Source: Solirubrobacteraceae bacterium (GTDB taxonomy: Bacteria > Actinomycetota > Thermoleophilia > Solirubrobacterales > Solirubrobacteraceae). From it: 64,000 nt of DNA. Positions 1 through 64,000 of this stretch are shown here, piece after piece. Made by a program: the position numbers and the translations under genes. Position 1 is the stretch's first letter; each line of letters opens with the position of its first letter. Location of the stretch: contig JBPPNC010000105.1 in NCBI GenBank assembly GCA_051306365.1, forward strand, positions 27,340 through 91,339, in the 5' to 3' direction. Under the pieces are notes generated by a model, which saw nothing but the letters and a program-made list of their open reading frames with translations, did no database searches and was not told where the DNA came from.

Positions 1-2
1 CG

Positions 3-524
3 TCGGCGGACGGGCGCTACGTCCTGTATGACCTCGCCCCGGTGCGGGCGGAGGAAGCGCGCGACGCGACGCCGCAGACGCGGGAGGCCGCGAAGAACGC
101 CGTGCTGCGACCCGTCGCGCTGACATGGAGCACGGGCTTCTACGGCAAGGAATCCGACACGCGACGCACGTGGTACTGGGGCGCGAAGGACGGGGCGATC
201 GCCGTCGAGAACCGTTCGGACGCGCCGCGCGTCGTCGACATGTCGTTCAAGGTGCTCACCCCGGGCCCGGAATCGAGCCGGCTGGTGATGACCCTGCCGG
301 ACGGCACGCGCCGGGTCTTCCGCACCCACGGCAACGATGAGCCGCCGACGCGCATCCGAACGCAGGTGCCGATCCCCCCGGGCACGTCCACGCTCACGCT
401 GTCGACGAACGCGCCCGACGAGGTCAGTGACGCCCGTGATATCCGGATGCAGATCATCGATCCCGTGCTGCGCGAAGCGGCGTATTCGGAGATCGCGGCG
501 TCCGTCGACGGGCGACCTGGCTAG
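3..524 (+). CDS. C-terminal part of a larger protein that runs off the 5' window edge; beta-rich tail paralogous to the C-terminus of the 11842..13893 membrane protein
   Basis: Frame is open from nt 3 to TAG 522-524. GFYGKE...GAIAVENRSDAPRVVDMSFKV...LPDGTRRVF hand-aligns with GFAGCS...GAVAVVNPTGEPLRVDVRATV...WPDGTRSLRV in the 712-aa ORF. Confidence 0.55.
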   Translation, partial: SADGRYVLYDLAPVRAEEARDATPQTREAAKNAVLRPVALTWSTGFYGKESDTRRTWYWGAKDGAIAVENRSDAPRVVDMSFKVLTPGPESSRLVMTLPDGTRRVFRTHGNDEPPTRIRTQVPIPPGTSTLTLSTNAPDEVSDARDIRMQIIDPVLREAAYSEIAASVDGRPG

Positions 525-536
525 CATCCCGGCCCG

Positions 537-1316
537 ATGAAGGCGGTCATCCTCGCGGGCGGCCGGGGTACTCGGCTTGCCGAAGAGACCTCGACCCGGC
601 CCAAGCCCATGGTGGAGGTCGGCGGCAAGCCGATCCTCTGGCACATCATGAAGCAGCTCTCCACGCACGACGTGGACGAGTTCATCATCTGCCTGGGCTA
701 CCTCGGGTACGTCATCAAGGAGTGGTTTGCCAACTACACCCTGCACACGTCCGACGTGACGTTCGACATGCGCAGCGGCGAGATGGAGATCCACAAGTCC
801 ACCACGGAGCCGTGGAAGGTCACGCTCGTGGAGACGGGTGAGGACACGATGACCGGCGGGCGCCTGAAGCGGGTCCTGCCGTACGTCGGCGATGAGGAGG
901 ATTTCGTCTTCACCTACGGCGACGGCGTGGCGGACGTCGATGTCACGAAGCTCGTCGCGTTCCACCGCGAGCAGGGCCGCAAGGCCACCGTGACCGCGGT
1001 CCAGCCGACGGGCCGCTTCGGTGCACTGGGTCTCGAACCGGGCGAGGACCACATCCGCACGTTCAAGGAGAAGCCGCGCGGCGACGGCTCCTGGATCAAC
1101 GGCGGCTACTTCGTGCTGCATCCGTCCGTCGGCGAGTACATCGCCGGCGATCCGATGCCATGGGAGGAGGAGCCGCTGCGCCGCCTGGCCGAGGAAGGCC
1201 AGATCTCCGCATACCGCCACGAGGGCTTCTGGCAGGCGATGGACACCCTGCGCGACCGCCTCACGCTCGAAGAGCTGTGGGAGAGCGGGTCGCCGCCCTG
1301 GCGGACATGGCCGTAG
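537..1316 (+). CDS. rfbF: glucose-1-phosphate cytidylyltransferase
   Basis: N-terminus MKAVILAGGRGTRLAEETSTRPKPMVEVGGKPILWHIMK and ~259-aa length are typical of RfbF/DdhA. It is directly followed by rfbG. Confidence 0.93.
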   Translation: MKAVILAGGRGTRLAEETSTRPKPMVEVGGKPILWHIMKQLSTHDVDEFIICLGYLGYVIKEWFANYTLHTSDVTFDMRSGEMEIHKSTTEPWKVTLVETGEDTMTGGRLKRVLPYVGDEEDFVFTYGDGVADVDVTKLVAFHREQGRKATVTAVQPTGRFGALGLEPGEDHIRTFKEKPRGDGSWINGGYFVLHPSVGEYIAGDPMPWEEEPLRRLAEEGQISAYRHEGFWQAMDTLRDRLTLEELWESGSPPWRTWP

Positions 1317-2377
1317 ACGCCGGGTACTGGGCGGGCAAGCGGGTCCTCGTCACGGGGCACACGGGCTTCAAGGGCTCGTGGCTGTCGCGGTGGCTGACGG
1401 CGATGGGCGCGCAGGTCATCGGGCTCTCCGACGAGGTCCCTGCCCAGCCGTGCCTGTTCGTCGCCGGCCGGGTGCGCGACGAGGTCGAGCACCACGAGAT
1501 CGACGTACGTGACCGGGACGGCGTGGAGCAGGTCGTGGCGGCATCGCGACCGGACGTCGTGCTGCACCTCGCTGCGCAGGCGTACGTGCGCCGCAGCTAC
1601 CTCGAGCCCGTGGAGACGTACGCCGTGAACGTCATGGGCACCGTGAACGTTCTGGAGGCCGTGCGGCGTGCCGAATCCGTGCGTGCCGTCGTCGTGGTCA
1701 CGTCGGACAAGTGCTACGACAACCGCGAGCAGAACCGGCCGTTCACCGAGGACGATCCGATGGGCGGCCACGATCCCTACTCGAACTCGAAGGGGGCCGC
1801 GGAGCTCGTGACCGACGCGTACCGCCGGTCGTTCTTCGGCGATCCGGACGGCACGCGGATCGCCTCGGGCCGCGCGGGCAACGTCATCGGCGGCGGTGAC
1901 TGGGGCGAGGACCGCTTGATCCCGGACATGATGCGCGGCGCCCTGGCCGGCGAGCCGATCCCGATCCGCAACCCGGAGGCGATCCGGCCGTGGCAGCACG
2001 TCCTGAACCCGCTGAGCGGCTATCTCGTGCTCGCCGAGGCGCTTGCCGCCGGGCAGCCCGACGTCGCGACCGGGTTCAACTTCGGTCCCGATCCGGGCGA
2101 CGCGCAGCCGGTCAGGGTGATCGTCGAACGCCTCTCCGAACGCTGGCCCGGCGACCTGACGTGGGAGACCGACAACGGTCCGCACCCCCACGAGGCCGGA
2201 TACCTCTCGCTGGATTCCACCCGCGCCCATGAGCGGCTCGGGTGGACGCCCACCTGGGATCTCGACCACACCCTCGCCTCCATCGCCGACTGGTTCGCCG
2301 CCTACCGCGACGGCGCCGACATGCAGACGATCACGGACGCGCAGATCGCGGCCTTCGCCGGGGCGGCCTCCGTCTGA
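1307..2377 (+). CDS. rfbG: CDP-glucose 4,6-dehydratase
   Basis: ATG at 1307 overlaps the rfbF stop. Rossmann motif VLVTGHTGFKGSWL and an SDR YxxxK (YSNSK) are present. The longer ORF-track start at 1160 would overlap rfbF heavily. Confidence 0.9.
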   Translation: MAVDAGYWAGKRVLVTGHTGFKGSWLSRWLTAMGAQVIGLSDEVPAQPCLFVAGRVRDEVEHHEIDVRDRDGVEQVVAASRPDVVLHLAAQAYVRRSYLEPVETYAVNVMGTVNVLEAVRRAESVRAVVVVTSDKCYDNREQNRPFTEDDPMGGHDPYSNSKGAAELVTDAYRRSFFGDPDGTRIASGRAGNVIGGGDWGEDRLIPDMMRGALAGEPIPIRNPEAIRPWQHVLNPLSGYLVLAEALAAGQPDVATGFNFGPDPGDAQPVRVIVERLSERWPGDLTWETDNGPHPHEAGYLSLDSTRAHERLGWTPTWDLDHTLASIADWFAAYRDGADMQTITDAQIAAFAGAASV

Positions 2378-3063
2378 TGGCCACCGCGCTTGTGTTCGGC
2401 GGTCTCGGCGCGATCGGTGACGCGACCGCCAGCGTGCTGGAGCGCAGCGGGATCGTCGTCATCCGCACCGCGCGCAGCGCACAGCCCGGCGCCCTGCACA
2501 TCGACCCGATCGGCGCGCCTGAGACGCTCGCCGGCCTCGGCGAGCTGCCGCTGCTGCGCGCCGTCGTCTGGGCCCAGGGCGCGAACGTCAACGACAGCGC
2601 CGCGGACGTGGACCCCGGCGCGCTCCGCGACGTGCTCGACGCCAACGTCACCTTCGTCGCCGCCACGCTGCAGCGCCTCGTCGCCGCCGATCGCCTGGAG
2701 GCGCCGGCACGCCTGGTCGTCATCAGCTCCATCTGGGAGCAGATCGCGCGGCCCGGCAAGTTCTCGTACACGATCTCCAAGGCCGCGGTGGGCGGGCTCG
2801 TGCGTGCAGCCTCGGCCGACCTCGCCGCCGACGGGCACCTCATCAACGCCGTGCTGCCCAGTGTCACCGACACGCCGATGACACGGTCCATGCTCAGCGA
2901 TGAGCAGGTCATGCGCGTGGCCGGCGCCACGGGCTTCGACCGTCTCACGTCGCTCGACGATGTCGCGCAGACCGCGGCGTGGCTTGCGTCCGGTGCGAAC
3001 ACGGGCGTCACCGGGCAGTCCATCGCCGTCGATCTCGGGTTCTCGCATGTCCGCAGCCTCTGA
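2377..3063 (+). CDS. short-chain dehydrogenase/reductase (candidate sugar ketoreductase)
   Basis: TGATG overlap with the rfbG stop. Contains ALVFGGLGAIG nucleotide-binding motif and YTISK catalytic motif. Confidence 0.8.
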   Translation: MATALVFGGLGAIGDATASVLERSGIVVIRTARSAQPGALHIDPIGAPETLAGLGELPLLRAVVWAQGANVNDSAADVDPGALRDVLDANVTFVAATLQRLVAADRLEAPARLVVISSIWEQIARPGKFSYTISKAAVGGLVRAASADLAADGHLINAVLPSVTDTPMTRSMLSDEQVMRVAGATGFDRLTSLDDVAQTAAWLASGANTGVTGQSIAVDLGFSHVRSL

Positions 3064-4114
3064 CCTGCTGATCCGCTCCAGCTCCGGCAGCTACGGCGTG
3101 ACCATCGCCGACGGCGCCTTCGCGGCGGTCATGGCGCAGCGCGAGGGTGCCTACGTCATCGCCGACGAGCGCTTCGCCGGCCACCCCGCGCTGGACCCGG
3201 CGCGCACGATCTCCGTCGTGGCCACGGAGGACCAGAAGACCATGGCGGGCGGCGAGCGGGTGATCATCGCGCTGCGCGAGGCGGGCGCCCAGCGCGGCGA
3301 TCACGTCGTGGCCGTGGGCGGCGGGATCATCCAGGACGTCGCCACGCTCGTCGCTCAGCTCTACATGCGCGGGCTTCCGTGGAGCTACGTCCCGACGACG
3401 CTGCTCGGCATGGTCGACTCCTGCATCGGCGGGAAGTCTTCGATCAACGCCGGCCAGTTCAAGAACCTCGTGGGCAGCTTCCATCCGCCCGACGAAGTCG
3501 TCGTCGACCCGGAGTTCCTGTCGACGCTGCCCGGCGAGGCCCTCGCCGGGGGCCTCGCGGAGGCGATGAAGATCACGTACTGCCGCGGGCCAGAGGCGTT
3601 CGCCCGCTACCTCGCGCTCGCCGACGCGTTTCCCGCCAGCGCGGCGCAGCTCGTCCACCACGCGCTGGACAGCAAGCGCTGGTTCATCGAGATCGACGAG
3701 TTCGACAAGGCAGAACGGCGCCTTCTGAACTTCGGCCACACCTTCGGGCACGCCCTGGAGGCGGGCACCGGGTTCGGCGTGAGCCACGGCATCGGTGTCG
3801 CGATCGGCGTCATCGCCGCCGAGCGGTTCGCGGCGGAGACGGGCGTCGGCGCCGCGGACGCGCGACTGCGCGACCACGCGACGTCGCTGGCGGTCGAGGC
3901 TCCCGACCTCGCGGCACGGCTGGGGCGCCTCGATCCCGCCACGTTCGAGCGCGCGTTCCTCGGCGACAAGAAGCACGGAGCGGACGGCCTGCACGTCATC
4001 GTCCCGGTGGGCGAAGGCGCGGTGGGCGAGCGCGTCGTGCCCAACGAGCCCGCCACGCTCGCCGCCGTCCACGGCGCGATGCGCGAAGCGATCGCTACGG
4101 TAGGCGCCGCATGA
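3047..4114 (+). CDS. 3-dehydroquinate-synthase-like (sugar-phosphate-cyclase superfamily) protein
   Basis: GGGIIQDVA...VPTTLLGMVDSCIGGKSSIN...KNLVGSFHPP...HTFGHALE...HGIGVAIG match DHQS-family signature blocks. ATG 3047 overlaps the SDR gene's 3' end. Confidence 0.8.
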   Translation: MSAASDLLIRSSSGSYGVTIADGAFAAVMAQREGAYVIADERFAGHPALDPARTISVVATEDQKTMAGGERVIIALREAGAQRGDHVVAVGGGIIQDVATLVAQLYMRGLPWSYVPTTLLGMVDSCIGGKSSINAGQFKNLVGSFHPPDEVVVDPEFLSTLPGEALAGGLAEAMKITYCRGPEAFARYLALADAFPASAAQLVHHALDSKRWFIEIDEFDKAERRLLNFGHTFGHALEAGTGFGVSHGIGVAIGVIAAERFAAETGVGAADARLRDHATSLAVEAPDLAARLGRLDPATFERAFLGDKKHGADGLHVIVPVGEGAVGERVVPNEPATLAAVHGAMREAIATVGAA

Positions 4115-5934
4115 GCATGAAGTACAGCGACCTTCTCGTCCGCTGGCTCAAGGAGCTCGGCTACACGCACTGCTTCTTTGTCGCCGGCGGCAACGTCATG
4201 CATCTCCTGGACGGCGTCCGCAAGGAGATGACGTGCATCGCGACCGTCCATGAGGTGGCTGCGGGCATCGCCGCGGAGTACTTCAACGAGGTCGAGCCCG
4301 AGGGCCGCGCGTTCGCGATGGTGACCGCCGGCCCCGGCCTCACGAACCTCATGACGGCGCTCGGCGGCGCGTATCTCGAGTCGCGCGAGCTCCTGGTGCT
4401 CGGCGGGCAGGCCAAGGCCGAGGACCTCGCCGGCCCGGACCTGCGCCAGCGCGGCATCCAGGAGATCGACGGAGTGGCGCTCGCGGCGCCCGTCTGCAAG
4501 GCGGCCGTCCGCATCGAGGTGCCCGCGCCGAAGCACGAGATCGAACGGCTCGTCAGGCTCGGCCGCGAGGGCCGGCCCGGCCCGGTCTTCCTCGAGCTCT
4601 GTCTCGACGCGCAGGGCGCGCCGGTGGAGCCCGGGCCTCTCGAGGATCCCGCTGCGCCCGCCGTCGGGGTCACGCCCGCCGGCCACACGCCGGCGCAGGA
4701 CACCGACGTTCCGGCGCCGCCGCCCGGCATCGGCGCAGAACTTGCGGCGCGACTCGCGTCCGCGCAGCGTCCCGTCCTGCTGCTCGGCGGCGGCCTGTCG
4801 CGCGAGGCCGCGCGCGCCGCGGTGCAGCCGCTGCGTGGCCTCGGCGTCCCGCTCATGACGACGTGGAACGGCATGGACCGGGTGTCCGCGGGCGAGCCGC
4901 TCTGGTTCGGCCGGCCCAACACCTGGGGCATGCGCGCCAGCAACGTCCTGCTCCAGCAGGCCGACCTCGTGATCGCGCTGGGCACGCGCCTGGGGCTGCA
5001 GCAGACCGGGTTCAACTGGCAGCAGTTCGCGCCGATGGCCGATGTCGTGCAGGTCGATGTCGACCCGGCGGAGCTTGAGAAGGGGCACCCGCACGTCGAC
5101 CTGCCCGTTCAGGCCGACGCCGCCGCCGTCCTGCGGGAGCTCCTCGCCGCCGCAGCACCCGCCGACGTGCCCGAGTGGGTCACGTTCTGCGGGAAGGTGC
5201 GGGCGCTGCTGCCGACCGCAGAAGCGGTCAACACCACCGGTGACGGGTACGTCGACCCCTACGTCTTCACCGAGTACCTCTCCGTCCTGGCCGGAGAGGA
5301 CGACCTCGTCGTCCCCTGCTCGAGCGGCGGCGCGTTCACCGTGACCATGCAGAGTTGGCTGCAGAAGACGGGTCAGCGCGTCGTGACGAACAAGGGCCTC
5401 GCCTCGATGGGATACGGCCTCTCGGGCGCCATCGGCGCAGCGTTCGCGCACCCGGGCCGCCGGGTCATCCACATCGAGGGCGACGGCGGCTTCGCGCAGA
5501 ACCTGCAGGAGATCGCCACGGTGTCGGTCAACGCGCTGCCGCTGAAGATGTTCATCTTCTCCAACGAGGGGTACGCCTCGATCCGGATGACGCAGCGCAA
5601 CTACTTCGGGGGGCAGTACCTCGGCTGCGACACGCAGACCGGACTGGGATTTCCGGATTGGGCGCAACTCTTCGCCGCCTTCGCCGTTCCCACCATCGAA
5701 CTCGGACCCGGGTACGCTGACGATTCCGCCTTCCGGGATGCGATGGCGGCATCGGGACCGGCGGCGTTCATCGTGCCGATCGATCCCGAGCAGACCTACT
5801 TCCCGAAGATCTCGAGCCGGGTCACCGCGTCAGGCTCGATGGAGTCCAACCCCCTGCACCTCATGAGCCCAGACCTTGCCCCTGAGCTGGCCGCCGAGGT
5901 CCTTCCCCACACCACGACCGGGAGCACCGCATGA
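4111..5934 (+). CDS. thiamine-diphosphate-dependent acetolactate-synthase-like enzyme (YerE-like candidate)
   Basis: ATGA overlap with the upstream stop. ALS-like N-terminus ([26 protein letters not shown]) and ThDP motif GDGGF...SNEGY (GDG at 5479-5487). The upstream 240 aa of the ORF-track frame look like non-coding read-through. Confidence 0.85.
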
Positions 5935-6740
5935 ATTCCACCGAGCGCGAGATGCGCGACATCTTGATCCGCGGCCGTGAGGACTACGGCTACGTCGCCG
6001 TGAAGGCCGAGTTCGAGGCAGAGGGCACGCGCGTCGAGGAGCTCCTGCGGCTCGTCGAGATCGCGCACCGCTCGGACCTCAAGCTCGCGGTGAAGATCGG
6101 CGGCTGCGAGGCCGTCCGCGACCTGTTCGAGGCCAAGCAGATCGGCGTGGACTACATCATCGCGCCGATGGTCGAGACGCCCTACGCCCTGAGCAAGTAC
6201 GTGCTGGCGAAGGACAAGGCCTACTCCGAGGACGAGCAGCTCGACACGGACTTCCTGTTCAACATGGAGACCGGGACGGGCTACGCGCACCGCGAGGAGC
6301 TCGCGACCGTCGCTGCGGCCAAGCCGGGTGTCGACGGCATCGTGTTCGGCCGGGTGGACTTCGTCGGCTCGTTGCAGCGCGGGCGTGACGACATCAACGA
6401 CGACGACATCACGGACATGGTGGTCGAGACCGGCCGCCTCTGTAAGGCGAAGGGCCTGGACCTGGTGGTCGGCGGCGGCGTGTCCTCCGATTCGATCCCG
6501 GCCCTGCGTCGTATCCGCGCCGAGCACCTCACGCGCTTCGAGACGCGCAAGGTCGTGTTCGACGGGGGTGCCGTGGAGACGGACGACATCGCGGGCGGCC
6601 TGCTGAACGCCGTGCACTTCGAGCTGCTGTGGCTGAAGAACAAGCGTGAGTACTACGGCCTCATCCACGCCGAGGACGCGAAGCGCATCGACATGCTCGA
6701 GGCGCGCTGGGGCAAGCTCAGCGCGGGCGCGACCGCGTAG
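5931..6740 (+). CDS. HpcH/HpaI aldolase / citrate-lyase-family protein
   Basis: ATGA overlap with the upstream stop. Has a TIM-barrel-like pattern with [12 protein letters not shown] and [10 protein letters not shown] blocks typical of this family. Assignment is by motif only. Confidence 0.6.
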
Positions 6741-6741
6741 C

Positions 6742-7635
6742 TTGGCCGGCCGCGACGTCATCGGCGCCCTGGCGGATGCCGGCGCGCGCGTCGTGGTCAC
6801 CGGGGCGAGCGGCTGGCTGGGGCGCGTCACGTGCGATGCGCTCGAGGCCGGCGGCGTGCCGTTCCACGCGTACGCCAGCCGCGCTCGCGACGGGCTCCGC
6901 GCGCTCAACGAGCTCGGTGCGCCCCCGGCCGGGGATGGACCGTTGCTGCTGCTGCACTACGCGTTCCTCACGAAAGACAAGGTCGAGGCGCTCGGCGCCG
7001 AGGCGTACATCGCTGCGAACATCGCCATCGCCAGCCGGGTGTTGGACTGGATCGCCACGGAGCGCCCCAGCGGAGTGTTCGTGGCGTCTTCGGGCGCGGC
7101 CGCGGCGGGCCTGGCGATCGAGCAGGACCCGTACGGCGCGCTCAAGCGTCTCGACGAGCTCGCCTTCGCCCAGGCTGCGCGTGAGGCCGGCGCGCGGCTT
7201 CGGATCGCGCGGGTCTACAACGTCGCCGGCAGACACATCACCACGCCTGAGCTCTACGCGCTGGGAGACCTCGTCGGCGCCGCCCTGCGCGGTGAGCCGC
7301 TGCGCATCCGGGCGCGCGGCGACGTCGTACGCTCCTACGTCGCGGTGGACGATCTTGTCCGGCTCGTCCTGGCGGAACTGACAACCCCCGGCCTGCCCGA
7401 CCAGCTGACGTTCGACACGGCAGGTGCGACGGTGGAGGTCGGCGAGCTTGCAGAGGCGGTGCGGGCGGCGCTCGGCCGTGAAGATCTCCCCATCGAGCGT
7501 AAACGTGACCCAGCTGCACCGAAGAGCATCTACTTGGGCGATCCGGCGATCATGTCCGATCTCCTGCGCCGCCACGGCCTGACCCCGACCACACTCGACG
7601 AGCAGATTCGCGAGACCGCTGAGAGCCTTCGATGA
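6742..7635 (+). CDS. NAD-dependent epimerase/dehydratase-family protein
   Basis: Rossmann motif VVVTGASGWLG and catalytic YGALK. The start is uncertain: in-frame TTG 6742 lies 1 nt after the upstream stop, and the ORF-track start 6646 overlaps the aldolase gene. Confidence 0.7.
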   Translation: MAGRDVIGALADAGARVVVTGASGWLGRVTCDALEAGGVPFHAYASRARDGLRALNELGAPPAGDGPLLLLHYAFLTKDKVEALGAEAYIAANIAIASRVLDWIATERPSGVFVASSGAAAAGLAIEQDPYGALKRLDELAFAQAAREAGARLRIARVYNVAGRHITTPELYALGDLVGAALRGEPLRIRARGDVVRSYVAVDDLVRLVLAELTTPGLPDQLTFDTAGATVEVGELAEAVRAALGREDLPIERKRDPAAPKSIYLGDPAIMSDLLRRHGLTPTTLDEQIRETAESLR

Positions 7636-8636
7636 ACCACGACGACCGCAAGCTCATCTCCATCGTCATTCCTGCCTACAACGAGGAGGGCAACGTCGAC
7701 GAGCTCGCACGCCGCCTCGCGGCGGTGTTTGAGGAGGAGCCGCAGTACGACTTCGAGGTCCTGTTGGTGGAGAACGGCTCCGAGGACGCCACGTACGATC
7801 GTGCACTCGCGGTGCACGCGCGTGATCCGCGATTCAAGGTGGTCCAGCTCGCGCGGAACTTCCGAATGGACGGCGGCCTGACGGCCGGCCTCGCCCACGC
7901 CCACGGCGACGCGTGTGTCCTCATGGCCGCCGACCTGCAAGACCCTCCGGAGCTGATCCACGACTTCCTGCGCAAGTGGGAGGAGGGCTACGAGATCGTC
8001 TACCAGGTCGTCACCGAGCGCCAGGGCACCGGGCCGATCAGGACGCTCAACAGCAAGCTCTTCTATGTCCTGGCCAACCAGCTCACAGACGGCCGCATCC
8101 CCCGGAACGTGAGTGACTTCCGCCTCGCGGACCGGAGGGTCTACGAGACGATCAACACCATGGAGGAGCGCAACCGCTTCGTGCGGGGCCTCTTCGCGTG
8201 GGTGGGCTTCCGGGCGGTCGGGGTCGAGTCTCCGCGCCACCCACGGGTCGCGGGGGCGTCCGGCGCGCACACCCTGAAGGTCCTGGATCTTGCGCTCAAG
8301 GGCATCTTCGCCCACTCCTACGTCCCGCTCAAGCTCATCACCATCAGCGGTGTGACGCTGTCGATCATGTCGTTCGTCGCGATCGTGCTGTTCGGTCTGA
8401 GCTTTTTCTTCATCGGCGTGCCGTTCGCCGGTTTTGGCACGATCGTCTGCCTCATCCTGCTGATGTTCGGACTCCTGTTCACGATGCTGGGGATCGTCGC
8501 CGAGTACGTGGGGCTGATCTACGAGGAGGTGAAGCAGCGGCCGAACTACGTCGTACGGACCACTGCCGGCGTTGAAGACCGTCCTGCAGGGCGGCCGGCG
8601 GTCAGCAGTGCCGTGCAGGAGCCCGACGTTCCTTGA
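7632..8636 (+). CDS. family-2 glycosyltransferase of the polyprenyl-phosphate sugar synthase (GtrB/ArnC/Dpm1-like) type
   Basis: ISIVIPAYNEEGNV...LLVENGSEDAT GT-A core, followed by two C-terminal hydrophobic helices. ATGA overlap with the upstream gene. Confidence 0.85.
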   Translation: MNHDDRKLISIVIPAYNEEGNVDELARRLAAVFEEEPQYDFEVLLVENGSEDATYDRALAVHARDPRFKVVQLARNFRMDGGLTAGLAHAHGDACVLMAADLQDPPELIHDFLRKWEEGYEIVYQVVTERQGTGPIRTLNSKLFYVLANQLTDGRIPRNVSDFRLADRRVYETINTMEERNRFVRGLFAWVGFRAVGVESPRHPRVAGASGAHTLKVLDLALKGIFAHSYVPLKLITISGVTLSIMSFVAIVLFGLSFFFIGVPFAGFGTIVCLILLMFGLLFTMLGIVAEYVGLIYEEVKQRPNYVVRTTAGVEDRPAGRPAVSSAVQEPDVP

Positions 8637-9046
8637 GCAAGCCTGAGCAGAGCCTGAAGCGACAGGGCCTGCGCTTCGTCATCGTCGGCGCGGGCAACAC
8701 GGTCTTCGGCTACGGATCGTTCGCGCTGCTCCAGCTGACGTTCGGCGACCAAGTGCACTACATGGTGCTGCTCGTCGTGGCGTGGATCGTCAACGTGCTC
8801 GAGGCCTACATCGCGTACCGCTTCCTGGTCTTCCGCGTTCGCGGGCACTTCTTCCGCGATCTCGCACGTTTCAGCCTCGTCTACGTCGGCGCGTTTGCGT
8901 TCAACCTCGTCGCCCTGCCCATCGCCGTCGGCGTGTTCGGTGTGCCGGTGCTGCTCGCCCAGCTCGGAGTGCTGGTGGTCACCGTGGCGGCCAGCTTATT
9001 CGCGCACCGCAGGTTCTCGTTCCGGCGCGCCGTGCCCGGCGCCTGA
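8633..9046 (+). CDS. GtrA-family small membrane protein (putative lipid-linked sugar translocase)
   Basis: 137 aa with four hydrophobic segments and LRFVIVGAGNTVFGYGSF N-terminal motif. TTGA overlap with the GT2 stop. Confidence 0.8.
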   Translation: MSKPEQSLKRQGLRFVIVGAGNTVFGYGSFALLQLTFGDQVHYMVLLVVAWIVNVLEAYIAYRFLVFRVRGHFFRDLARFSLVYVGAFAFNLVALPIAVGVFGVPVLLAQLGVLVVTVAASLFAHRRFSFRRAVPGA

Positions 9047-9054
9047 TCCGGCCG

Positions 9055-10407
9055 CTAGGCAGGGACGGCGTCTGCGAGGTCGTCTGCTGCCTCCTGGGCC
9101 GGTCGCCGACGGGCACGCCAGTCCAGGAATGCGCTGACGAGGCATAGCGCGATGAGCACGACGAGTACGAACCGGTTGTAGTACGTGGCGTCATTCATCC
9201 GGATGCGGGGGAGGCCCTTCAGCGCGATGAGCCACGCGAAGCAGGCGAGTATCGGCCAGCCAAGCCGGATGCGTGCGGCGTCGGCAAGGAACAGCGTGAC
9301 GGGGATCAGCATGATTGGCCCGCGGTACTCGTTCGAGAACGGTGCGAGCAGGAGCGTTGCGGCGGCGATGACAGCAACCGTCTGCCAGAGCCGCGGGCGC
9401 AGCCAGAGGATCAACCCCCAGAGTGCCAGGCCCACGACGACCGCGACCGTCATGTAGGACTGCGCGAGGTCGCCGAAGACCGAGCCGCCGCCCTGCAGCG
9501 CGTCGGCCCGGATCAGCAGGGCCTTTGCGCTCGAGTTGTAGTTGAGGTTCGACGAGAGCGCCAGGTCGATGTTGTTCTGGACGATGCGCATCGCGTCGTA
9601 GCTGTCGCCGATGCTTCCGGGCATGAGCAGCAGCGGCAGATAGGTCATGGCGGCGGCGAGCACCACGCACAGCGCGGCCTGCCAGAACTTCCGCTCGAGG
9701 AGAAAGAGGACCAGGAACAGGCCGGGATGCCCCTTCATGGCGATCGCCGCAGCGAGGAGGATCGCGGCCCACACCCAGCGGTCAGCTGCCGCCAGGAGGA
9801 TCGCGCCCCAGATGAGGAGGATCAGCACGCCCTCGATGTTCCCCCGATCGACGAGCATGAGCACGGGGCCGCAGAACAGTACGAGGACCACCGCCGTACG
9901 CGCGCGGGTGAGCTGAGGCAGGAAGCGCACCGTGTACCAGGTGAGCGTCAGCAGGCCGAAGACGAGCAGCCCGAGGTACACCGGTGTCGCGACGCCGAGC
10001 GGCAGCAACTTCAACGGCAGGGCGATGACGTGGGCGAACGGCAGATACGGACTTGCCGGCAGGAGGTCCCCGTCGTTCGGGAGGTAGGGATTCGGGTCGC
10101 GCGCGCGGGCCCACATCTCGTAGAAGTCCGAGAACGTGTGGACGCCGAGGATCTTCGGCGACGTCGGGAACTCCCCACCGAAATACCCCGTGTCGTACGG
10201 AGGGAAGGCGAAGAGCGGGACCGGGTGGCCCAGGTACAGCACATGGACGTACAGGAAGGTGAACGACGTCGCGAACGCCAGGAGGATGACGAGAGTCAGG
10301 ATGTCGACGCGGCGCTCGCGGCGCTCGTCGTCGACCTGCCTGGCGTGCTGCGCGACGTCGGCTGTCTCAGCCACGACCCGAGGCGTCCGCGGGGCGCGTG
10401 CCACCAC
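9055..10407 (-). CDS. polytopic membrane glycosyltransferase, GT87/DUF2029-like (GT-C fold candidate)
   Basis: More than 10 hydrophobic segments, with an FSDFYEMW...PYLPFAH loop resembling DUF2029 mannosyltransferases. Start is ambiguous (GTG 10407/10404 or GTG 10374). It overlaps the rfbH stop. Confidence 0.6.
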
Positions 10408-11794
10408 GGTGGAACGCGTTCTCGGCGATCTCGTGAAGCGTGTCGAGCATGTACTCGATGTGCTGGTCCTTCAGCGCGGGGTAGACACCGAGCCAGAAGA
10501 CGTTCTCCATCACGAAGTCCGAGTTGCGGAGGTCGCCCACGACGCGATGCTCGATCCCGGCGTACGCCGGCTGACGTAGCAGATTGCCCGCGAACAGGAG
10601 TCGCGTGTGCACCTTGCGGTCGTTGAGGACCCGCACGATCTCGTTGCGGCTGATCGGCGCGCCTTCGCGCACCGCGATGGGAAAGCCGAACCACGAGGGG
10701 TCGCTGTGCTCGGTCGCCTCAGGCAGGATGAACAGCTCGTCAAGGTCGGCGAGGCCCTGCTTGAGCTTCGCGAAGTTCGCCTTGCGTGCTGCGACGAAGT
10801 CGTCGAGCTTGTCCAGCTGGGCGACGCCGACCGCGGCCTGCATGTCGGTGACCTTGAGGTTGAAGCCGATGTGCGAGTACGTGTACTTGTGGTCGTAGCC
10901 CTGTGGCAGCGAGCCGAACTGCTGGTCGAACCGCTTGCCGCACGTGTCCTCCTTGCCGGGCTCGCACCAGCAGTCGCGGCCCCAGTCGCGGAAGGACTCG
11001 GCGATGACCTTCATGCGCCCGCTGTTGCAGAGCACCGCCCCGCCTTCGCCCATCGTGATGTGGTGGGCGGGGAAGAAGCTCACGGTGGCGAATTCGCCGA
11101 ACGACCCGACGTGCCGACCGTCGTAGGTGCTGCCGAGCGCGTCGCAGCAGTCCTCGACGAGCCACAGGTCGTGCTCGTCGCAGAAGGCGCGGATGGTCCG
11201 CAGGTCGAACGTGTTGCCCAGCGTGTGGGCGAGCATGACCGCCTTCGTCTTCTTGCTGAGCGCGTCCTCGAGGTGGGTGACGTCGATGTTGTACGTCGGG
11301 ATGTCGACGTCGAGGAAGACGGGGACGGCCCCTTGCTGGATCAGGGGATTGACCGTCGTCGGGAAGCCGGTGGCAACGGTGATGAACTCGTCGCCCGGTT
11401 TCACGCGGCGCTCACCGAGCTGCGGTGAGGTCAGCGCCGACCCGGCGACGAGGTTCGCCGACGACCCGCTGTTGACCAGGATCGTGTGACGGACCCCGAA
11501 GACCTCGCGGCCGAACCGCCGCTCGAAGGTGTGGGCGTAGCGGCCGGTCGTCAGCCAGAAGTCGAGCGACGAGTCGACGAGGCTGACGACCTCCTCCTCG
11601 TCGAAGACGCGTCCGGCGACCGGAACCGGCGTCTCTCCGGGCGTGAAGTCGCGGGCCGGGAAGGCTTCGGCGTGGTACTCGCGGGTGAGGCGGAGGATCC
11701 GCTCTCGCAGTTCGTCGGCACGCCGCGGAGCGGGCTGCGCGCCGTTGGTGTCACGTGAAGGCACAGCGGCCGAGTCTAGACCAGCATTCGGCAC
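10367..11794 (-). CDS. rfbH: CDP-6-deoxy-L-threo-D-glycero-4-hexulose-3-dehydrase (E1)
   Basis: DegT-fold protein with E1 hallmarks. [13 protein letters not shown] has His in place of the PLP lysine. Cluster motif C-X1-C-X7-C ([11 protein letters not shown]) lies at nt 10939-10971. Start could be GTG 11794 or GTG 11767. Confidence 0.9.
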
Positions 11795-11841
11795 CGGCGT
11801 GTCCCCGTGAGCCGGACGGGCCCTGCACTAAGGTCACGCCG

Positions 11842-13893
11842 ATGCCGTTGATCAAACGACGCCTGCCGCTTGAACTGCTGGCGGTGGTCGGCCTCCAGGT
11901 CCTCCTGTTGTGGCCGCTCCTGACGACGCCCTACATGGGCGACGACGGGTTGAACGCATCGTTCTCCGGGGGAATGGCGACGACGCACCAGTCGTTCACG
12001 GAGTTGACGTGGAACGTCGCCGAGGGGTGGATCGTCCAGCAGGGACGGTGGTTCCCGGCGAGCTTCTACCTGGGCTACGGGCAGTTTGCCCTCGTGCACT
12101 CCATGGTCGGCTACAAGCTGCTGCTGCTGCTGTGGGTCGTGCTGTCGACGGTGTGCGTGATGGCCCTCGTGCGCAGGCTCGGCGGCGGTCCGGCGGTGGC
12201 GGCCCTGGTGGCGATCGGCGCGACGCTCACCGTGCAGTTCCGCTTCTACAACGACCCGGTCATCTCCTATACGGGCCTCATGCAGAGCGTGCTGGCGATG
12301 ATGGCGCTGTCCGCCCTGCTCTTCGATGTCTGGCTTCGTGATCGAAGGTGGTGGGCGCTCGTCCTCAGCCTTGTCCTGATCGTGCTCGCCGCCTCGACGT
12401 ACGAGTCTGCGCCGCTGCTCTGCGGCATGCATCTCGTCGTCGCGATCGCCGAGCGGCACAACCTTCGACGGGGGATGCTCGCGTCGCTGCCGGCGCTGGC
12501 CACCGGCGCGGCGATGCTCGTGCTGTCGCTGGTACTGCGCGCTCGAGCGACTGCACCGAGCCCGGCCTATGAGGCGAACGCCGATCTCAGCGTATTCATC
12601 CCGGCGTTCGGCAAGCAGCTGCTGGGGACGCTCCCGCTGAGTTACGCCGCCTTCAATCCGGGCAGCGTCTTCCTCTTCCGGGGCGACGCCTTCGTGAAGT
12701 CCATGGGACCCGCTTCGATCATCGCCGGCGTGCTCGTGGCGCTGGTGGTCTTCTGGCTCGTGCGGGAGGCGTGGAACTGGTCCTTCACCGCGCCATGGAC
12801 GCCCTGGCTCGCCATGGGGCTCGGCATCGTCCTGATCCTCGCTCCGGCGGCGCCCATCGCGCTGGCACGCCGGTACCAAGCCGAGCTGGTGCCCGGAATC
12901 AGCTACCTCCCCGTGTATCTCCAGGGCTTCGGCCTCGCGCTGGTGGCAGCGGGTCTTCTCGGTCTCCTGCGGCGCTCGCTCCGGCGCACCGGAGCGGTCA
13001 TGGTCGTCGCGTCGGTGGTTCTGGCGCTCGGCGCCGGCAGTGTCGCAGCCGTCACCCATCGGGCCAACACGCTCGTCCGCGATGGGATGCAGCCCACACG
13101 CGACGTGCAGCTGAACCTGCGGCACGCCGTCGAGGCCGGCCTGTTTGCCGACGCGTCCAGCCCCCGGACTCTCGTCACGCTCGACGCCGCTCCCTACTGG
13201 CTGACGCCGGAGTTCGTTGCGACCTATCGGCCGGTCCTCTTCCCTGCGGGGGCTCGGGTCCCGGATCCCGGCGCGATTGATACGAAGGATGCCGCGGGTG
13301 ACTGGTACGTGCAGCCGGGTCAGTTCGAGGCGTGGGCCGGGCCGATCGCCGGCGGTGCGCCGGCCAAGCTGTTTCTCGCCAAGGGGTCCGGTCATACCCG
13401 CGTCGCCCTCCTGGGTGGTGAGCGCCCGGGGGCCCTGGTCCACCCCGATCCCGAGGCCGACCGTATGGTCACGCTGCCCCGTGGCGTGCTCGCGCACGAC
13501 GTGGCCGTCGTGCCAGTGGCGGATGAGTCGGCTCCCACGCTCTATGGGTTCGCCGGTTGCAGCGGCCCGGACCCGGGGAGCCTGAATGTTCCGTGCGGAC
13601 GGCTCGGCGCTGTCGCGGTCGTCAACCCCACCGGTGAGCCGCTTCGCGTCGACGTGCGCGCGACCGTCTCGACCAGTGGCCCGCGTCCCGCCGCAGTTCA
13701 GCTGAGCTGGCCCGATGGCACGCGGTCGCTGCGTGTGGGACTCACCGCCAAGCCGGTCAGCATGTCCCTGAATTTGCCGGCGCGCGGTGCGACGGTCATC
13801 CGTGTGCAGACGAGCGCCCGTCCTGTCCCGGCGACCCTTGATCCGCGGAGGTGGTCCGTCGTCCTCGGCGGTGCGAGCGTGACCGCCGACTGA
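11842..13893 (+). CDS. large polytopic membrane protein (GT-C-like candidate) with an extracytoplasmic C-terminal beta-rich domain
   Basis: ATG 11842 avoids overlapping rfbH. About 12 hydrophobic segments are followed by ~250 soluble residues. The C-terminus is paralogous to ORF 3..524. Confidence 0.65.
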   Translation: MPLIKRRLPLELLAVVGLQVLLLWPLLTTPYMGDDGLNASFSGGMATTHQSFTELTWNVAEGWIVQQGRWFPASFYLGYGQFALVHSMVGYKLLLLLWVVLSTVCVMALVRRLGGGPAVAALVAIGATLTVQFRFYNDPVISYTGLMQSVLAMMALSALLFDVWLRDRRWWALVLSLVLIVLAASTYESAPLLCGMHLVVAIAERHNLRRGMLASLPALATGAAMLVLSLVLRARATAPSPAYEANADLSVFIPAFGKQLLGTLPLSYAAFNPGSVFLFRGDAFVKSMGPASIIAGVLVALVVFWLVREAWNWSFTAPWTPWLAMGLGIVLILAPAAPIALARRYQAELVPGISYLPVYLQGFGLALVAAGLLGLLRRSLRRTGAVMVVASVVLALGAGSVAAVTHRANTLVRDGMQPTRDVQLNLRHAVEAGLFADASSPRTLVTLDAAPYWLTPEFVATYRPVLFPAGARVPDPGAIDTKDAAGDWYVQPGQFEAWAGPIAGGAPAKLFLAKGSGHTRVALLGGERPGALVHPDPEADRMVTLPRGVLAHDVAVVPVADESAPTLYGFAGCSGPDPGSLNVPCGRLGAVAVVNPTGEPLRVDVRATVSTSGPRPAAVQLSWPDGTRSLRVGLTAKPVSMSLNLPARGATVIRVQTSARPVPATLDPRRWSVVLGGASVTAD

Positions 13894-13922
13894 CGGACGC
13901 GCTACCGCGTACAGTGCGCGCC

Positions 13923-16214
13923 ATGAGCGACGGCGGCGGGCTCGACTCCGAGCAGGACAGCCTCCTCCTTCGGCTCCGTGTGGCCGAGTTGGAGCGCGGG
14001 ATCGAGGAGGCGTGGGCGCAGGTCGCGACACAGTCCACGACGCTCGACGACGTGCGCCGGACGCTCCGGTGGCGGTCGGGCGAACTGCTGCGCCGCGCCC
14101 GCCGCGCCGTGCGCGAGGACGTGTGTACGGCGAGGCAGGCTGATGTCCCGCGGATCCCACTGGCGGGTCTCCACGCGCAGGCGTCCGGAGGCTCGGGGCC
14201 GCGCTGGCGCGACGAGGTCGTCGTCGACGGCGTGGCACTCCCCGGACTGCTCGCTGATCCGCCGCAAGAACTCAGCTGGCGCGTCATCCCGTCGCCCGGG
14301 TTCCTGCTTCGGACGTTCTGCGCACTGCGCCCGGCGGGCTGGATGCGCAACGCGGGGGGCGTCCGCTTCACCGCCTCGGTGTTCGGCGCCGAGGGCGAGC
14401 CGGTCCGTGCAGTGTCCCGGGTCGTGGACCCGGCTGCTCGGCACGAGGACCGCGTCTGGCGTCTGCTCGAGCTCGACCTCAACGGGCTCGCCGCCACCGA
14501 GCACCGCCTCGTCCTGCGCACCGACCTACCCGACGGCACGAACGGAGTGTACGCCTGGGCCGTCTGGGGCGACCCCGTGCTGCTTGACCGCCCTGCCAGC
14601 CCGCCGCCGTCGCTTCCGGCCGCGCTGGCCGACGAGGCCCGCGGCGTCCTCGAGCGGCGGTTCGGCCCCGCTGCGCCTTCGCCCGGTCGGCCCGTCGACC
14701 ACCCGGTCATCTCCCTGCTGGTGCCCGTGCACGACCCCGCCCCGGCGCTGCTCGACGCGCTGCTCGACAGCGTGCGCGCGCAGAGTTCGCCCCACTGGCA
14801 GTTGTGCCTCTGCGACGACGGTTCGCGCGACCCCGAAGTCCGCCGCCGGCTGGGTGACGCCGAGGCGTCCGACGAGCGCATCGCGCTCACCCGTCACGAC
14901 GACGCGCAGAGCATCTCCGCGGCCACGAATGCCGCCTTCTCGCTCGCCATCGGCGCCTACGTCGCGCCGCTCGACCATGACGACGTCCTGCACCCCGACG
15001 CGATCGCCGACGTGGGCGCGGTCGTCGCACGAGATCCCGCCGTCGACATGGTCTACACCGACAACGACAAGGCCGTCCCGGACGGTCGGCGCTTCGCGCC
15101 CGCGCTCAAGCCCGACTGGGCGCCGGAGCAGCTGCGGGCGCTCATGTACACACTGCACCTCGGGGTGTACCGCCGCGCGCTCGTCGAGGAGCTCGGTGGC
15201 TGGCGTCCGGCATTTGACGGCGCGCAGGACCATGATCTCGTCCTGCGCATCGCCGAGCGGACGAGCCGGGTCGCCCACGTACCGCGGGTGCGCTACAGCT
15301 GGCGTGTGCACGAGGGTTCGGCGTCGCTGTCCGAGGAGGCAAAGCCCGAAGCCTACGATCGCGGGTGCCGCGCGGTGGCCGAGCATCTCCAGCGAACTGG
15401 CGTCGCCGCCCGCGCCGAGCGTCTGGCGCAGGCAGGGCGCTACCGGGTGGTGCACGAGCCCGTGCCGGCCGGCGCAGTGGACGTCATCCTGCCGGTCTCC
15501 CTCGAGGCCGATCCCGCACACGTCGCAGACGCCGTGCGCGGGCTGGGCACCGTCACGGTCGTCGGCGCACACCAGGATGCCGCTCGCGCGGCAGGCGCCG
15601 CGGTGGTCGGCTGCGATGACCACCGGTGGGGCGCGCTCGCGCGAGCGGGGATCGCGGCGACCTCAACGGCGTTCGTGATCCTGCTCGAGGAGCTCTGCAT
15701 CCCCGAGACACCCGACTGGCGCGACGAGCTGTGCGGGCTGGCGGGCGAGCCGGCAGTCGCTGCGGCGGGCGCGCTCGTCGTGGACGGCGACGACATGACG
15801 GTGCACGCCGGGATCGCGCTGCCGCGCGGCGTGCCGCTGCCCGTCCACCCGGGCGCGCCGACCCACGGCGACGAGGTTCCCGACGAGCTGACCTTCGTCA
15901 CGAACCGCTCGGCGGTGTCGGGCGCCGTGGCCTTCCGCCGTGAACGCGTCGCAGGAGACGCCGGCCCCGACCCGCGTGCCGACCGGCATGCGCTGGCGGC
16001 CCTGACCCTCGCGCTCACCGCGCGCGCCGGTAGGGTCGTCTGCACCCCGCATGCGCGGCTGCGCATCATCGGGCCGTCGCGGGGCACCGTGGCCGCCCTC
16101 GCCGAGCTCCACGCCGTCGCCGATCACCGTGCAGGCCGGCCCGATCCCTACTACAACCCCCAGCTCTGGGGCGACCGCGCCGCCCACGTCGCGCCCGCGG
16201 CGCTGACCCGCTGA
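13923..16214 (+). CDS. multidomain family-2 glycosyltransferase with N-terminal coiled-coil
   Basis: ATG 13923. N-terminal heptad-like LLLRLRVAELERGIEEAW, then a GT-A core ISLLVPVHDPAPALLDALLDSV...LCLCDDGS...DHDD and a second degenerate GT-like half. Confidence 0.75.
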   Translation: MSDGGGLDSEQDSLLLRLRVAELERGIEEAWAQVATQSTTLDDVRRTLRWRSGELLRRARRAVREDVCTARQADVPRIPLAGLHAQASGGSGPRWRDEVVVDGVALPGLLADPPQELSWRVIPSPGFLLRTFCALRPAGWMRNAGGVRFTASVFGAEGEPVRAVSRVVDPAARHEDRVWRLLELDLNGLAATEHRLVLRTDLPDGTNGVYAWAVWGDPVLLDRPASPPPSLPAALADEARGVLERRFGPAAPSPGRPVDHPVISLLVPVHDPAPALLDALLDSVRAQSSPHWQLCLCDDGSRDPEVRRRLGDAEASDERIALTRHDDAQSISAATNAAFSLAIGAYVAPLDHDDVLHPDAIADVGAVVARDPAVDMVYTDNDKAVPDGRRFAPALKPDWAPEQLRALMYTLHLGVYRRALVEELGGWRPAFDGAQDHDLVLRIAERTSRVAHVPRVRYSWRVHEGSASLSEEAKPEAYDRGCRAVAEHLQRTGVAARAERLAQAGRYRVVHEPVPAGAVDVILPVSLEADPAHVADAVRGLGTVTVVGAHQDAARAAGAAVVGCDDHRWGALARAGIAATSTAFVILLEELCIPETPDWRDELCGLAGEPAVAAAGALVVDGDDMTVHAGIALPRGVPLPVHPGAPTHGDEVPDELTFVTNRSAVSGAVAFRRERVAGDAGPDPRADRHALAALTLALTARAGRVVCTPHARLRIIGPSRGTVAALAELHAVADHRAGRPDPYYNPQLWGDRAAHVAPAALTR

Positions 16215-16216
16215 CC

Positions 16217-17407
16217 GTGCCGCTGCTGCCACAGCCGCAGACGCCGCGAGTCGGCGGCGTCAACGTCGTCGGCCCGCTGCGCGCCGAGTCCGGGGTCGGA
16301 GAGGCGGCGCGCGCGGTCGTCGCCGCGCTCGACGCCGCCCGGGTTCCCGTGCTGCCGGTCCATCCGCCGGAGGCGTCGCCGTCGCGTCAGCACGTGCCGT
16401 TTCGCACCGTCGCGCCCGAGCATGCCGCGTTCCCGATCACGGTCCTGTGCCTCACCGCGCTGGAGACCCCGGGGTTCGGCGGTGCCGTCGGGCCGCAGTT
16501 CTTCCGCGGTCGCCACACGATCGGGCTGTGGTGGTGGGAGGTCGAGACCTTCCCGGAGATCATGCACGGCGGCTTTGACTGGGTCGACGAGGTGTGGGCC
16601 GGCTCGGACCACGTCGCGGACGCGATCGCACCGGCGGCGACACCGCACGACGTGGGGGTCACCCGTATTCGGGTCCCCGTGCGCCGTGCGGCGCCGACCC
16701 GGCGCACGAGGGCTGATCTCGGCCTGCCCGAGGGCTTCGTCTTCCTCTCCGTGTTCGGGTACTACTCGAGCGTGGTGCGCAAGAACCCGCATGGCGCCAT
16801 CGAGGCGTTCGTCCGCGCGTTCGCTCCCGGCGAGGGGCCGTCGCTCGTGATCAAGTGCATCGACCATGAGGCGCATCCCGACGAGCACGCCGCGCTCGTG
16901 GCGGCTGCCGACCGGCACCCGGACGTACACGTCCAGGCCGGCTACGCCGAACGCGCCGAGATGGACGCGCTCGTCCAGCGCAGTGACGCCGTGGTCTCGC
17001 TGCATCGTGCGGAGGGGTTCGGGTTCACGCCGGCGGAGGCGATGGCCCAGGGCCGCCCCGTCATCGCGACGAGATACTCGGGGAACCTGGAGTACATGAC
17101 CGATGACAACAGCCTGCTGGTCGGCGCTCGTCTGGTCCCCATTGGACCCGGCGGCGCGCCCTACCCGTCTTGTGCGCGGTGGGCGGATCCGGACCTCGAT
17201 GAGGCCGCGGCGGCGATGCGCCGGCTCGTCGCCGACCCGGCCCTCGGGCGGCGGATCGGGGAGCGCGCGCGGGCGGATCTCATGCGGACGCATGGCGTCG
17301 AGGCCGGCGGGGCGAGCATGCGCGCGGCCCTCGCGCCCTACGCCGACCATCACCGCTGGACCCGTGCGCGGCTCGCAGCGGCCCGCGTGGCACGCGGACG
17401 GTCGTAG
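16217..17407 (+). CDS. GT4-type (GT-B fold) glycosyltransferase
   Basis: EGFGFTPAEAMAQGRPVIATRYSGNLEYM is the typical E-X7-E region. GTG start lies 2 nt after the upstream stop. Confidence 0.8.
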   Translation: MPLLPQPQTPRVGGVNVVGPLRAESGVGEAARAVVAALDAARVPVLPVHPPEASPSRQHVPFRTVAPEHAAFPITVLCLTALETPGFGGAVGPQFFRGRHTIGLWWWEVETFPEIMHGGFDWVDEVWAGSDHVADAIAPAATPHDVGVTRIRVPVRRAAPTRRTRADLGLPEGFVFLSVFGYYSSVVRKNPHGAIEAFVRAFAPGEGPSLVIKCIDHEAHPDEHAALVAAADRHPDVHVQAGYAERAEMDALVQRSDAVVSLHRAEGFGFTPAEAMAQGRPVIATRYSGNLEYMTDDNSLLVGARLVPIGPGGAPYPSCARWADPDLDEAAAAMRRLVADPALGRRIGERARADLMRTHGVEAGGASMRAALAPYADHHRWTRARLAAARVARGRS

Positions 17408-17437
17408 CGGCCGGGGCCTGAGTACGATCGATGGCTC

Positions 17438-20400
17438 ATGTCCGCCCCGTCGCAGCCGCCGCTGACGGTTATCACCGTCGCGCTCGGCCCCGAGCTGCCG
17501 TTTGCCCGGGTGCTCGCCGAGAGCGTGCGTGAGCATCATCCGGAGGCCCGGATGATGGTCGTGTGCGCCGACGGTCCGGCGGTCGAGGGGTTTCCGGCCG
17601 GCGTGGAGGTGCTCGGCGCAGCCGACCTCGGGCGCGTGGCGCCATCCGCTGACGCGGCTCTGCTCGCTCCGGAGCGCGCCGGCCTGGCCGTGCTGCTGCC
17701 GGCGCTCGAGCGTGCGCTGGCCGGCCCGGGCATCGTGGTGGTTCTGGCGCCGGACACGGTGCTGTTCGGGCGGGTGGACGACCTGCTCGGCGGGGCGGCG
17801 CCAATCAGCGTGCTCGGCCGCGACGTGCCTGCGCCGCCCGATGACGGGTTGCACCCGAGCGTCACGGACCTCGAGCACGTCGAGCCGACCGACCTCGGGT
17901 TCCTCATCTTCCGTGCGGGCGATGTCACGCGCGAGCTCGTCGCCGGCTGGCGCCGCCGGCTGGATGCCTCGCCGTGGACGCTGCCAGAGGGTGGTGCGAC
18001 ATCCGAACTGCTCGATGAACTGGACGACGAGGTCCTCGCCGTCCTGAACATGCCACCGAGCGTCGTCGCGTGGTGGACGCTCTCGACGCGTGGGCTCGGC
18101 CGGGACGCCGACGGGCACCTCACGGCTGATGGGGCCCGGGTCGCGGTGCTTCGGCTTCCCGAGTTCGACGTCGCCCTGTCCACGCGTCTGCATCCGCTGC
18201 TCAGCCGCGTACGGGTCACCGCGGACCCGGTGTTCCGCGAGCTGCTCGAGGACGTCACGGGGCGCCTGCGCGCTTCGGGCGCCGGCGGCGGCCGGCTCGC
18301 GCAGATCAGGATGCCCGACGGGCGCCCGCTCCCGCCCGCGATGGCGGGGCTCATGGCCGAGGCGCTTGCCACGGGAATGCTCGAGGCGCCGCCGAGCGAG
18401 CCAGCCGGCTGGGAGCGGTTCTACGCCTTCCTCAACGCACCCGCGGACTGGGGCCGCGATCTGGGCATGACCCGGTACCTCGACGCGCTGTGGCAGTCCC
18501 GTGACGACCTGCGCGACGTGTACCCGGACGTGCGCGGTGGAGACGGCGCCGGTTACGTGGGGTGGGTCTGGGTGCACGGGCGTGATCTCGTGCCCGACGA
18601 GCTGCTGCCGCCGCGCCCGCCGCACATCCCCGAAGACGCACGCAGCGCGGGCCGCTGGGACCACGGGGACAGCCCGCAGACGACGGACCCCCTCTGGGGT
18701 GTCAACGTCGCCGGCTTCTTCCGGTCCGAGCTCGGGCTCGGCGAGGCGGCCCGCCTGCTCATCGCCGGACTGGACGCCGCGCGCGTGCCCGCCCTGCCTG
18801 TGCAGGGGTCGTTCGTCCCTCCGTGTCGCCAGGGCGCGGAGTTCACGTTCGCCACGCCCGACGAGGCGCCGTACCCGCTGAACATCCTGTGCCTGAACGG
18901 TGACGCCATCCCGGCATTCGCGCGGGAAACCGGCGACGCCTTCTTCGCCGGGCGCCGGACGATCGCGCTGTGGTGGTGGGAGGTCGGCGAGCTCCCGTCC
19001 TCGTGGCAGGAGTCGTTTCGGTGGGTCGACGAGGTGTGGGTCGCCACAGACCACATCCGCGACCTCATCGCGCCGGACTGCCCGGTTCCCGTCACGAAGA
19101 TCACGCTGCCCGTCGGCGAGCCGCCCGTCGCCAACGTCACACGCTCGCACGTCGGGCTGCCCGAGGACGAGTTCGTCTTCCTCTACGTCTACGACTACCA
19201 CTCGACCGAGGCCCGTAAGAACCCCACTGGGCTCATCCGCGCGTTCAAGGACGCGTTCCCGCCGGGCAGCGGCGCGCACCTCGTCCTGAAGTGCATCAAC
19301 GCGGACACGATGTTCGCCCACCACGATCGGGTGCTCTTGGAGATCGGCGACCACCCGGACATCTCGTTCGTCGACAAGTACCTCTCGGTGGGCGAGAAGA
19401 ACGCGCTCATCGCGCTGAGCGACTGCTATGTGTCCCCGCACCGCTCTGAGGGGTTCGGCCTGAGCCCGGCCGAGGCGATGCTGCTCGGTACGCCGGTCAT
19501 CGCCACGAACTACGGCGGCGTCCTGGAGTTTCTCAACGAGGACAACGCCTACCTCGTCGACTACGAGCTCGTGTCCGTGGGTGAGCACGCCGAGCCGTAT
19601 CCGGCCGACGCCGTCTGGGCCGATCCCGATCTCGGTCAGCTCGCCGCGCTCATGCGCCACGTGTTCGAGCACCCGGAAGAGGCGCGGGAGCGGGCGGCGC
19701 GGGCCCGCGAGGAGATCCGTGCCGGCCACACGCCCGTCGCTGCGGGACATTCGATGGAGCCCATCCTGCAGGCCCACTATCAGGACCTCATCGCGCAGGG
19801 CGCGCGCGGGCTGAAGGTGGCGAACGTCGCACCGGCGCAGCTCGACACGCCCGGAGTCGAACTGGCGTCGGTCCTGCGCGGCCTCGGGCAGCGCGGCGGC
19901 GCCGCCGAGAAGGCGAAGTGGGCGGCGCAGCGGCTCAAGCGGCCGTTCACCGCCCGGCGCGACCTCGTCTCCGCCCAGCTGCTGGACCGTATCCGCGAAC
20001 TCGACGGCCGCGTCCTCGACCTCACCGGCGAGCTCGAGCGCCACCGGCTGGCCGCCCACGCCGAGGTCCTCGCGCAGTTCCGCCGCACCCAGGCGCAGTT
20101 CGCCGACGCGGCCACGCACGAGCAGCGGCGCGCGGTCGGCGCGTCTGCGCTGCAGGCCAAGGTCGACGAGCACACCGAACTGCTCGATCGCCACCTTTCG
20201 TACGGCCCGACCCTGCCCGAGCGGTTCCCGGCCGCGGGGCGTCCGTTCAGCCCGGGGTACGGCGCCCGCCATCACGCGTTCCTCGGGGAGATGCTCGGTC
20301 GCGAGGACCTCGTCCGCCGGTTCGCCCGCCTCGCACCTCTCCCCGAGGGGTACGGCGTCGCGCTCGACGAGCGCGTCGTCGAGTTCCTGTGGCTGCTCGC

Positions 20401-21007
20401 GCGTGCCGAGGGCGACCGGGTGCTCGACGCCGGCTCGGTGCTCAACCACGCCCACGTCCTCGACGCGTTCCTGCCGCGCATCGGCGCGCTGACCATCGCC
20501 ACGCTCATCACCGAGGACGTGACCTTCGAGGACCGTGGCGTGCGCTACGTTAGCGCCGACCTGCGCACCCTGCCCTTCGACGACGATGCGTTCGACCTCG
20601 TCGTGTGCGGATCGACGCTCGAGCACGTCGGCATGGACAACGCGATCTACGGGGCGACCGAGCCGCGCGCCGACGACCCGGCCGCCGAGCAGCGCCGCGC
20701 GCTCGACGAGCTCCTCCGGGTGGCCGCACCCGGCGCACGCGTGCTCCTCACCGTTCCGTACGGCCGGGCCGAGGACCACGGCTGGCTGCGCCAGTTCGAC
20801 GCGGCGGGTCTCGCCGAACTGCTCGACGGGCTGCGCGCCGAGGCGACGTACTACGGCTACCGCGCCGGTGGCTGGCAGCGCGTCGCCGCGACCGCACTCA
20901 CCGACGCCGGGTACCGCAACGTGCACGCCGACGACACGCCCGCCGACGACTTCGCGGCTGCCGCGCGCGGTGTGGCCTGTGTCGTCATCCACGCGCCGGA
21001 GGGCTGA
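17438..21007 (+). CDS. 1189-aa fusion: unknown N-terminal domain + GT4 glycosyltransferase + coiled-coil + class I SAM methyltransferase
   Basis: The middle region (about nt 18695-19800) is paralogous to the preceding GT4 (EGFGLSPAEAMLLGTPVIATNYGG). A coiled-coil-like Ala/Arg/Leu segment follows. The C-terminus has VLDAGS...FDLVVCGSTLEHVG methyltransferase motifs. Confidence 0.8.
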   Translation: MSAPSQPPLTVITVALGPELPFARVLAESVREHHPEARMMVVCADGPAVEGFPAGVEVLGAADLGRVAPSADAALLAPERAGLAVLLPALERALAGPGIVVVLAPDTVLFGRVDDLLGGAAPISVLGRDVPAPPDDGLHPSVTDLEHVEPTDLGFLIFRAGDVTRELVAGWRRRLDASPWTLPEGGATSELLDELDDEVLAVLNMPPSVVAWWTLSTRGLGRDADGHLTADGARVAVLRLPEFDVALSTRLHPLLSRVRVTADPVFRELLEDVTGRLRASGAGGGRLAQIRMPDGRPLPPAMAGLMAEALATGMLEAPPSEPAGWERFYAFLNAPADWGRDLGMTRYLDALWQSRDDLRDVYPDVRGGDGAGYVGWVWVHGRDLVPDELLPPRPPHIPEDARSAGRWDHGDSPQTTDPLWGVNVAGFFRSELGLGEAARLLIAGLDAARVPALPVQGSFVPPCRQGAEFTFATPDEAPYPLNILCLNGDAIPAFARETGDAFFAGRRTIALWWWEVGELPSSWQESFRWVDEVWVATDHIRDLIAPDCPVPVTKITLPVGEPPVANVTRSHVGLPEDEFVFLYVYDYHSTEARKNPTGLIRAFKDAFPPGSGAHLVLKCINADTMFAHHDRVLLEIGDHPDISFVDKYLSVGEKNALIALSDCYVSPHRSEGFGLSPAEAMLLGTPVIATNYGGVLEFLNEDNAYLVDYELVSVGEHAEPYPADAVWADPDLGQLAALMRHVFEHPEEARERAARAREEIRAGHTPVAAGHSMEPILQAHYQDLIAQGARGLKVANVAPAQLDTPGVELASVLRGLGQRGGAAEKAKWAAQRLKRPFTARRDLVSAQLLDRIRELDGRVLDLTGELERHRLAAHAEVLAQFRRTQAQFADAATHEQRRAVGASALQAKVDEHTELLDRHLSYGPTLPERFPAAGRPFSPGYGARHHAFLGEMLGREDLVRRFARLAPLPEGYGVALDERVVEFLWLLARAEGDRVLDAGSVLNHAHVLDAFLPRIGALTIATLITEDVTFEDRGVRYVSADLRTLPFDDDAFDLVVCGSTLEHVGMDNAIYGATEPRADDPAAEQRRALDELLRVAAPGARVLLTVPYGRAEDHGWLRQFDAAGLAELLDGLRAEATYYGYRAGGWQRVAATALTDAGYRNVHADDTPADDFAAAARGVACVVIHAPEG
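18695..19800 (+). repeat. internal paralogous copy of the upstream GT4 gene (16217..17407): tandem gene duplication, now fused
   Basis: Protein-level colinearity between the two copies: GVNV(V/A)G..R.E.G.GEAAR...LDAARVP.LPV, then R(H/R)TI.LWWWEV, then WVDEVW. Confidence 0.6.
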
Positions 21008-21265
21008 GTGGCCGGCTCGGACGACGCGCTGCGCTTCCGGGTCCGGCAGGTCGCCGCGCTGCGGGGGCTGCTCGCGCAGCGGACGGCGGAGCGTGACGAG
21101 GCGCGGCACCGGGCCGCCGCCGCGCTGGCCGAGCTCGAGCGGGCGACCGCCTCGCACGACGCCGCGCTGCGCGAGCGCGACGCCGCGATCGCCGAGCGCG
21201 ACGCGGCGCGGACCGAGAGCGACCCGCAGAAGAAGCGTTCGCGCTGGCTGGGAGGCGGCGCGTGA
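21008..21265 (+). CDS. 85-aa coiled-coil ORF, in the same frame as the 1189-aa protein and separated from it only by TGA
   Basis: GTG 21008 directly follows TGA 21005-21007 in the same reading frame. Sequence is heptad-like (ALRERDAAIAERDAAR). Its stop overlaps the next GT2 start (GTGA). Confidence 0.4.
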   Translation: MAGSDDALRFRVRQVAALRGLLAQRTAERDEARHRAAAALAELERATASHDAALRERDAAIAERDAARTESDPQKKRSRWLGGGA

Positions 21266-22410
21266 GCACGCCGGTCCTGTCGGTCGTGATGGCGACGTAC
21301 GGCGCGCGCGAGTGGGCCGAGCGCGCGCTCGACGCCGTCGAGCGGCACACCGATGTCCCGCACGAGGTCGTCGTCGTCGACAACGCCTCGACGGACGGCA
21401 CGCCGGACATGATCCGTGAGCGGTTCCCGTCGGTCCGGCTCGTTGAGAACGCGGAGAACACGGGGTATGGAGCGGCGAACAACCAAGCAGCGTCGCTGGC
21501 GCGTGCCCCGGTGCTCGCGCTGCTCAACAGCGACGCGATCGTCCCGCCCGGTTGGGCGTCACCGCTCATGGCAGCCCTCGAACGGCCGGACGTGGGCGCC
21601 GTGGTTCCGACCCTTGTGCACCTCGACGGGACGTTGCAGACCGCGGGCGCAGTGCTGGGCGCAGACGGGAGTGTGCTTGCGCTGGGCAGCGGCGCGGACC
21701 CCGAGGACCCGTTCTACGCCTTCGCGCGGACCTGCGACTTCGGGGCGGGGGCGTGCATGCTCGTGGGCCGCGAGGACTTCCTCGCTGTCGGTGGCTTCGA
21801 CCCCGTCTACGACCCCGCGTACTTCGAGGACGCCGACTTGTGTCTCGCGCTCGCGGCGCGCGGGGCGCGGACGCTGTTCGTCCCGCAGGTGCGTGTCGCC
21901 CACCAGCAGTTCGCCTCGTCGGACCCGGCGCGAGCCGAGGAGCTGTTCCTGCGCAGCCGCACGCCGTTCCTCGAGCGCTGGGGCGAGACGCTGGCGGTCG
22001 ACCGGCTGCCGTCCGTCCTGCCGGCGGACCCGGCGCGGACGCTCGCGGCCCGTGATGCGCTCGCTTGCGGTCGGTTGCTCGTGCTCTGCGGCACGGTCCT
22101 GCCTGAGCGGGACGGCCTGGACGGGGCGCTGCTGGCATCGCTGAGTGACCCTGGGCGCGAGCTGCGCGTCACGCTCGTCGCCGGGGAGGGGGACGCTGCA
22201 GCCTGGGCGCATCGGGGCGCCGAGGTGGTCCTAGGGGAAAACCCCGACGCCCTTCTGGTCGCCCGCGCGGGCCACTACGACGTCGTGACCGGAGCCGCAG
22301 GCCCGCACCTCGACGCACTTCGGGCGGCTCAGCCGCAGGCGATGGTCGCGGCGACCCTCGTGGAGGCTGCGCGGCTGCTTGAGACGGTCGTCGCGCCGGC
22401 CCTCGCGTAG
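21262..22410 (+). CDS. family-2 glycosyltransferase (WbbL/rhamnosyltransferase-like)
   Basis: LSVVMATYGAREW...VVVVDNASTDGT...NTGYGAANN...FEDADL motifs. Confidence 0.8.
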   Translation: MSTPVLSVVMATYGAREWAERALDAVERHTDVPHEVVVVDNASTDGTPDMIRERFPSVRLVENAENTGYGAANNQAASLARAPVLALLNSDAIVPPGWASPLMAALERPDVGAVVPTLVHLDGTLQTAGAVLGADGSVLALGSGADPEDPFYAFARTCDFGAGACMLVGREDFLAVGGFDPVYDPAYFEDADLCLALAARGARTLFVPQVRVAHQQFASSDPARAEELFLRSRTPFLERWGETLAVDRLPSVLPADPARTLAARDALACGRLLVLCGTVLPERDGLDGALLASLSDPGRELRVTLVAGEGDAAAWAHRGAEVVLGENPDALLVARAGHYDVVTGAAGPHLDALRAAQPQAMVAATLVEAARLLETVVAPALA

Positions 22411-22417
22411 GGCGCGA

Positions 22418-23998
22418 TCAGCGGCGCTGCACCTTGCGGGCAACATGCGCCAGCGGCCCGAGGATCGGGCGCAGGTGGCCGCGCAGTCGCCACCAGCCGC
22501 CCTGCTCGATCGCGGCGAGTGTGGCGTTGCGCTGATGCAGCCACGCGAGCTCGTCCTCGTCGGGCACCGGTCGTGACACGGTGGCGGCGAGCTGGCCTTC
22601 CAGCGCGTCGATGTGGGCCTGCAGCTCCGCCGCACGTGTGTTTGCGGCGTCGAGCTCACGGCGCAGATCTGCGGCGATCCGCGCTTGGCGTGCCGCTTCG
22701 AGCTGGGCTCCGAGCCGGGTGTTGACCTGCTCGTCGGAGTGCTGGCGGTACTCAAGCACCGGGTGGGCGACTCGTACCGCGCCTCGCCTTGACAGGAGCA
22801 TCCGGGTGAAGAGGTCGTGGTCCTCGGGACCGTCGCCCTGGCGGTAGCCGCCGACCGCCTCGTAGTCAACGCGGCGGTACATGGACGAGCCGTGAATGAA
22901 GTTGGACTCCGCGATGTTCGCGATGTGCTCGGGCGTCGGATCGGGGAACCGCCAGAGGTACACGTCGTCCACGGCCGTCGTCTCAGCGCCGACCTTCTCG
23001 GCCAGCTCATGCGACCGGGGGCCGAAGATCACGGCGTCGGTGTAGGCGACGGCCGCGTCGGGGTTCGCGTCCAGCGCGGCCTTCGCGCGCTCGACGAAGT
23101 CGCTGCGCATCCGGTTGTCCGCTCCGAGGAAGACGACGTAGTCGCCGCTCGTGAGCGACACCGCCTTGCGGAAGTTCTCGACGATTCCCAGGTTCTGATC
23201 GTTGAGCTCGACCGTGACCCGGTGGGAGTAGCGCGCGGCGATCTCCTGCGACCCGTCGGTGGAGCAGTCGTCGATGACCAGGATCTCCTCGACGCGCCCG
23301 GACTGTTGGAACACGGAGTCGAGCGCCTCGGGCAGGAACCGGCCGTAGTTGTAGTTCGGGACGATCACCGAAACCGTCGAGCGGCTCAGGCTCCGCTCTT
23401 CATCGACCTCGAAGCGGGCGCGTGTGTATCGGTCGTCGGGATCGCCTTGCACGACGGACACGGCCCCCTGGAACCTCGCTTCCACCGCGGCGCGCACGCG
23501 GAGGTCGTGCTCGCCATGCGGATAGGCGAACCAGCCCAGGTGCCGCCCGTCGCTGAACCGGTCGAGGATCTCCTGCGGCGGGGTGAGCTCGCGCGCGAGC
23601 CCCGCGTCGTCGAGGTCGGCGAGCTTGCCGTGCGTGCGTGTGTGCCACTGGATTCGGCCGCCGTGAGCCACGAGCGTGTCAAGCTCGTCGAGGCCGGCAA
23701 ACCAGGCCCGCGGTTCCACGTGCTGGTCGAAGGTGTTCTCACAGCCGATCCAGTCGCCGATGACGAACAGCTCAAACGGGTAGCCCCACTTCTCGAGAAT
23801 CGGGCCTGCAAACGCGACGACGTTGGCGTAGACGCCGTCGAAGGTGATGACGGCGTGGTCGGGGTTGCGCGGGTCGTAGTTGTCGAGTGTGACGACGTCG
23901 TAGCCCCGCAGGTCCGCCATCTGGCGGTCGAACGCGTCGGCGGTCACCCACCAGTGCGACGCAGGGTGCAGGTCCACCTTGTGGTAGCAGAGGATCAC
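22418..23998 (-). CDS. fusion of polysaccharide deacetylase (CE4-like) + family-2 glycosyltransferase + C-terminal coiled-coil
   Basis: GTG 23998 forms a GTGA overlap with the upstream methyltransferase stop. Contains ILCYHKVD...VITFDGVY (CE4-like), then VSVIVPNYNYGRFL...LVIDDCSTDGS (GT-A), then the heptad-like tail LEAARQARIAADLRRELDAANTRAAELQAHIDALEGQL. The ORF-track N-terminal extension to 24490 looks like an artefact. Confidence 0.8.
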   Translation of the reverse strand: MILCYHKVDLHPASHWWVTADAFDRQMADLRGYDVVTLDNYDPRNPDHAVITFDGVYANVVAFAGPILEKWGYPFELFVIGDWIGCENTFDQHVEPRAWFAGLDELDTLVAHGGRIQWHTRTHGKLADLDDAGLARELTPPQEILDRFSDGRHLGWFAYPHGEHDLRVRAAVEARFQGAVSVVQGDPDDRYTRARFEVDEERSLSRSTVSVIVPNYNYGRFLPEALDSVFQQSGRVEEILVIDDCSTDGSQEIAARYSHRVTVELNDQNLGIVENFRKAVSLTSGDYVVFLGADNRMRSDFVERAKAALDANPDAAVAYTDAVIFGPRSHELAEKVGAETTAVDDVYLWRFPDPTPEHIANIAESNFIHGSSMYRRVDYEAVGGYRQGDGPEDHDLFTRMLLSRRGAVRVAHPVLEYRQHSDEQVNTRLGAQLEAARQARIAADLRRELDAANTRAAELQAHIDALEGQLAATVSRPVPDEDELAWLHQRNATLAAIEQGGWWRLRGHLRPILGPLAHVARKVQRR

Positions 23999-24558
23999 GG
24001 GGCTTGGAAGATCTCGAGCCTGTGGAAGAACTCGCGGTACGGCTCCACGCCGATGGACAGCGTCGTCAGGGGAAGGCGGTGGGCGTTCCACTCGTCGATG
24101 TGGACCGACGCGATGATCGCGCGCGGCGAGGCCAGCCGGTGGAGGATCTCGGCGACGACCGAGAAACCGCCCCCGATGTACTGCGGATACAGAACACCGG
24201 TGATCACTATGAGGTCGAAGGTGCCGCCGAGCTCCTCGGGCCGCAGGTCGAAGAGGGAGCGCGCCTCGAATCGGAAGGTGCGACCGGGCGTAGACTTCAC
24301 TCGCTCTCGTGCGTACTCGACGGCGCGCTCGGACAGGTCGACGCCCACGATCTCGCGTCCGGGGAGCTCGACGGTCACGAAGCCGTTGCCACAGCCGATG
24401 TCGAGCGCGCGCTCGTAGTCCAGCCTGGGCAGGGCGGCGCGCAGGCGGGCGACACGCGCGCGATCGTCCGGTGTCGTGTCGTACGCCCACGGGTCCGCGA
24501 CGTCGTAGAACGCTTCGAGTTCCTCGCGGCTCTGCACACCTGTCGGGTTGACCGGCAC
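23995..24558 (-). CDS. NodS-like class I SAM-dependent methyltransferase
   Basis: FYDVADPWAY...ALDIGCGNGFVT...FDLIVITGVLY resembles the NodS family. Start is uncertain: GTG 24558 is preferred because a longer start would run into the divergent ctaA start region. Confidence 0.7.
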   Translation of the reverse strand: MPVNPTGVQSREELEAFYDVADPWAYDTTPDDRARVARLRAALPRLDYERALDIGCGNGFVTVELPGREIVGVDLSERAVEYARERVKSTPGRTFRFEARSLFDLRPEELGGTFDLIVITGVLYPQYIGGGFSVVAEILHRLASPRAIIASVHIDEWNAHRLPLTTLSIGVEPYREFFHRLEIFQAP

Positions 24559-24634
24559 GGTTGGGAGCCTAGCGACGGCGGGTGGCCTGTCGGCGCGCGG
24601 GCGTGCGCCTCGGCCTCTACCCTGTCTGGTCGGC

Positions 24635-25588
24635 ATGCGCCTCCCCGAGATCTCCCCGCGCACCTACGCCATCGTCGCCACCGCCGCGACGGTCAGCCTC
24701 GCCCTCATCGTCCTGACGGGCGCCGGCGTCCGCCTTACGGGCTCGGGCCTTGGGTGCACGAACTGGCCCACCTGCGACGGCGACGTGGTCGCGCCGGCCA
24801 CGGTCCATTCGTGGATCGAGTACGGCAACCGGCTGATCAGCGGGCTCGTCGGCCTGCTGGCGATCGCCGCCGGCCTCCTCGCCTTCCGGCGCCGCCCGTA
24901 TCGCCGCGACCTCGCGATCCTCGGCACGCTGCTGCCGATCGGCGTCGTCATGCAGGCTGTGCTCGGGATGTGGACGGTGAAGTACCACCTCCAGCCCGGC
25001 TTTGTCATGGGGCACTTCCTGCTTTCGATGGTGATCCTCATCGCCGCCGTGATGCTCGTCTGGTGCGCGTGGCACGAGCCGGGAAGTCGTCCCCGCAACC
25101 CCGACATGCTCGCCGTCTGGGGCACACGGGCGCTGTTCCCGATCTCGAGCCTCCTCTTCTTCATGGGCACCGTCGCCACCGCGGCCGGTCCCCATCCCGG
25201 CAGCGCCCGGACCGGCGAGGTCGTCCACCGGCTGGACTGGCGCGGCAGCGACACCGTCGAATGGGCGATCCACACGCACGGCCGGCTCGGCACGGCACTT
25301 GGCGTGTCGTGCGTGATCCTCTGGCTCCTGCTGCGCCGCCGCGGCGCCGACAAGCAGCTGCTCAACGCCCTCGCGGCCACCGCCGTGCTCATCGGCATCC
25401 AGGGCGTCGTGGGCGCGATCCAGTACTTCAACGGCCTGCCCGCGGGTGTCGTGTGGATCCACATCGTGGTCGCCACTGCGGCGTGGATGACGATGATGTG
25501 GGCGGTCTGCGCCGCCGGGCGGGCGGTGCCGAAGGCCGAGCGGGTGAAGGAGCCGACCCGGCCGAAGGTCGAAGCGTCAGCCGCCTAG
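24635..25588 (+). CDS. ctaA: heme A synthase (COX15/CtaA family)
   Basis: Polytopic protein with GSGLGCTNWPTC near the N-terminus and conserved His-containing helices. Start taken at ATG 24635. Confidence 0.8.
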   Translation: MRLPEISPRTYAIVATAATVSLALIVLTGAGVRLTGSGLGCTNWPTCDGDVVAPATVHSWIEYGNRLISGLVGLLAIAAGLLAFRRRPYRRDLAILGTLLPIGVVMQAVLGMWTVKYHLQPGFVMGHFLLSMVILIAAVMLVWCAWHEPGSRPRNPDMLAVWGTRALFPISSLLFFMGTVATAAGPHPGSARTGEVVHRLDWRGSDTVEWAIHTHGRLGTALGVSCVILWLLLRRRGADKQLLNALAATAVLIGIQGVVGAIQYFNGLPAGVVWIHIVVATAAWMTMMWAVCAAGRAVPKAERVKEPTRPKVEASAA

Positions 25589-25854
25589 GCGCGACAGCGC
25601 TTCCAGCATCAGCGCGGTCCCGGCCGTCACACCGCACAGGCGCCACATCAGGGGGGACCGCCGGCGGCTGTGGGGGTGGGGGATACGGCTTCCCCGCCGG
25701 CGAAGGTCGCGGCGTGAAAGGGCGCTCGCGTAGATGTGGGTAGGCGGCGGCATGACGACCGGGTGGACCGTGGTGCACGCTCCCGTCGGAGCACCGCTGA
25801 CCAGATCAGGTCCGTCGGACGACTGTCAACCGTGTGGCCAGAAAGAAGCCGCAA

Positions 25855-26895
25855 TCACGGAGATCCTGTGGGGGCGAACACGTTCAGCGGGCCGTCGATC
25901 GCGACGTGCACACGGTCGCCTTCGTGCCACACCGGGTGGGAGAGCGACCGTGAGCGGATCCGCCGGCCCGACGGCAGTTCGACGTGCACGAGCTGGTCGT
26001 GGCCGAAGTACTCGCGCTGCACGACGCGCCCCTCGACCCGCCGGCCCGACCCGCGCGAGCCGAGCGACAGCGAGACCGCCTCGGGGCGGACGAGCACATC
26101 GGCAGCGCCCCGGAAGCCGGGGTCGACCGGCAGCCGTCCGAGCTCGAAGTCGACATGGCCGTCCAACGCCTCGCCGGGCAGGACGTCCGCTTCGCCCAGG
26201 AACGTCGCGACCCAGCGGGTCGCGGGCCGGCCGTAGACCTCCTCGGGCGTGCCTATCTGCTCCACCCGTCCGGCGTGCATGACGGCCACGGTGTCGGCGA
26301 GCGAGAGCGCCTCCTCCTGGTCGTGCGTGACGAACAGCGCGGTGACCCCGGCACGCTCGAGGATCGACCGGACTTCACCGCGCACCGACGCGCGCAGCGC
26401 CGCGTCCAGGCCGCTGAACGGCTCGTCGAGGAGCACGAGCGCCGGGGTCGCTGCGATTGCCCGCGCCAGCGCCACCCGCTGCTGCTGCCCGCCCGAGAGC
26501 GCATGCGGATGGCGGTCTCCCAGCCCGGTGAGACCCACGAGCTCGAGCAGCTCGTCCACCCGCGCCCCGCGTTCGCCCCGGCCCAGCCCGAACCCCACGT
26601 TCTCCGCCACGCTGAGGTGCGGGAACAGCGCGTAGTCCTGGAAGACCATCCCGATGCCGCGCTTCTCCGGTGCCAGCATCGCCCCGTCCCCGGCGACGAG
26701 CCGGTCGCCCACCCGGATCGTGCCCGCGTCGGGCGTCTCGAACCCGGCGAGCAGGCGGAGCATCGTCGTCTTGCCGCAGCCCGACGGGCCGAGCAGCGCG
26801 CAGATCTCGCCCTCGGGGACCTCGAGGTCCACGCCGTCGACCGCCCGGGCGGCGCCGAACGCCTTGTGCAGGCCGGTGATCGAGATCGCGCTCAT
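25855..26895 (-). CDS. ABC transporter ATP-binding protein (FbpC/PotA-like)
   Basis: Walker A GPSGCGKTT, signature LSGGQQQRV, Walker B LLLDEP, and a C-terminal TOBE-like domain. Confidence 0.9.
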   Translation of the reverse strand: MSAISITGLHKAFGAARAVDGVDLEVPEGEICALLGPSGCGKTTMLRLLAGFETPDAGTIRVGDRLVAGDGAMLAPEKRGIGMVFQDYALFPHLSVAENVGFGLGRGERGARVDELLELVGLTGLGDRHPHALSGGQQQRVALARAIAATPALVLLDEPFSGLDAALRASVRGEVRSILERAGVTALFVTHDQEEALSLADTVAVMHAGRVEQIGTPEEVYGRPATRWVATFLGEADVLPGEALDGHVDFELGRLPVDPGFRGAADVLVRPEAVSLSLGSRGSGRRVEGRVVQREYFGHDQLVHVELPSGRRIRSRSLSHPVWHEGDRVHVAIDGPLNVFAPTGSP

Positions 26896-28466
26896 GTGTC
26901 AGAACGCTCGCGCAGGACGAGGATCGCCATGGGCACCGCCGAGACGGCGAGCAGCAGCAGGGACGGGGCCGCGCCGCGCTCGTAGAAGCCGACGCTCGTG
27001 GTGCGCCAGACGTCGATCGCGAGCGTGTCGAAGCCTATCGGCGCGAGGATGAGCGTCGCCGGGAGTTCCTTCACCGCCGTGAGGAAGACGAGCGCTGCAC
27101 CCGCGGCTGCACCGCCGCGCAGCAGCGGTGCGGTGACCGAGACGAACGCGCGCGTCGGCGAGCGCCCGAGCGACCGCGCGGCCTCTTCCAGGCGCGGGTC
27201 GACCTGCAGCACGGCGGTGCGCACCGCGCCGATGGCCTGCGGCAGGAAGAGGATCACGAGCGCCACCACGAGCATGAAGAGCGTCTGGTAGAGCCCGATC
27301 ACCGCGCGGGTCGCGAAGAACACGAGCGCCAGCGCCACGACGATCCCCGGCAGCGCATGCCCGAGGTACGCGCCGCCTTCGATGAGCCGCGGCCAGCGGC
27401 CCCGGTACCGCGCGGCCAGCAGCGCGACCGGCAGCGCGCACAGCACCGCGACCCCGGCGGCCAACCCCGCCGCCAGCAGCGAGTGCCCGGCCGACGTGAA
27501 CACCGCGCCCCACTCGACGGTGCCCGAGATCGAGCGCGTCGTCCACAGCGCGAGCATCCCGACGGGCAGCGCCAGCGCCAGCCCGACGACGCCCGCGCAG
27601 AACGCCACTGCCGGCCAGCGCCAGCGCCCGAGCGCGACGGGCCGCGGCGGCCGCGCCGTCCCCGGGGCGCTGCGGTGCAGCGCGCCCGAGCGCCGCGAGC
27701 GCGCTTCCAGCCACAGGATCACGAGCGTCACGAGCACCAGCAGCGTGGCCAGTGACGCCGCGCCCACCCGGTCGAACGACGAGCGGTACTGGGTGTAGAT
27801 CACGCGCGTGAACGAGTCGAAGCGCATGATCGACACCGCGCCGAAGTCGCTCAGGACGTAGAGCGAGACGAGCAGCGCGCCCGCGCCGACCGCGGGCAGG
27901 AGCTGGGGGAGCACGACGCCGCGGTACGCCGCCCACCCCGAGCGGCCCATCCCGCGCGCGGCCTCCTCCAGCGACGGGTCCATCCGCCGCAGCACCGCCT
28001 GCAGCGGCAGCAGCACATACGGGAAGCAGAACAGCGTGAGCGCCAGCCACGCGCCCCAGAACCCGTACAGGGACGGCAGCCGGTCGATCCCCAGCGGGCC
28101 CTCCAGGACGCCCTGCAGCTCGCCGCGCGGGCCGAGCGCGCTTACCAGCAGGTACGCCCCGATGTAGCTCGGGATCACCAGCGGCAGCGCGCACAGCACC
28201 GACCACACGCCGCGGCCCGGCAGGTCGGTGCGGACCGTCAGCCAGCTGATCGGCAGCGAGATCGCGACCGTCGCCGCGGTCACCGCCACGGCCAGGCCGA
28301 CGCTGCGCAGCATCAGCTCCAGCGCGCGCGCCGACCACACCGTCTCCCACCACTGCGGCAGGTCGCCGAGGACGACCCACGCGAGGTACGCGACGGGCAG
28401 GACCGCGCCGGCCGCCACGAGCCCCGCCGTGGCGAGCAGCGCCGGGGGTGCGGCGCGACGGGTCAT
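26892..28466 (-). CDS. iron(III)-type ABC transporter permease (duplicated FbpB-like)
   Basis: 524 aa with two permease halves, each carrying an EEAA..LG (EAA-loop) motif. 4-nt overlap with the ATPase gene. Confidence 0.9.
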   Translation of the reverse strand: MTRRAAPPALLATAGLVAAGAVLPVAYLAWVVLGDLPQWWETVWSARALELMLRSVGLAVAVTAATVAISLPISWLTVRTDLPGRGVWSVLCALPLVIPSYIGAYLLVSALGPRGELQGVLEGPLGIDRLPSLYGFWGAWLALTLFCFPYVLLPLQAVLRRMDPSLEEAARGMGRSGWAAYRGVVLPQLLPAVGAGALLVSLYVLSDFGAVSIMRFDSFTRVIYTQYRSSFDRVGAASLATLLVLVTLVILWLEARSRRSGALHRSAPGTARPPRPVALGRWRWPAVAFCAGVVGLALALPVGMLALWTTRSISGTVEWGAVFTSAGHSLLAAGLAAGVAVLCALPVALLAARYRGRWPRLIEGGAYLGHALPGIVVALALVFFATRAVIGLYQTLFMLVVALVILFLPQAIGAVRTAVLQVDPRLEEAARSLGRSPTRAFVSVTAPLLRGGAAAGAALVFLTAVKELPATLILAPIGFDTLAIDVWRTTSVGFYERGAAPSLLLLAVSAVPMAILVLRERSDT

Positions 28467-28470
28467 CCGG

Positions 28471-29481
28471 TCACAGGACCCCGGTCTGCTGCAGGAGCTC
28501 CACGGTGCCCTGCAGGTCGTCGAGCTGGTTGAGGTCGATGTCGGGCTGCTCGATCTCGTCGAGCGGCTGCAGCGACGGGTCGGCCTCGACGCCCGGCACG
28601 ACGGGGTACTCCTTCAGCTCGTCGGCGAAGTACTTCTGGCTCTCGTCGGTCAGGAGGAAGTCGACGAACCGCTGCGCCTTCTCCTGCTGGTTGGCGCTCG
28701 CCAGGATGCCGACGCCCGCGACGTTCACCAGCGCGCCGATGTCGCCGTCACCCGGCTCGTAGATCCCGACGGGGTAGTCCTCGCCCTCCTCGGCGATGGC
28801 CTCGGCGACGTAGTAGTGGTTGAGCAGCCCGGCGTCGATCTCGCCCTTGGCGATCGCGTCGCGGATCGCGATGTTGTTCTCATAGGCTTGGACGTCGTTG
28901 GCGAGCATGCCCTCGAGCCACGCCTGCGTCTGCTCCTCACCGAGCTCCGCGCGCATGGCGGTGACAAACGACTGGAACGACGCGTTCGTCGGCGCCCACG
29001 CGATCCGGCCCTTCCACTCCTCGTCGGTGAGATCGAGGACGGATGCCGGGAGGTCGCCGGGCTGCAGCTTGCGCTTGTCGTAGGCGATGACGCGGGCCCG
29101 CGCTGACGTCCCGACCCAGTCGCCCTTGGCCGAGCGGAACGCCTCGGGGACCTTGTTGAGCGTGGCGGCGGGCAGTGCGCCCAGCAGCGACTCGTTCTGG
29201 AGCGCGCCGAGCGCGCCGGCGTCCTGGCTGAAGAACGCGTCCGCCGGCGAGGCCTTGCCCTCCTCGATGATCGTCGCCGCCAGCTCGGGGGAGTCGGCGT
29301 ACTTGACCTCCGTCTCGATGCCGGTCTCCTGCTCGAAGCGTTCGACGAGTGGCCCGACGAGGTCCTCGTTGCGTCCGGAGTAGACGACGAGCGCGTCCTC
29401 GGACGGGCCGTCGTCCCCGCACGCCGAGACGGCGAAGGCGAGCAGGGGCACGGCGAGGAGGAGCAGGAGGATCCGGGGCAT
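28471..29481 (-). CDS. iron(III) ABC transporter substrate-binding lipoprotein (FbpA/AfuA-like)
   Basis: Lipobox LLAFAVSAC, and a LVVYSGRNEDLVGPLVERFEQETGI start typical of Fbp-type binding proteins. Confidence 0.88.
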   Translation of the reverse strand: MPRILLLLLAVPLLAFAVSACGDDGPSEDALVVYSGRNEDLVGPLVERFEQETGIETEVKYADSPELAATIIEEGKASPADAFFSQDAGALGALQNESLLGALPAATLNKVPEAFRSAKGDWVGTSARARVIAYDKRKLQPGDLPASVLDLTDEEWKGRIAWAPTNASFQSFVTAMRAELGEEQTQAWLEGMLANDVQAYENNIAIRDAIAKGEIDAGLLNHYYVAEAIAEEGEDYPVGIYEPGDGDIGALVNVAGVGILASANQQEKAQRFVDFLLTDESQKYFADELKEYPVVPGVEADPSLQPLDEIEQPDIDLNQLDDLQGTVELLQQTGVL

Positions 29482-29502
29482 GTACGACCTCGTGGAGGGG
29501 AG

Positions 29503-29516
29503 TTAGGGGACCCGAA
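29503..29516. promoter_or_regulatory. TTAGGGGACCCGAA imperfect palindrome, 22-35 nt upstream of the fbpA-like start; candidate metal-regulator operator
   Basis: Has the same TTAGG-N4-CCNAA architecture as a site upstream of the FTR1 operon (38840-38853). Confidence 0.25.
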
Positions 29517-29622
29517 GGCCGAGACAGCTTGCCACAGACGGGCTCCTCCGATCCGCCCGGTCGCGCCTCGATGAACCGCTGACGGTCAGCCCGACGTAAG
29601 TCTGGGTACACCCCCTCGTGAG

Positions 29623-29841
29623 ATGGACATGATCACCCAGACCCCCACCGACCTGTACGAGCGCCTCGAGCTACTGCGCATCGAGCGGGCCCTGGCGATG
29701 GGGTGCGAGCTGCGCCACGACCCGGCGTACATGGCGGATCTCGACACGGAGATCGCCGCCATGCACGCCGCGTGGATCGGCGCGGCCGTCACCGAGATCG
29801 CCGTGCTCCGCGCGCAGCTGGCCGGCGCGCCGCAGGGCTAG
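29623..29841 (+). CDS. 72-aa helical protein of unknown function (paralog of 53707..54081)
   Basis: ERALA...D.AY..DL..E.AA..AA.IG.AV.E.AVLRA.L.G..QG is shared with the second copy. About half of ~62 hand-aligned positions are identical. Confidence 0.55.
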   Translation: MDMITQTPTDLYERLELLRIERALAMGCELRHDPAYMADLDTEIAAMHAAWIGAAVTEIAVLRAQLAGAPQG

Positions 29842-30605
29842 AGCCCAGGCGGGTGCCGGGCGACGAAGCCGTTGCGTGAGCGCATCTCGCTCTGCCACCG
29901 CGAGCCGGTCGTCTTCGTGCCCGATGTGTCGAATCGCACGCCCGCGACCTCGAGGAAGACGTGGCCGTCGTGGGTCCAGACAGTCACCCACTTGCCCTTG
30001 CCCGGCTTGCCCCAGCCCTTGAGCTGGCCTGACGTCAGCGACCGGTCGAGCAGCCCTGCGGACGCGAGCGCGAACGACACCGAGCCAGAGCAGTCGTAGC
30101 CCTCGTCCTGCCACTTGCCGTGGCCGCCGCCCCAGAGGTACGGGGTGCGCGCGATGCCGTTGCCCGCCTCGATGATCTGTTTGACCTCCGGCGGGCTCTC
30201 CAGCGGCGGGAGCGCGATCCCGTTCTCCAGGACCTCGGCGCGCACGATCGTCTGGTCTGTGTCGTCGCTCGTCGGGTCCAGCGCTTCGGCGGACACGGCG
30301 GGGACGGTCATGGTCTCCGCATCCCTGGCCTGCTGCTGCAGCCCGCGAGCGGCCTTCGCCTCGGCCCGCTCGGCGTCGGCGTCGGCGCGGCGGTCGGCCT
30401 CCCGCTGCGCCGCGCGCTCGAGCGCGCCGCGCGCCTCGGTGGCGATGCGCGTGGTCTCCGGCGGCAGCGGCATCGGCGACGCGACTGCGCGCAGGGCACG
30501 GGAGGGCGTCTCGTCGCCGAACGCCGTGGCGACGAGGGCGATGAGGCCGAGGAGCGCGAGCGCCGTGGCGGCGCCGGCGAGGATCCGGCGGGAACGAGCC
30601 ATCAC
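29838..30605 (-). CDS. secreted NlpC/P60 (C40) family peptidase
   Basis: Signal-like N-terminus. YLWGGGHGKW..GYDCSGSVSFAL carries the catalytic Cys motif, with a downstream His (HVFLEV). Confidence 0.75.
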   Translation of the reverse strand: MMARSRRILAGAATALALLGLIALVATAFGDETPSRALRAVASPMPLPPETTRIATEARGALERAAQREADRRADADAERAEAKAARGLQQQARDAETMTVPAVSAEALDPTSDDTDQTIVRAEVLENGIALPPLESPPEVKQIIEAGNGIARTPYLWGGGHGKWQDEGYDCSGSVSFALASAGLLDRSLTSGQLKGWGKPGKGKWVTVWTHDGHVFLEVAGVRFDTSGTKTTGSRWQSEMRSRNGFVARHPPGL

Positions 30606-30661
30606 CAGGAGTATCGGCCATCGGCGCCCTGGGTCGCAGCAGGCCGATTAGGCGACCTTCC

Positions 30662-30682
30662 AACTACAGTGGGTGGGTAGTT
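30662..30682. promoter_or_regulatory. inverted repeat AACTAC-N9-GTAGTT abutting the acyl-CoA dehydrogenase start codon
   Basis: Perfect 6-bp arms. The outer AACT/AGTT bases are shared with the FadR-type palindrome at 33420-33436. Confidence 0.25.
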
Positions 30683-31834
30683 ATGGCTACGAGCACCCAC
30701 ACCGACCTCTACGCGCTGCCGCAGGAGTTCCTCGATCTGCGCGACATGATTCGCCAGATCGCGACCGAGAAGATCGCGCCGCGCGCCCACGACATCGACG
30801 CGAGTGCGGAGTACCCGCACGACCTGCGCGAGATCCTCGCCGAGAACGGCATCCTCGGCCTCCCGTTCGAGGAGGAGCACGGCGGCACCGGCACGGGCGT
30901 CCTCATGCTGAACATCGGCGTCGAGGAGATCGCCAAGGCGTGCGCGGCGACGTCGCTCATCCTCATGGTGCAGGAGCTCGGTTCCATGCCGATCAAGCTC
31001 TTCGGCAGCGAGGAGCAGAAGCAGACGTGGCTGTCGCGCCTGGCGTCGGGTGAGATCACGCCGGCGTTCGCCCTCTCCGAGCCCGAGGCCGGCTCGGACC
31101 CCGCCAGCATGCGCACCCACGCGGTCCGCGACGGCGACGAGTGGGTCATCAACGGCGCGAAGAACTGGATCACGAACTCCGGCATCGCCGACTACTACCT
31201 GACGTTCGCGGTGACCGACCGCGAGCAGGGCAAGGTCTCGGCGTTCATCGTCGAGAAGGACCGCCCGGGCTTCTCCATCGGCAAGCTCGAGAAGAAGCTC
31301 GGCATCAAGGGCTCGCCGACCGGCTCGCCGGTCTACGAGGACGTGCGCGTCCCGGTCGCGAACCTCGTCGGCGAGGAGGGCCGCGGCATGGCCGTCGCGC
31401 TGAAGACCCTCTCCTACACGCGCCTCGGCGCCGCGGCGCAGGCCGTCGGCATCGCCCAGGGCGCCACCGACTACGCCGCGAAGTACGCGAGCGAACGCAT
31501 CCAGTTCGGCAAGCCGATCAACCGCCACCAGGGCATCGCGTTCAAGCTCGCCGACATGCAGGCGAAGACGGCCGCCGCCCGCGCGATCACGTACGAGGCG
31601 TGCGCGAAGGCCGACCGCGGCGACGCCGACTACCAGGTGCACGGCTCGATGGCCAAGCTCATCGCGTCGGACACCGCCATGGCCGTGACGGTCGAAGCCG
31701 TTCAGGTCCTCGGCGGCTACGGCTACGTGACCGAGTACCCGGTCGAGCGGATGATGCGCGATGCGAAGATCACCCAGATCTACGAGGGCACCAGCGAGGT
31801 GCAGCGCATGATCATCTCGCGGTCGCTCGGCTAG
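30683..31834 (+). CDS. acyl-CoA dehydrogenase
   Basis: Full-length ACAD pattern: ALSEPEAGSD, catalytic-base region YEGTSEVQR. Confidence 0.92.
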   Translation: MATSTHTDLYALPQEFLDLRDMIRQIATEKIAPRAHDIDASAEYPHDLREILAENGILGLPFEEEHGGTGTGVLMLNIGVEEIAKACAATSLILMVQELGSMPIKLFGSEEQKQTWLSRLASGEITPAFALSEPEAGSDPASMRTHAVRDGDEWVINGAKNWITNSGIADYYLTFAVTDREQGKVSAFIVEKDRPGFSIGKLEKKLGIKGSPTGSPVYEDVRVPVANLVGEEGRGMAVALKTLSYTRLGAAAQAVGIAQGATDYAAKYASERIQFGKPINRHQGIAFKLADMQAKTAAARAITYEACAKADRGDADYQVHGSMAKLIASDTAMAVTVEAVQVLGGYGYVTEYPVERMMRDAKITQIYEGTSEVQRMIISRSLG

Positions 31835-31956
31835 CGGCGGCCAGTTCGGCGATCACCCGGTGCACTGCCGTCTCCGGCAGCGCGCCGTAGCCGATGATCA
31901 GGCCGGCCTCACCGCGCCCGGCGCGCGGCCGGAGACCGTCCCGGCCGCGGCCGGGG

Positions 31957-33288
31957 TCAGGTCGCCAACTCCTTCTCCCACCGCTCCTTGAGCTCGGCGT
32001 GCTGCGGGGGCAGCACACCATCGATCCACTCCAGGGTGCGCAGCCAGCGCAGCGCGCTGTCGAAGTCGCCCCACAGCGCGTCGGCCTCGGCGAACTCCAT
32101 CGCCAGGCGGCGCATCTCCTCGCGCTCCTCGCCAGCCTTGCGCACCGGCGCCCGCTCCTGCAGCTCCTGTGACGCGGGGTCGAGTTGGTGGCGGTCGGCG
32201 AGGTACGGTGCGAGGTACCGGCCTGCGAGTTTCGTCGGCGGCCACCACAGCGGGTCGAAGGCGGCCTCGCTGGAGACCGCGTCGCCGCGCAGGTAGGCGG
32301 AGGTCACACCGGTGAGCAGCATGCCGCGCAGGACGGGCTGCAGCGGCTGAGCGCCGACCGGCGCGCCGAGCTTGCCTGCGATGACCGATGCGGCCGTGTC
32401 GGCCTGCTGGGCGGCGAGCCCGCCCTGCTTGACGGGGAAGGTCGTGGCGTCCCCGACGGCCCAGACGTCGTCCAGGCCCTCGACGCCCATGAGCTCGTTC
32501 ACGGTGATGAAGCCGCTGTCGTCGGTGGGGAGCCCCGGGATCGGGTTGCCCACCAGCTCGGCCATGGTGATGACGGCGTCGGCGCGCACGGGGCGCCCGC
32601 TCGCGAGCGTGACGATCTCGTGGCCATAGTTCGTCGCCTGGGAGTTGAGGAAGCGCACTCCGCGGTCGCCGAGCAGGTCGCGCACGGTGCGCGCGGCGGT
32701 CGGGCCGAAGTCGCGCAGCGGCTCGTTCTCGGAGGTGGCGAGCGCAAGCTTCACGCCCATGATGCCCTCGTCGGCGATCCACGCCGCGGTGAGCAGCGCG
32801 AGCTCGTAGAGCGGCAGCGTCCAGCTCGCGCCGGGCGGCGAGGCGAAGACCAGTTCCTCGACCTCGCCGGAGCGGATGCGGTCCAGCACCCCGCGCACGG
32901 CGTCGACGTCGGGGTTCCCGGCGAAGGTCACGGCGCCCGGCAGCCACGGGCGCGGCTTCGCGCCGATGGCGACGATGAGCACGTCGTAGGTGACCTCCTC
33001 GCCGCTGCGCAACACGACGAGGTGCTCGCCGGGCCGAACCTCGGCCACCGCGCCGTCGATGCGGCGGACGTCGTGGGTCTCGTGGAGGTCCTCGAGCGCC
33101 ATCTCGGCGTACGGTTTGCCGCCGAAGGGTTCGGTCACGGCCATCGGCCGGTAGACGAAGGTGCCGGTGGGGCTGATGATGTCGATGGTCGGCACGGGGC
33201 CGGCGAGCACGCGGACCGCGAGTGCGGCCTCCACGGCGCCGACGCCGCCGCCGGCGATCACGACTCGGGGCTGATGCGCGGGGGCCAT
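31957..33288 (-). CDS. FAD-dependent pyridine-nucleotide-disulfide oxidoreductase (SQR/NDH-2-like)
   Basis: RVVIAGGGVGAVEAA dinucleotide motif, second Rossmann region, and AVGDATTFP flavin motif. Confidence 0.8.
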   Translation of the reverse strand: MAPAHQPRVVIAGGGVGAVEAALAVRVLAGPVPTIDIISPTGTFVYRPMAVTEPFGGKPYAEMALEDLHETHDVRRIDGAVAEVRPGEHLVVLRSGEEVTYDVLIVAIGAKPRPWLPGAVTFAGNPDVDAVRGVLDRIRSGEVEELVFASPPGASWTLPLYELALLTAAWIADEGIMGVKLALATSENEPLRDFGPTAARTVRDLLGDRGVRFLNSQATNYGHEIVTLASGRPVRADAVITMAELVGNPIPGLPTDDSGFITVNELMGVEGLDDVWAVGDATTFPVKQGGLAAQQADTAASVIAGKLGAPVGAQPLQPVLRGMLLTGVTSAYLRGDAVSSEAAFDPLWWPPTKLAGRYLAPYLADRHQLDPASQELQERAPVRKAGEEREEMRRLAMEFAEADALWGDFDSALRWLRTLEWIDGVLPPQHAELKERWEKELAT

Positions 33289-33419
33289 GAACGAAGTTTA
33301 CGCTCGGTCTGGCGACCCGCAAATGGGGCGGGCCCCCGAACTGTCGCCCGGAGGACTACGGATCGTGGGAGGCTGCGCTGGATCGTGCTCCGACGATGCG
33401 CCACCTTCCAGTGAGCCGT

Positions 33420-33436
33420 AACTGGTTGGACCAGTT
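33420..33436. promoter_or_regulatory. perfect palindrome AACTGGT-TGG-ACCAGTT; FadR/GntR-type operator candidate
   Basis: 7-bp perfect arms. It resembles the E. coli FadR consensus as I recall it (ANCTGGTCCGAYNTGTT). It ends 3 nt before the regulator's ATG. Confidence 0.55.
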
Positions 33437-33438
33437 CT

Positions 33439-34164
33439 ATGCCTGACGCGTCTCCTTCTTCCCGCCGCCCGCTGCGCTCCGACGAGGTGCACGACGACCT
33501 GCGCCGCCAGATCCTCGGCTCCGAGCTGGCCCCGGGCGACCCGCTGCCGTCCGAGCGCGTGCTCGCCGAGCAGTTCGGCATCAACCGCCACGCGGTGCGC
33601 GAGGCGATCAAGCGCCTGCAGCAGGCGAGCCTCGTCGTCGTCAGCCAAGGGGGCGCCACCCGCGTCCTGGACTGGCAGATGTACGGCGGCCTGGACCTGC
33701 TCGCCGACGTCGCCCCGCTGCTCGAGGGCGCGGCCCGCTGGAAGACGCTGCTGAGCGTCGCCGAGATGCGCGCGAGCATCGGCACGGACGCCGCGCGTAA
33801 GTGCGCCCGCGAGGCGCCGGAGGAGCTGCGCGCGAGCCTGCCGGACCTTGTCGGCGACATGGCCGGCGCCGAGGACTACGAGTCCCGCCTGCGCGCGTAC
33901 GAGGTGCTGTGGCTGCGCATCGTCCTGGGCAGCGGCAACCTCGCGTACCGCCTGGCGTTCAACAGCCTCGTCGCCGCGCGCCACGGCGACGGCGTGAGCG
34001 GCGAGATCTACGCGGCCGAGATCGAGGACCTCGACGCGGTGCGCGACATCTCCGACGCGATCGACGCCGGCCAGCCCGAGCACGCGGGCGCCGCCGCGCG
34101 CCGGATGCTCGACCGCACGATCGCCGCCGCCGCATCGCTGCGCGAGCAGTTCGAGGAGTCCTGA
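33439..34164 (+). CDS. GntR-family (FadR subfamily, FCD domain) transcriptional regulator
   Basis: Winged-HTH LPSERVLAEQFGINRHAVREAIKRL plus an all-helical C-terminal domain. Confidence 0.88.
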   Translation: MPDASPSSRRPLRSDEVHDDLRRQILGSELAPGDPLPSERVLAEQFGINRHAVREAIKRLQQASLVVVSQGGATRVLDWQMYGGLDLLADVAPLLEGAARWKTLLSVAEMRASIGTDAARKCAREAPEELRASLPDLVGDMAGAEDYESRLRAYEVLWLRIVLGSGNLAYRLAFNSLVAARHGDGVSGEIYAAEIEDLDAVRDISDAIDAGQPEHAGAAARRMLDRTIAAAASLREQFEES

Positions 34165-34280
34165 TGGCGGAGGTCCTGTACCACGCGATCCCGTTCTTCG
34201 TCCTGCTGCTCTTCGTCGAGTGGCTGAGCTTCCGCGAGCTCGGCGACGAGGGCGGCGAGCTCATCGGCTACGACCTGACG
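34164..34280 (+). pseudogene. 5' stub (~38 codons) of a sterol-desaturase/fatty-acid-hydroxylase-family gene
   Basis: ATG overlaps the GntR stop (TGATG). MAEVLYHAIPFFVLLLFVEWLSFRELGDEGGELIGYDL matches the usual N-terminus of this family, after which coding character stops. Confidence 0.5.
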
Positions 34281-34506
34281 GCTGGCAGCCCGAGGGCGGC
34301 CGCCCGACCGAGCTCACCGGGTGTGATGTCGCACGTCTCGTCGCCTGCTCGCAACGCGGGGCCTCGCCGGTCAGCGATGTATGTCCTCGCGACCCGTCGA
34401 CCTGAGCGAGCCATCGCTCCTCGTCGATGTCCTCGTCGGGTGCGACGAGCAGGATGTCGCTTGACGCGTCGCCGGTACGACGCGCGGCACTCCCGAAGAG
34501 CGACAC
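34261..34506 (-). pseudogene. nucleotidyltransferase (MNT-like) remnant
   Basis: SLFGSAARRTGDASSDILLV resembles the LFGS.ARG....SD.DLLV motif with a missing residue. There is no proper N-terminus (in-frame TGA just upstream) and the C-terminus is aberrant. Confidence 0.3.
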
Positions 34507-34593
34507 GCGCGAGCGCGTTGCTGCTGGACTGACACGGGGTGACGTTCCGCCGCCCTGAGCGGCAGAACGTCACGAGGAACCGCTCCGGCCCGC

Positions 34594-35901
34594 GTGCGAC
34601 GCTCCAGCCCGATGCGCCGCTCGCCCGTCGCCGTCCTCATCGCGCTCCAACTCCTGCTCATCGGCGCGGCCGGGCTCGTCACCGTCGCCCGCTTCCCGGT
34701 CTGGGCGCTCGTCGATGAGCTCGCGCACTTCGACTACGCGGTCACCATCGGGCAGGACGCGCGGTTACCGGTGCTCGATGAGGACCTCGTCTCCTCCGAC
34801 GCGCTGGCGCTCGGCGGCCAGTCGGGGGAGGAGCCGGCGGGTCTCGGCCTGCGCGGTGAGTCCTACGAGGCGTTCCAGCCGCCGCTCTACTACGCGCTGC
34901 TGGCGCCCATGGCGGCCGCGGGCGGCGAGCGGATGGCGACGGTGCGGATCATGCGCGCCGTCGGGCTCGTGCTGCTCGGCGTCGGCGCGTGGCTGACGTG
35001 GCTGCTCGCGGTGCGCGTCTTCGGCGATGACGACGACCCGCTCGCGGCGCGGGCCGCGTTCGCCCTGGCGCTGTGCGTCTTCTTCCTGCCCGCGTTCGTC
35101 ATCCGCGGGGTGACGATCGCGAACACCGCGCTGGCGCTGCCGCTGGCCCTCGCGGTCGTGCTGCTGTGCTGGGACGCGCTGGAGCGGGAGGACGTCCGGC
35201 GCCTGCCGGCGGCCGCTGCCGTGCTGGGGCTCGCGCTGCTCACGCGCTTGGAGCTCGCCGTCCTCGCGCCGCTGCTCGCGGGCGTCGCGTGGCTGCTGTG
35301 GCGGCGGGGCGCGGTCGGGACGGCGCCGGCGGTGGGCGCGGTCGCGCTCCCGGTGGTCCTGCTCGCGCCGTGGCTGGGGTGGAACCTGCACCGCTACGGC
35401 GCGCTGACCGCGAGCGACCTCGCCCGCGACATGCAGGAGCCTGCGCTGAACCCGACGGGCGCGACGTACGGCGTCGAGGCCCTCATCGACGGCGCGAAGC
35501 GCGTGTTCGGCGGCGCGCTGCCGGAGGAGTGGTGGTCGCGGTACCTCTCCAGCGGCTGGCGGGTCGCCCGGGACGTGCTCGCCGCGGTCGTCATCCTCGG
35601 CCCGGCGGTCCTCGCGGCGGTGCGCCCGCCCGAGCGGGTCACCCGCGCGCTGGCGTTCCTCGTCGCCCCGCTCGTCCTCACCGCGGCGGCGCTGGCGTTC
35701 GTCCTGCTCGCCGGCCAGTTCGACCTGCTCAAGCCGCGGTACCTGCACCCGGTGCTGCCCGCGTACGCGCTGTTCGTCGCGCTGGTGCTGCGCCGGTGGC
35801 TGTCGGCGCGGGGGATCGCGATGGTCGCCGCCGTCGCGACCGCCGCGATCACCGTGCTGTGGCTCGTGGTCGCCGGCGGGCCGACCTACACCGGCGCCTG
35901 A
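34594..35901 (+). CDS. GT39/ArnT-like polytopic membrane glycosyltransferase
   Basis: DELAHFDY and YEAFQPPLYY loop motifs near the first helices, followed by more than 10 hydrophobic segments. Start is GTG 34594 or ATG 34612. Confidence 0.7.
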   Translation: MRRSSPMRRSPVAVLIALQLLLIGAAGLVTVARFPVWALVDELAHFDYAVTIGQDARLPVLDEDLVSSDALALGGQSGEEPAGLGLRGESYEAFQPPLYYALLAPMAAAGGERMATVRIMRAVGLVLLGVGAWLTWLLAVRVFGDDDDPLAARAAFALALCVFFLPAFVIRGVTIANTALALPLALAVVLLCWDALEREDVRRLPAAAAVLGLALLTRLELAVLAPLLAGVAWLLWRRGAVGTAPAVGAVALPVVLLAPWLGWNLHRYGALTASDLARDMQEPALNPTGATYGVEALIDGAKRVFGGALPEEWWSRYLSSGWRVARDVLAAVVILGPAVLAAVRPPERVTRALAFLVAPLVLTAAALAFVLLAGQFDLLKPRYLHPVLPAYALFVALVLRRWLSARGIAMVAAVATAAITVLWLVVAGGPTYTGA

Positions 35902-36785
35902 ACGGCGACTGCATGCGCGTCGACGGTGTCGATCGCGTCGAGCAGCCGGCGCCGCAGCGCGTTCGCCCGCCCGCCGAGCGCACGCTGCCGGTCGGCGTAC
36001 TCGCGCTTGCCCTCGGGCGTCTCGATCCGGACGGGTTCGTAGCCCAGCGCGCGGAGGTCGTACGGCGAGGCCTGCATGTCGAGGGTGCGCAGCTCGGTCG
36101 CCAGCGCGAACGCGTCGGCCGCGAGTTCGCTGGGAACGGCGGGCGCGAGCTTGAACGCCCAGCGGTACACGTCCATCCCGGCGTGCACGCAGCCGGGCTG
36201 CTCGTCGTCGACCTGGGTCGCGCGGCTCAGCGGCCGCGCGTTGCGGGGCACGGCGTCGTCGGTGAAGAACCGGAACGCGTCGAAGTGCGTGCAGCGCAGG
36301 GTGTGCGTCTCGACGACTGCGTCGGTCCCGTCCGCGCCCAGGCGCAGCGGCCAGCTTGCGTGGCGCCGCTCGGCCGGCTGGCGGTAGACCATCGCCCACT
36401 CGTGCAGCCCGAAGCAGCCGGTGAGCATCGGTCGTTCGAGCGTGGCGGTGAGCAGTCGCCGGGTGAAGTGCAGGGCGGTGCCGCGCGCGGCGGCGAACGC
36501 GGGGGCGTCGAGCCACACGTCGCCGGTCGCGCGGTCGCACGCGTAGTGGGTCCACCTCGCGTGCGGGGTACCAGCGGCGGCCTCCAGCACGACGCCGGGT
36601 CCGGGGTGCCAGCGCCGCAGCCGCGCGGGCGTGTGCCCGTAGTACTCGAACAGGAAGTCCTGCACGGGATGGCTCTCGCCGGCCGCGCGCCGCTCGCGAT
36701 GCCCGGACGTGAGCGCGTCGACCCGCGCGGCGTGCGCGGCCTCCCGCGCCCGCCACTCGCGCTCGCTGAGCCGGACGACCTCCAT
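35886..36785 (-). CDS. conserved hypothetical protein (actinobacterial family often labelled 3-methyladenine DNA glycosylase)
   Basis: GGGAGG precedes ATG 36785. HPVQDFLFEYYGH...RWHPGPG is a motif I recognise from that family. The upstream part of the ORF-track frame is not coding-like. Confidence 0.6.
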   Translation of the reverse strand: MEVVRLSEREWRAREAAHAARVDALTSGHRERRAAGESHPVQDFLFEYYGHTPARLRRWHPGPGVVLEAAAGTPHARWTHYACDRATGDVWLDAPAFAAARGTALHFTRRLLTATLERPMLTGCFGLHEWAMVYRQPAERRHASWPLRLGADGTDAVVETHTLRCTHFDAFRFFTDDAVPRNARPLSRATQVDDEQPGCVHAGMDVYRWAFKLAPAVPSELAADAFALATELRTLDMQASPYDLRALGYEPVRIETPEGKREYADRQRALGGRANALRRRLLDAIDTVDAHAVAVQAPV

Positions 36786-36802
36786 GGCCTCCCGACGGTA
36801 CT

Positions 36803-37556
36803 TCAGTCGTCCGGTGTCATCCGGCGCAGCGCCTCGTCGGTGGACGCCTCGTCGGGATGCGCGCTGGCGAGCGCCTTGCGGGCATCCTCCCGCGCGCGGG
36901 AGATGAGCTCGTCGGCCCGGGTGAAGTCGGTGGGCAGCACGTCGAGCGGCCACGGCGGCGGCAGCACGATCAGCTCGGCCTGGTCGCGCAGCGCCTCGAT
37001 CTCGAACCGCAGCAGCTGGTGCAGCAGCATCGCGGCGGCCTGCACGAACATCGCGATCGCGGCCTTCGGCGGGGCGCCCAGCTCCAGGCTCACCCCGGTG
37101 GGCAGCACGTAGATCCGGTCGCACCCGCGGGCGATGGCGTGCGTGATCGGTGTGTTGTTCGCCACGCCGCCGTCGACGGCCGGCCGCCCGTTGATCGAGA
37201 CGGGCGGGAAGACCCCGGGGATCGCCGAACTGGCGAGCGTCGCGTCGACGACCGGCCCGGTCTCCAGCAGGTGCTCCTCCCCGGACAGCAGATCGCACAC
37301 GACGACCCCGGTCGCGATCGGCATCTCCTCAAGCCGCCCGTGCGCGAGCTTCTCGGAGATGAGCCCGCCAGCCCGTCGTCGGGGAAGAAGTGGTTGCGCG
37401 GGTGCCGGGGGAAGACCTGCTCGCGCCGCAGGCCCCGCCAGATCGCCCGCCGACGAGGTAGTCGGGCGCGATCCCCCGCTCATACAGGGCCTCGACCATC
37501 CCGGCCTCGATGGCGCCGAGCGAGGCGCCGCCGGCGAGCACGAACGCGGTGGGCAT
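36803..37556 (-). pseudogene. patatin-like phospholipase gene, frameshifted and lacking the GXSXG nucleophile segment
   Basis: N-terminus FVLAGGASLGAIEAGMVEALYERGIAPDYLVG is in one frame, AIWRGLRREQVFP...DDGLAG in a second, and the C-terminal two-thirds (DGGVANNTP...) in a third. No G-x-S-x-G appears in any frame. Confidence 0.65.
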
Positions 37557-37781
37557 TGGTGCGAGCGTAGATCGGGGGGCGGTTGGATGGGCCGGGTGGG
37601 TCGCGTCCTCGTGTGCCGAGCGAGGCTCAGCTCCATGCCCGCCGTAGATCGCTGTGCACGAAGAGCGGGAACTCTGCTCAGCCCGTCCTACCTGACGGTG
37701 TCCGAGTTGTGGTGTGGCGCGCCACGCGTTGGTCGCGCGAGATATGCCTGGGCCGACAGGCGTGGCCCCGCGACGTCCCTC

Positions 37782-38414
37782 CTACCGCAACGTCGCCAGA
37801 CAGAGCCGTTCGGATTCCCGCAGCGCCTCATCCCGGCTGATCCCACCCGGATGCAGGTGGTCGGCGATGAGTTCGTGCATCGCCCCGAGCATCGCGATCG
37901 TGATCGCGTGAAAGTCCCGCTCGGGGATCTCCCCGCGCCCTGCGCGCATCGACAGCCGTGACGACAGCGCCGACGCGATTCGTCGCATGACGGCCCGCCG
38001 GTGGGCCTCCGTCGCCGGGCTCACGCCGACGGCCTCGATGAACAGCACGCGCGCCAGTCGCGGGTCGTCGACGACGACCTCGTAGAACGCTTCGAGCTGT
38101 GGGCGGATCGACACGGTCAGCGGGTCGCCGTCGTGGCGCCTGATCGCGATCGCCGAGGCGTCGTAGCCGCGCTTGACGACCTCGTCGTAGACGGCGAGCA
38201 GGAGCGCTTCGCGGTTCTCGAAGTGCTCGTAGAAGTAGCGAGAGGTGAGCCCTGCGCGCTCCAGTACGTCGCTGACCGTAGTCTGCGCGTATCCGCGGGT
38301 CCCGAGGAGTCCCAGGCCGGCTTGGAGCAGTCGTTCTCTCCGCTCGCGCCGCCGGTCCTCTGCCGAGACACCGCCGTACCTCCTCCCGGAAGTGGTGGCG
38401 TCCATGAGGTGCAT
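37782..38414 (-). CDS. TetR-family transcriptional regulator
   Basis: HTH TTVSDVLERAGLTSRYFYEHFENREALL. Confidence 0.88.
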   Translation of the reverse strand: MHLMDATTSGRRYGGVSAEDRRRERRERLLQAGLGLLGTRGYAQTTVSDVLERAGLTSRYFYEHFENREALLLAVYDEVVKRGYDASAIAIRRHDGDPLTVSIRPQLEAFYEVVVDDPRLARVLFIEAVGVSPATEAHRRAVMRRIASALSSRLSMRAGRGEIPERDFHAITIAMLGAMHELIADHLHPGGISRDEALRESERLCLATLR

Positions 38415-38522
38415 TGTGACTGGTCGTTCGGTTAGGAGTCTTCTCGACGATTGACCGCAAGCGCAAGCCGCCGTACAGGTCCTCCCACCGACGATGCTGC
38501 TGAACTGGGCCGGATCTGAGCG

Positions 38523-38700
38523 ATGGACTGCTCAGTGCTCACCTGGCGCGCTGACCGCGCGCCCGTGTGGCGTCCTGGCCTGCGCAATGCGGGCGTCGTG
38601 ATCGCGCTCGATGACGTGGGAGTCGACGCGTGCTCGCTCGCGCTCACGCCGTTCCCTTCTCCCGAGGTGTTCAAGCGAGACCGAAGCGCACCTCGAGCGG
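38523..38700 (+). pseudogene. EAL-domain relic
   Basis: LRNAGVVIALDDVGVDACSLALTPFPSPEVFKRDRS resembles the EAL core L...G..iAlDDFG.G.SSL..L...P.d.lKiDRS. No remainder of the domain was found on either side. Confidence 0.3.
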
Positions 38701-38783
38701 GCGCGCGCCGCGCCGTTGGAGCCCGACGACGTGCTCGAGTGGACGATGTGCGGGGCGGCGCGAACGAGGTCGACGGCGCAGAG

Positions 38784-38797
38784 TTAGGGTCGCCTTA
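38784..38797. promoter_or_regulatory. TTAGGGTCGCCTTA, a degenerate second copy of the TTAGG-N4-CCNAA element
   Basis: One mismatch to the pattern. It lies 56 nt upstream of the 38840 site. Confidence 0.2.
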
Positions 38798-38839
38798 CAC
38801 GGCCTGCGTCAAGTCCCTACCATCTCCACCGCCGGTTGG

Positions 38840-38853
38840 TTAGGTAGCCCTAA
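38840..38853. promoter_or_regulatory. TTAGGTAGCCCTAA palindrome, 17-30 nt upstream of the lipoprotein/FTR1 operon start; candidate iron-regulator operator
   Basis: TTAGG/CCTAA arms are identical to the outer bases of the DtxR/IdeR consensus but with shorter spacing. The same architecture occurs at 29503-29516. Confidence 0.3.
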
Positions 38854-38869
38854 GACGTAGGAGTCCACG

Positions 38870-39958
38870 TTGCGCGCGATCCCCATGTTCACCGCGGTTG
38901 CCCTCGCCGCCGCGATCCTTCCCGGCTGCGGCGGCGACGATTCCTCGTCCGCCGAGAAGCCCGCAACGACGACCGCGGAGACCGCGCAGCTCGCGTCGAT
39001 CAAGGACTACCTCCTCGACCACACCGCCGAGCTCACCGTGCAGACGGGCACGCTGAACGAGCAGGCCCAGCAGTACTACGCCCTCGCGAAGGCCGCGAAC
39101 TTCGATCACGAGAAGATGCTCAGCGAGAACCCCGAGGAGGTCGCCGAGCTCGTCACCGCGATGCAGGCGACCTGGCGCAAGGCCAACCCGGCGTACGAGG
39201 AGGCCGAGGGCGTCGTCGCGGGCGTGCCGTCGCTGGCCGAGTACGACGTCATCCTCGACGCCGGCTCGTCGGGCGAGGACCCCGAGAGTGCCGTGCCGTT
39301 CGACCTCACGTACCCCGACGGCACCGTGCTGCGGAAGCCGGGCAACTACTTCTTCCTGACCGAGACGTCGCTGTGGGGCACCGAGGAGAAGTTCGCCGCC
39401 AAGGGCGTGAAGGCCGACCTGGACGGTGACGGCAAGGTCGAGTACGGCGAGGCGCTGCCCGATGCCAACCACATCGCCGCCGCCGCCAAGGGCTTCGATG
39501 AGCAGGCGACGAAGCTCGACGCGTCGTCGAAGGCGTGGGAGCCGACCGAGGAGGACGTCTTCAACGCCGTCGTTGTCATGACGCCGACGATGACCGAGTA
39601 CTTCGAGGCGTGGAAGAACTCACGCTTCGTCGCGGGTGACGAAGCGGAGGAGGCAAGCTTCGTCGGCACGTCGCGCCTACAGGACATCGCGGGCATCCTG
39701 TCCGGCCTCACGGTGGTCTACGACGGGATCGAGCCGCGCGTCGCTGAGGAGGATCCCGCCCAGGCCAAGCAGGTCGGCGACAACCTCGACGCGCTGCTGG
39801 CCTACGTGGAGGACCTCCGCGACCAGGAGGCCGACGGCACGCAGTTCACCGCCGAGCAGGCCGACACATACGGGACGGAGGCGCAGAAGCGCGCCGAGGC
39901 GATCGCCGGGCAGGTCTCGCAGTCCGCCGCCGCGCTGGGGATCGAGGTCGAAGCCTGA
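38870..39958 (+). CDS. imelysin/EfeO-like lipoprotein (iron-uptake accessory)
   Basis: AGGAG lies 6 nt before TTG 38870. Lipobox AAILPGCGG. An FLTETSLWG block resembles the imelysin E..LWG motif. Its last base overlaps the FTR1 gene start by 1 nt. Confidence 0.7.
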   Translation: MRAIPMFTAVALAAAILPGCGGDDSSSAEKPATTTAETAQLASIKDYLLDHTAELTVQTGTLNEQAQQYYALAKAANFDHEKMLSENPEEVAELVTAMQATWRKANPAYEEAEGVVAGVPSLAEYDVILDAGSSGEDPESAVPFDLTYPDGTVLRKPGNYFFLTETSLWGTEEKFAAKGVKADLDGDGKVEYGEALPDANHIAAAAKGFDEQATKLDASSKAWEPTEEDVFNAVVVMTPTMTEYFEAWKNSRFVAGDEAEEASFVGTSRLQDIAGILSGLTVVYDGIEPRVAEEDPAQAKQVGDNLDALLAYVEDLRDQEADGTQFTAEQADTYGTEAQKRAEAIAGQVSQSAAALGIEVEA

Positions 39959-42345
39959 TGCGCCCGGTCCTGATCGCGCTCGTCGCGCTGCTGGTCACCG
40001 CTGCGCCGGCTGCGGCCGAGCAGCCGTGGCGGGCGGCCGAGCAGGCGCGGAAGGACCTGTTCGCGGCGCAGACGTCGCTGGACACCGGTGACCCGGCGGG
40101 CGCGCGCGCCGACGTGGCGCGCGCTGCGCGGCGACTGCGCGCGGGCCTCGGCGATGCCGGGGACGCCGCGTCGCGGCGCGTTCTGCGCGCCGCGCTGGCC
40201 GACGCGCGGGCCGCGGTCCATGCCAACGACCCGCTGGCGCTGGCCGCCGCCCGCGGCGAGGTTCAGGCTGCGGGCTTCGGGATCGCCGCCGACGAAACGC
40301 TGGCCGCCACCGGGGCGGGGGACGCGGCCGCGGCCCGCCGCTGGCTGCTGCTGCGCGACTACCGCACCGCGACGCGCTTCACGCGCCCCGGCGTCGACGC
40401 GACGCTGGCGATCCGCGCGCTGGCCGAGCGCCGCACGAACCCGCGCCGCGCGCAGCTCATCGTCATCAAGGACCTGCTCGACGCCTACCAGGCCAAGCAG
40501 CGCGAGCTGCTGACCGACGCCGAGAGCGCCCGCCGCCGCGGGTTCGCCGCGGCGCAGGCCGAGGCCGCCGGCCAGGCGGCGGGGTCGTTTGGCATCCTCG
40601 CCGACCGGTACGAGGAGGAGCGCGGCACGGAGAACACCACCGCTGCCCGGGCCCGCTTCGCCGCGCTGCGCGACGCCGCCGTCGAGGGCGACGCCGCCGC
40701 GTTCGCCGCCGCCCGCACCGGCATCGCCCGCGCGATGGACGGCTTCACCGCCGCGCCCTTCACGGCGCGGGAGCAGGCGCGCCGCGCCAACCAGCTCGTG
40801 CGCTTCGTGTCCCTCATCCCGATCGAGTACCGCGACGGCACCGAGGACGGCCGCGTGACCGTCGAGTTCGAGTTGCAGGAGGCCCGCGCGTTCCTCGACG
40901 GCGCGAACGCTGCGTATGCCGACCTCGCCGACGCCATGCGCCGCCACGACCCGCAGGCCGCGGCCGCCGCAAGGGCCGGCATCGCCGCGCTCGGCCGGGC
41001 GGTCGCCGACGCGGCCGAGGGCAGGAAGGTCATCGACGAGGACGACGTCAAGACGCGCTCCGAGGACACGCTCGAGGATCTCGACACCGCGTTCCCGAAG
41101 GCGTGGAAGGAGACGAGCGACGAGTCGGACTTCGACCTCATCGACCTGACCCTCGACCGGCTGGAGAGCGCCGTCGCCGCCGGCCAGTACCAGCAGGCCG
41201 AGCAGGCGCGGCTGGAGATGTACGCGTTCTTCGAGTTCGGTCCCGAGCTGCGGCTGCGGCCGTTCGACCCGGCGCTCGCCGCCGACGTCGAGGGGCTCGT
41301 CTGGTTCGGCGCGCGGGACACCGACGGGCTCGCCGCGCTCATCGCGCAGCGGGCCCCGATCCGTCAGGTGAAGGAGACCCGCGAGGCGCTCGACGAGGCG
41401 CTGAGCGAGTCGAAGGCCACGCTCGGCGACGGCGCGTCCGAGGCGACGATCATCACGAACGCCGCGATCATCGTCTTCCGCGAGGGGCTCGAGGCGGTGC
41501 TCATCCTCGCCGCGATCACCGCGTCGCTCATCGGCGTCAACCGCCGCAAGCGCCGGCCGATCTTCATCGGCGCGATCTTCGGCCTGATCGCCAGCGCGAT
41601 CACGTGGGTCCTCGCGCAGTTCGTCCTGGAGTCGCTGTCGCAGTACGGCGAGAAGCTGGAGGCCATCGTCGGCGTGATCGCAATCGGCGTGCTGCTGCTC
41701 GTCATGAACTGGTTCTTCCACCGCGTGTACTGGAGCCAGTGGATCGGCGGGTTCCATCAGAGGCGCAAGGAGCTGCTGGCCGAGGAGAAGGCGGGCGAGC
41801 GAATCGGGTTCTGGTCGGCCTCCGTGCTGGGGTTCGGGATGCTCGGGCTGACGAGTGTCTACCGCGAGGGCTTCGAGACCGTGCTGTTCCTGCAGTCGCT
41901 GCAGCTGAGCGCCGGGACGGGCGTGGTGCTCGCGGGCGTGGCGCTCGGCCTCACCGCGGTCTTGGCGGTCGCCGTCGTGACGTTCACGCTGGAGCACAAG
42001 CTGCCCTACAAGAAGATGCTCGTCGTCACGGGCGTGCTGCTCGGCGTCGTGCTCGTGATGCTCGTCGGGCAGACCGTGCGCACCATGCAGGGGACGGGCT
42101 GGCTGCCGATCACGCCGATCGACCTCGACATCCCGTTCTGGGCCGGCACGTGGTTCGGGATCTTCCCGACGTGGGAGACGATCGGCGCGCAGACCGCGGC
42201 GTTCGCGTTCGTGGTGGGGTCGTACTACGGCGCGGAGTACGTGCGGATCAAGAAGCCGCAGAAGGCAGCGGCGAAGCGCCGCGCGGCGGCGGAGGCCGCG
42301 CAGCCGGTCCCGGCCGCCGAGCCCGAACCGGAGCGCGTCGCCTAG
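39958..42345 (+). CDS. FTR1-family iron permease with a ~490-aa N-terminal extracytoplasmic Ala-rich domain
   Basis: Signal peptide, then a long helical Ala-rich region, then a 7-TM FTR1 core with REGLE (41479-41493) and REGFE (41863-41877) motifs. Confidence 0.85.
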   Translation: MRPVLIALVALLVTAAPAAAEQPWRAAEQARKDLFAAQTSLDTGDPAGARADVARAARRLRAGLGDAGDAASRRVLRAALADARAAVHANDPLALAAARGEVQAAGFGIAADETLAATGAGDAAAARRWLLLRDYRTATRFTRPGVDATLAIRALAERRTNPRRAQLIVIKDLLDAYQAKQRELLTDAESARRRGFAAAQAEAAGQAAGSFGILADRYEEERGTENTTAARARFAALRDAAVEGDAAAFAAARTGIARAMDGFTAAPFTAREQARRANQLVRFVSLIPIEYRDGTEDGRVTVEFELQEARAFLDGANAAYADLADAMRRHDPQAAAAARAGIAALGRAVADAAEGRKVIDEDDVKTRSEDTLEDLDTAFPKAWKETSDESDFDLIDLTLDRLESAVAAGQYQQAEQARLEMYAFFEFGPELRLRPFDPALAADVEGLVWFGARDTDGLAALIAQRAPIRQVKETREALDEALSESKATLGDGASEATIITNAAIIVFREGLEAVLILAAITASLIGVNRRKRRPIFIGAIFGLIASAITWVLAQFVLESLSQYGEKLEAIVGVIAIGVLLLVMNWFFHRVYWSQWIGGFHQRRKELLAEEKAGERIGFWSASVLGFGMLGLTSVYREGFETVLFLQSLQLSAGTGVVLAGVALGLTAVLAVAVVTFTLEHKLPYKKMLVVTGVLLGVVLVMLVGQTVRTMQGTGWLPITPIDLDIPFWAGTWFGIFPTWETIGAQTAAFAFVVGSYYGAEYVRIKKPQKAAAKRRAAAEAAQPVPAAEPEPERVA

Positions 42346-42350
42346 CCCTA

Positions 42351-42399
42351 GGGGTGTGCGCATTGCGGTTCGGGAGGCGAACCAGAATGCTCACACCCC
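42351..42399. terminator. long imperfect hairpin between the convergent FTR1 and TerC genes
   Basis: GGGGTGTG...CACACCCC outer stem plus an inner GCATT..GGTTCG/CGAACC..AATGC stem. It overlaps the TerC stop codon. Confidence 0.45.
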
Positions 42400-43326
42400 C
42401 GCCTCGCGCTTGAGTCGCCGCTCCCGCCAGAGGCTCGTCACGACGCCGCCGCCGAGGATGAACACGATGCCCGGTAGCGAGTACTCCGGCCCGATCTTCC
42501 CGACGAACTCCGCGAGCACCATCTTCGCGCCGATGAACACGAGCAGGAGCGCCAGCGCCATCTTCAGGTAGTAGAGCCTCTCCACGAGCTCGGCCACGAG
42601 GAAGAACAGCGGCCGCAGGCCCAGCAGCGCGAACGCGTTCGCCGCGAAGACGATGAACGGGTCGGGCGTGATTGCGAGGATCGCGGGCACCGAGTCGACC
42701 GCGAAGATGATGTCGACGATCGCGATGCCGATCAGCGCCGCGCCGCCCGCAGTGAACATCCGCCTGCCGTCGATCTTCAGCCACAGCTTGCCCTCGGCCT
42801 CGGGTGCGGTGGTGATCGGCAGGCGTCTCTGCAGCTTCTCCACGAGCTCGGTCTCGCCGTCGTGGTCGTGGCGGTGGCGGAGCATCCGGATGCCGGTCCA
42901 GATCAGGAAGGCCGCGAAGATCAGGCTCACCCAGCTGAACGCGCTGAGCAGCGCCGCGCCGGCGACGATGAAGATGCCGCGCAGGACGAGTGCGAGCACG
43001 ATGCCGTACGTCAGGAGGCGGTACTGCTCCCTGGCCGCGATCCCGAATGCACTGAAGACGAGCAGGAAGACGAAGACGTTGTCGAGCGACAGCGACTTCT
43101 CGACGAGATAGCCGGCGAGGTACGCGCTCGCGTCGCCCGAGTCGCCGAACAGGAACAGGACGACGCCGAAGCTCAGGGCGATCAGCACCCAGAAGACGCT
43201 CGCGAACGAGGCTTGCCGGAGGGACATCGCGCCGTCGCGGCCGCGCATCACGAGCAGATCGAGCGTGAGCAGCACGGCGATCGTGCCGAAGAGGCCGATC
43301 CAGGGCAGAACGTCAGCTGAGAACAT
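42391..43326 (-). CDS. TerC-family integral membrane protein
   Basis: ATG 43326 (MFSADVLPWIGLFG...). TerC-like helices with SLDNVFVF and AVDSVPAI motifs. The ORF-track 74-aa N-terminal extension is unlikely to be coding. Confidence 0.85.
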   Translation of the reverse strand: MFSADVLPWIGLFGTIAVLLTLDLLVMRGRDGAMSLRQASFASVFWVLIALSFGVVLFLFGDSGDASAYLAGYLVEKSLSLDNVFVFLLVFSAFGIAAREQYRLLTYGIVLALVLRGIFIVAGAALLSAFSWVSLIFAAFLIWTGIRMLRHRHDHDGETELVEKLQRRLPITTAPEAEGKLWLKIDGRRMFTAGGAALIGIAIVDIIFAVDSVPAILAITPDPFIVFAANAFALLGLRPLFFLVAELVERLYYLKMALALLLVFIGAKMVLAEFVGKIGPEYSLPGIVFILGGGVVTSLWRERRLKREAGV

Positions 43327-43359
43327 CGAAAACCTCGCGGGTCGAGTCAGGTCGGTCCG

Positions 43360-43461
43360 CGAAGGTTTCTCCGCCCTCAGATGAGGGCCGCGAGCACCGG
43401 GTGAGGCCTCGTACCGGGCCGCCGTCTTTGACGATGCTCGCCGTCGGGATACTTCCCTTCG
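43360..43461 (-). promoter_or_regulatory. possible yybP-ykoY (Mn2+) riboswitch-like leader
   Basis: ~102-nt element closed by CGAAGG...CCUUCG. 5' GGGAAGUAU compares with consensus GGGGAGUAG. An internal GUCAA is present. The 3' hairpin plus GGAGAAACCUUCG compares with GCAAGACCUUUCC. TerC genes are classic targets. The match is partial. Confidence 0.35.
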
Positions 43462-43565
43462 ACGAGAGACAGCGTAGCAAGCGATCAGACTCACGACAGT
43501 GATGTCGTCGCGTCCAGGCTGACCTACTCGCCGGACCATCCGGCGCATGTGACATCCCCGGCCAC

Positions 43566-43990
43566 GTGGTCGTGGAACTCGGCGACGGCAACGACTACGC
43601 GTACACGCTGCCGAGCGCGCCGAACGTCCCCCTCACCTTCGACGGCGGCGCCGGTACCGACAAGCTGAAGATCGCCGCGGCCCTCTCCGCGACCCTCATC
43701 GGCGGTGACGGCAAGGACGAACTCGAATCCGAGATCGGCGCCGACGTCCTGCGCGGCGGCGAGGGCGACGGCAGGAAGGTCACCGTGAAGGCGAAGGCGG
43801 GTAGGCGCACCGTTGCCACGGGGCGCGCGAAGGTCGCCGCGACGGCACAGCCACCGTGACCCTGAAGTTCACGAACGCTGGCAAGCGCGCCCTGAAGCGC
43901 AAGAAGACCGTGACGCTCACGATCACCGCGGGGGCGGTGACCGGGAAGGTCACGGCTCAAACGCCAGGACGCCAGGACACCAGCACCTGA
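43566..43990 (+). pseudogene. relic of a Ca-binding (RTX-like GG.G.D repeat) secreted protein, 5'-truncated and frameshifted
   Basis: FDGGAGTDKL, IGGDGKDEL and RGGEGDG repeats occupy frame 1. After a frameshift near 43850, a typical tail reads GTATVTLKFTNAGKRALKRKKTVTLTITAG. Confidence 0.45.
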
Positions 43991-45957
43991 TGCACCGCCG
44001 CTGCGCCGATGAGCTCCTCGTCGGGCAGGGGCAGGTGCGGGGGCGCGAGGATGAACGGCTCGGTCTGCTCGCCGCCGAGCCCGCCGTGGAAGCTGATGAG
44101 CTCCTCGAAGGCGCAGCCCTCGTGCAGCAGCGGGTCGTAGAAGCTGCCGACCATGATGTCGGCGACGTGCTCGAAGCCGTCGGTGCGTAGCAGGTGCTGC
44201 GCGGCGGTGGGGGAGAACGGCGCGAGCGGGTCTTCTCCGATGACGTTCCCGGTCGCCAGCTCGCGCTCGCCATGCGGCCCGAGGACGAGCGGCCCGCGCT
44301 CGGATGACCGCACGAGCAGCCATCCGATGTGCTCATGCTCGCGCAGGGCGGGCAGCAGGCGCGGGTGGCGGTCGTTGAGCTCCTCGAAGGTGAGTCGCCG
44401 CGCTTCCTCCATGAGGTAGATCAGGCCGAGGTTGCCCGACCCCATCACGACGGTGTGCTGGTCGACGGGCACGCCGGCGTCCGAGCGACGGTCGTCCTTG
44501 TCGACCGGCCGGCCCGTCGCCTCGCCCAGCGCGGCCCCCGCGACGGTGTCGATCTCGTCGCCGCCCATGAGGGAGACCATGCCGTCCGTGCTCTCGAGCG
44601 AGCGCTCGACGAGCTCGTCCAGGCCGTAGCCGTTGCGCTGCTTGAAGGTCGCGCCCTGCGTCTGGCCGTGGTCGGACAGCACGACGATCTCGTACGGGCG
44701 CGGCGCGTACGCGCGGGCGGACGCGACCCGGCCGAACTGCTGGTCGAGCTTGCGCAGCGCGTCGAGCGTGTCCGGCCGCTCCAGGCCGGAGTGGTGGGCG
44801 ACCTCGTCGTAGCTGGCGAACGTGGCGTAGACCACGGGGCGCCCGCGCATCATGTCGGTGAGCACGCTGTAGATCACGAGGTCGCGCACGAAGACGCACA
44901 TCACCGCGCGCAGGAACGGATACACGCCGCCGCGATGCCCGCGCGGGCGGATGTCGCGGCGCCGCTGCTGCCCGGCGGCGATGAGTTCGAGGATGACCTC
45001 CCACGTGAACAGCACGACCATCCGCGTGACGTTGAAGCCGTTGGCGAGGAACCCGCGATAGCCCGGGTTGGCCTTCATCTCGTCGCCGAGGCGGCTGATC
45101 GTCAGGATCGCGTCGTCGGCCTCGCCGCTGAGCAGGTTGCCGCGGCTGGCCCCGCCGTTGACGAGCAGCCCGTTGCCGGTTGCGTGGCGGCGCTCGATCT
45201 CCGCGCAGTCCTGCGGGCGCGAGCAGCTCATGATCACGCCGCGGTCCTTCTCGACCCAGCGGAACGCCGGGATGCCCTCGTTGCTGCCGAGCAGGATCCC
45301 CGCCTGGCTGGCGCCGGTCTGCGACGACAGGTCGGTCTCCCACCCGATGAGCCGGTAGCCATCGTCGGCGATCCACTTCGCGAGGTTCGGGGCGTGGCCG
45401 CTGCGCATCGCGCGCTCGAGCACTGGCAGGCCCAGGCCGTCGATCTCCAGGCAGATGAGTCCCGGGGAATCGTCCTTGGACAGCGACCCCTGGCGGCGGG
45501 CGATCCGCCGGACGACGCGCAGCGTGTATTGCTCGTCGTCGTTCGTTCCCAGGATCACCTGGAGGATGAGGTCGATCGCTGCGGCGACGAGCGACACCGC
45601 CATCGCGAGCCCGAAGCTGTCGACCGCGAACGACCCGTCGACGAGGTCGGACGCCAGCCGCAGCGCGAACGCGTCGACGATCAGGACGAGGATGAAGCCG
45701 AGCAGCAGCGTGAGCGGCAGCCGCAGCGCCGCGATGATCGGCGGCAGGATCGCGTTGACGATCGCGATGATCGCGGCGATCGCGAACGCGCCCGGGACGC
45801 CGTCGATCTGGACGTCGGGGACGACCGAGGCCGCGGCGAGCAGCGCGGCGGTGGAGACGATCCACGACAACCCGAGCCGTAACGGCCGCAGGCGCGGGGT
45901 CTCCGGGTGCCATCCGACCGCGCGGGGCACCCGGGGATCTTCGGGGGCGGCGCTCAT
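43957..45957 (-). CDS. fusion of holin-like DUF360 membrane domain + alkaline-phosphatase-superfamily (phosphodiesterase/pyrophosphatase) domain
   Basis: Four N-terminal helices (IVNAILPPIIAALRLPLTLL), then an AP-family core including VVLSDHGQTQG. Confidence 0.8.
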   Translation of the reverse strand: MSAAPEDPRVPRAVGWHPETPRLRPLRLGLSWIVSTAALLAAASVVPDVQIDGVPGAFAIAAIIAIVNAILPPIIAALRLPLTLLLGFILVLIVDAFALRLASDLVDGSFAVDSFGLAMAVSLVAAAIDLILQVILGTNDDEQYTLRVVRRIARRQGSLSKDDSPGLICLEIDGLGLPVLERAMRSGHAPNLAKWIADDGYRLIGWETDLSSQTGASQAGILLGSNEGIPAFRWVEKDRGVIMSCSRPQDCAEIERRHATGNGLLVNGGASRGNLLSGEADDAILTISRLGDEMKANPGYRGFLANGFNVTRMVVLFTWEVILELIAAGQQRRRDIRPRGHRGGVYPFLRAVMCVFVRDLVIYSVLTDMMRGRPVVYATFASYDEVAHHSGLERPDTLDALRKLDQQFGRVASARAYAPRPYEIVVLSDHGQTQGATFKQRNGYGLDELVERSLESTDGMVSLMGGDEIDTVAGAALGEATGRPVDKDDRRSDAGVPVDQHTVVMGSGNLGLIYLMEEARRLTFEELNDRHPRLLPALREHEHIGWLLVRSSERGPLVLGPHGERELATGNVIGEDPLAPFSPTAAQHLLRTDGFEHVADIMVGSFYDPLLHEGCAFEELISFHGGLGGEQTEPFILAPPHLPLPDEELIGAAAVHQVLVSWRPGV

Positions 45958-47372
45958 GCGTGCAGGAGCCGGTCCTTCTCGGCGGCGAGCTCATCGTCGC
46001 TGAGCACGCCCGCGTCACGCAGCTTGGCAAGCCGTTCCAGCTGCGCGATGCGCGCATCGCCGGCGTCGGGCGCCGGCAGCGCGGCGGGCGCGGCCGTCTC
46101 GCCGGAGCCCCCGACCTTGCCGGCCGCGCGCCTGCCCGCATCGGCCGCCGCCGCGCCGCGGCTCCGCAGGGCCGAGAAATCGAACCCGCGGCTCTCGGCG
46201 TCGGGGAACTCCCGCTCGGTCTGGCGGCGCAGCGCGATGACGCCCACGGCGACGAGGACGATGAGCAGCAGGACGAACCACGGCCGCCGCAGTGCCGGGA
46301 TCGGCGCCCATGCGATGAGCAGGACGAGGGCGACCCCGACCCCGATGCCGACCGCTTCCGGGCGCTGCTGCAACGCCGGAGCACTGAATTGCCGCAACGA
46401 GACCGCCGGGCGGGCGGGCCCGGCGAGCCATGCCGCGATCACCACGCCGATGCCGACGATGACGAACTGCCAGCCGAGCGTGGACAGCAGGGTCGTCCCG
46501 ATCTCCCACGCCGCGGCGGCCGCGGGTTGGACGGACGCCGTGGTGGTGAGTGAGTCGACGATGTACTGGCCGGCGATGCCGCGCGCCAGCAGGACGATCG
46601 CACCCGCCGCCACGAGCGCCCAGCCTGCCGCGAGCATCGTCGACCGACGCCGGCCGCGGGCCAGCCACACCGCGAGCATGAGCAGGCCGAGCGCCAGGAA
46701 GGTCAGGAGGTACGAGCCGGTCTTCAGCGCCTCGGCGAGGTTCTGCGCGGTCTTCAGCTCGTCCGAGCGCACGATCTCGATCTCGGCGGCGCTGCCGGGA
46801 ATCCTGGCGAGCACCGAGTTCGGCAGCCCGATCCGCTGGCCGACCTGCGTGAGGATGCTGCGCAGATCGAGCGTGACCGCGCCGTCCGTCGCGGTGACCG
46901 CCCCGGATTGCTCGTCGAGGATGATCGCGACGAACTGCTCGTGGGACGCCCGGTTGGCGTCCGCCCACAGCGTCTGGACCTTCGGGTTCTGCAGTGCGCG
47001 CTTGGAGATGCGGTCAAGCCCCTGGCGGACCGCGGCCGCCGCGGCCGGCGCGAGCGGCTGGAACTCGGGCGGCAGCCGGTCGGACAGCTGCTGGCTGACG
47101 TCCACGTTCGTGTACAGCTCGTCCACCAGGTAGCCGGCGATCTCGTCGTTGATCGCCTTGTTCTCGAGCAGCTCGGTGCTCGTCTCGACCCACTGGTCGG
47201 TGTTCAGCAGTTGCTCACGCGCCCACGTCGCGAAGATCGACAACGTGCCCACGAGGACCGCCACGAGGATGAGTCCGCGCGCCGTGTAGATCCGACCCTT
47301 ACCGGCCGCGGGCTGGGCTGCCGGGGCGGCCTCGTCTTCGAGGTCTTCTGTGCGATCAGATTCGTCACTCAT
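45954..47372 (-). CDS. membrane protein with C-terminal SHOCT domain
   Basis: Has an N-terminal TM helix and a central TM cluster. The C-terminus IAQLERLAKLRDAGVLSDDELAAEKDRLL is a SHOCT motif. 4-nt overlap with the downstream gene. Confidence 0.7.
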   Translation of the reverse strand: MSDESDRTEDLEDEAAPAAQPAAGKGRIYTARGLILVAVLVGTLSIFATWAREQLLNTDQWVETSTELLENKAINDEIAGYLVDELYTNVDVSQQLSDRLPPEFQPLAPAAAAAVRQGLDRISKRALQNPKVQTLWADANRASHEQFVAIILDEQSGAVTATDGAVTLDLRSILTQVGQRIGLPNSVLARIPGSAAEIEIVRSDELKTAQNLAEALKTGSYLLTFLALGLLMLAVWLARGRRRSTMLAAGWALVAAGAIVLLARGIAGQYIVDSLTTTASVQPAAAAAWEIGTTLLSTLGWQFVIVGIGVVIAAWLAGPARPAVSLRQFSAPALQQRPEAVGIGVGVALVLLIAWAPIPALRRPWFVLLLIVLVAVGVIALRRQTEREFPDAESRGFDFSALRSRGAAAADAGRRAAGKVGGSGETAAPAALPAPDAGDARIAQLERLAKLRDAGVLSDDELAAEKDRLLHA

Positions 47373-47375
47373 GCA

Positions 47376-47426
47376 GATGCCGCCTTGCCGGGGGTGCGGG
47401 CCGGGCGCGACCGCGCCGGCGGCATC
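47376..47426 (-). terminator. GC-rich hairpin downstream of the GGDEF gene
   Basis: GATGCCGCC...GGCGGCATC 9-bp outer stem enclosing further G/C pairing. No U-tract. Confidence 0.4.
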
Positions 47427-47448
47427 CTCCCACTTCAGACGGTCACTG

Positions 47449-49836
47449 TCAGGAGACGTCGCGCGATGCGAGCTTGTCGCGGTAGAGCGCCTCGTCGGCG
47501 CGCCGCACCAGGTTCTCGGCCTTCTCGCCGGGATGCCATGTCACGGCGCCGACCGAGCAGCCGGGGTGGTAGCGCAGCGCGGTGCGCAGCCGCCGCGCCA
47601 GCTCGGAGAGGTCATCCTGCCCGCAGTCGGGCAGCAGCACGGCGAACTCGTCGCCGCCGAGGCGGGCCAGCAGGTCGCTGTCGCGGAGCTGCCCGCGCCA
47701 CGCCGCGGCGACCTCGCGCAGCACGCGGTCGCCCGCGTCGTGACCGAGCGTGTCGTTCACCGCCTTGAACGCATTGAGGTCGAGCAGCGCCACGGCCAGC
47801 GGCGCGCCCGAGCGCGCGGCCTCCTCGATCGCCTGCGGGACCTGCGCCTCCCACGCGCGGCGGTTCGGCACGCCGGTGAGTGGATCGTGCTCGGCGAGGT
47901 GACGCAGTCGCCGCTCGAGCCGGTGGCGGTGGCTGATGTCGAGGTAGTGGACGAGGATCATCGGCGGCTCGTCAGGGGTCACCTGCAGGCGCGCGGCGGA
48001 CAGCTGCACCCACATCGCGCGCCCGTCCGAGGCGATGACCCGCCGCTCGGCGCTCCAGCGCTGTACCGTCCCGGCGAGGAGGTCGCCGAGCGCCTGGAGG
48101 TCTTCCGCGGTCTGCTCCGTGTCGGTCATGACGCCGTGGCGCCGGTGCAGGAGCTCCGCGTGGCTGTGGCCCAACAGCTCACAGATCGCGCGGTTGACGC
48201 GGACGTTCCGGCCGTCGGCGTCCATGAGGATCATCCCGATGGGCGCCTCGTCGAAGGCTGCCTCGAACCGGCGCTGCGCGGCGCGCAGCGCGAGCTCGGC
48301 CTCCTGCCGCTCGCTGATGTCCTGGACGATTCCGGCGAAGGTGGAGGCGCGCCCGGTCGCATCGCGCTCGGCGTGCGCACGCAGATGCACATAGGCCACC
48401 ACGCCGCCGCGGTGGCGCAGGCGGAAGTACAGCTCCATCGGGCCGGCGGGCTGGCCCTGGCGCTGCGCCCACGTGCGGGCGATGAACTCCTGGTCGTCAG
48501 GGTGCACGTGCTCGAGAAGCCCGGCGAAGTCCGCGGGCGGGTCGCCGGGGGACCGCCCGAAGATGCGGCACGCCTCGTCGGACCACGTCCAGCTCATGTC
48601 GCTGAGGTCGATGCGGAACGACCCCACCCGCGCCAGGGCCTGTGCCTCGGCGAGGTCCGCGTGTTCGCTGGCGAGGGCACGTTCGGCTTCGCGCTGGGCG
48701 GTGACGTCGATGAACGAGGAGAGGACGTCGCGCCGCGCCGGGTCCGTCTGCCCGGGGATCGGCTCGGCGTTCACCAGCAGCCATCGCGTCGTCCCGTCCG
48801 GCAGCCGGAGGCCGAGCGTGAGATCCGTGTGCGCCACGCCGGTCCGCCGGGTCCGGTGGCCGGGCAGGTCGCGCAGCGGGATCGGCGTGCCTTCGGCATC
48901 GGTCGCCGTCCATCCCTCCGGCAGCGGGTCCTCGCCCGCCAGCTGTGCCGCGGTGAGCCCGAGGATCCGCTGGGCACTCGCGTTGGCCACCCACCGGCCG
49001 TCGGCGTCGAGCAGGGCGACGCCCTCATGGAGGTTGTCGACCATCGCGCGATAGCGGGCCTCGCTGCGCGCGAGCTGGTCGCGGGCCTCGGCCTCGGCAG
49101 TCTCGGCGCGGCGCTGCGCGGACACGTCGGCGATGACGCACGCGATGTCGATGACGCGGCCTCCTGCGCGACGGGGGATCAGGTCCGCCGCGTACACGTG
49201 CCCGGTCTCTTCGACGTCGTAGTCGAAGCGCTGGCGCGACCCGCGCAGCGCGGCCTCCCAGTAGGGGCGCGTGTACTGCCACCGCGGGCCGGCCATCTGC
49301 GCGGCCGTCTGGCCCGTCAGGTCGATCGACTGCTGGAGGATCCGGTCGATGAGCGGTCCCTTGGCCAGCTGGCAGACGAGGTCCTTGTCGAACAGGAGGG
49401 CGGCGGTGTCGGGCATGAGGCTCGCGAGTTCCTCGAGCTCTCTTGCGGCGTCCGTCCGCGTTCGCGCCGCCGTCGCGTGCTGCGCGGCCTGGCCGACGGC
49501 GAGACCGAGCTCGAGGTCCGAGACGGTGGCCGGCACCGCTTGGACGACGCCGATCGGCAGGGGAGCGGGCGGCTCGTCGGCGAGCACCACGATCCCCACG
49601 CTCCCGCCGCCCTCGGGGAGTCGTGTGGCGAACGTTGCCGCGTCCCCGGCTGCGGAGTCGGCGACGACGACATGCCGGCCGCCGGCCAGCAGCGGCAGGG
49701 CGTCCTCGATCGTCGCGGCCTTCTGGACCGAGCGCTGCGTGAGGGGTGTCAGGCGCTGCGCGAGATCCTCACGGAGCAGGGCCGTGGGACTCAGCACCAG
49801 GATGTCGCACGTGACGAACGCCATGAGCATCCCCAA
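47449..49836 (-). CDS. multi-PAS sensor diguanylate cyclase (GGDEF) with an N-terminal receiver-like region
   Basis: C-terminal RLGGDEFAVLL and preceding DPLTGVPNRR. At least three PAS-like repeats. Start is TTG 49836 or ATG 49830/49824. Confidence 0.88.
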   Translation of the reverse strand: MGMLMAFVTCDILVLSPTALLREDLAQRLTPLTQRSVQKAATIEDALPLLAGGRHVVVADSAAGDAATFATRLPEGGGSVGIVVLADEPPAPLPIGVVQAVPATVSDLELGLAVGQAAQHATAARTRTDAARELEELASLMPDTAALLFDKDLVCQLAKGPLIDRILQQSIDLTGQTAAQMAGPRWQYTRPYWEAALRGSRQRFDYDVEETGHVYAADLIPRRAGGRVIDIACVIADVSAQRRAETAEAEARDQLARSEARYRAMVDNLHEGVALLDADGRWVANASAQRILGLTAAQLAGEDPLPEGWTATDAEGTPIPLRDLPGHRTRRTGVAHTDLTLGLRLPDGTTRWLLVNAEPIPGQTDPARRDVLSSFIDVTAQREAERALASEHADLAEAQALARVGSFRIDLSDMSWTWSDEACRIFGRSPGDPPADFAGLLEHVHPDDQEFIARTWAQRQGQPAGPMELYFRLRHRGGVVAYVHLRAHAERDATGRASTFAGIVQDISERQEAELALRAAQRRFEAAFDEAPIGMILMDADGRNVRVNRAICELLGHSHAELLHRRHGVMTDTEQTAEDLQALGDLLAGTVQRWSAERRVIASDGRAMWVQLSAARLQVTPDEPPMILVHYLDISHRHRLERRLRHLAEHDPLTGVPNRRAWEAQVPQAIEEAARSGAPLAVALLDLNAFKAVNDTLGHDAGDRVLREVAAAWRGQLRDSDLLARLGGDEFAVLLPDCGQDDLSELARRLRTALRYHPGCSVGAVTWHPGEKAENLVRRADEALYRDKLASRDVS

Positions 49837-49901
49837 ATGAGGGGATGGAGGTGTGTTCGGCCGCTGGACGGCCTGGCGCGAGTGAGTTGGCGCGTTGGCG
49901 C

Positions 49902-50783
49902 TCAGTCTGGGATGCGGCCGCTCACCACGACGTAGCGCGCGTCGAGCTCGACTCCCGCCGGATCATTGCTCGACGACGCCAGCAACCGGTCGAACGCGGG
50001 CCGCAGTTCCGTCCGCTGCTCGGCGGTGAACGTGCCCGGCGTGAGCGCGGTGAACAGCGCGTCCGGGGTGAGCCCGGCGATCCGGACCGTCCGCGTGCGC
50101 ACCTCGAGCTCCTCGAGGGACGGGCCGAGCCGGTCGCGGATCACCGCGTCCCGTCCCCACGCAGACGGCGACGGGATGCCGTCGGGCAACGGGCGGACGT
50201 GTTCGATGAACTCCGTGAGCCCGCCCGGGACGCCACGCGGGACCCAGGCGGCGACCGCCATCCGGCCGCCTGGCCGGCACACGCGGGCGAGCTGGGCGAC
50301 CGTGCGTCCCGGGTGGGGCGCGAGCGGCGCGCCGAAGGCGGAGAGCACGACGTCGAACTGGTCGTCGGCGTAGGGCAGCGCCTGGAGGTCGGCCTGCTGC
50401 CACGTGACTGCCGGCTCACACCGACCGCGGCCACGGGCGACGGCGGCGGCGGCGAGGTCGCACGCGTCGACCCGCGCACGCCGGGCGCGGCACGCCCGCG
50501 CGACGTTCCCGTCACCCGCGCCCGCGTCGAGGACGCGCTCGCCGCGGGCGACCTCCGTGAGCTCGGCGAGGAGGTCGGCGACAGGCCCGAGCTGGTCCAG
50601 GACCGGCCACGCCATGGACGCCTCGGCGTCGGCGCGGACCCGCGCAGTGGCACCCTCGTAGTCGATCTCCTCCCGGGCGTGGCCCGTCATGCGCAGACCG
50701 AACAGCGCACGGCGCGAGACCCGTGTCTCGTCGGTCCGCCGCGGCGGGGGCGGGGGGCTCGAGTACACGTCGCGGCCGTCCAT
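49902..50783 (-). CDS. class I SAM-dependent methyltransferase
   Basis: VLDAGAGDGNVA motif I and FDVVLSAFG motif. Confidence 0.75.
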   Translation of the reverse strand: MDGRDVYSSPPPPPRRTDETRVSRRALFGLRMTGHAREEIDYEGATARVRADAEASMAWPVLDQLGPVADLLAELTEVARGERVLDAGAGDGNVARACRARRARVDACDLAAAAVARGRGRCEPAVTWQQADLQALPYADDQFDVVLSAFGAPLAPHPGRTVAQLARVCRPGGRMAVAAWVPRGVPGGLTEFIEHVRPLPDGIPSPSAWGRDAVIRDRLGPSLEELEVRTRTVRIAGLTPDALFTALTPGTFTAEQRTELRPAFDRLLASSSNDPAGVELDARYVVVSGRIPD

Positions 50784-50824
50784 CCCCGCCGAGCCTACGC
50801 CGTCGCACCGGATCCCGATTCCCG

Positions 50825-50868
50825 GTCACAGCATCGTCACCGCGCGCCTACAGCCTCGTCACAACCGG
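50825..50868 (+). promoter_or_regulatory. four 11-nt phased direct-repeat units (GTCACAGCATC GTCACCGCGCG CCTACAGCCTC GTCACAACCGG); PHO-box-like
   Basis: GTCAC occurs at 50825, 50836 and 50858 (spacing 11 and 22 nt), with a degenerate unit at 50847. The array ends 60 nt upstream of the PhoX-like start. Confidence 0.35.
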
Positions 50869-50927
50869 AGGGGATGCGGGGCCATAGGACTGCCGTGTCC
50901 AGCATCCAGCACCGGAGGACCGCCCTC

Positions 50928-52334
50928 ATGGCAGTCGATGTCTCACGCAGGAAGTTCGTGCAGGGTTCCGCAGCGGTCGGTGGCGGCCTCGCCATCGGCG
51001 GGCCGATCAGCGCGCTGGCGGCCAACAGCGCGAACGGCAAGCCGGCGCCCGTCACGCCAGGCTACGGCCCGCTGCAGCCGACCCCGGAGCTTGAGACGGG
51101 CATCGAGTTCCTCGCCCTCCCGAAGGGCTTCCAGTACCGGCTCATCAACCAGAGCGGCGACCCGATGCGTGACGGCAACCCGACGCCGGGGATCTTCGAC
51201 GGCATGGGTGCGTTCCGCGGCGCACGTGGGACGACCGTCCTCATCCGCAACCACGAGAACCGCTCGCGGCCGGGTGAGATCACCGTGCCGGTCCCGACGA
51301 GCAAGCGCTACGACCCGGACGTCAACGTGCGCGGCGGCAACACGACGCTCATCGTCGGCCCCGACCGCAAGGTGCAGGAGATCTTCGGCGTCCTCGGCGG
51401 CACGCACACGAACTGCGCGGGCGGCACCACGCCGTGGAACTCGTGGATCACCTGCGAGGAGATCTTCACGTATGGCGCGAACGCGAACGTCCCGACCGGC
51501 GGCGTCCCGCACGGGTACGCCTTCGAGATTCCCGCTGACGCGACGAAGGCGATCACGCCCCAGCCGATCGTCGACGCCGGCCGCTTCGCCCGTGAGGCGG
51601 TCGCCTGGCTGAACGGCGTCCTCTACCAGACGGAGGACCGCGGCGACGCGTGTCTGTACCGGTTCATCCCGGGCCGGCGGCCGAAGGAGTACGGCGATCT
51701 CGCCGACTTCGGCGGGGAGCTCCAGGCGCTGGTGGTGAAGGGGCGGCCGAACTTCGACGCCAACACGGCCAATCCCGGCGAGGTCTTCCAGACCGAGTGG
51801 GTGACGATCGAGGAGCCCAACCCGCTCACCGACACGCTGCGCCAGGAGGCGCAGGCCAAGGGCGCGGCGATCTTCGACCGCACCGAGGGCTGCTGGGCGT
51901 CCCCGCGCAAGCTGTACTTCGACTGCACCACGGGCGGCGAGGCGCAGCTCGGCCAGCTGTGGGAGTACGAGCCCGACGCCCACGGCGGCGGCAAGCTCAA
52001 GCTGATGTACGAGTCCACGAGCAGCGACCAGCTCGAGAACCCGGACAACCTCGTTCTGGTCCCCGGCACGGGCGACGTGTGGCTGCAGGAGGACAGCGCG
52101 GGCGAGCAGTTCATCCGCGGCGTCACACTCGACGGGCGGATCTATGACGTCGCGCGAGGCCTGGAGAGCAGCAGCGAGTTCTGCGGCGGCTGCTTCAGCC
52201 CGAACGGCCAGACGTTCTTCGTCAACCACCAGGGTGACCGCCTGTCGGGCGACCAGACGCCGACGACCCAGCCGACCGAGGACAAGGGCCTGACGTTCGC
52301 CATCTGGGGCCCGTTCAAGAGCCGCAGGGCGTAA
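50928..52334 (+). CDS. Tat-exported DUF839/PhoX-like beta-propeller protein (putative phosphatase)
   Basis: GGAGGA precedes ATG 50928. Twin-arginine SRRKFVQGSA. NCAGGTTPWNSWITCEE is a PhoX-family hallmark. The upstream ORF-track extension looks like an artefact. Confidence 0.75.
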   Translation: MAVDVSRRKFVQGSAAVGGGLAIGGPISALAANSANGKPAPVTPGYGPLQPTPELETGIEFLALPKGFQYRLINQSGDPMRDGNPTPGIFDGMGAFRGARGTTVLIRNHENRSRPGEITVPVPTSKRYDPDVNVRGGNTTLIVGPDRKVQEIFGVLGGTHTNCAGGTTPWNSWITCEEIFTYGANANVPTGGVPHGYAFEIPADATKAITPQPIVDAGRFAREAVAWLNGVLYQTEDRGDACLYRFIPGRRPKEYGDLADFGGELQALVVKGRPNFDANTANPGEVFQTEWVTIEEPNPLTDTLRQEAQAKGAAIFDRTEGCWASPRKLYFDCTTGGEAQLGQLWEYEPDAHGGGKLKLMYESTSSDQLENPDNLVLVPGTGDVWLQEDSAGEQFIRGVTLDGRIYDVARGLESSSEFCGGCFSPNGQTFFVNHQGDRLSGDQTPTTQPTEDKGLTFAIWGPFKSRRA

Positions 52335-52360
52335 CGAGCCCGCCGGGCACGATCCGGGAT

Positions 52361-52389
52361 GATGGGTACGAGAGACGCTCGTACCCATC
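52361..52389 (+). terminator. perfect 12-bp stem / 5-nt loop hairpin between the PhoX-like stop and the ACAD ribosome-binding site
   Basis: GATGGGTACGAG-agacg-CTCGTACCCATC. It ends 3 nt before GGAGG (52393-52397). No U-tract. Confidence 0.5.
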
Positions 52390-52404
52390 CCCGGAGGTCC
52401 CGCC

Positions 52405-53568
52405 ATGTCGTTGAAGCGCACGCTGTTCGAGCCCGAGCACGAGCTCTTCCGCGAGAGCGTCCACGCGTTCGTCGTCAAGGAGGTCCTCCCGCGGCGCGAG
52501 CAGCACCGCGCCGACCGGCTCATCGACCGGGAGACCTGGAAGAAGGCCGGTGACCTCGGATTCCTGGGCCTGGGGGTCCCCGCGCAGTACGGCGGCTCGG
52601 ACATCGACGACTTCCGCTTCAACGCGGTCCTCAACGAGGAGCTCTCGCGGATCGGTGTCGCCTACGGGTCGAGCTTCGGCATCCAGGTCGACATCATCGC
52701 CCCGTACCTGCTGAACCTCACCACCGAGGAGCAGAAGGAGCGCTGGCTGCCCGGGTTCTGCAGCGGCGACATCGTCACCGCGATCGGCATGACCGAGCCC
52801 GAGGCGGGCTCCGATCTCGGCGCGCTGAAGACCACCGCGGTGCGCAACGGCGACGGTTGGATCGTCAACGGCAGCAAGACGTTCATCACCAACGGCGGCA
52901 ACGCCGACCTCATCGTCGTGGCCGCGCGCACGGGCGGCGGGCCGAAGGGGCGCGGCATCACGCTGTTCGGCATCGAGGCCGACATGCCGGGCTTCTCGCG
53001 CGGGCGGGTCCTGGAGAAGGTCGGCCAGCATGAGGCCGACACGGCCGAGCTGTTCTTCGAGGATGTGCACGTCCCCGACGAGTTGGTGATCGGCGACCTC
53101 GACGGCGGCTTCAAGCACATGATGAAGCACCTCGCGCAGGAGCGGATGGGCTCGGCGATCACGAACGTCGCCCACGCGCGCGCGGCGCTCGACATCACGC
53201 TGCAGTACGCCGAGGATCGCAAGGCGTTCGGCCGTCCGATCGGCGCGTTCCAGCACAACCGCTTCCTGCTCGCCGACATGGTCACGCGGCTCGACGTCAC
53301 GCAGGCCTACGTCGATCAGTGCACGGTCGCGCACGCCGCGGGCGAGCTCTCCGCCGTCGACGCCGCGAAGGCGAAATGGTGGAGCAGCGAGGTGCAGGGC
53401 CAGGTCGTCGACGCCTGCGTGCAGCTGCACGGCGGCTACGGCTACATGGAGGAGTACGAGGTCGCGCACGCGTGGATGGACGCGCGAGTGACCCGGATCT
53501 GGGCCGGCTCGAACGAGATCATGAAGGAGATCATCGGGCGGGACCTGGGCTTCGGCGACCCGCGATAG
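52405..53568 (+). CDS. acyl-CoA dehydrogenase
   Basis: MTEPEAGSDL and full ACAD architecture. C-terminal IWAGSNEIM. Confidence 0.92.
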   Translation: MSLKRTLFEPEHELFRESVHAFVVKEVLPRREQHRADRLIDRETWKKAGDLGFLGLGVPAQYGGSDIDDFRFNAVLNEELSRIGVAYGSSFGIQVDIIAPYLLNLTTEEQKERWLPGFCSGDIVTAIGMTEPEAGSDLGALKTTAVRNGDGWIVNGSKTFITNGGNADLIVVAARTGGGPKGRGITLFGIEADMPGFSRGRVLEKVGQHEADTAELFFEDVHVPDELVIGDLDGGFKHMMKHLAQERMGSAITNVAHARAALDITLQYAEDRKAFGRPIGAFQHNRFLLADMVTRLDVTQAYVDQCTVAHAAGELSAVDAAKAKWWSSEVQGQVVDACVQLHGGYGYMEEYEVAHAWMDARVTRIWAGSNEIMKEIIGRDLGFGDPR

Positions 53569-53706
53569 CCCGGGCACGATCCGGCGGCGGTGGGCGTCCC
53601 TTTGGAACTGTGGGGTTCACGTTGGGGGACCCCCTGATGACACCGGTGCACCGACAAGTCACGGTGTGCAGTGCAGAGGAACGCCAAGGCCACAAAGGAG
53701 CCCACC

Positions 53707-54081
53707 ATGCCGTCCATCAGCCAGCACTTCCCCTTCTCCGCTCTGCTGCGTCGCCGTTCACCGCGGCCCGCACAGCCGAGTGCGCCTCCCGATCCGCCGC
53801 GGGCCGCCGCGCAGGGGCCGGTTCCCCTGCCGATGCTCGCGCCGATCCCCGAGCCCGACCTGCACTGGGCCGAGCCGCACCCGGCGCCGCTCCTGCGCGA
53901 GCAGGTCGCGGTGCTCGAGGCCGAGCGTGCGCTGGCCGCCCTGCACGGCCTGGACCGGGACGGCGCCTACGCCGAGGATCTCCACGCCGAACTGGCCGCC
54001 GCGAAGGCCGCGTACATCGGCACCGCGGCCGTCGAGCTGGCCGTGTTGCGCGCCGAGCTCAGCGGCCGCCTGCAGGGCTGA
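53707..54081 (+). CDS. 124-aa protein: Pro/Arg-rich N-terminus + conserved helical module (paralog of 29623..29841)
   Basis: AAGGAG lies 6 nt before ATG 53707. C-terminal 62 aa align with the 72-aa ORF, and both end in ..LRA.L.G..QG. Confidence 0.55.
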   Translation: MPSISQHFPFSALLRRRSPRPAQPSAPPDPPRAAAQGPVPLPMLAPIPEPDLHWAEPHPAPLLREQVAVLEAERALAALHGLDRDGAYAEDLHAELAAAKAAYIGTAAVELAVLRAELSGRLQG

Positions 54082-54402
54082 GCCCGGAGCGGCTTCGAGT
54101 CGGGTACCGCGCCGCGCCTGGGGCGGTCGTTGGACTCCCATGACCTCGTTTGACATCACGCCCAGCGCCGCCGCGTCACTCGCGATCCCGCGCGAGCTGG
54201 AGATCAACCGCGCCCTGGCCGAACGACGGGCGGGGGGTACAGGCGCCCGTCGCCCAGGGCGAAGAGCGCAGGCGAGCGCGGCCGACACTGCTAGGTTCCG
54301 GCGCCACGAATCCGGACATCGCAGGGAGACGCGGTGGGCCGGTGGGCTGTCCCGCCCCGTCGCATCAGTTCACCGCACCCGTTTGAAGGAGCCGTCTCCC
54401 GC

Positions 54403-55179
54403 ATGTTCAGCGCACCCCGTGGCCGCAAGGTTCTCGTCACCGGCGCGACGAAGGGCATCGGCAAGGGCATCGCCGCCGTGTTCGCCGGCGCCGGTGCCGA
54501 TGTCGTCATCACCGGCCGCAACGCCGAGGCAGGCGAAGAGGCCGTTCGCGACCTCACCGTGAGCGCCGGCGGCAAGGTCCGGTTCGTCAGGCAGGACGTG
54601 GGCGTGCCGGAGGACTGCGCGCGCGCCGTGCACGAGACGATCGAGCTGCTCGGCGGCCTCGATGTCGTCTGCGCGAACGCGGGCGTGTTCCCGGAACGTC
54701 CCCTGGCCGAGATGACGTCCGTGGACCTGCGCGAGATCTTCGCGATCAACGTCCACGGCTGCATCATGACCGTGCGCCACGCGATCCCGGCGCTCGAGCA
54801 GTCCGGCCGCGGGCGGGTCGTCCTGACCTCGTCGATCACCGGGCCCGTCACGGGCTTCACGGGCTGGTCGCACTACGGCGCGACGAAGGCCGCGCAGCTC
54901 GGCTTCATGCGCACCGCGGCGATCGAGCTCGCCCCGAAGGGCATCACCGTCAACGCCGTGCTCCCGGGCAACATCCGCACCGAGGGGCTCGAGGCGATGG
55001 GCCCTGGCTACATCGCGTCGATGGAGGAGGCGATCCCGCAGAAGCGGCTCGGGAGCGTACGCGATATCGGGCACGCGTGCCTGTACTTCGCCAGCCCGGA
55101 GTCGGGGTACGTGACGGGCCAGTCGCTGGTGGTCGACGGTGGCCAGATCCTGCCCGAGTCGCTGGGCGCGATGGGGTAG
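54403..55179 (+). CDS. SDR-family oxidoreductase (3-oxoacyl-ACP-reductase-like)
   Basis: [18 protein letters not shown], and YGATKAA motifs. Start taken at ATG 54403, preceded by GAAGGAG. Confidence 0.88.
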
Positions 55180-55222
55180 GTCTGCGGTTCCCGCTACGGT
55201 TCTGGTTGACAGAACGCCGAAT

Positions 55223-55244
55223 CCCGCACGGTCCGCCGTGCGGG
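55223..55244 (+). terminator. perfect 9-bp stem / 4-nt loop hairpin 44 nt after the SDR stop
   Basis: CCCGCACGG-tccg-CCGTGCGGG. Confidence 0.5.
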
Positions 55245-55353
55245 AGCGGGGGACCCAGGTCGTTGGGGCGAATCGACGCCAAGGTGCGTCGTAGCGCATG
55301 CCTCGTGCGCGAGCCCGTCAGCTCACCCCGTAGGCACCACGTCATTCAGAGAG

Positions 55354-56211
55354 GTGTCGAACTTGTCGCTGACCCGTGCCCGCTGCCGCGCCATCGCGGT
55401 GGCTCCGCTTGCCCTGCTGGGCTTCGTCCCCGCGGCCTCTGCCGCCGTGGGCGGAGCGACCCCGAACGCCACGCCGGAGGTCACCGAACTGCGGTGTCCG
55501 GCCGGTGACGGCGGGGCGAAGTGCCCGCGCGGCGAGGTGCTGCGGCTCTCCGGCGCGCATCTGCGCGAGACCCGCACGGTGGTCTTCCTCGGCGGCAAGG
55601 GCGCGAAGGACGACCGTCGCGCCACGCCGACGACCGCATCGCCGCGCCGCGTGCTCGTGCTGGTCCCGAAGGGGGCGAAGACCGGTCCGGTCCGGGTCAT
55701 CAGCGCGGTGGCGGGCCCCTCGCGCCCCGGCCCCAAGCTCCAGGTCGTGCCGGCAAGCCGGGTGACCCCCGCCGCCAGCGTCGACGGGGCCACCGGCGTG
55801 TTCCCCGTCACCGGGAAGTACGACTTCGGCACTGAGACGAACACCTTCGGCGGCGGCCGCAGCCACCAGGGCCAGGACATCCTCGCGAAGTGCGGCCTGC
55901 CGGTCGTCAGCGCGCTGTCCGGCGAGATCCAGCACGTCGCGTTCCAGAGCGCGGCCGGCAACTACGTCGTCGTCCAGGCCGACGACGGCACGAGCCAGGC
56001 GTACATGCACCTGCGCGAGCCGTCGACCTGGAAGAAGGGCCAGCCGGTGCGCGCCGGCGAGCGGCTCGGCGTGGTCGGGTCCACCGGCCGGTCGACCGCG
56101 TGCCACCTGCACTTCGAGCTCTGGACCGCGCCCGGGTGGTACCTCGGCGGCGAGCCGATGGACCCGCTGCCCAGCCTGAAGGCCTGGGCGGCCCGGACGA
56201 CGAAGGGCTGA
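55354..56211 (+). CDS. secreted M23-family metallopeptidase
   Basis: Signal peptide ...FVPAASA. HQGQDIL (HxxxD) and CHLHFELW (HxH) motifs. Confidence 0.8.
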   Translation: MSNLSLTRARCRAIAVAPLALLGFVPAASAAVGGATPNATPEVTELRCPAGDGGAKCPRGEVLRLSGAHLRETRTVVFLGGKGAKDDRRATPTTASPRRVLVLVPKGAKTGPVRVISAVAGPSRPGPKLQVVPASRVTPAASVDGATGVFPVTGKYDFGTETNTFGGGRSHQGQDILAKCGLPVVSALSGEIQHVAFQSAAGNYVVVQADDGTSQAYMHLREPSTWKKGQPVRAGERLGVVGSTGRSTACHLHFELWTAPGWYLGGEPMDPLPSLKAWAARTTKG

Positions 56212-56239
56212 GCCTCCGCCGGCCGGGCCGCGCTGATGC

Positions 56240-57763
56240 TCAGCGCTGGCGGTTCGGGCCGCGGAAGAGCGTCTTCGCGGGCTTGCTCTTGCCCTTGCCC
56301 TTCGCCTTGCCCGGCGCCTGCTTGTCGAACGCGTACACGGCGGTCGCGTACGCGGCGCCGTCGGAGAGCTGGTCGAGACCGGTCTCCCCGATGTTCGAGA
56401 GCGTGTCGCACGCCTGGTGGTAGCAGCGGTCCAGCGCCTCGCCGAGGACGCCGCCGAACAGGCTCACCTGCTCCGCCGTCTTGAGCTGCTCGGCACCGCT
56501 GAACAGTCCGCCCGCAGGGATCCCGACGTCGATGAACGGCCCGTAGTCCGAGCGGCCGTCGAACGCCGTCGGCTGGGTGGCGAGGCCGCGCCCGGCGAAG
56601 TACTGCAGGAACGTCTGCTCGATGTCGCCGGAGAACGACGGCCCCGCCGTCCCGGTGTCCGACCCGTCACCGTCGTAGACGAGCCGCGCCCAGTTCGGCG
56701 ACCCCAGCATGTCGAAGTTGAGGTTCAGCCCGATCGTGGCGAGCTCCTCCTCGCTGAGCTCCGCGACGTAATGCTCGGAGCCGAGCAGGCCCGCTTCCTC
56801 GGCGCCCCAGAACGCGAAGCGGACGGGGTTGGCCGGCTTCGGCCCGCGGGCGAGCTGCTCGGCGATCTCAAGGATCGTCGACGTGCCCGTGCCGTTGTCG
56901 TTGATGCCCGGCCCATCGATGACGGAATCGAGGTGCGCCCCGACCACGACGAGCTTGCCCGCCTGCTTGGCGTTGCGCGGCGCGAGGTCGCCGATGACGT
57001 TCTCCGTCGAGCGGATCTGCGACTCGGTCTGCGTAGCGATCCGGGCGCGCGTGCCGGCCTGGGCCAGCTCGCCGCCGAGCGGGAAGCTCACGGACACGAC
57101 GGGGATCCCGACGGGGGCCCCGAGCGTACCGGCGAACAGGTCGGTGCGATCCGCGCCGCCGTTGCCCTGGTTGAAGATGATCGCGCCGGCGGCGCCCGCC
57201 GCCTCGGCGTTCGCGGCCTTCTGACCGAACGGGCAGGAGCCCCGCTGCAGGAGCGCGATCGCGCCCGCGGGGAAGCCGGCGAAGTCGCTCTCCTCGCAGC
57301 CGGACGTGGCGGCCGCCGGGTCGGCGATGGAGAGGTCGACGCCCACGACGTCGGCGGTGACGTCACCGGCGCCGGAGTACTCCATGACGAGGTAGTGCTC
57401 CTCGACGGTGTACGTCGTCGGCGTCAAGGCGGTCCGCTCGAAGGCCGAAGGGCCGGTCTCGCGGTAGAACGGGAAGTCGAACGATTGGCGGGTGACCTGC
57501 AGCCCGGCGGCCTCCATGCGGTCGGCGACGTACTCGGCGGACGCCGCGTACCCGGGCGTGCCGGAGGCGCGGGTGCCGTTGTTCGCGGTCGCGATCGCCT
57601 GGAGCGCCTGGAGGTGCTCGGTGATGCCCGGCAGCGTGACGGCGCGGGCAAGGCGGTCTGGGGCGCCACCGGGCGGTGCGGCCGCGGCGGGCGCCGCAAG
57701 CGCGAGGGCAAGTCCGGCGGTGAGGGCGCACACGGCGGTCCGCGCACGAGGAATTCTGGCCAC
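56240..57763 (-). CDS. secreted M28-family aminopeptidase with PA domain
   Basis: Signal peptide. VVGAHLDSV...GINDNGTGTSTILE...FAFWGAEE motifs. Confidence 0.85.
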   Translation of the reverse strand: MARIPRARTAVCALTAGLALALAAPAAAAPPGGAPDRLARAVTLPGITEHLQALQAIATANNGTRASGTPGYAASAEYVADRMEAAGLQVTRQSFDFPFYRETGPSAFERTALTPTTYTVEEHYLVMEYSGAGDVTADVVGVDLSIADPAAATSGCEESDFAGFPAGAIALLQRGSCPFGQKAANAEAAGAAGAIIFNQGNGGADRTDLFAGTLGAPVGIPVVSVSFPLGGELAQAGTRARIATQTESQIRSTENVIGDLAPRNAKQAGKLVVVGAHLDSVIDGPGINDNGTGTSTILEIAEQLARGPKPANPVRFAFWGAEEAGLLGSEHYVAELSEEELATIGLNLNFDMLGSPNWARLVYDGDGSDTGTAGPSFSGDIEQTFLQYFAGRGLATQPTAFDGRSDYGPFIDVGIPAGGLFSGAEQLKTAEQVSLFGGVLGEALDRCYHQACDTLSNIGETGLDQLSDGAAYATAVYAFDKQAPGKAKGKGKSKPAKTLFRGPNRQR

Positions 57764-57793
57764 GAGGGCCTCCCTTCGGTTGATCTCGCGCGC

Positions 57794-58145
57794 CTACCCC
57801 TTCGCGGCGGTTGTCACACGCGGGAACCGTTCGCGCCGCTGCTGCGCGCCGAGCCCGGCGACGAGGCCCCAGAACGGCGCGCTGATGCTCAGGACGGTCA
57901 TCCCGGTGATGTTCTGTAACGCCATCGTGACGAGGAAGCGGGGAGCCAGACCGATGATCGCGCCGGCATCGACCGCGCGGGCGCCATCGTCAGGCAGATG
58001 ACGAGCAGGCCCGACGCCGCCTCGGCCTCGGTCGCCCCGGCGGCGCGCAGCCCCGTCAGCACGAGGGCGAACGTGCTCGCGAACCCCACGACGACCGGAC
58101 GACACCGGCGATCGCCGGCTGCGCGGTGCCGCCCCGCTCGCTCAT
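57794..58145 (-). pseudogene. benE-like (benzoate membrane transport family) relic: frameshifted, with most of the gene deleted
   Basis: ATG 58145 forms an ATGA overlap with the XRE gene stop. VGFASTFALVLTGLRAAGATEAEAASGLLVICLTM (BenE N-terminal region) and ITGMTVLSISAPFWGLVAGL (BenE C-terminal region) sit in different frames only ~100 codons apart. Confidence 0.55.
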
Positions 58146-58702
58146 CCGTAGAGCATGAGGTTCAGGGTCCGCGTCGCGCGCGCACCGGTCGTGTACACGT
58201 GCTCGACATCGGCGGCGAACCGCGCGAGGTCCCCGACGCGCAGCTCGACGGTCTCGTCGGCGGGCCCCACCGTGATGGCGCCCGCGGTGCAGAGCAGGAG
58301 CTCCTCGGTGCCCGGCGGGTGGGCGGGCGAGCGCTGCTCGGTCCGGGCGGGCAGCTCCCAGGTCCAGAGCTCGGTCCGCCGTGCCCGCGTGTCGGTGTGC
58401 AGGAGCAGGCCCGACAGCCCCGAGTCGGCGACGACCGGCTCACCCTCGCCGGCGCGCAGGACGCTGATCCGCGGCGTGGCGTTGGGAGCGACGAGCGCGC
58501 CGAGCCCCACCCCCAGGGCCTGCGAGAGCTTCCACAGCGTCTCCATCGACGGGTTGCCCTCGCCGCGCTCGATACGGGCCAGGATCGTCTTGGACAGTCC
58601 GCTGGCGCGGCTGACGTCGCCCAGCGATTCCCCGCGCGCGGTGCGCTGCGCGTGGACGGCCCGGCCGACGCGCCGCGCGAGGTCGTCGAGATCGTCACTC
58701 AT
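58142..58702 (-). CDS. XRE-family transcriptional regulator with C-terminal cupin domain
   Basis: HTH SLGDVSRASGLSKTILARIERGEGNPSMETL plus a beta-rich C-terminus. Confidence 0.85.
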   Translation of the reverse strand: MSDDLDDLARRVGRAVHAQRTARGESLGDVSRASGLSKTILARIERGEGNPSMETLWKLSQALGVGLGALVAPNATPRISVLRAGEGEPVVADSGLSGLLLHTDTRARRTELWTWELPARTEQRSPAHPPGTEELLLCTAGAITVGPADETVELRVGDLARFAADVEHVYTTGARATRTLNLMLYG

Positions 58703-58746
58703 AGTTGACGAACGGAAACTCTAGTGGACGGCGTAGACTTCTGGGC

Positions 58747-59391
58747 ATGTCCACGCCCCCCGAGACGCGCAGCGTCAAGATCTCCGACGACGAGCGGGGA
58801 GGCTGGTCCTCCGATCGCCCGCGCCGCGACGGCGCCGACTCGCCGCCCAAGCCGCGCGACATCTCCGTCCGCACCCGCGTCCTGCAGCCCGCGTTCCGGC
58901 TGCGCTACTCACCCGGCAGCCTGCTGCTCATCGTCAGCGGCTCGGTCGAGCAGGCCGAGCAGTTCGCGAACCGGGCCCTCGAGGAGAAGAACGCGCTGCT
59001 GTCGATGGCGAAGGTCCGCCGGCTGCTCGCCGGCAAGGTCAGCGCCGACGAACTGGAGACGCGTGCGGCGCAGCTCCTCGACGCCGCGATCACCAAGCGC
59101 CTGCAGGCCGGCGACAGCACCGTCGTCATCCCCGACACGATGAGCGCCGAGGAGCGCGAGCCGCTCCTGCGCGCGGCCGCCGCACTGCGCCGCCCGCGGC
59201 ACCTCATCCTGCTCGAGGCGCCGCGCGACGCGGTCTCCGAGGAGGACCGCCTCGTGCTCAACGACCTACGCAAGGCGCTGGACGGCGGCGACGTCGGCAG
59301 CGAAGGGATCCAGACGGCGCTGCGCCTCGGTGGCGCGACGATCGCGGAGACGAAGAAGATCGTGTTCCGCCCGCCGCCGGCCGACGACTGA
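58747..59391 (+). CDS. polynucleotide-kinase/zeta-like P-loop kinase fold protein lacking the Walker A motif
   Basis: LLLIVSGSVEQAEQF occupies the position of the usual G....GK[ST] motif. The downstream pattern VVIPDTMSAEEREPLL...RPRHLILLEAPRD parallels that of PNK-like kinases. Confidence 0.55.
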   Translation: MSTPPETRSVKISDDERGGWSSDRPRRDGADSPPKPRDISVRTRVLQPAFRLRYSPGSLLLIVSGSVEQAEQFANRALEEKNALLSMAKVRRLLAGKVSADELETRAAQLLDAAITKRLQAGDSTVVIPDTMSAEEREPLLRAAAALRRPRHLILLEAPRDAVSEEDRLVLNDLRKALDGGDVGSEGIQTALRLGGATIAETKKIVFRPPPADD

Positions 59392-59505
59392 CGCGGTGGT
59401 TCGCGGGGTGGCATCCAGGGCCGACGGAGACCGGGAAGACCTTCCCGCGAGCGTGCGGGCGGGGCGTGTGCCGCTTCCCCACCCACACGCCCGCGGAGGA
59501 ACGAG

Positions 59506-60681
59506 CTAGTTGAGCCGCTCGATGATCATTGCCTCGCCCTGACCCTGCGCCACGCACATCGTCTCGAGACCGAACGTGCCGTCGGCCGTCTCGAGGTCGT
59601 TGAGCAGCGTCGTCAGGATGCGGACGCCGGTCTGGCCGAACGGGTGGCCGAGGGCGATCGCGCCGCCGTGCGGGTTGAGCTTGGCGTAGTCGAAGCCGAC
59701 CTCGTCGGCGATCGGGATCACCTGGGCGGCGAACGCCTCGTTGAGCTCGTAGATGTCGATGTCGCCGATCGTCAGGCCGGCGCGGTCGAGCGCCTTCTTG
59801 ATCGCGCCGATGGGCGCGACGCCCATGAGCTCGGGCTCGTTGCCCCAGGTCGCGGCGGTGATGAAGCGGGCGCGCGGCGTCAGGCCGAGCTCCCTGGCCT
59901 TGTCCTCGCTCATGATGAGCGCCGCGGCCGCGCCGTCGTTGAGCGGGCACGAGTTGCCGGCCGTCACGGTGCCGCCCTCGCGGAACGCGGGCTGCAGCTG
60001 GGACAGCTTCTCGTACGTCGACGAGGCGCGCGGGCCGTCGTCCTTGGAGACGACGGTGCCGTCGGCGAGCGTCAGCGGGATGATCTCGCGGTCGAAGAAG
60101 CCCGACTCCTGGGCGGCGACAGCGCGCTCCTGGGACTGCTGGGCGAACTTGTCCTGGTCCTCGCGCGAGACGCCGTACTTGACGGCCACGTTCTCGGCCG
60201 TCAGGCCCATCGCGATGTAGGCGTCGGGCTGGCCCGGCTCCCTGCCCTGGAGCTTCTCGTTCTGATCCTCCGGGTGGGCGGCCTCCTGCGCGGCGTTGTA
60301 GCGCGAGACGAACTCCACGCCGCCGGCGATGTACACGTCACCCTGGCCGGCCTGGACCGCGTTCGCGGCGTTGCGGACGGCGTCGAGACCCGACGCGCAG
60401 TAGCGCGAGACGGTGATGCCGTTGGTCTCCTGGCCGAGCTTCTCGCTGAGCAGGACCGCGATGCGGCCGATGTTGTTGGCCTGCAGGCCCTGCGGCAGGC
60501 CGCAGCCGGTCACGACCTCTTCGACCGGTGCTTCACCACCCACCCCGACGGCCGGGTTGCGCTCGAGGAGCTGGTCGATGGTGTAGGCGAGGGTCTCGTC
60601 GGGCCGCAGGGAGGCGAGCGAGCCCTTGAACGCGCGGCCGACCGGGGTCCGGACGGCGTCGACGATCACGGCGTTGGGCAT
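59506..60681 (-). CDS. acetyl-CoA C-acetyltransferase (thiolase)
   Basis: RYCASGLDA active-site Cys region, NEAFAAQ, and C-terminal GLETMCVAQGQG. Confidence 0.93.
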   Translation of the reverse strand: MPNAVIVDAVRTPVGRAFKGSLASLRPDETLAYTIDQLLERNPAVGVGGEAPVEEVVTGCGLPQGLQANNIGRIAVLLSEKLGQETNGITVSRYCASGLDAVRNAANAVQAGQGDVYIAGGVEFVSRYNAAQEAAHPEDQNEKLQGREPGQPDAYIAMGLTAENVAVKYGVSREDQDKFAQQSQERAVAAQESGFFDREIIPLTLADGTVVSKDDGPRASSTYEKLSQLQPAFREGGTVTAGNSCPLNDGAAAALIMSEDKARELGLTPRARFITAATWGNEPELMGVAPIGAIKKALDRAGLTIGDIDIYELNEAFAAQVIPIADEVGFDYAKLNPHGGAIALGHPFGQTGVRILTTLLNDLETADGTFGLETMCVAQGQGEAMIIERLN

Positions 60682-60897
60682 TCGTGTTCCTTTCAGGCGT
60701 CCGCCCGGCGCGGGTGAGGATGCGCACGGGCGAGTCTGGGTCCAGGCGCTGGGCCGCCCGCGCGGACGGCGGGACGTGCGCGGGGGTGTACTGGAACAGT
60801 GTGGCAGGGACGGTCAGGACGGCGGCTTCCGCCCGTCACATGACGGACGGCGGGAAGCACCTCCGCCAGGGACGAACGGCGATCGAGCCTGTGACGC

Positions 60898-62586
60898 TCA
60901 GCTGACGCTGACGACCGGCAGCGGCGCGACCGGCTCGGGCTTCGCGGTCGCGGTCTGCCCAGCGATCGGCACGACGCCGATCGGCTCGTGGACCTGCGCG
61001 CCCTCCTTCGCCGGCACCCGTGACATGGCGCGCTCGGCCATCGCCGTGATCGTCAGCGACGGGTTCACCCCGACGTTCGCCGGGACCGCCGAGCCGTCGC
61101 ACACGAGCAGGTTCTCGTAGCCGTGCACGCGGTGGTCGGCGTCGACGACGCCGTCCTGCGCGGTCTCCCCGACGACCACGCCGCCCAGGAAGTGCGCGGT
61201 CGACGGGATCGAGAACAGCGACTCGAGGATCGACGACGCCGCGATGCCGCCGGTGCGCTTGGCCAGCCACTCGGTGAAGTCGTTGGCGACCGGAATGAAT
61301 CGCGGGTTCGGGCGGTCCGGGTCCTCCTGGGTCTGCAACCGCACCTTGCCGTTGCGGCCGGGCTTCGCGACGAGCCGGATGGCGTTGTCGAGCGACTGCA
61401 TGACGAGCACGATGATGGTCCGTTCCGACCAGCCCGGCGTGGACATGAGCGCCGCGTAGCGGCGAGGGTGGCGGATGATCTGGCCCAGCAGCTTGAGCGG
61501 TCGCGCCGCGCGGGAGCCGTCGCCCGTCAGCAGGGTGAAGATGCTGCGCATCGCGCCGCCGCCCTTGCCGTAGACGACCGTCTCGATGTGCGTGTGCTGG
61601 TCGGGGTAGATCGACGAATTGATCGCCACGCGGTTGATGAGCCCCGGGTCCTTGTCCGGTGGCACCGTGACGCCGAGCACCGCCTCGCTGTTCGTCCGCA
61701 CGAGGTGGCCGAGGCGTGGCGAGAGTCGCGGCAGGTCGCCATTGGCCTTGGCCTGCGCGAGCAGCTGGTTCGTGCCGAGCGCGCCGCCGGAGAGGACGAT
61801 GCCGCGCGTGCGGAGGACCTGCCGGTCCTTGCGCCGCCACGCACCGGAGCGCTCGTGCACGATCTCCCAGCCGTCCTCGCCGCGCTCGTCGAGCGGCCGG
61901 ATCGTCATGACCTGGCGCTGCGGCGTGATGCGCACACCGCGCTTCTCGGCGAACCAGAGGTAGTTCTTCGGCAGGCTGTTCTTCGCGCCCACCGGGCAGC
62001 CGATCATGCAGCGTCCGCACGTCGTGCAGCCCGTCCGCGCGGGCCCCTCGCCGCCGAAGTACGGGTCGGGCACCGTCTCACCGGGGTTGTCGAGGTACGC
62101 GCCGACGCGCGCGGTGCGGTACGTGTCAGCGCAGCCGATCTTCTCCCCGTACTCGAGGAGCATCTGGTCGGCCGGGTCGCCCACGGCGGCGTCGGTGACG
62201 CCGAGCATCCGCTGCGCGGTCTCGTAGTGCGGGGAGAGCTCGGCGTGCCAGTCGTGGCCCGCGGGCCACTGCTTGTCGAGGAAGAACGGCGGGGGCGGCG
62301 TGTACAGCGTCATCGCGTAGCCGAGGCTGCCGCCGCCGACCCCGGTGCCGGCGGTGACGAACACGTCCTTGAACGGCATCATGCGCATGATGCCGCGCAT
62401 GCCGAACTTCGGCGCGTAGAAGTATTTGCGCAGATCCCAGGTCGAGGACGGCAGGTCCTCGTCCTCGATGCGGTTGCCCTGTTCGAGCACCTGCACCGAG
62501 TAGCCCTTCTCCGCCAGGCGCAGGGCGGAGACGCTGCCGCCAAACCCTGAGCCGATCACCACCCAGTCGACATCATGTGACCCCAT
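60898..62586 (-). CDS. GMC-family FAD oxidoreductase (cholesterol-oxidase-like)
   Basis: DWVVIGSGFGGSVSALRLAEKG ADP-binding motif. C-terminal GMC block NLLVCDGSAVPANVGVNP. Confidence 0.85.
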   Translation of the reverse strand: MGSHDVDWVVIGSGFGGSVSALRLAEKGYSVQVLEQGNRIEDEDLPSSTWDLRKYFYAPKFGMRGIMRMMPFKDVFVTAGTGVGGGSLGYAMTLYTPPPPFFLDKQWPAGHDWHAELSPHYETAQRMLGVTDAAVGDPADQMLLEYGEKIGCADTYRTARVGAYLDNPGETVPDPYFGGEGPARTGCTTCGRCMIGCPVGAKNSLPKNYLWFAEKRGVRITPQRQVMTIRPLDERGEDGWEIVHERSGAWRRKDRQVLRTRGIVLSGGALGTNQLLAQAKANGDLPRLSPRLGHLVRTNSEAVLGVTVPPDKDPGLINRVAINSSIYPDQHTHIETVVYGKGGGAMRSIFTLLTGDGSRAARPLKLLGQIIRHPRRYAALMSTPGWSERTIIVLVMQSLDNAIRLVAKPGRNGKVRLQTQEDPDRPNPRFIPVANDFTEWLAKRTGGIAASSILESLFSIPSTAHFLGGVVVGETAQDGVVDADHRVHGYENLLVCDGSAVPANVGVNPSLTITAMAERAMSRVPAKEGAQVHEPIGVVPIAGQTATAKPEPVAPLPVVSVS

Positions 62587-63284
62587 GACCCATCAGCGTA
62601 CGCCCTCTCCGGCGTCCGGCGCAGTGGCCGGCTGCCAACGGGACCGGTTCCTGGTGGGACCTCGTCACATCCTGGCTGGGTCACGCGGACGGTGACGGCC
62701 TTTGTGGTCGGGGCGCCGCCGCCGGCCGGAGTGAACACGAGGGTGAGCGACGGGTTGTGGCCGCTGCCGGCCGAGCCCGTCACCTTCACGCAGTCGAACG
62801 ACGTCGACGACGTGGCGTTGATCGTCGCGCCGTTGATGCACGACGCGTACGTCGGCGTCGTGCCGCCGCGCACCGCGTAGGCGACGCCGGCCTTGAAGTC
62901 CACGGCGCCTGTCGCGTTGACGTTCACCCAGCGGAACTTCGGGCGCGCGTAGATCGCGTAGCCCTTCTTCTCCTTGACGGTGGTGGTCCCGACGCGGTGG
63001 GCGGCGACCAGGGTCTGCCACACGTCGCCGCCGTTGCCGATCCCGCGGGGGGAGAAACGGAACTTGCAGCCGGTGTTGCTCGCGCCGCAGCTCTCGAGGA
63101 TCGCGTACGGCGGGGTGGAGAAGCCGAGCTCGCTGGAGAACAACCAGGCGACGTTCGAGTACACGCACTGGGTGAGCGACTCGGGGACCAGGCAGTTCGG
63201 GTTCAACGGGGTCCCGAACGGCGGGTCGGGGTCGTAGCCCGAGTTGAGCGTCACCTCGGCGACGTCCACGGTCGCCTGGTCCAC
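62556..63284 (-). pseudogene. Cys-containing beta-rich (secreted-type) domain with no start or signal of its own, fused in frame to a TetR relic
   Basis: Has 6 Cys and Gly/Thr/Asn-rich strands (KFRWVNVNATGAVDFKAGVAYAVRGG). The only upstream in-frame sequence is TetR C-terminal-domain-like. Its 3' end overlaps the GMC gene start by 31 nt. Confidence 0.4.
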
Positions 63285-63660
63285 CCCCTGACGCTGCAGG
63301 CCGGCCTCCAGGGCGGCCGCGAGCTGCACGCGGACCGCGGCACGGTCGCCTTCGATGCGCGCTTGCACCGACGGCGGCGACCCTTCGACCGGCATCAGGA
63401 TGAGGTGCCAGGTCAGCGGCGAGGCGCGACGACCTCGAGGTTCGCGCGCAGCGCGCCGAGTGCGACGTCCCAGGCCGGCCGGCTTCACGGTCGAGCAGCG
63501 CGTTCAGGAGCCCCGGCAGGTCATGGAAGTGTCCGTAGATGATCGTCGTGATCCCGGCGGCCTCGGCGACTGCGTCGATCGACTCCGCGCCGAACCCGTC
63601 ACGGGCGATGATCGCCAGCGTCGTGTCGAGCAACTGCTCGCGGCGGGCCCCGCCGGACAT
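63285..63660 (-). pseudogene. TetR-family regulator gene with two frameshifts
   Basis: MSGGARREQLLDTTLAIIARDGFGAESIDAVAEAAGITTIIYGHFHDLPGLLNALLDREA is in frame A, AWDVALGALRANLEVVAPRR in frame B, and LTWHLILMPVEGSPPSVQARIEGDRAAVRVQLAAALEAGL in frame C. Confidence 0.55.
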
Positions 63661-63748
63661 GCGGGGGATCTGGACACCCTTGACGTGATAGTTACACCAG
63701 CGTAGGTTACGCAACTGCAAGTTACGGCAGCGCGACCTCTCCTCGCCA

Positions 63749-64000
63749 ATGACCTTCGTGTACTCCCACCCCACCCCGGATCACGACATCGGCGTCGTGG
63801 GCAGCGGCGTCGCGGGCCTCGGCATGGCGATCGGCCGGCAGCAGCAGGGCCGCACCGACATGGTCGTCCTCGAGCAGCGCGACAGCGTCGGCGGTACGTG
63901 GCGGGAGCGGACGGCCGACCGCTTCGGCATCCGCCCGACGATCCGTCTGAACAGCCGCATGACCGCCGCCGGGTCGGACGAGGCCGCGCAATTCTGGCGC
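63749..64000 (+). CDS. flavin-dependent (class B/BVMO-like) monooxygenase, 5' part; runs off the window
   Basis: DIGVVGSGVAGLGMA...VVLEQRDSVGGTW is the FAD-binding motif. The frame is open to nt 64000. The gene is divergent from the TetR relic. Confidence 0.5.
   Translation, partial: MTFVYSHPTPDHDIGVVGSGVAGLGMAIGRQQQGRTDMVVLEQRDSVGGTWRERTADRFGIRPTIRLNSRMTAAGSDEAAQFWR

Follow-up and report, generated by a model that had tools for sequence, protein, structure and literature searches.

We examined a 64,000-nucleotide stretch of DNA (the window) from a Solirubrobacteraceae bacterium, an uncultured soil actinobacterium represented by a metagenome-assembled genome. All of the genes that an earlier note, made from the sequence alone, had named between 537 and 11794 were found, with coordinates exact or a few bases off. 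The features are:

537..1316, + strand: rfbF/ddhA, glucose-1-phosphate cytidylyltransferase (TIGR02623 equivalog, 412 bits, cutoff 300)
1307..2377, + strand: rfbG/ddhB, CDP-glucose 4,6-dehydratase (TIGR02622 equivalog, 456 bits, cutoff 278)
2377..3063, + strand: SDR1, classical short-chain reductase (adh_short_C2, 88 bits)
3047..4114, + strand: DHQS-like protein of the sugar-phosphate-cyclase superfamily (PF01761 + PF24621)
4111..5934, + strand: YerE-like ThDP carboligase (three TPP domains; GDGGF...SNEGY)
5931..6740, + strand: divergent class II HpcH/HpaI-fold pyruvate aldolase (PF03328, 30.8 bits, cutoff 25)
6742..7635, + strand: Red2, extended-SDR reductase (PF01370, 62 bits)
7632..8636, + strand: GT2 of the GtrB/ArnC/PgfS type (PF00535)
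8633..9046, + strand: GtrA-family small membrane protein (PF04138, 50.5 bits)
9055..10407, - strand: GT87-family membrane glycosyltransferase, GT-C type (PF09594, 70.6 bits, cutoff 25)
10367..11794, - strand: rfbH/ddhC (E1), CDP-6-deoxy-L-threo-D-glycero-4-hexulose 3-dehydratase (NF011936 equivalog, 722 bits, cutoff 423)
11755..22410, + strand: surface-glycan context, namely a membrane protein, GT2, GT4, a GT4-methyltransferase fusion and GT2 (Pfam hits; GC3 gene calls)

The chain of start/stop overlaps described earlier was confirmed by reading the junctions: the rfbG ATG lies within a 10 nt overlap, over the rfbF stop; rfbG and SDR1 are joined by TGATG; SDR1 and the DHQS-like gene overlap by 17 nt; ATGA joins the DHQS-like gene to the ThDP gene, the latter to the aldolase gene, and Red2 to GT2; and TTGA joins GT2 to GtrA. 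The exception is the aldolase/Red2 junction, where a 1 nt gap precedes the TTG at 6742, an uncertain start codon. The rfbH gene was placed correctly, on the opposite strand and 1.3 kb away, but the intervening 1.3 kb is not empty and holds the GT87 gene, which had gone unmentioned. The NF011936 alignment of RfbH begins at residue 25, and the real start probably lies downstream of 11794. No gene for an E3 (AscD-like) reductase was found within the window. The region 11755..22410 is the remainder of a surface-glycan locus and probably builds the acceptor; its membrane protein (712 aa, polytopic, without an assigned family) had 0 homologues among 80 related loci.

The ThDP enzyme had been proposed to be YerE-like, and the searches agree that it is this and not a true acetolactate synthase: its best PDB relative was JanthE (8RPH) at 316 bits, compared with 195 bits for the best acetolactate synthase, and it fell under every NCBIfam acetolactate synthase cutoff. 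The aldolase, which has relatives in >520 species, had no PDB relative by sequence search; its AF2 model (pLDDT 89.9) gave HpaI, HpcH, YfaU and GarL as the top Foldseek matches (probability 1.0, TM about 0.6), so that it has the HpcH/HpaI fold, in agreement with the HpcH-like label of the earlier note.

A similar set of genes surrounds P0137, a paralogue of the DHQS-like gene in Mycobacterium marinum: GtrA, rfbG, rfbH, rfbF, GT2, ThDP enzyme, HpcH aldolase, SDR, DHQS-like, FGGY kinase and GT87. The window proteins were 30-62% identical to ten proteins of this lipooligosaccharide (LOS) locus (among them rfbF 52%, rfbG 45%, rfbH 55%, ThDP enzyme 54% over about 600 residues, aldolase 62%, GT2 60%, SDR 30%, GtrA 38% and DHQS-like 41%), and in both the SDR gene lies upstream of the DHQS-like gene. 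The M. marinum ThDP protein matches "IlvB1_3 [M. marinum M]" at 99% identity. Judged by these alignments, the window ThDP enzyme is the orthologue of MMAR_2332, the aldolase that of MMAR_2331 and the GT2 that of MMAR_2333 (WcaA). Knockouts of MMAR_2331, 2332 or 2333 accumulate LOS-II*, without caryophyllose (PMC5706390, PMC9306805), and MMAR_2332 takes gamma-hydroxy 2-keto acids as substrates (PMC9306805). The region 537-11794 is likely a caryophyllose-type module orthologous to that of M. marinum, caryophyllose being a cell-surface sugar with a long branch, and a product of the caryophyllose type, already suggested in the earlier note, is the best reading.

Across 80 related loci, the SDR, DHQS-like, ThDP and aldolase genes occurred together in 56, and rfbF, rfbG or rfbH was within the locus in 41 of those 56 (the loci are often incomplete), so the co-occurrence with rfbFGH for which a survey of relatives had been proposed is widespread. 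The four-gene core was found in Actinomycetota, Acidobacteriota, Eremiobacterota/Vulcanimicrobiota and Proteobacteria, and the arrangement is far beyond chance. In 58 of 59 loci, no more than 150 nt separate SDR1 from the DHQS-like gene; the pair belongs to a cassette conserved in at least four phyla. Red2 presence, by comparison, was independent of the DHQS-like gene, a pattern in line with the roles proposed below for the two reductases.

The DHQS-like protein scored 258 bits against TIGR04425 (cutoff 400) and 226 bits against aroB (curated cutoff 305), both sub-cutoff; by the curated NCBIfam cutoff it is not the AroB of the shikimate pathway, as the reading in the earlier note required. All 13 of 13 DHQS catalytic and ligand residues, including the zinc-binding and phosphate-site residues, were invariant in 59 cassette-linked sequences; the roles of the individual residues were assigned from an alignment by eye, and K250 and R264 (A. 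nidulans numbering) are taken to be the positions holding the DAHP carboxylate. This invariance points to a phosphorylated intermediate, as does an FGGY kinase gene in mycobacteria, which overlaps the DHQS-like gene at the latter's end.

A third indication of a phosphorylated intermediate comes from loci in which a phosphatase stands in place of the SDR/DHQS-like pair. A HAD phosphatase gene lies between the aldolase and ThDP genes, without SDR and DHQS-like genes, in L001, L042, L057, L058, L062, L070 and L080 (L046 and L054 are weaker cases), and in L019 an inositol-monophosphatase-family gene adjoins the aldolase gene. Among 56 well-flanked loci, 39 had only the DHQS-like gene, 8 only the HAD gene, 2 both and 7 neither (Fisher p = 1.5e-4 with kinship ignored; the statistics are weak because the HAD-type loci come from no more than about 3-4 independent lineages). 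The loci with both genes or neither count against a strict exchange. The ThDP enzyme follows this swap and the aldolase does not: HAD-type and DHQS-type aldolases are up to 91-92% identical, acidobacterial HAD-type ThDP enzymes group together, and the L001 and window proteins are 91% identical for the aldolase and only 64% for the ThDP enzyme. One ThDP position separates the two types: at window F409, presumably the equivalent of donor-pocket Trp392 of Zymomonas pyruvate decarboxylase (aligned by eye), DHQS-type enzymes have F (48/51) or Y (3/51), and HAD-type enzymes have N, E or Y (8/8). Since the ThDP enzyme tracks the type of locus and the aldolase does not, the aldolase may act before the DHQS-like enzyme, an order to which we give slightly less than an even chance.

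Taken together, we read the cluster, with a probability of roughly 0.7, as a self-contained module for a CDP-3,6-dideoxyhexose with a six-carbon, terminally deoxygenated branch at C4 (caryophyllose or a stereoisomer) and for its attachment to a cell-envelope glycan. By homology, RfbF would make CDP-glucose, and RfbF, RfbG and RfbH together CDP-4-keto-3,6-dideoxyglucose; the HpcH-fold aldolase would form a 2-keto-3-deoxy acid, which the YerE-like enzyme would decarboxylate and join to C4 of the keto sugar, and Red2, in the manner of YerF, would reduce the ketone at C1' of the added branch. The aldolase acceptor is probably erythrose 4-phosphate, giving with pyruvate a DAHP-like 3-deoxy-heptulosonate 7-phosphate. 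The NAD-dependent DHQS-like enzyme would then, as in DHQS, oxidize C5, eliminate phosphate and re-reduce C5, in this case without a cyclized product, and SDR1 would reduce the C6 ketone of the heptulosonate to give a 3,7-dideoxy-heptulosonate, whose C7 methyl would become the terminal methyl of the branch. We put the odds that the pair removes phosphate with deoxygenation at about even. Where relatives carry a phosphatase in place of the pair, that enzyme would do no more than take the phosphate off the heptulosonate 7-phosphate, so that the branch would end in CH2OH. The caryophyllose branch is a 1,3,4,5-tetrahydroxyhexyl group that is deoxy at C2', ends in a methyl and has a D-erythro pair in its name (PMC5706390, PMC9092360); by our own reasoning, these features are expected if pyruvate and a D-erythrose unit are joined into a 3-deoxy-2-ulosonate and the terminal oxygen is then lost. 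M. marinum fits this scheme less well: Red2, the one member of the gene set without a match there, has no homologue within 10 kb of the cassette (homologues in the M. ahvazicum, M. gordonae and M. shinjukuense clusters are 33-37% identical), so that the single M. marinum SDR may be the YerF-like reductase, and C6 reduction would then lack an enzyme.

Transfer of the sugar by way of polyprenyl phosphate is favoured, and is rather likely, because the GT2 resembles PgfS (229 bits) and ArnC (134 bits; both sub-cutoff) and is accompanied by GtrA and GT87. The GT2, with C-terminal hydrophobic segments visible in its translation, would move the CDP-sugar to polyprenyl phosphate, GtrA is a putative flippase carrying the polyprenyl-phosphate sugar across the membrane, and GT87 would transfer the sugar to an envelope glycan on the outward-facing side of the membrane. 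GT87 genes also flank the M. marinum, M. ahvazicum, M. gordonae, M. shinjukuense and M. malmoense cassettes; tblastn gave no match between these and the window GT87, and the likeness is at the family level only. In a study of mmpL12, caryophyllose-bearing LOS-II and LOS-III accumulated "intracellularly", an uneasy fit with addition of caryophyllose outside the membrane.

The same pathway might run in another order, with the DHQS-like enzyme and SDR1 acting first on erythrose 4-phosphate (C2 oxidation, phosphate elimination, re-reduction and ketone reduction) to give free 4-deoxy-erythrose for the aldolase and pyruvate. The DHQS intermediate is prone to spontaneous cyclization, and a four-carbon substrate cannot cyclize, which removes that problem. 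The phosphatase swap is no less compatible with this order, the phosphatase then working on erythrose 4-phosphate ahead of the aldolase, and the aldolase may ignore whether the far end of its acceptor carries OH or H, which would accommodate the high identity of HAD-type and DHQS-type aldolases. Steitz et al. also draw the aldolase with pyruvate and a free aldehyde ("28"), not a phosphate (PMC9306805). We nevertheless consider this order unlikely, since the invariant active-site residues include the presumed carboxylate positions K250 and R264, whose conservation a four-carbon aldehyde lacking a carboxylate would scarcely account for, and acyclic erythrose 4-phosphate mimics the pyranose form of DAHP poorly.

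The DHQS-like protein could instead be a true cyclase, its carbocycle (a DHQ epimer or cyclitol) serving as ThDP donor, as part of a caryose-like sugar or as a separate glycan component; the cluster would in that case make a genuinely new sugar containing a carbocycle. To our knowledge all characterized members of the superfamily cyclize their substrate and no non-cyclizing member is known, the full catalytic set is kept, and the nearest NCBIfam model bears the name "phospholyase (cyclizing)". Caryose, moreover, is without a known biosynthesis (PMC9092360). The carbocyclization raised in the earlier note is nonetheless improbable: the M. marinum LOS sugars as listed (glucose/trehalose, methyl-rhamnose, xylose, caryophyllose and N-acylated dideoxygalactose; PMC5706390) contain no carbocycle, a phosphatase alone can stand in for the pair, which argues that the net effect of the pair is to remove phosphate, and obligate coupling to SDR1 suits reduction of an open-chain ketone. 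It is most improbable that the ThDP enzyme makes an ordinary yersiniose-type sugar, taking a two-carbon unit from pyruvate, while the genes for the aldolase, DHQS-like protein and SDR serve an unrelated pathway and are co-transcribed by chance. Pyruvate is the substrate of YerE itself, but the related ErwE refuses it (PMC9306805), the four genes are translationally coupled and syntenic across phyla (56 of 80 loci), and the window enzyme is 54% identical to MMAR_2332, without which no caryophyllose is made and which takes longer hydroxy-keto acids.

With the caryophyllose-type module as the preferred reading, the route is not the undescribed one that had been supposed. Dideoxygenation, ThDP branching, an aldolase and a reductase were already combined by Steitz et al. 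in 2022 in a scheme for erwiniose, caryophyllose and gastriose (PMC9306805). Nor is the gene combination without precedent, as had been claimed: the M. marinum caryophyllose locus has nearly the same set, including the SDR, DHQS-like, GT2, GtrA and GT87 genes, and this near gene-for-gene match places the window pathway within a type already known. Full-text literature searches and the main text of Steitz et al. gave no role for the SDR/DHQS-like pair in the pathway; what is new is the comparative evidence, namely the exchange of this pair for a phosphatase, the ThDP enzyme but not the aldolase following that exchange, and the invariant DHQS residues.

Genes in the window (G+C about 71%) were identified by ORF listing and translation, followed by Pfam and NCBIfam scans. 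Every gene that the earlier note had named was recovered in this way, and all three genes required for CDP-4-keto-3,6-dideoxyglucose (cytidylyltransferase, 4,6-dehydratase and E1 3-dehydratase) are encoded in the cluster, which is laid out as follows:

537-1316, plus strand: rfbF (TIGR02623, 412 bits, above the equivalog cutoff)
1307-2377, plus strand: rfbG (TIGR02622, 456 bits, above the equivalog cutoff)
2377-3063, plus strand: SDR1, a classical SDR
3047-4114, plus strand: dehydroquinate-synthase-like (DHQS-like) gene
4111-5934, plus strand: ThDP enzyme, three domains with a GDG...N motif
5931-6740, plus strand: HpcH-like aldolase (PF03328)
6742-7635, plus strand: Red2, an extended-SDR reductase
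7632-8636, plus strand: GT2 glycosyltransferase (PF00535)
8633-9046, plus strand: GtrA
9055-10407, minus strand: GT87 membrane glycosyltransferase (70.6 bits), filling the 1.3 kb between GtrA and rfbH
10367-11794, minus strand: rfbH (NF011936, 722 bits, above the equivalog cutoff)

Start and stop codons overlap at the junctions (ATGA, TGATG and TTGA, plus overlaps of 10 and 17 nt), the sole non-overlapping junction being a 1-nt gap ahead of Red2. No Fer2/FNR-type gene for an E3 (AscD/DdhD-type) reductase was found among the ORFs scanned across the window; E3 is also missing from the M. marinum lipooligosaccharide (LOS) locus, so an E3 gene is no requirement of the reference cluster.

The 3' side of the cluster, to about 22.4 kb, holds a 712-aa membrane protein and four further glycosyltransferase genes, and the remainder of the window holds unrelated genes. 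The 712-aa protein (11755-13893, plus strand) is predicted to span the membrane many times, carries a large domain at its C-terminus, matches no Pfam family, and its gene overlaps the start region of rfbH on the opposite strand; it was ruled out as a conserved cassette member, a homologue being found by tblastn in 0 of the 80 related loci fetched for comparison (L001-L080). A row of GT2/GT4 genes (13851-22410) includes one (17438-21007, plus strand) whose 1189-aa product joins a GT4 glycosyltransferase to a methyltransferase domain at its C-terminus; this fusion and the neighbouring row probably build the acceptor glycan. About 23 kb away from the cluster, a membrane glycosyltransferase of the PMT_2 family (GT-C type; 34594-35901, plus strand) could be a further user of polyprenyl-phosphate sugars, and in a 666-aa protein (43957-45957, minus strand) a 4-TMS holin-like domain (PF04020) at the N-terminus is joined, unusually, to a type I phosphodiesterase domain.

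The DHQS-like protein of M. ahvazicum (L074) led to its M. marinum orthologue, P0137, with 82% identity. Around P0137, the M. marinum genes run in the order GtrA, rfbG, rfbH, rfbF, GT2, ThDP, HpcH aldolase, SDR, DHQS-like, FGGY kinase and GT87; the ThDP gene there matches "IlvB1_3 [M. marinum M]" at 99% identity. Identities between the window and M. marinum were 62% for the aldolase, 60% for GT2, 55% for RfbH, 54% for the ThDP enzyme, 52% for RfbF, 45% for RfbG, 41% for the DHQS-like protein, 38% for GtrA and 30% for SDR1; GT87 matched its mycobacterial counterpart at family level only, and no Red2 homologue was found near the M. marinum module. In the published work, MMAR_2331 is assigned as the aldolase, MMAR_2332 as the ThDP enzyme and MMAR_2333 (WcaA) as a glycosyltransferase (PMC9306805), and knockouts of MMAR_2331-2333 build up LOS-II*, a form that lacks caryophyllose (PMC9306805; PMC5706390). 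Because of the 30-62% identities, the window carries the same gene set as a genetically validated caryophyllose module, and a caryophyllose-type product, as guessed earlier, is the likeliest. Judged by its sequence relationships, the cluster is a caryophyllose-type acyl-branched sugar module, which places a known type of pathway in a lineage new for it (Solirubrobacterales). For the window itself this is a modest conclusion, and it displaces two parts of the earlier proposal: the route is not undescribed, since a scheme has been published (PMC9306805) and the M. marinum module has nearly the same genes, and the suggested carbocyclisation gives way to a caryophyllose-type module. What remains of interest is the SDR/DHQS-like pair and an exchangeable slot that appears to set the branch end.

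The best solved relative of the ThDP enzyme was the YerE-like JanthE (8RPH), taken as the YerE-like reference for sequence comparison, at 316 bits, whereas the best acetolactate synthase reached 195 bits. The protein fell below every NCBIfam cutoff, including those for acetolactate synthase; assignment as an acetolactate synthase or sulfoacetaldehyde acetyltransferase was therefore ruled out, in agreement with the YerE-like identity proposed from the sequence. The adjoining gene, joined to it by an ATGA overlap, encodes an aldolase of the MMAR_2331 family whose partial match to PF03328 scored 30.8 bits (cutoff 25). A sequence search of the PDB gave no real relative of this aldolase (the sole matches were to ribosomal protein L18, E = 0.24), and an AF2 model (pLDDT 89.9) was therefore compared by Foldseek. 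The model resembled the class II pyruvate aldolases HpaI, HpcH, YfaU and GarL (probability 1.0, TM 0.55-0.60, 11-18% identity), so that by its predicted structure the protein is an HpcH/HpaI-fold class II aldolase. The family is strongly conserved (>7000 clusters matched, 61-91% identity between phyla) and has some invariant E, D and R residues, candidates for the metal-binding Glu/Asp and pyruvate-binding Arg of HpaI; the aldolase of the window has a counterpart at 100% identity in a Solirubrobacteraceae MAG. For the side-chain ketoreductase (YerF-like) the window offers two candidates, SDR1 and Red2; co-occurrence favours Red2, although M. marinum has no Red2 nearby.

The DHQS-like enzyme was best matched by TIGR04425 ([quoted passage not shown]) and then by aroB (TIGR01357). 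The TIGR04425 scores were 258 bits for the window protein and 276-320 for five relatives from other phyla, all below the cutoff of 400; for TIGR01357 they were 226 and 245-248 bits, all below the cutoff of 305. A shikimate AroB was ruled out by the curated score, and the M. marinum copy is an extra paralogue within the LOS locus. Residue positions were transferred by alignment from solved DHQS structures, and their conservation was read from an alignment of 59 sequences. R108, D124, K130, N140, E172, K175, K210, R224, N228, H231, H235, H247 and K309 (window numbering) are retained in the 59 sequences, with a single exception, one change of K197 to R (A. nidulans numbering). These positions correspond to what we take to be the DAHP- and zinc-site residues of A. 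nidulans DHQS (R130, D146, K152, N162, E194, K197, K250, R264, N268, H271, H275, H287 and K356). Since this site is retained, the substrate is probably DAHP-like, i.e., a phosphorylated 3-deoxy-2-ulosonate. All 59 cassette-linked sequences have Cys126 (motif DSCIGGK) and Gln96 (motif GGGxxQD), where true DHQS has Ser and Gly; the two residues may be markers of an altered reaction outcome. We know of no non-cyclising enzyme in the DHQS family, and if this one truly stops before cyclisation it would add a new reaction outcome to a superfamily that has been studied in depth. No paper that connects caryophyllose or LOS to dehydroquinate or aroB came up in literature searches, nor is such a link made in the main text of Steitz et al. 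(PMC9306805).

The caryophyllose branch is described in the literature as a 1,3,4,5-tetrahydroxyhexyl group, deoxy at C2', with a methyl end and a D-erythro pair in its name, and a route can be proposed that would account for this structure. By homology, RfbF, RfbG and RfbH make the keto sugar. The aldolase would join pyruvate to D-erythrose 4-phosphate, giving 3-deoxy-heptulosonate 7-phosphate; the DHQS-like enzyme would then carry out C5 oxidation, phosphate elimination and re-reduction; and SDR1 would reduce the C6 ketone to yield 3,7-dideoxy-heptulosonate. The ThDP enzyme, which by homology adds a 2-keto acid to the keto sugar, would use this acid in a decarboxylative addition, and a reductase would complete the branch, as in homologous systems, with Red2 the candidate at C1'. 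An open-chain 2,6-diketo acid is plausible as a free intermediate; the archaeal type II DHQ synthase acts on a related compound. The published scheme leaves a gap at the origin of the four-carbon unit and of the terminal deoxy group of the caryophyllose branch, for which the comparison supplies a testable answer, and the proposal gives roles to two genes of the M. marinum LOS locus that are undiscussed in the literature searched.

We examined if clusters without a DHQS-like gene carry a phosphatase, as would be expected for a phosphorylated aldolase product. In L001, a HAD phosphatase gene (HAD_2, 88 bits; 9226-9909) lies between the ThDP and aldolase genes and replaces the SDR and DHQS-like genes in a cassette that is otherwise nearly identical. 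Homologous HAD genes were found between the aldolase and ThDP genes in L042, L057, L058, L062, L070 and L080, with weaker matches in L046 and L054. In a Hydrogenophaga MAG (L019), an inositol-monophosphatase-family gene (10961-11788) stands directly downstream of the aldolase gene, near which no SDR, DHQS-like or recognisable ThDP gene was found. Of the 56 loci flanked on either side by 4 kb or more, the DHQS-like gene alone was present in 39, the HAD gene alone in 8, both in 2 and neither in 7 (Fisher p = 1.5e-4, uncorrected for shared ancestry, the HAD-type loci representing only about 3-4 independent lineages).

The aldolase does not follow this swap, HAD-type aldolases being up to 91-92% identical to those of the DHQS type (91% for L001 against the window). 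The ThDP enzyme does follow it: the acidobacterial HAD-type enzymes group together, and the ThDP enzyme of L001 is only 64% identical to that of the window. The alignment column at window F409, which by eye presumably corresponds to the donor-pocket Trp392 of Zymomonas pyruvate decarboxylase, holds F in 48 and Y in 3 of the 51 DHQS-type sequences, and N, E or Y in all 8 of the HAD type. This column separates the two types. On these observations, it looks as though the aldolase step is common to both types and is followed by removal of the phosphate, with the ThDP enzyme sensing the difference at the far end of its donor. A different step order, in which the DHQS-like enzyme acts first and on erythrose 4-phosphate, is a less probable alternative.

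The most far-reaching reading, to which we give a probability of about 0.45, is that the DHQS-like enzyme and its obligate SDR act as a phosphate-eliminating "deoxygenase" on 3-deoxy-heptulosonate 7-phosphate, leading to the caryophyllose-type terminal methyl, and that the slot is an exchangeable module for the branch end. If so, the slot content would set that end, CH3 with a DHQS-like gene and SDR, CH2OH with a HAD or inositol-monophosphatase-family phosphatase, and a different acid with a NeuB-type synthase; branch structures would become predictable from sequence in hundreds of soil bacteria, and the DHQS-like route would be useful for making deoxy-ulosonic acids in ThDP biocatalysis.

Mycobacterial loci vary at the same place. 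In M. gordonae (L083:11911-13020) and M. shinjukuense (L084:11912-13021), the scaffold of GtrA, rfbG, rfbH, rfbF, GT2 and ThDP is unchanged, but the place of the aldolase, SDR and DHQS-like genes is taken by a NeuB-family (sialic-acid-synthase-like) gene, after which come a protein of 214-243 aa that has no Pfam family and then a methyltransferase; this replacement suggests a different ulosonic-acid donor and hence a different branch. In M. malmoense (L085:11931-14836), the genes that come after the aldolase encode a DegT-type aminotransferase and WbqC in place of an SDR and DHQS-like protein, which may represent an amino-substituted branch or an unrelated neighbour. An FGGY-family kinase gene overlaps the 3' end of the DHQS-like gene at L081:11061-12338 and L074:12619-13935; it fits a phosphorylated precursor in mycobacteria, and was ruled out as a general cassette member, occurring in mycobacterial clusters only. 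M. gastri did not appear among the named matches; its gastriose cluster would be expected to lack a DHQS-like gene and to hold a phosphatase.

A search of a species-level genome collection gave at least 520 confirmed aldolase matches. Conservation was counted by tblastn with the window proteins against the 80 loci, many of which are on truncated contigs. SDR1, DHQS-like, ThDP and aldolase genes occurred together in 56 of the 80, in lineages that include Actinomycetota, Acidobacteriota, Eremiobacterota/Vulcanimicrobiota and Alpha-, Beta- and Gammaproteobacteria; rfbF, rfbG or rfbH was also present in 41 of these 56, which upholds the suggested link of the gene set with dideoxyhexose genes in related genomes. 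An SDR gene lay within 150 nt of the DHQS-like gene in 58/59 loci. Across the 80 loci, the presence of Red2 was independent of the DHQS-like gene, and GT2 at 48% identity or above was found mainly in Actinomycetota and Eremiobacterota. Long-branched 3,6-dideoxyhexoses have so far been seen as curiosities of Burkholderia caryophylli, M. marinum, M. gastri, Pectobacterium and Rhodopseudomonas palustris; they are probably common surface antigens of soil bacteria, since the aldolase occurs in >520 species-level genomes and the full cassette in four phyla. Contigs labelled "Bifidobacterium breve" or "Bifidobacterium sp." MAG (L001, L002 and L007) also carry the cassette; L001 (G+C 69%) and L002 (61%) are the nearest relatives of the window, and the Bifidobacterium labels look wrong.

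GT2 combines a PF00535 catalytic domain with a hydrophobic C-terminus, and resembles polyprenyl-phosphate glycosyltransferases of the PgfS/ArnC type; it scored below the PgfS and ArnC equivalog cutoffs and so lies outside those exact families. It is accompanied by GtrA and the GT-C-type GT87, a family known for polyprenyl-P-mannose transferases in mycobacteria, and the three may form a putative three-component system working outside the membrane. An idea of this kind was raised earlier for M. kansasii LOS. The mmpL12 study found that caryophyllose-bearing LOS-II and LOS-III accumulate inside cells, which is in tension with sugar transfer outside the membrane.

Among known systems, the M. marinum module is closest, sharing with the window rfbF, rfbG, rfbH, GT2, GtrA, ThDP, HpcH aldolase, SDR, DHQS-like and GT87 genes, with the SDR directly upstream of the DHQS-like gene in both. 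The two differ in gene order and strands; the M. marinum module has an extra FGGY kinase and no nearby Red2, which is present in the window; its acceptor is an acyltrehalose glycolipid, whereas the neighbours in the window are GT2 and GT4 genes for a putative glycan; and the host of the window cluster is an uncultured Solirubrobacteraceae MAG. The "unifying scheme" for acyl-branched sugars that Steitz et al. (2022; PMC9306805) proposed and partly tested, as set out in its main text, has an aldolase form a functionalised 2-keto acid, a YerE-like ThDP enzyme add it to CDP-4-keto-3,6-dideoxyglucose and a reductase complete the branch, with erwiniose (ErwE/F/I/J), caryophyllose, gastriose and a C6-branched sugar of Rhodopseudomonas palustris as examples. 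The acceptor sugar, the aldolase-derived 2-keto acid, the YerE-like enzyme and the reductase are common to that scheme and the window; however, the main text gives the C4 aldehyde without a stated source and assigns no role to a DHQS-like enzyme or SDR (PMC9306805), and the ErwI of erwiniose is described there as a BphI-type aldolase with an acetaldehyde dehydrogenase partner, unlike the HpcH-fold aldolase of the window.

Yersiniose A formation by YerE/YerF in Yersinia pseudotuberculosis has its acceptor sugar in common with the window cluster, as well as the kind of ThDP carboligation at C4 and the ketoreduction that comes next. The unit that YerE adds is C2 and comes from pyruvate, however, and neither an aldolase nor a DHQS-like enzyme nor a second reductase is needed. 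In KDO and sialic acid synthesis (KdsA with KdsC; NeuB-type), a three-carbon donor and a sugar phosphate give a 3-deoxy-2-ulosonate phosphate that is then dephosphorylated by a HAD phosphatase, a logic that the HAD-type cassettes look like; there the acid is activated as a CMP-sugar, whereas here it would be decarboxylated by the ThDP enzyme onto another sugar, and phosphate is lost there by hydrolysis, but in the window would be lost by elimination and reduction. With the AroB/sugar-phosphate-cyclase superfamily the DHQS-like enzyme shares two domains and the catalytic, zinc-site and phosphate-site residues; unlike AroB, it lies in a nucleotide-sugar operon with an SDR always alongside, and its product would be an open-chain deoxy acid in place of the carbocycle of the superfamily. 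Like the Gtr/Arn systems (GtrA/GtrB/GtrC; ArnC/ArnT), the window has a GT2 whose C-terminal part carries membrane segments, together with a member of the GtrA family and a polytopic transferase of the GT-C type; it differs from them in having GT87 as its third component and, as putative donor, a CDP-linked branched dideoxyhexose.
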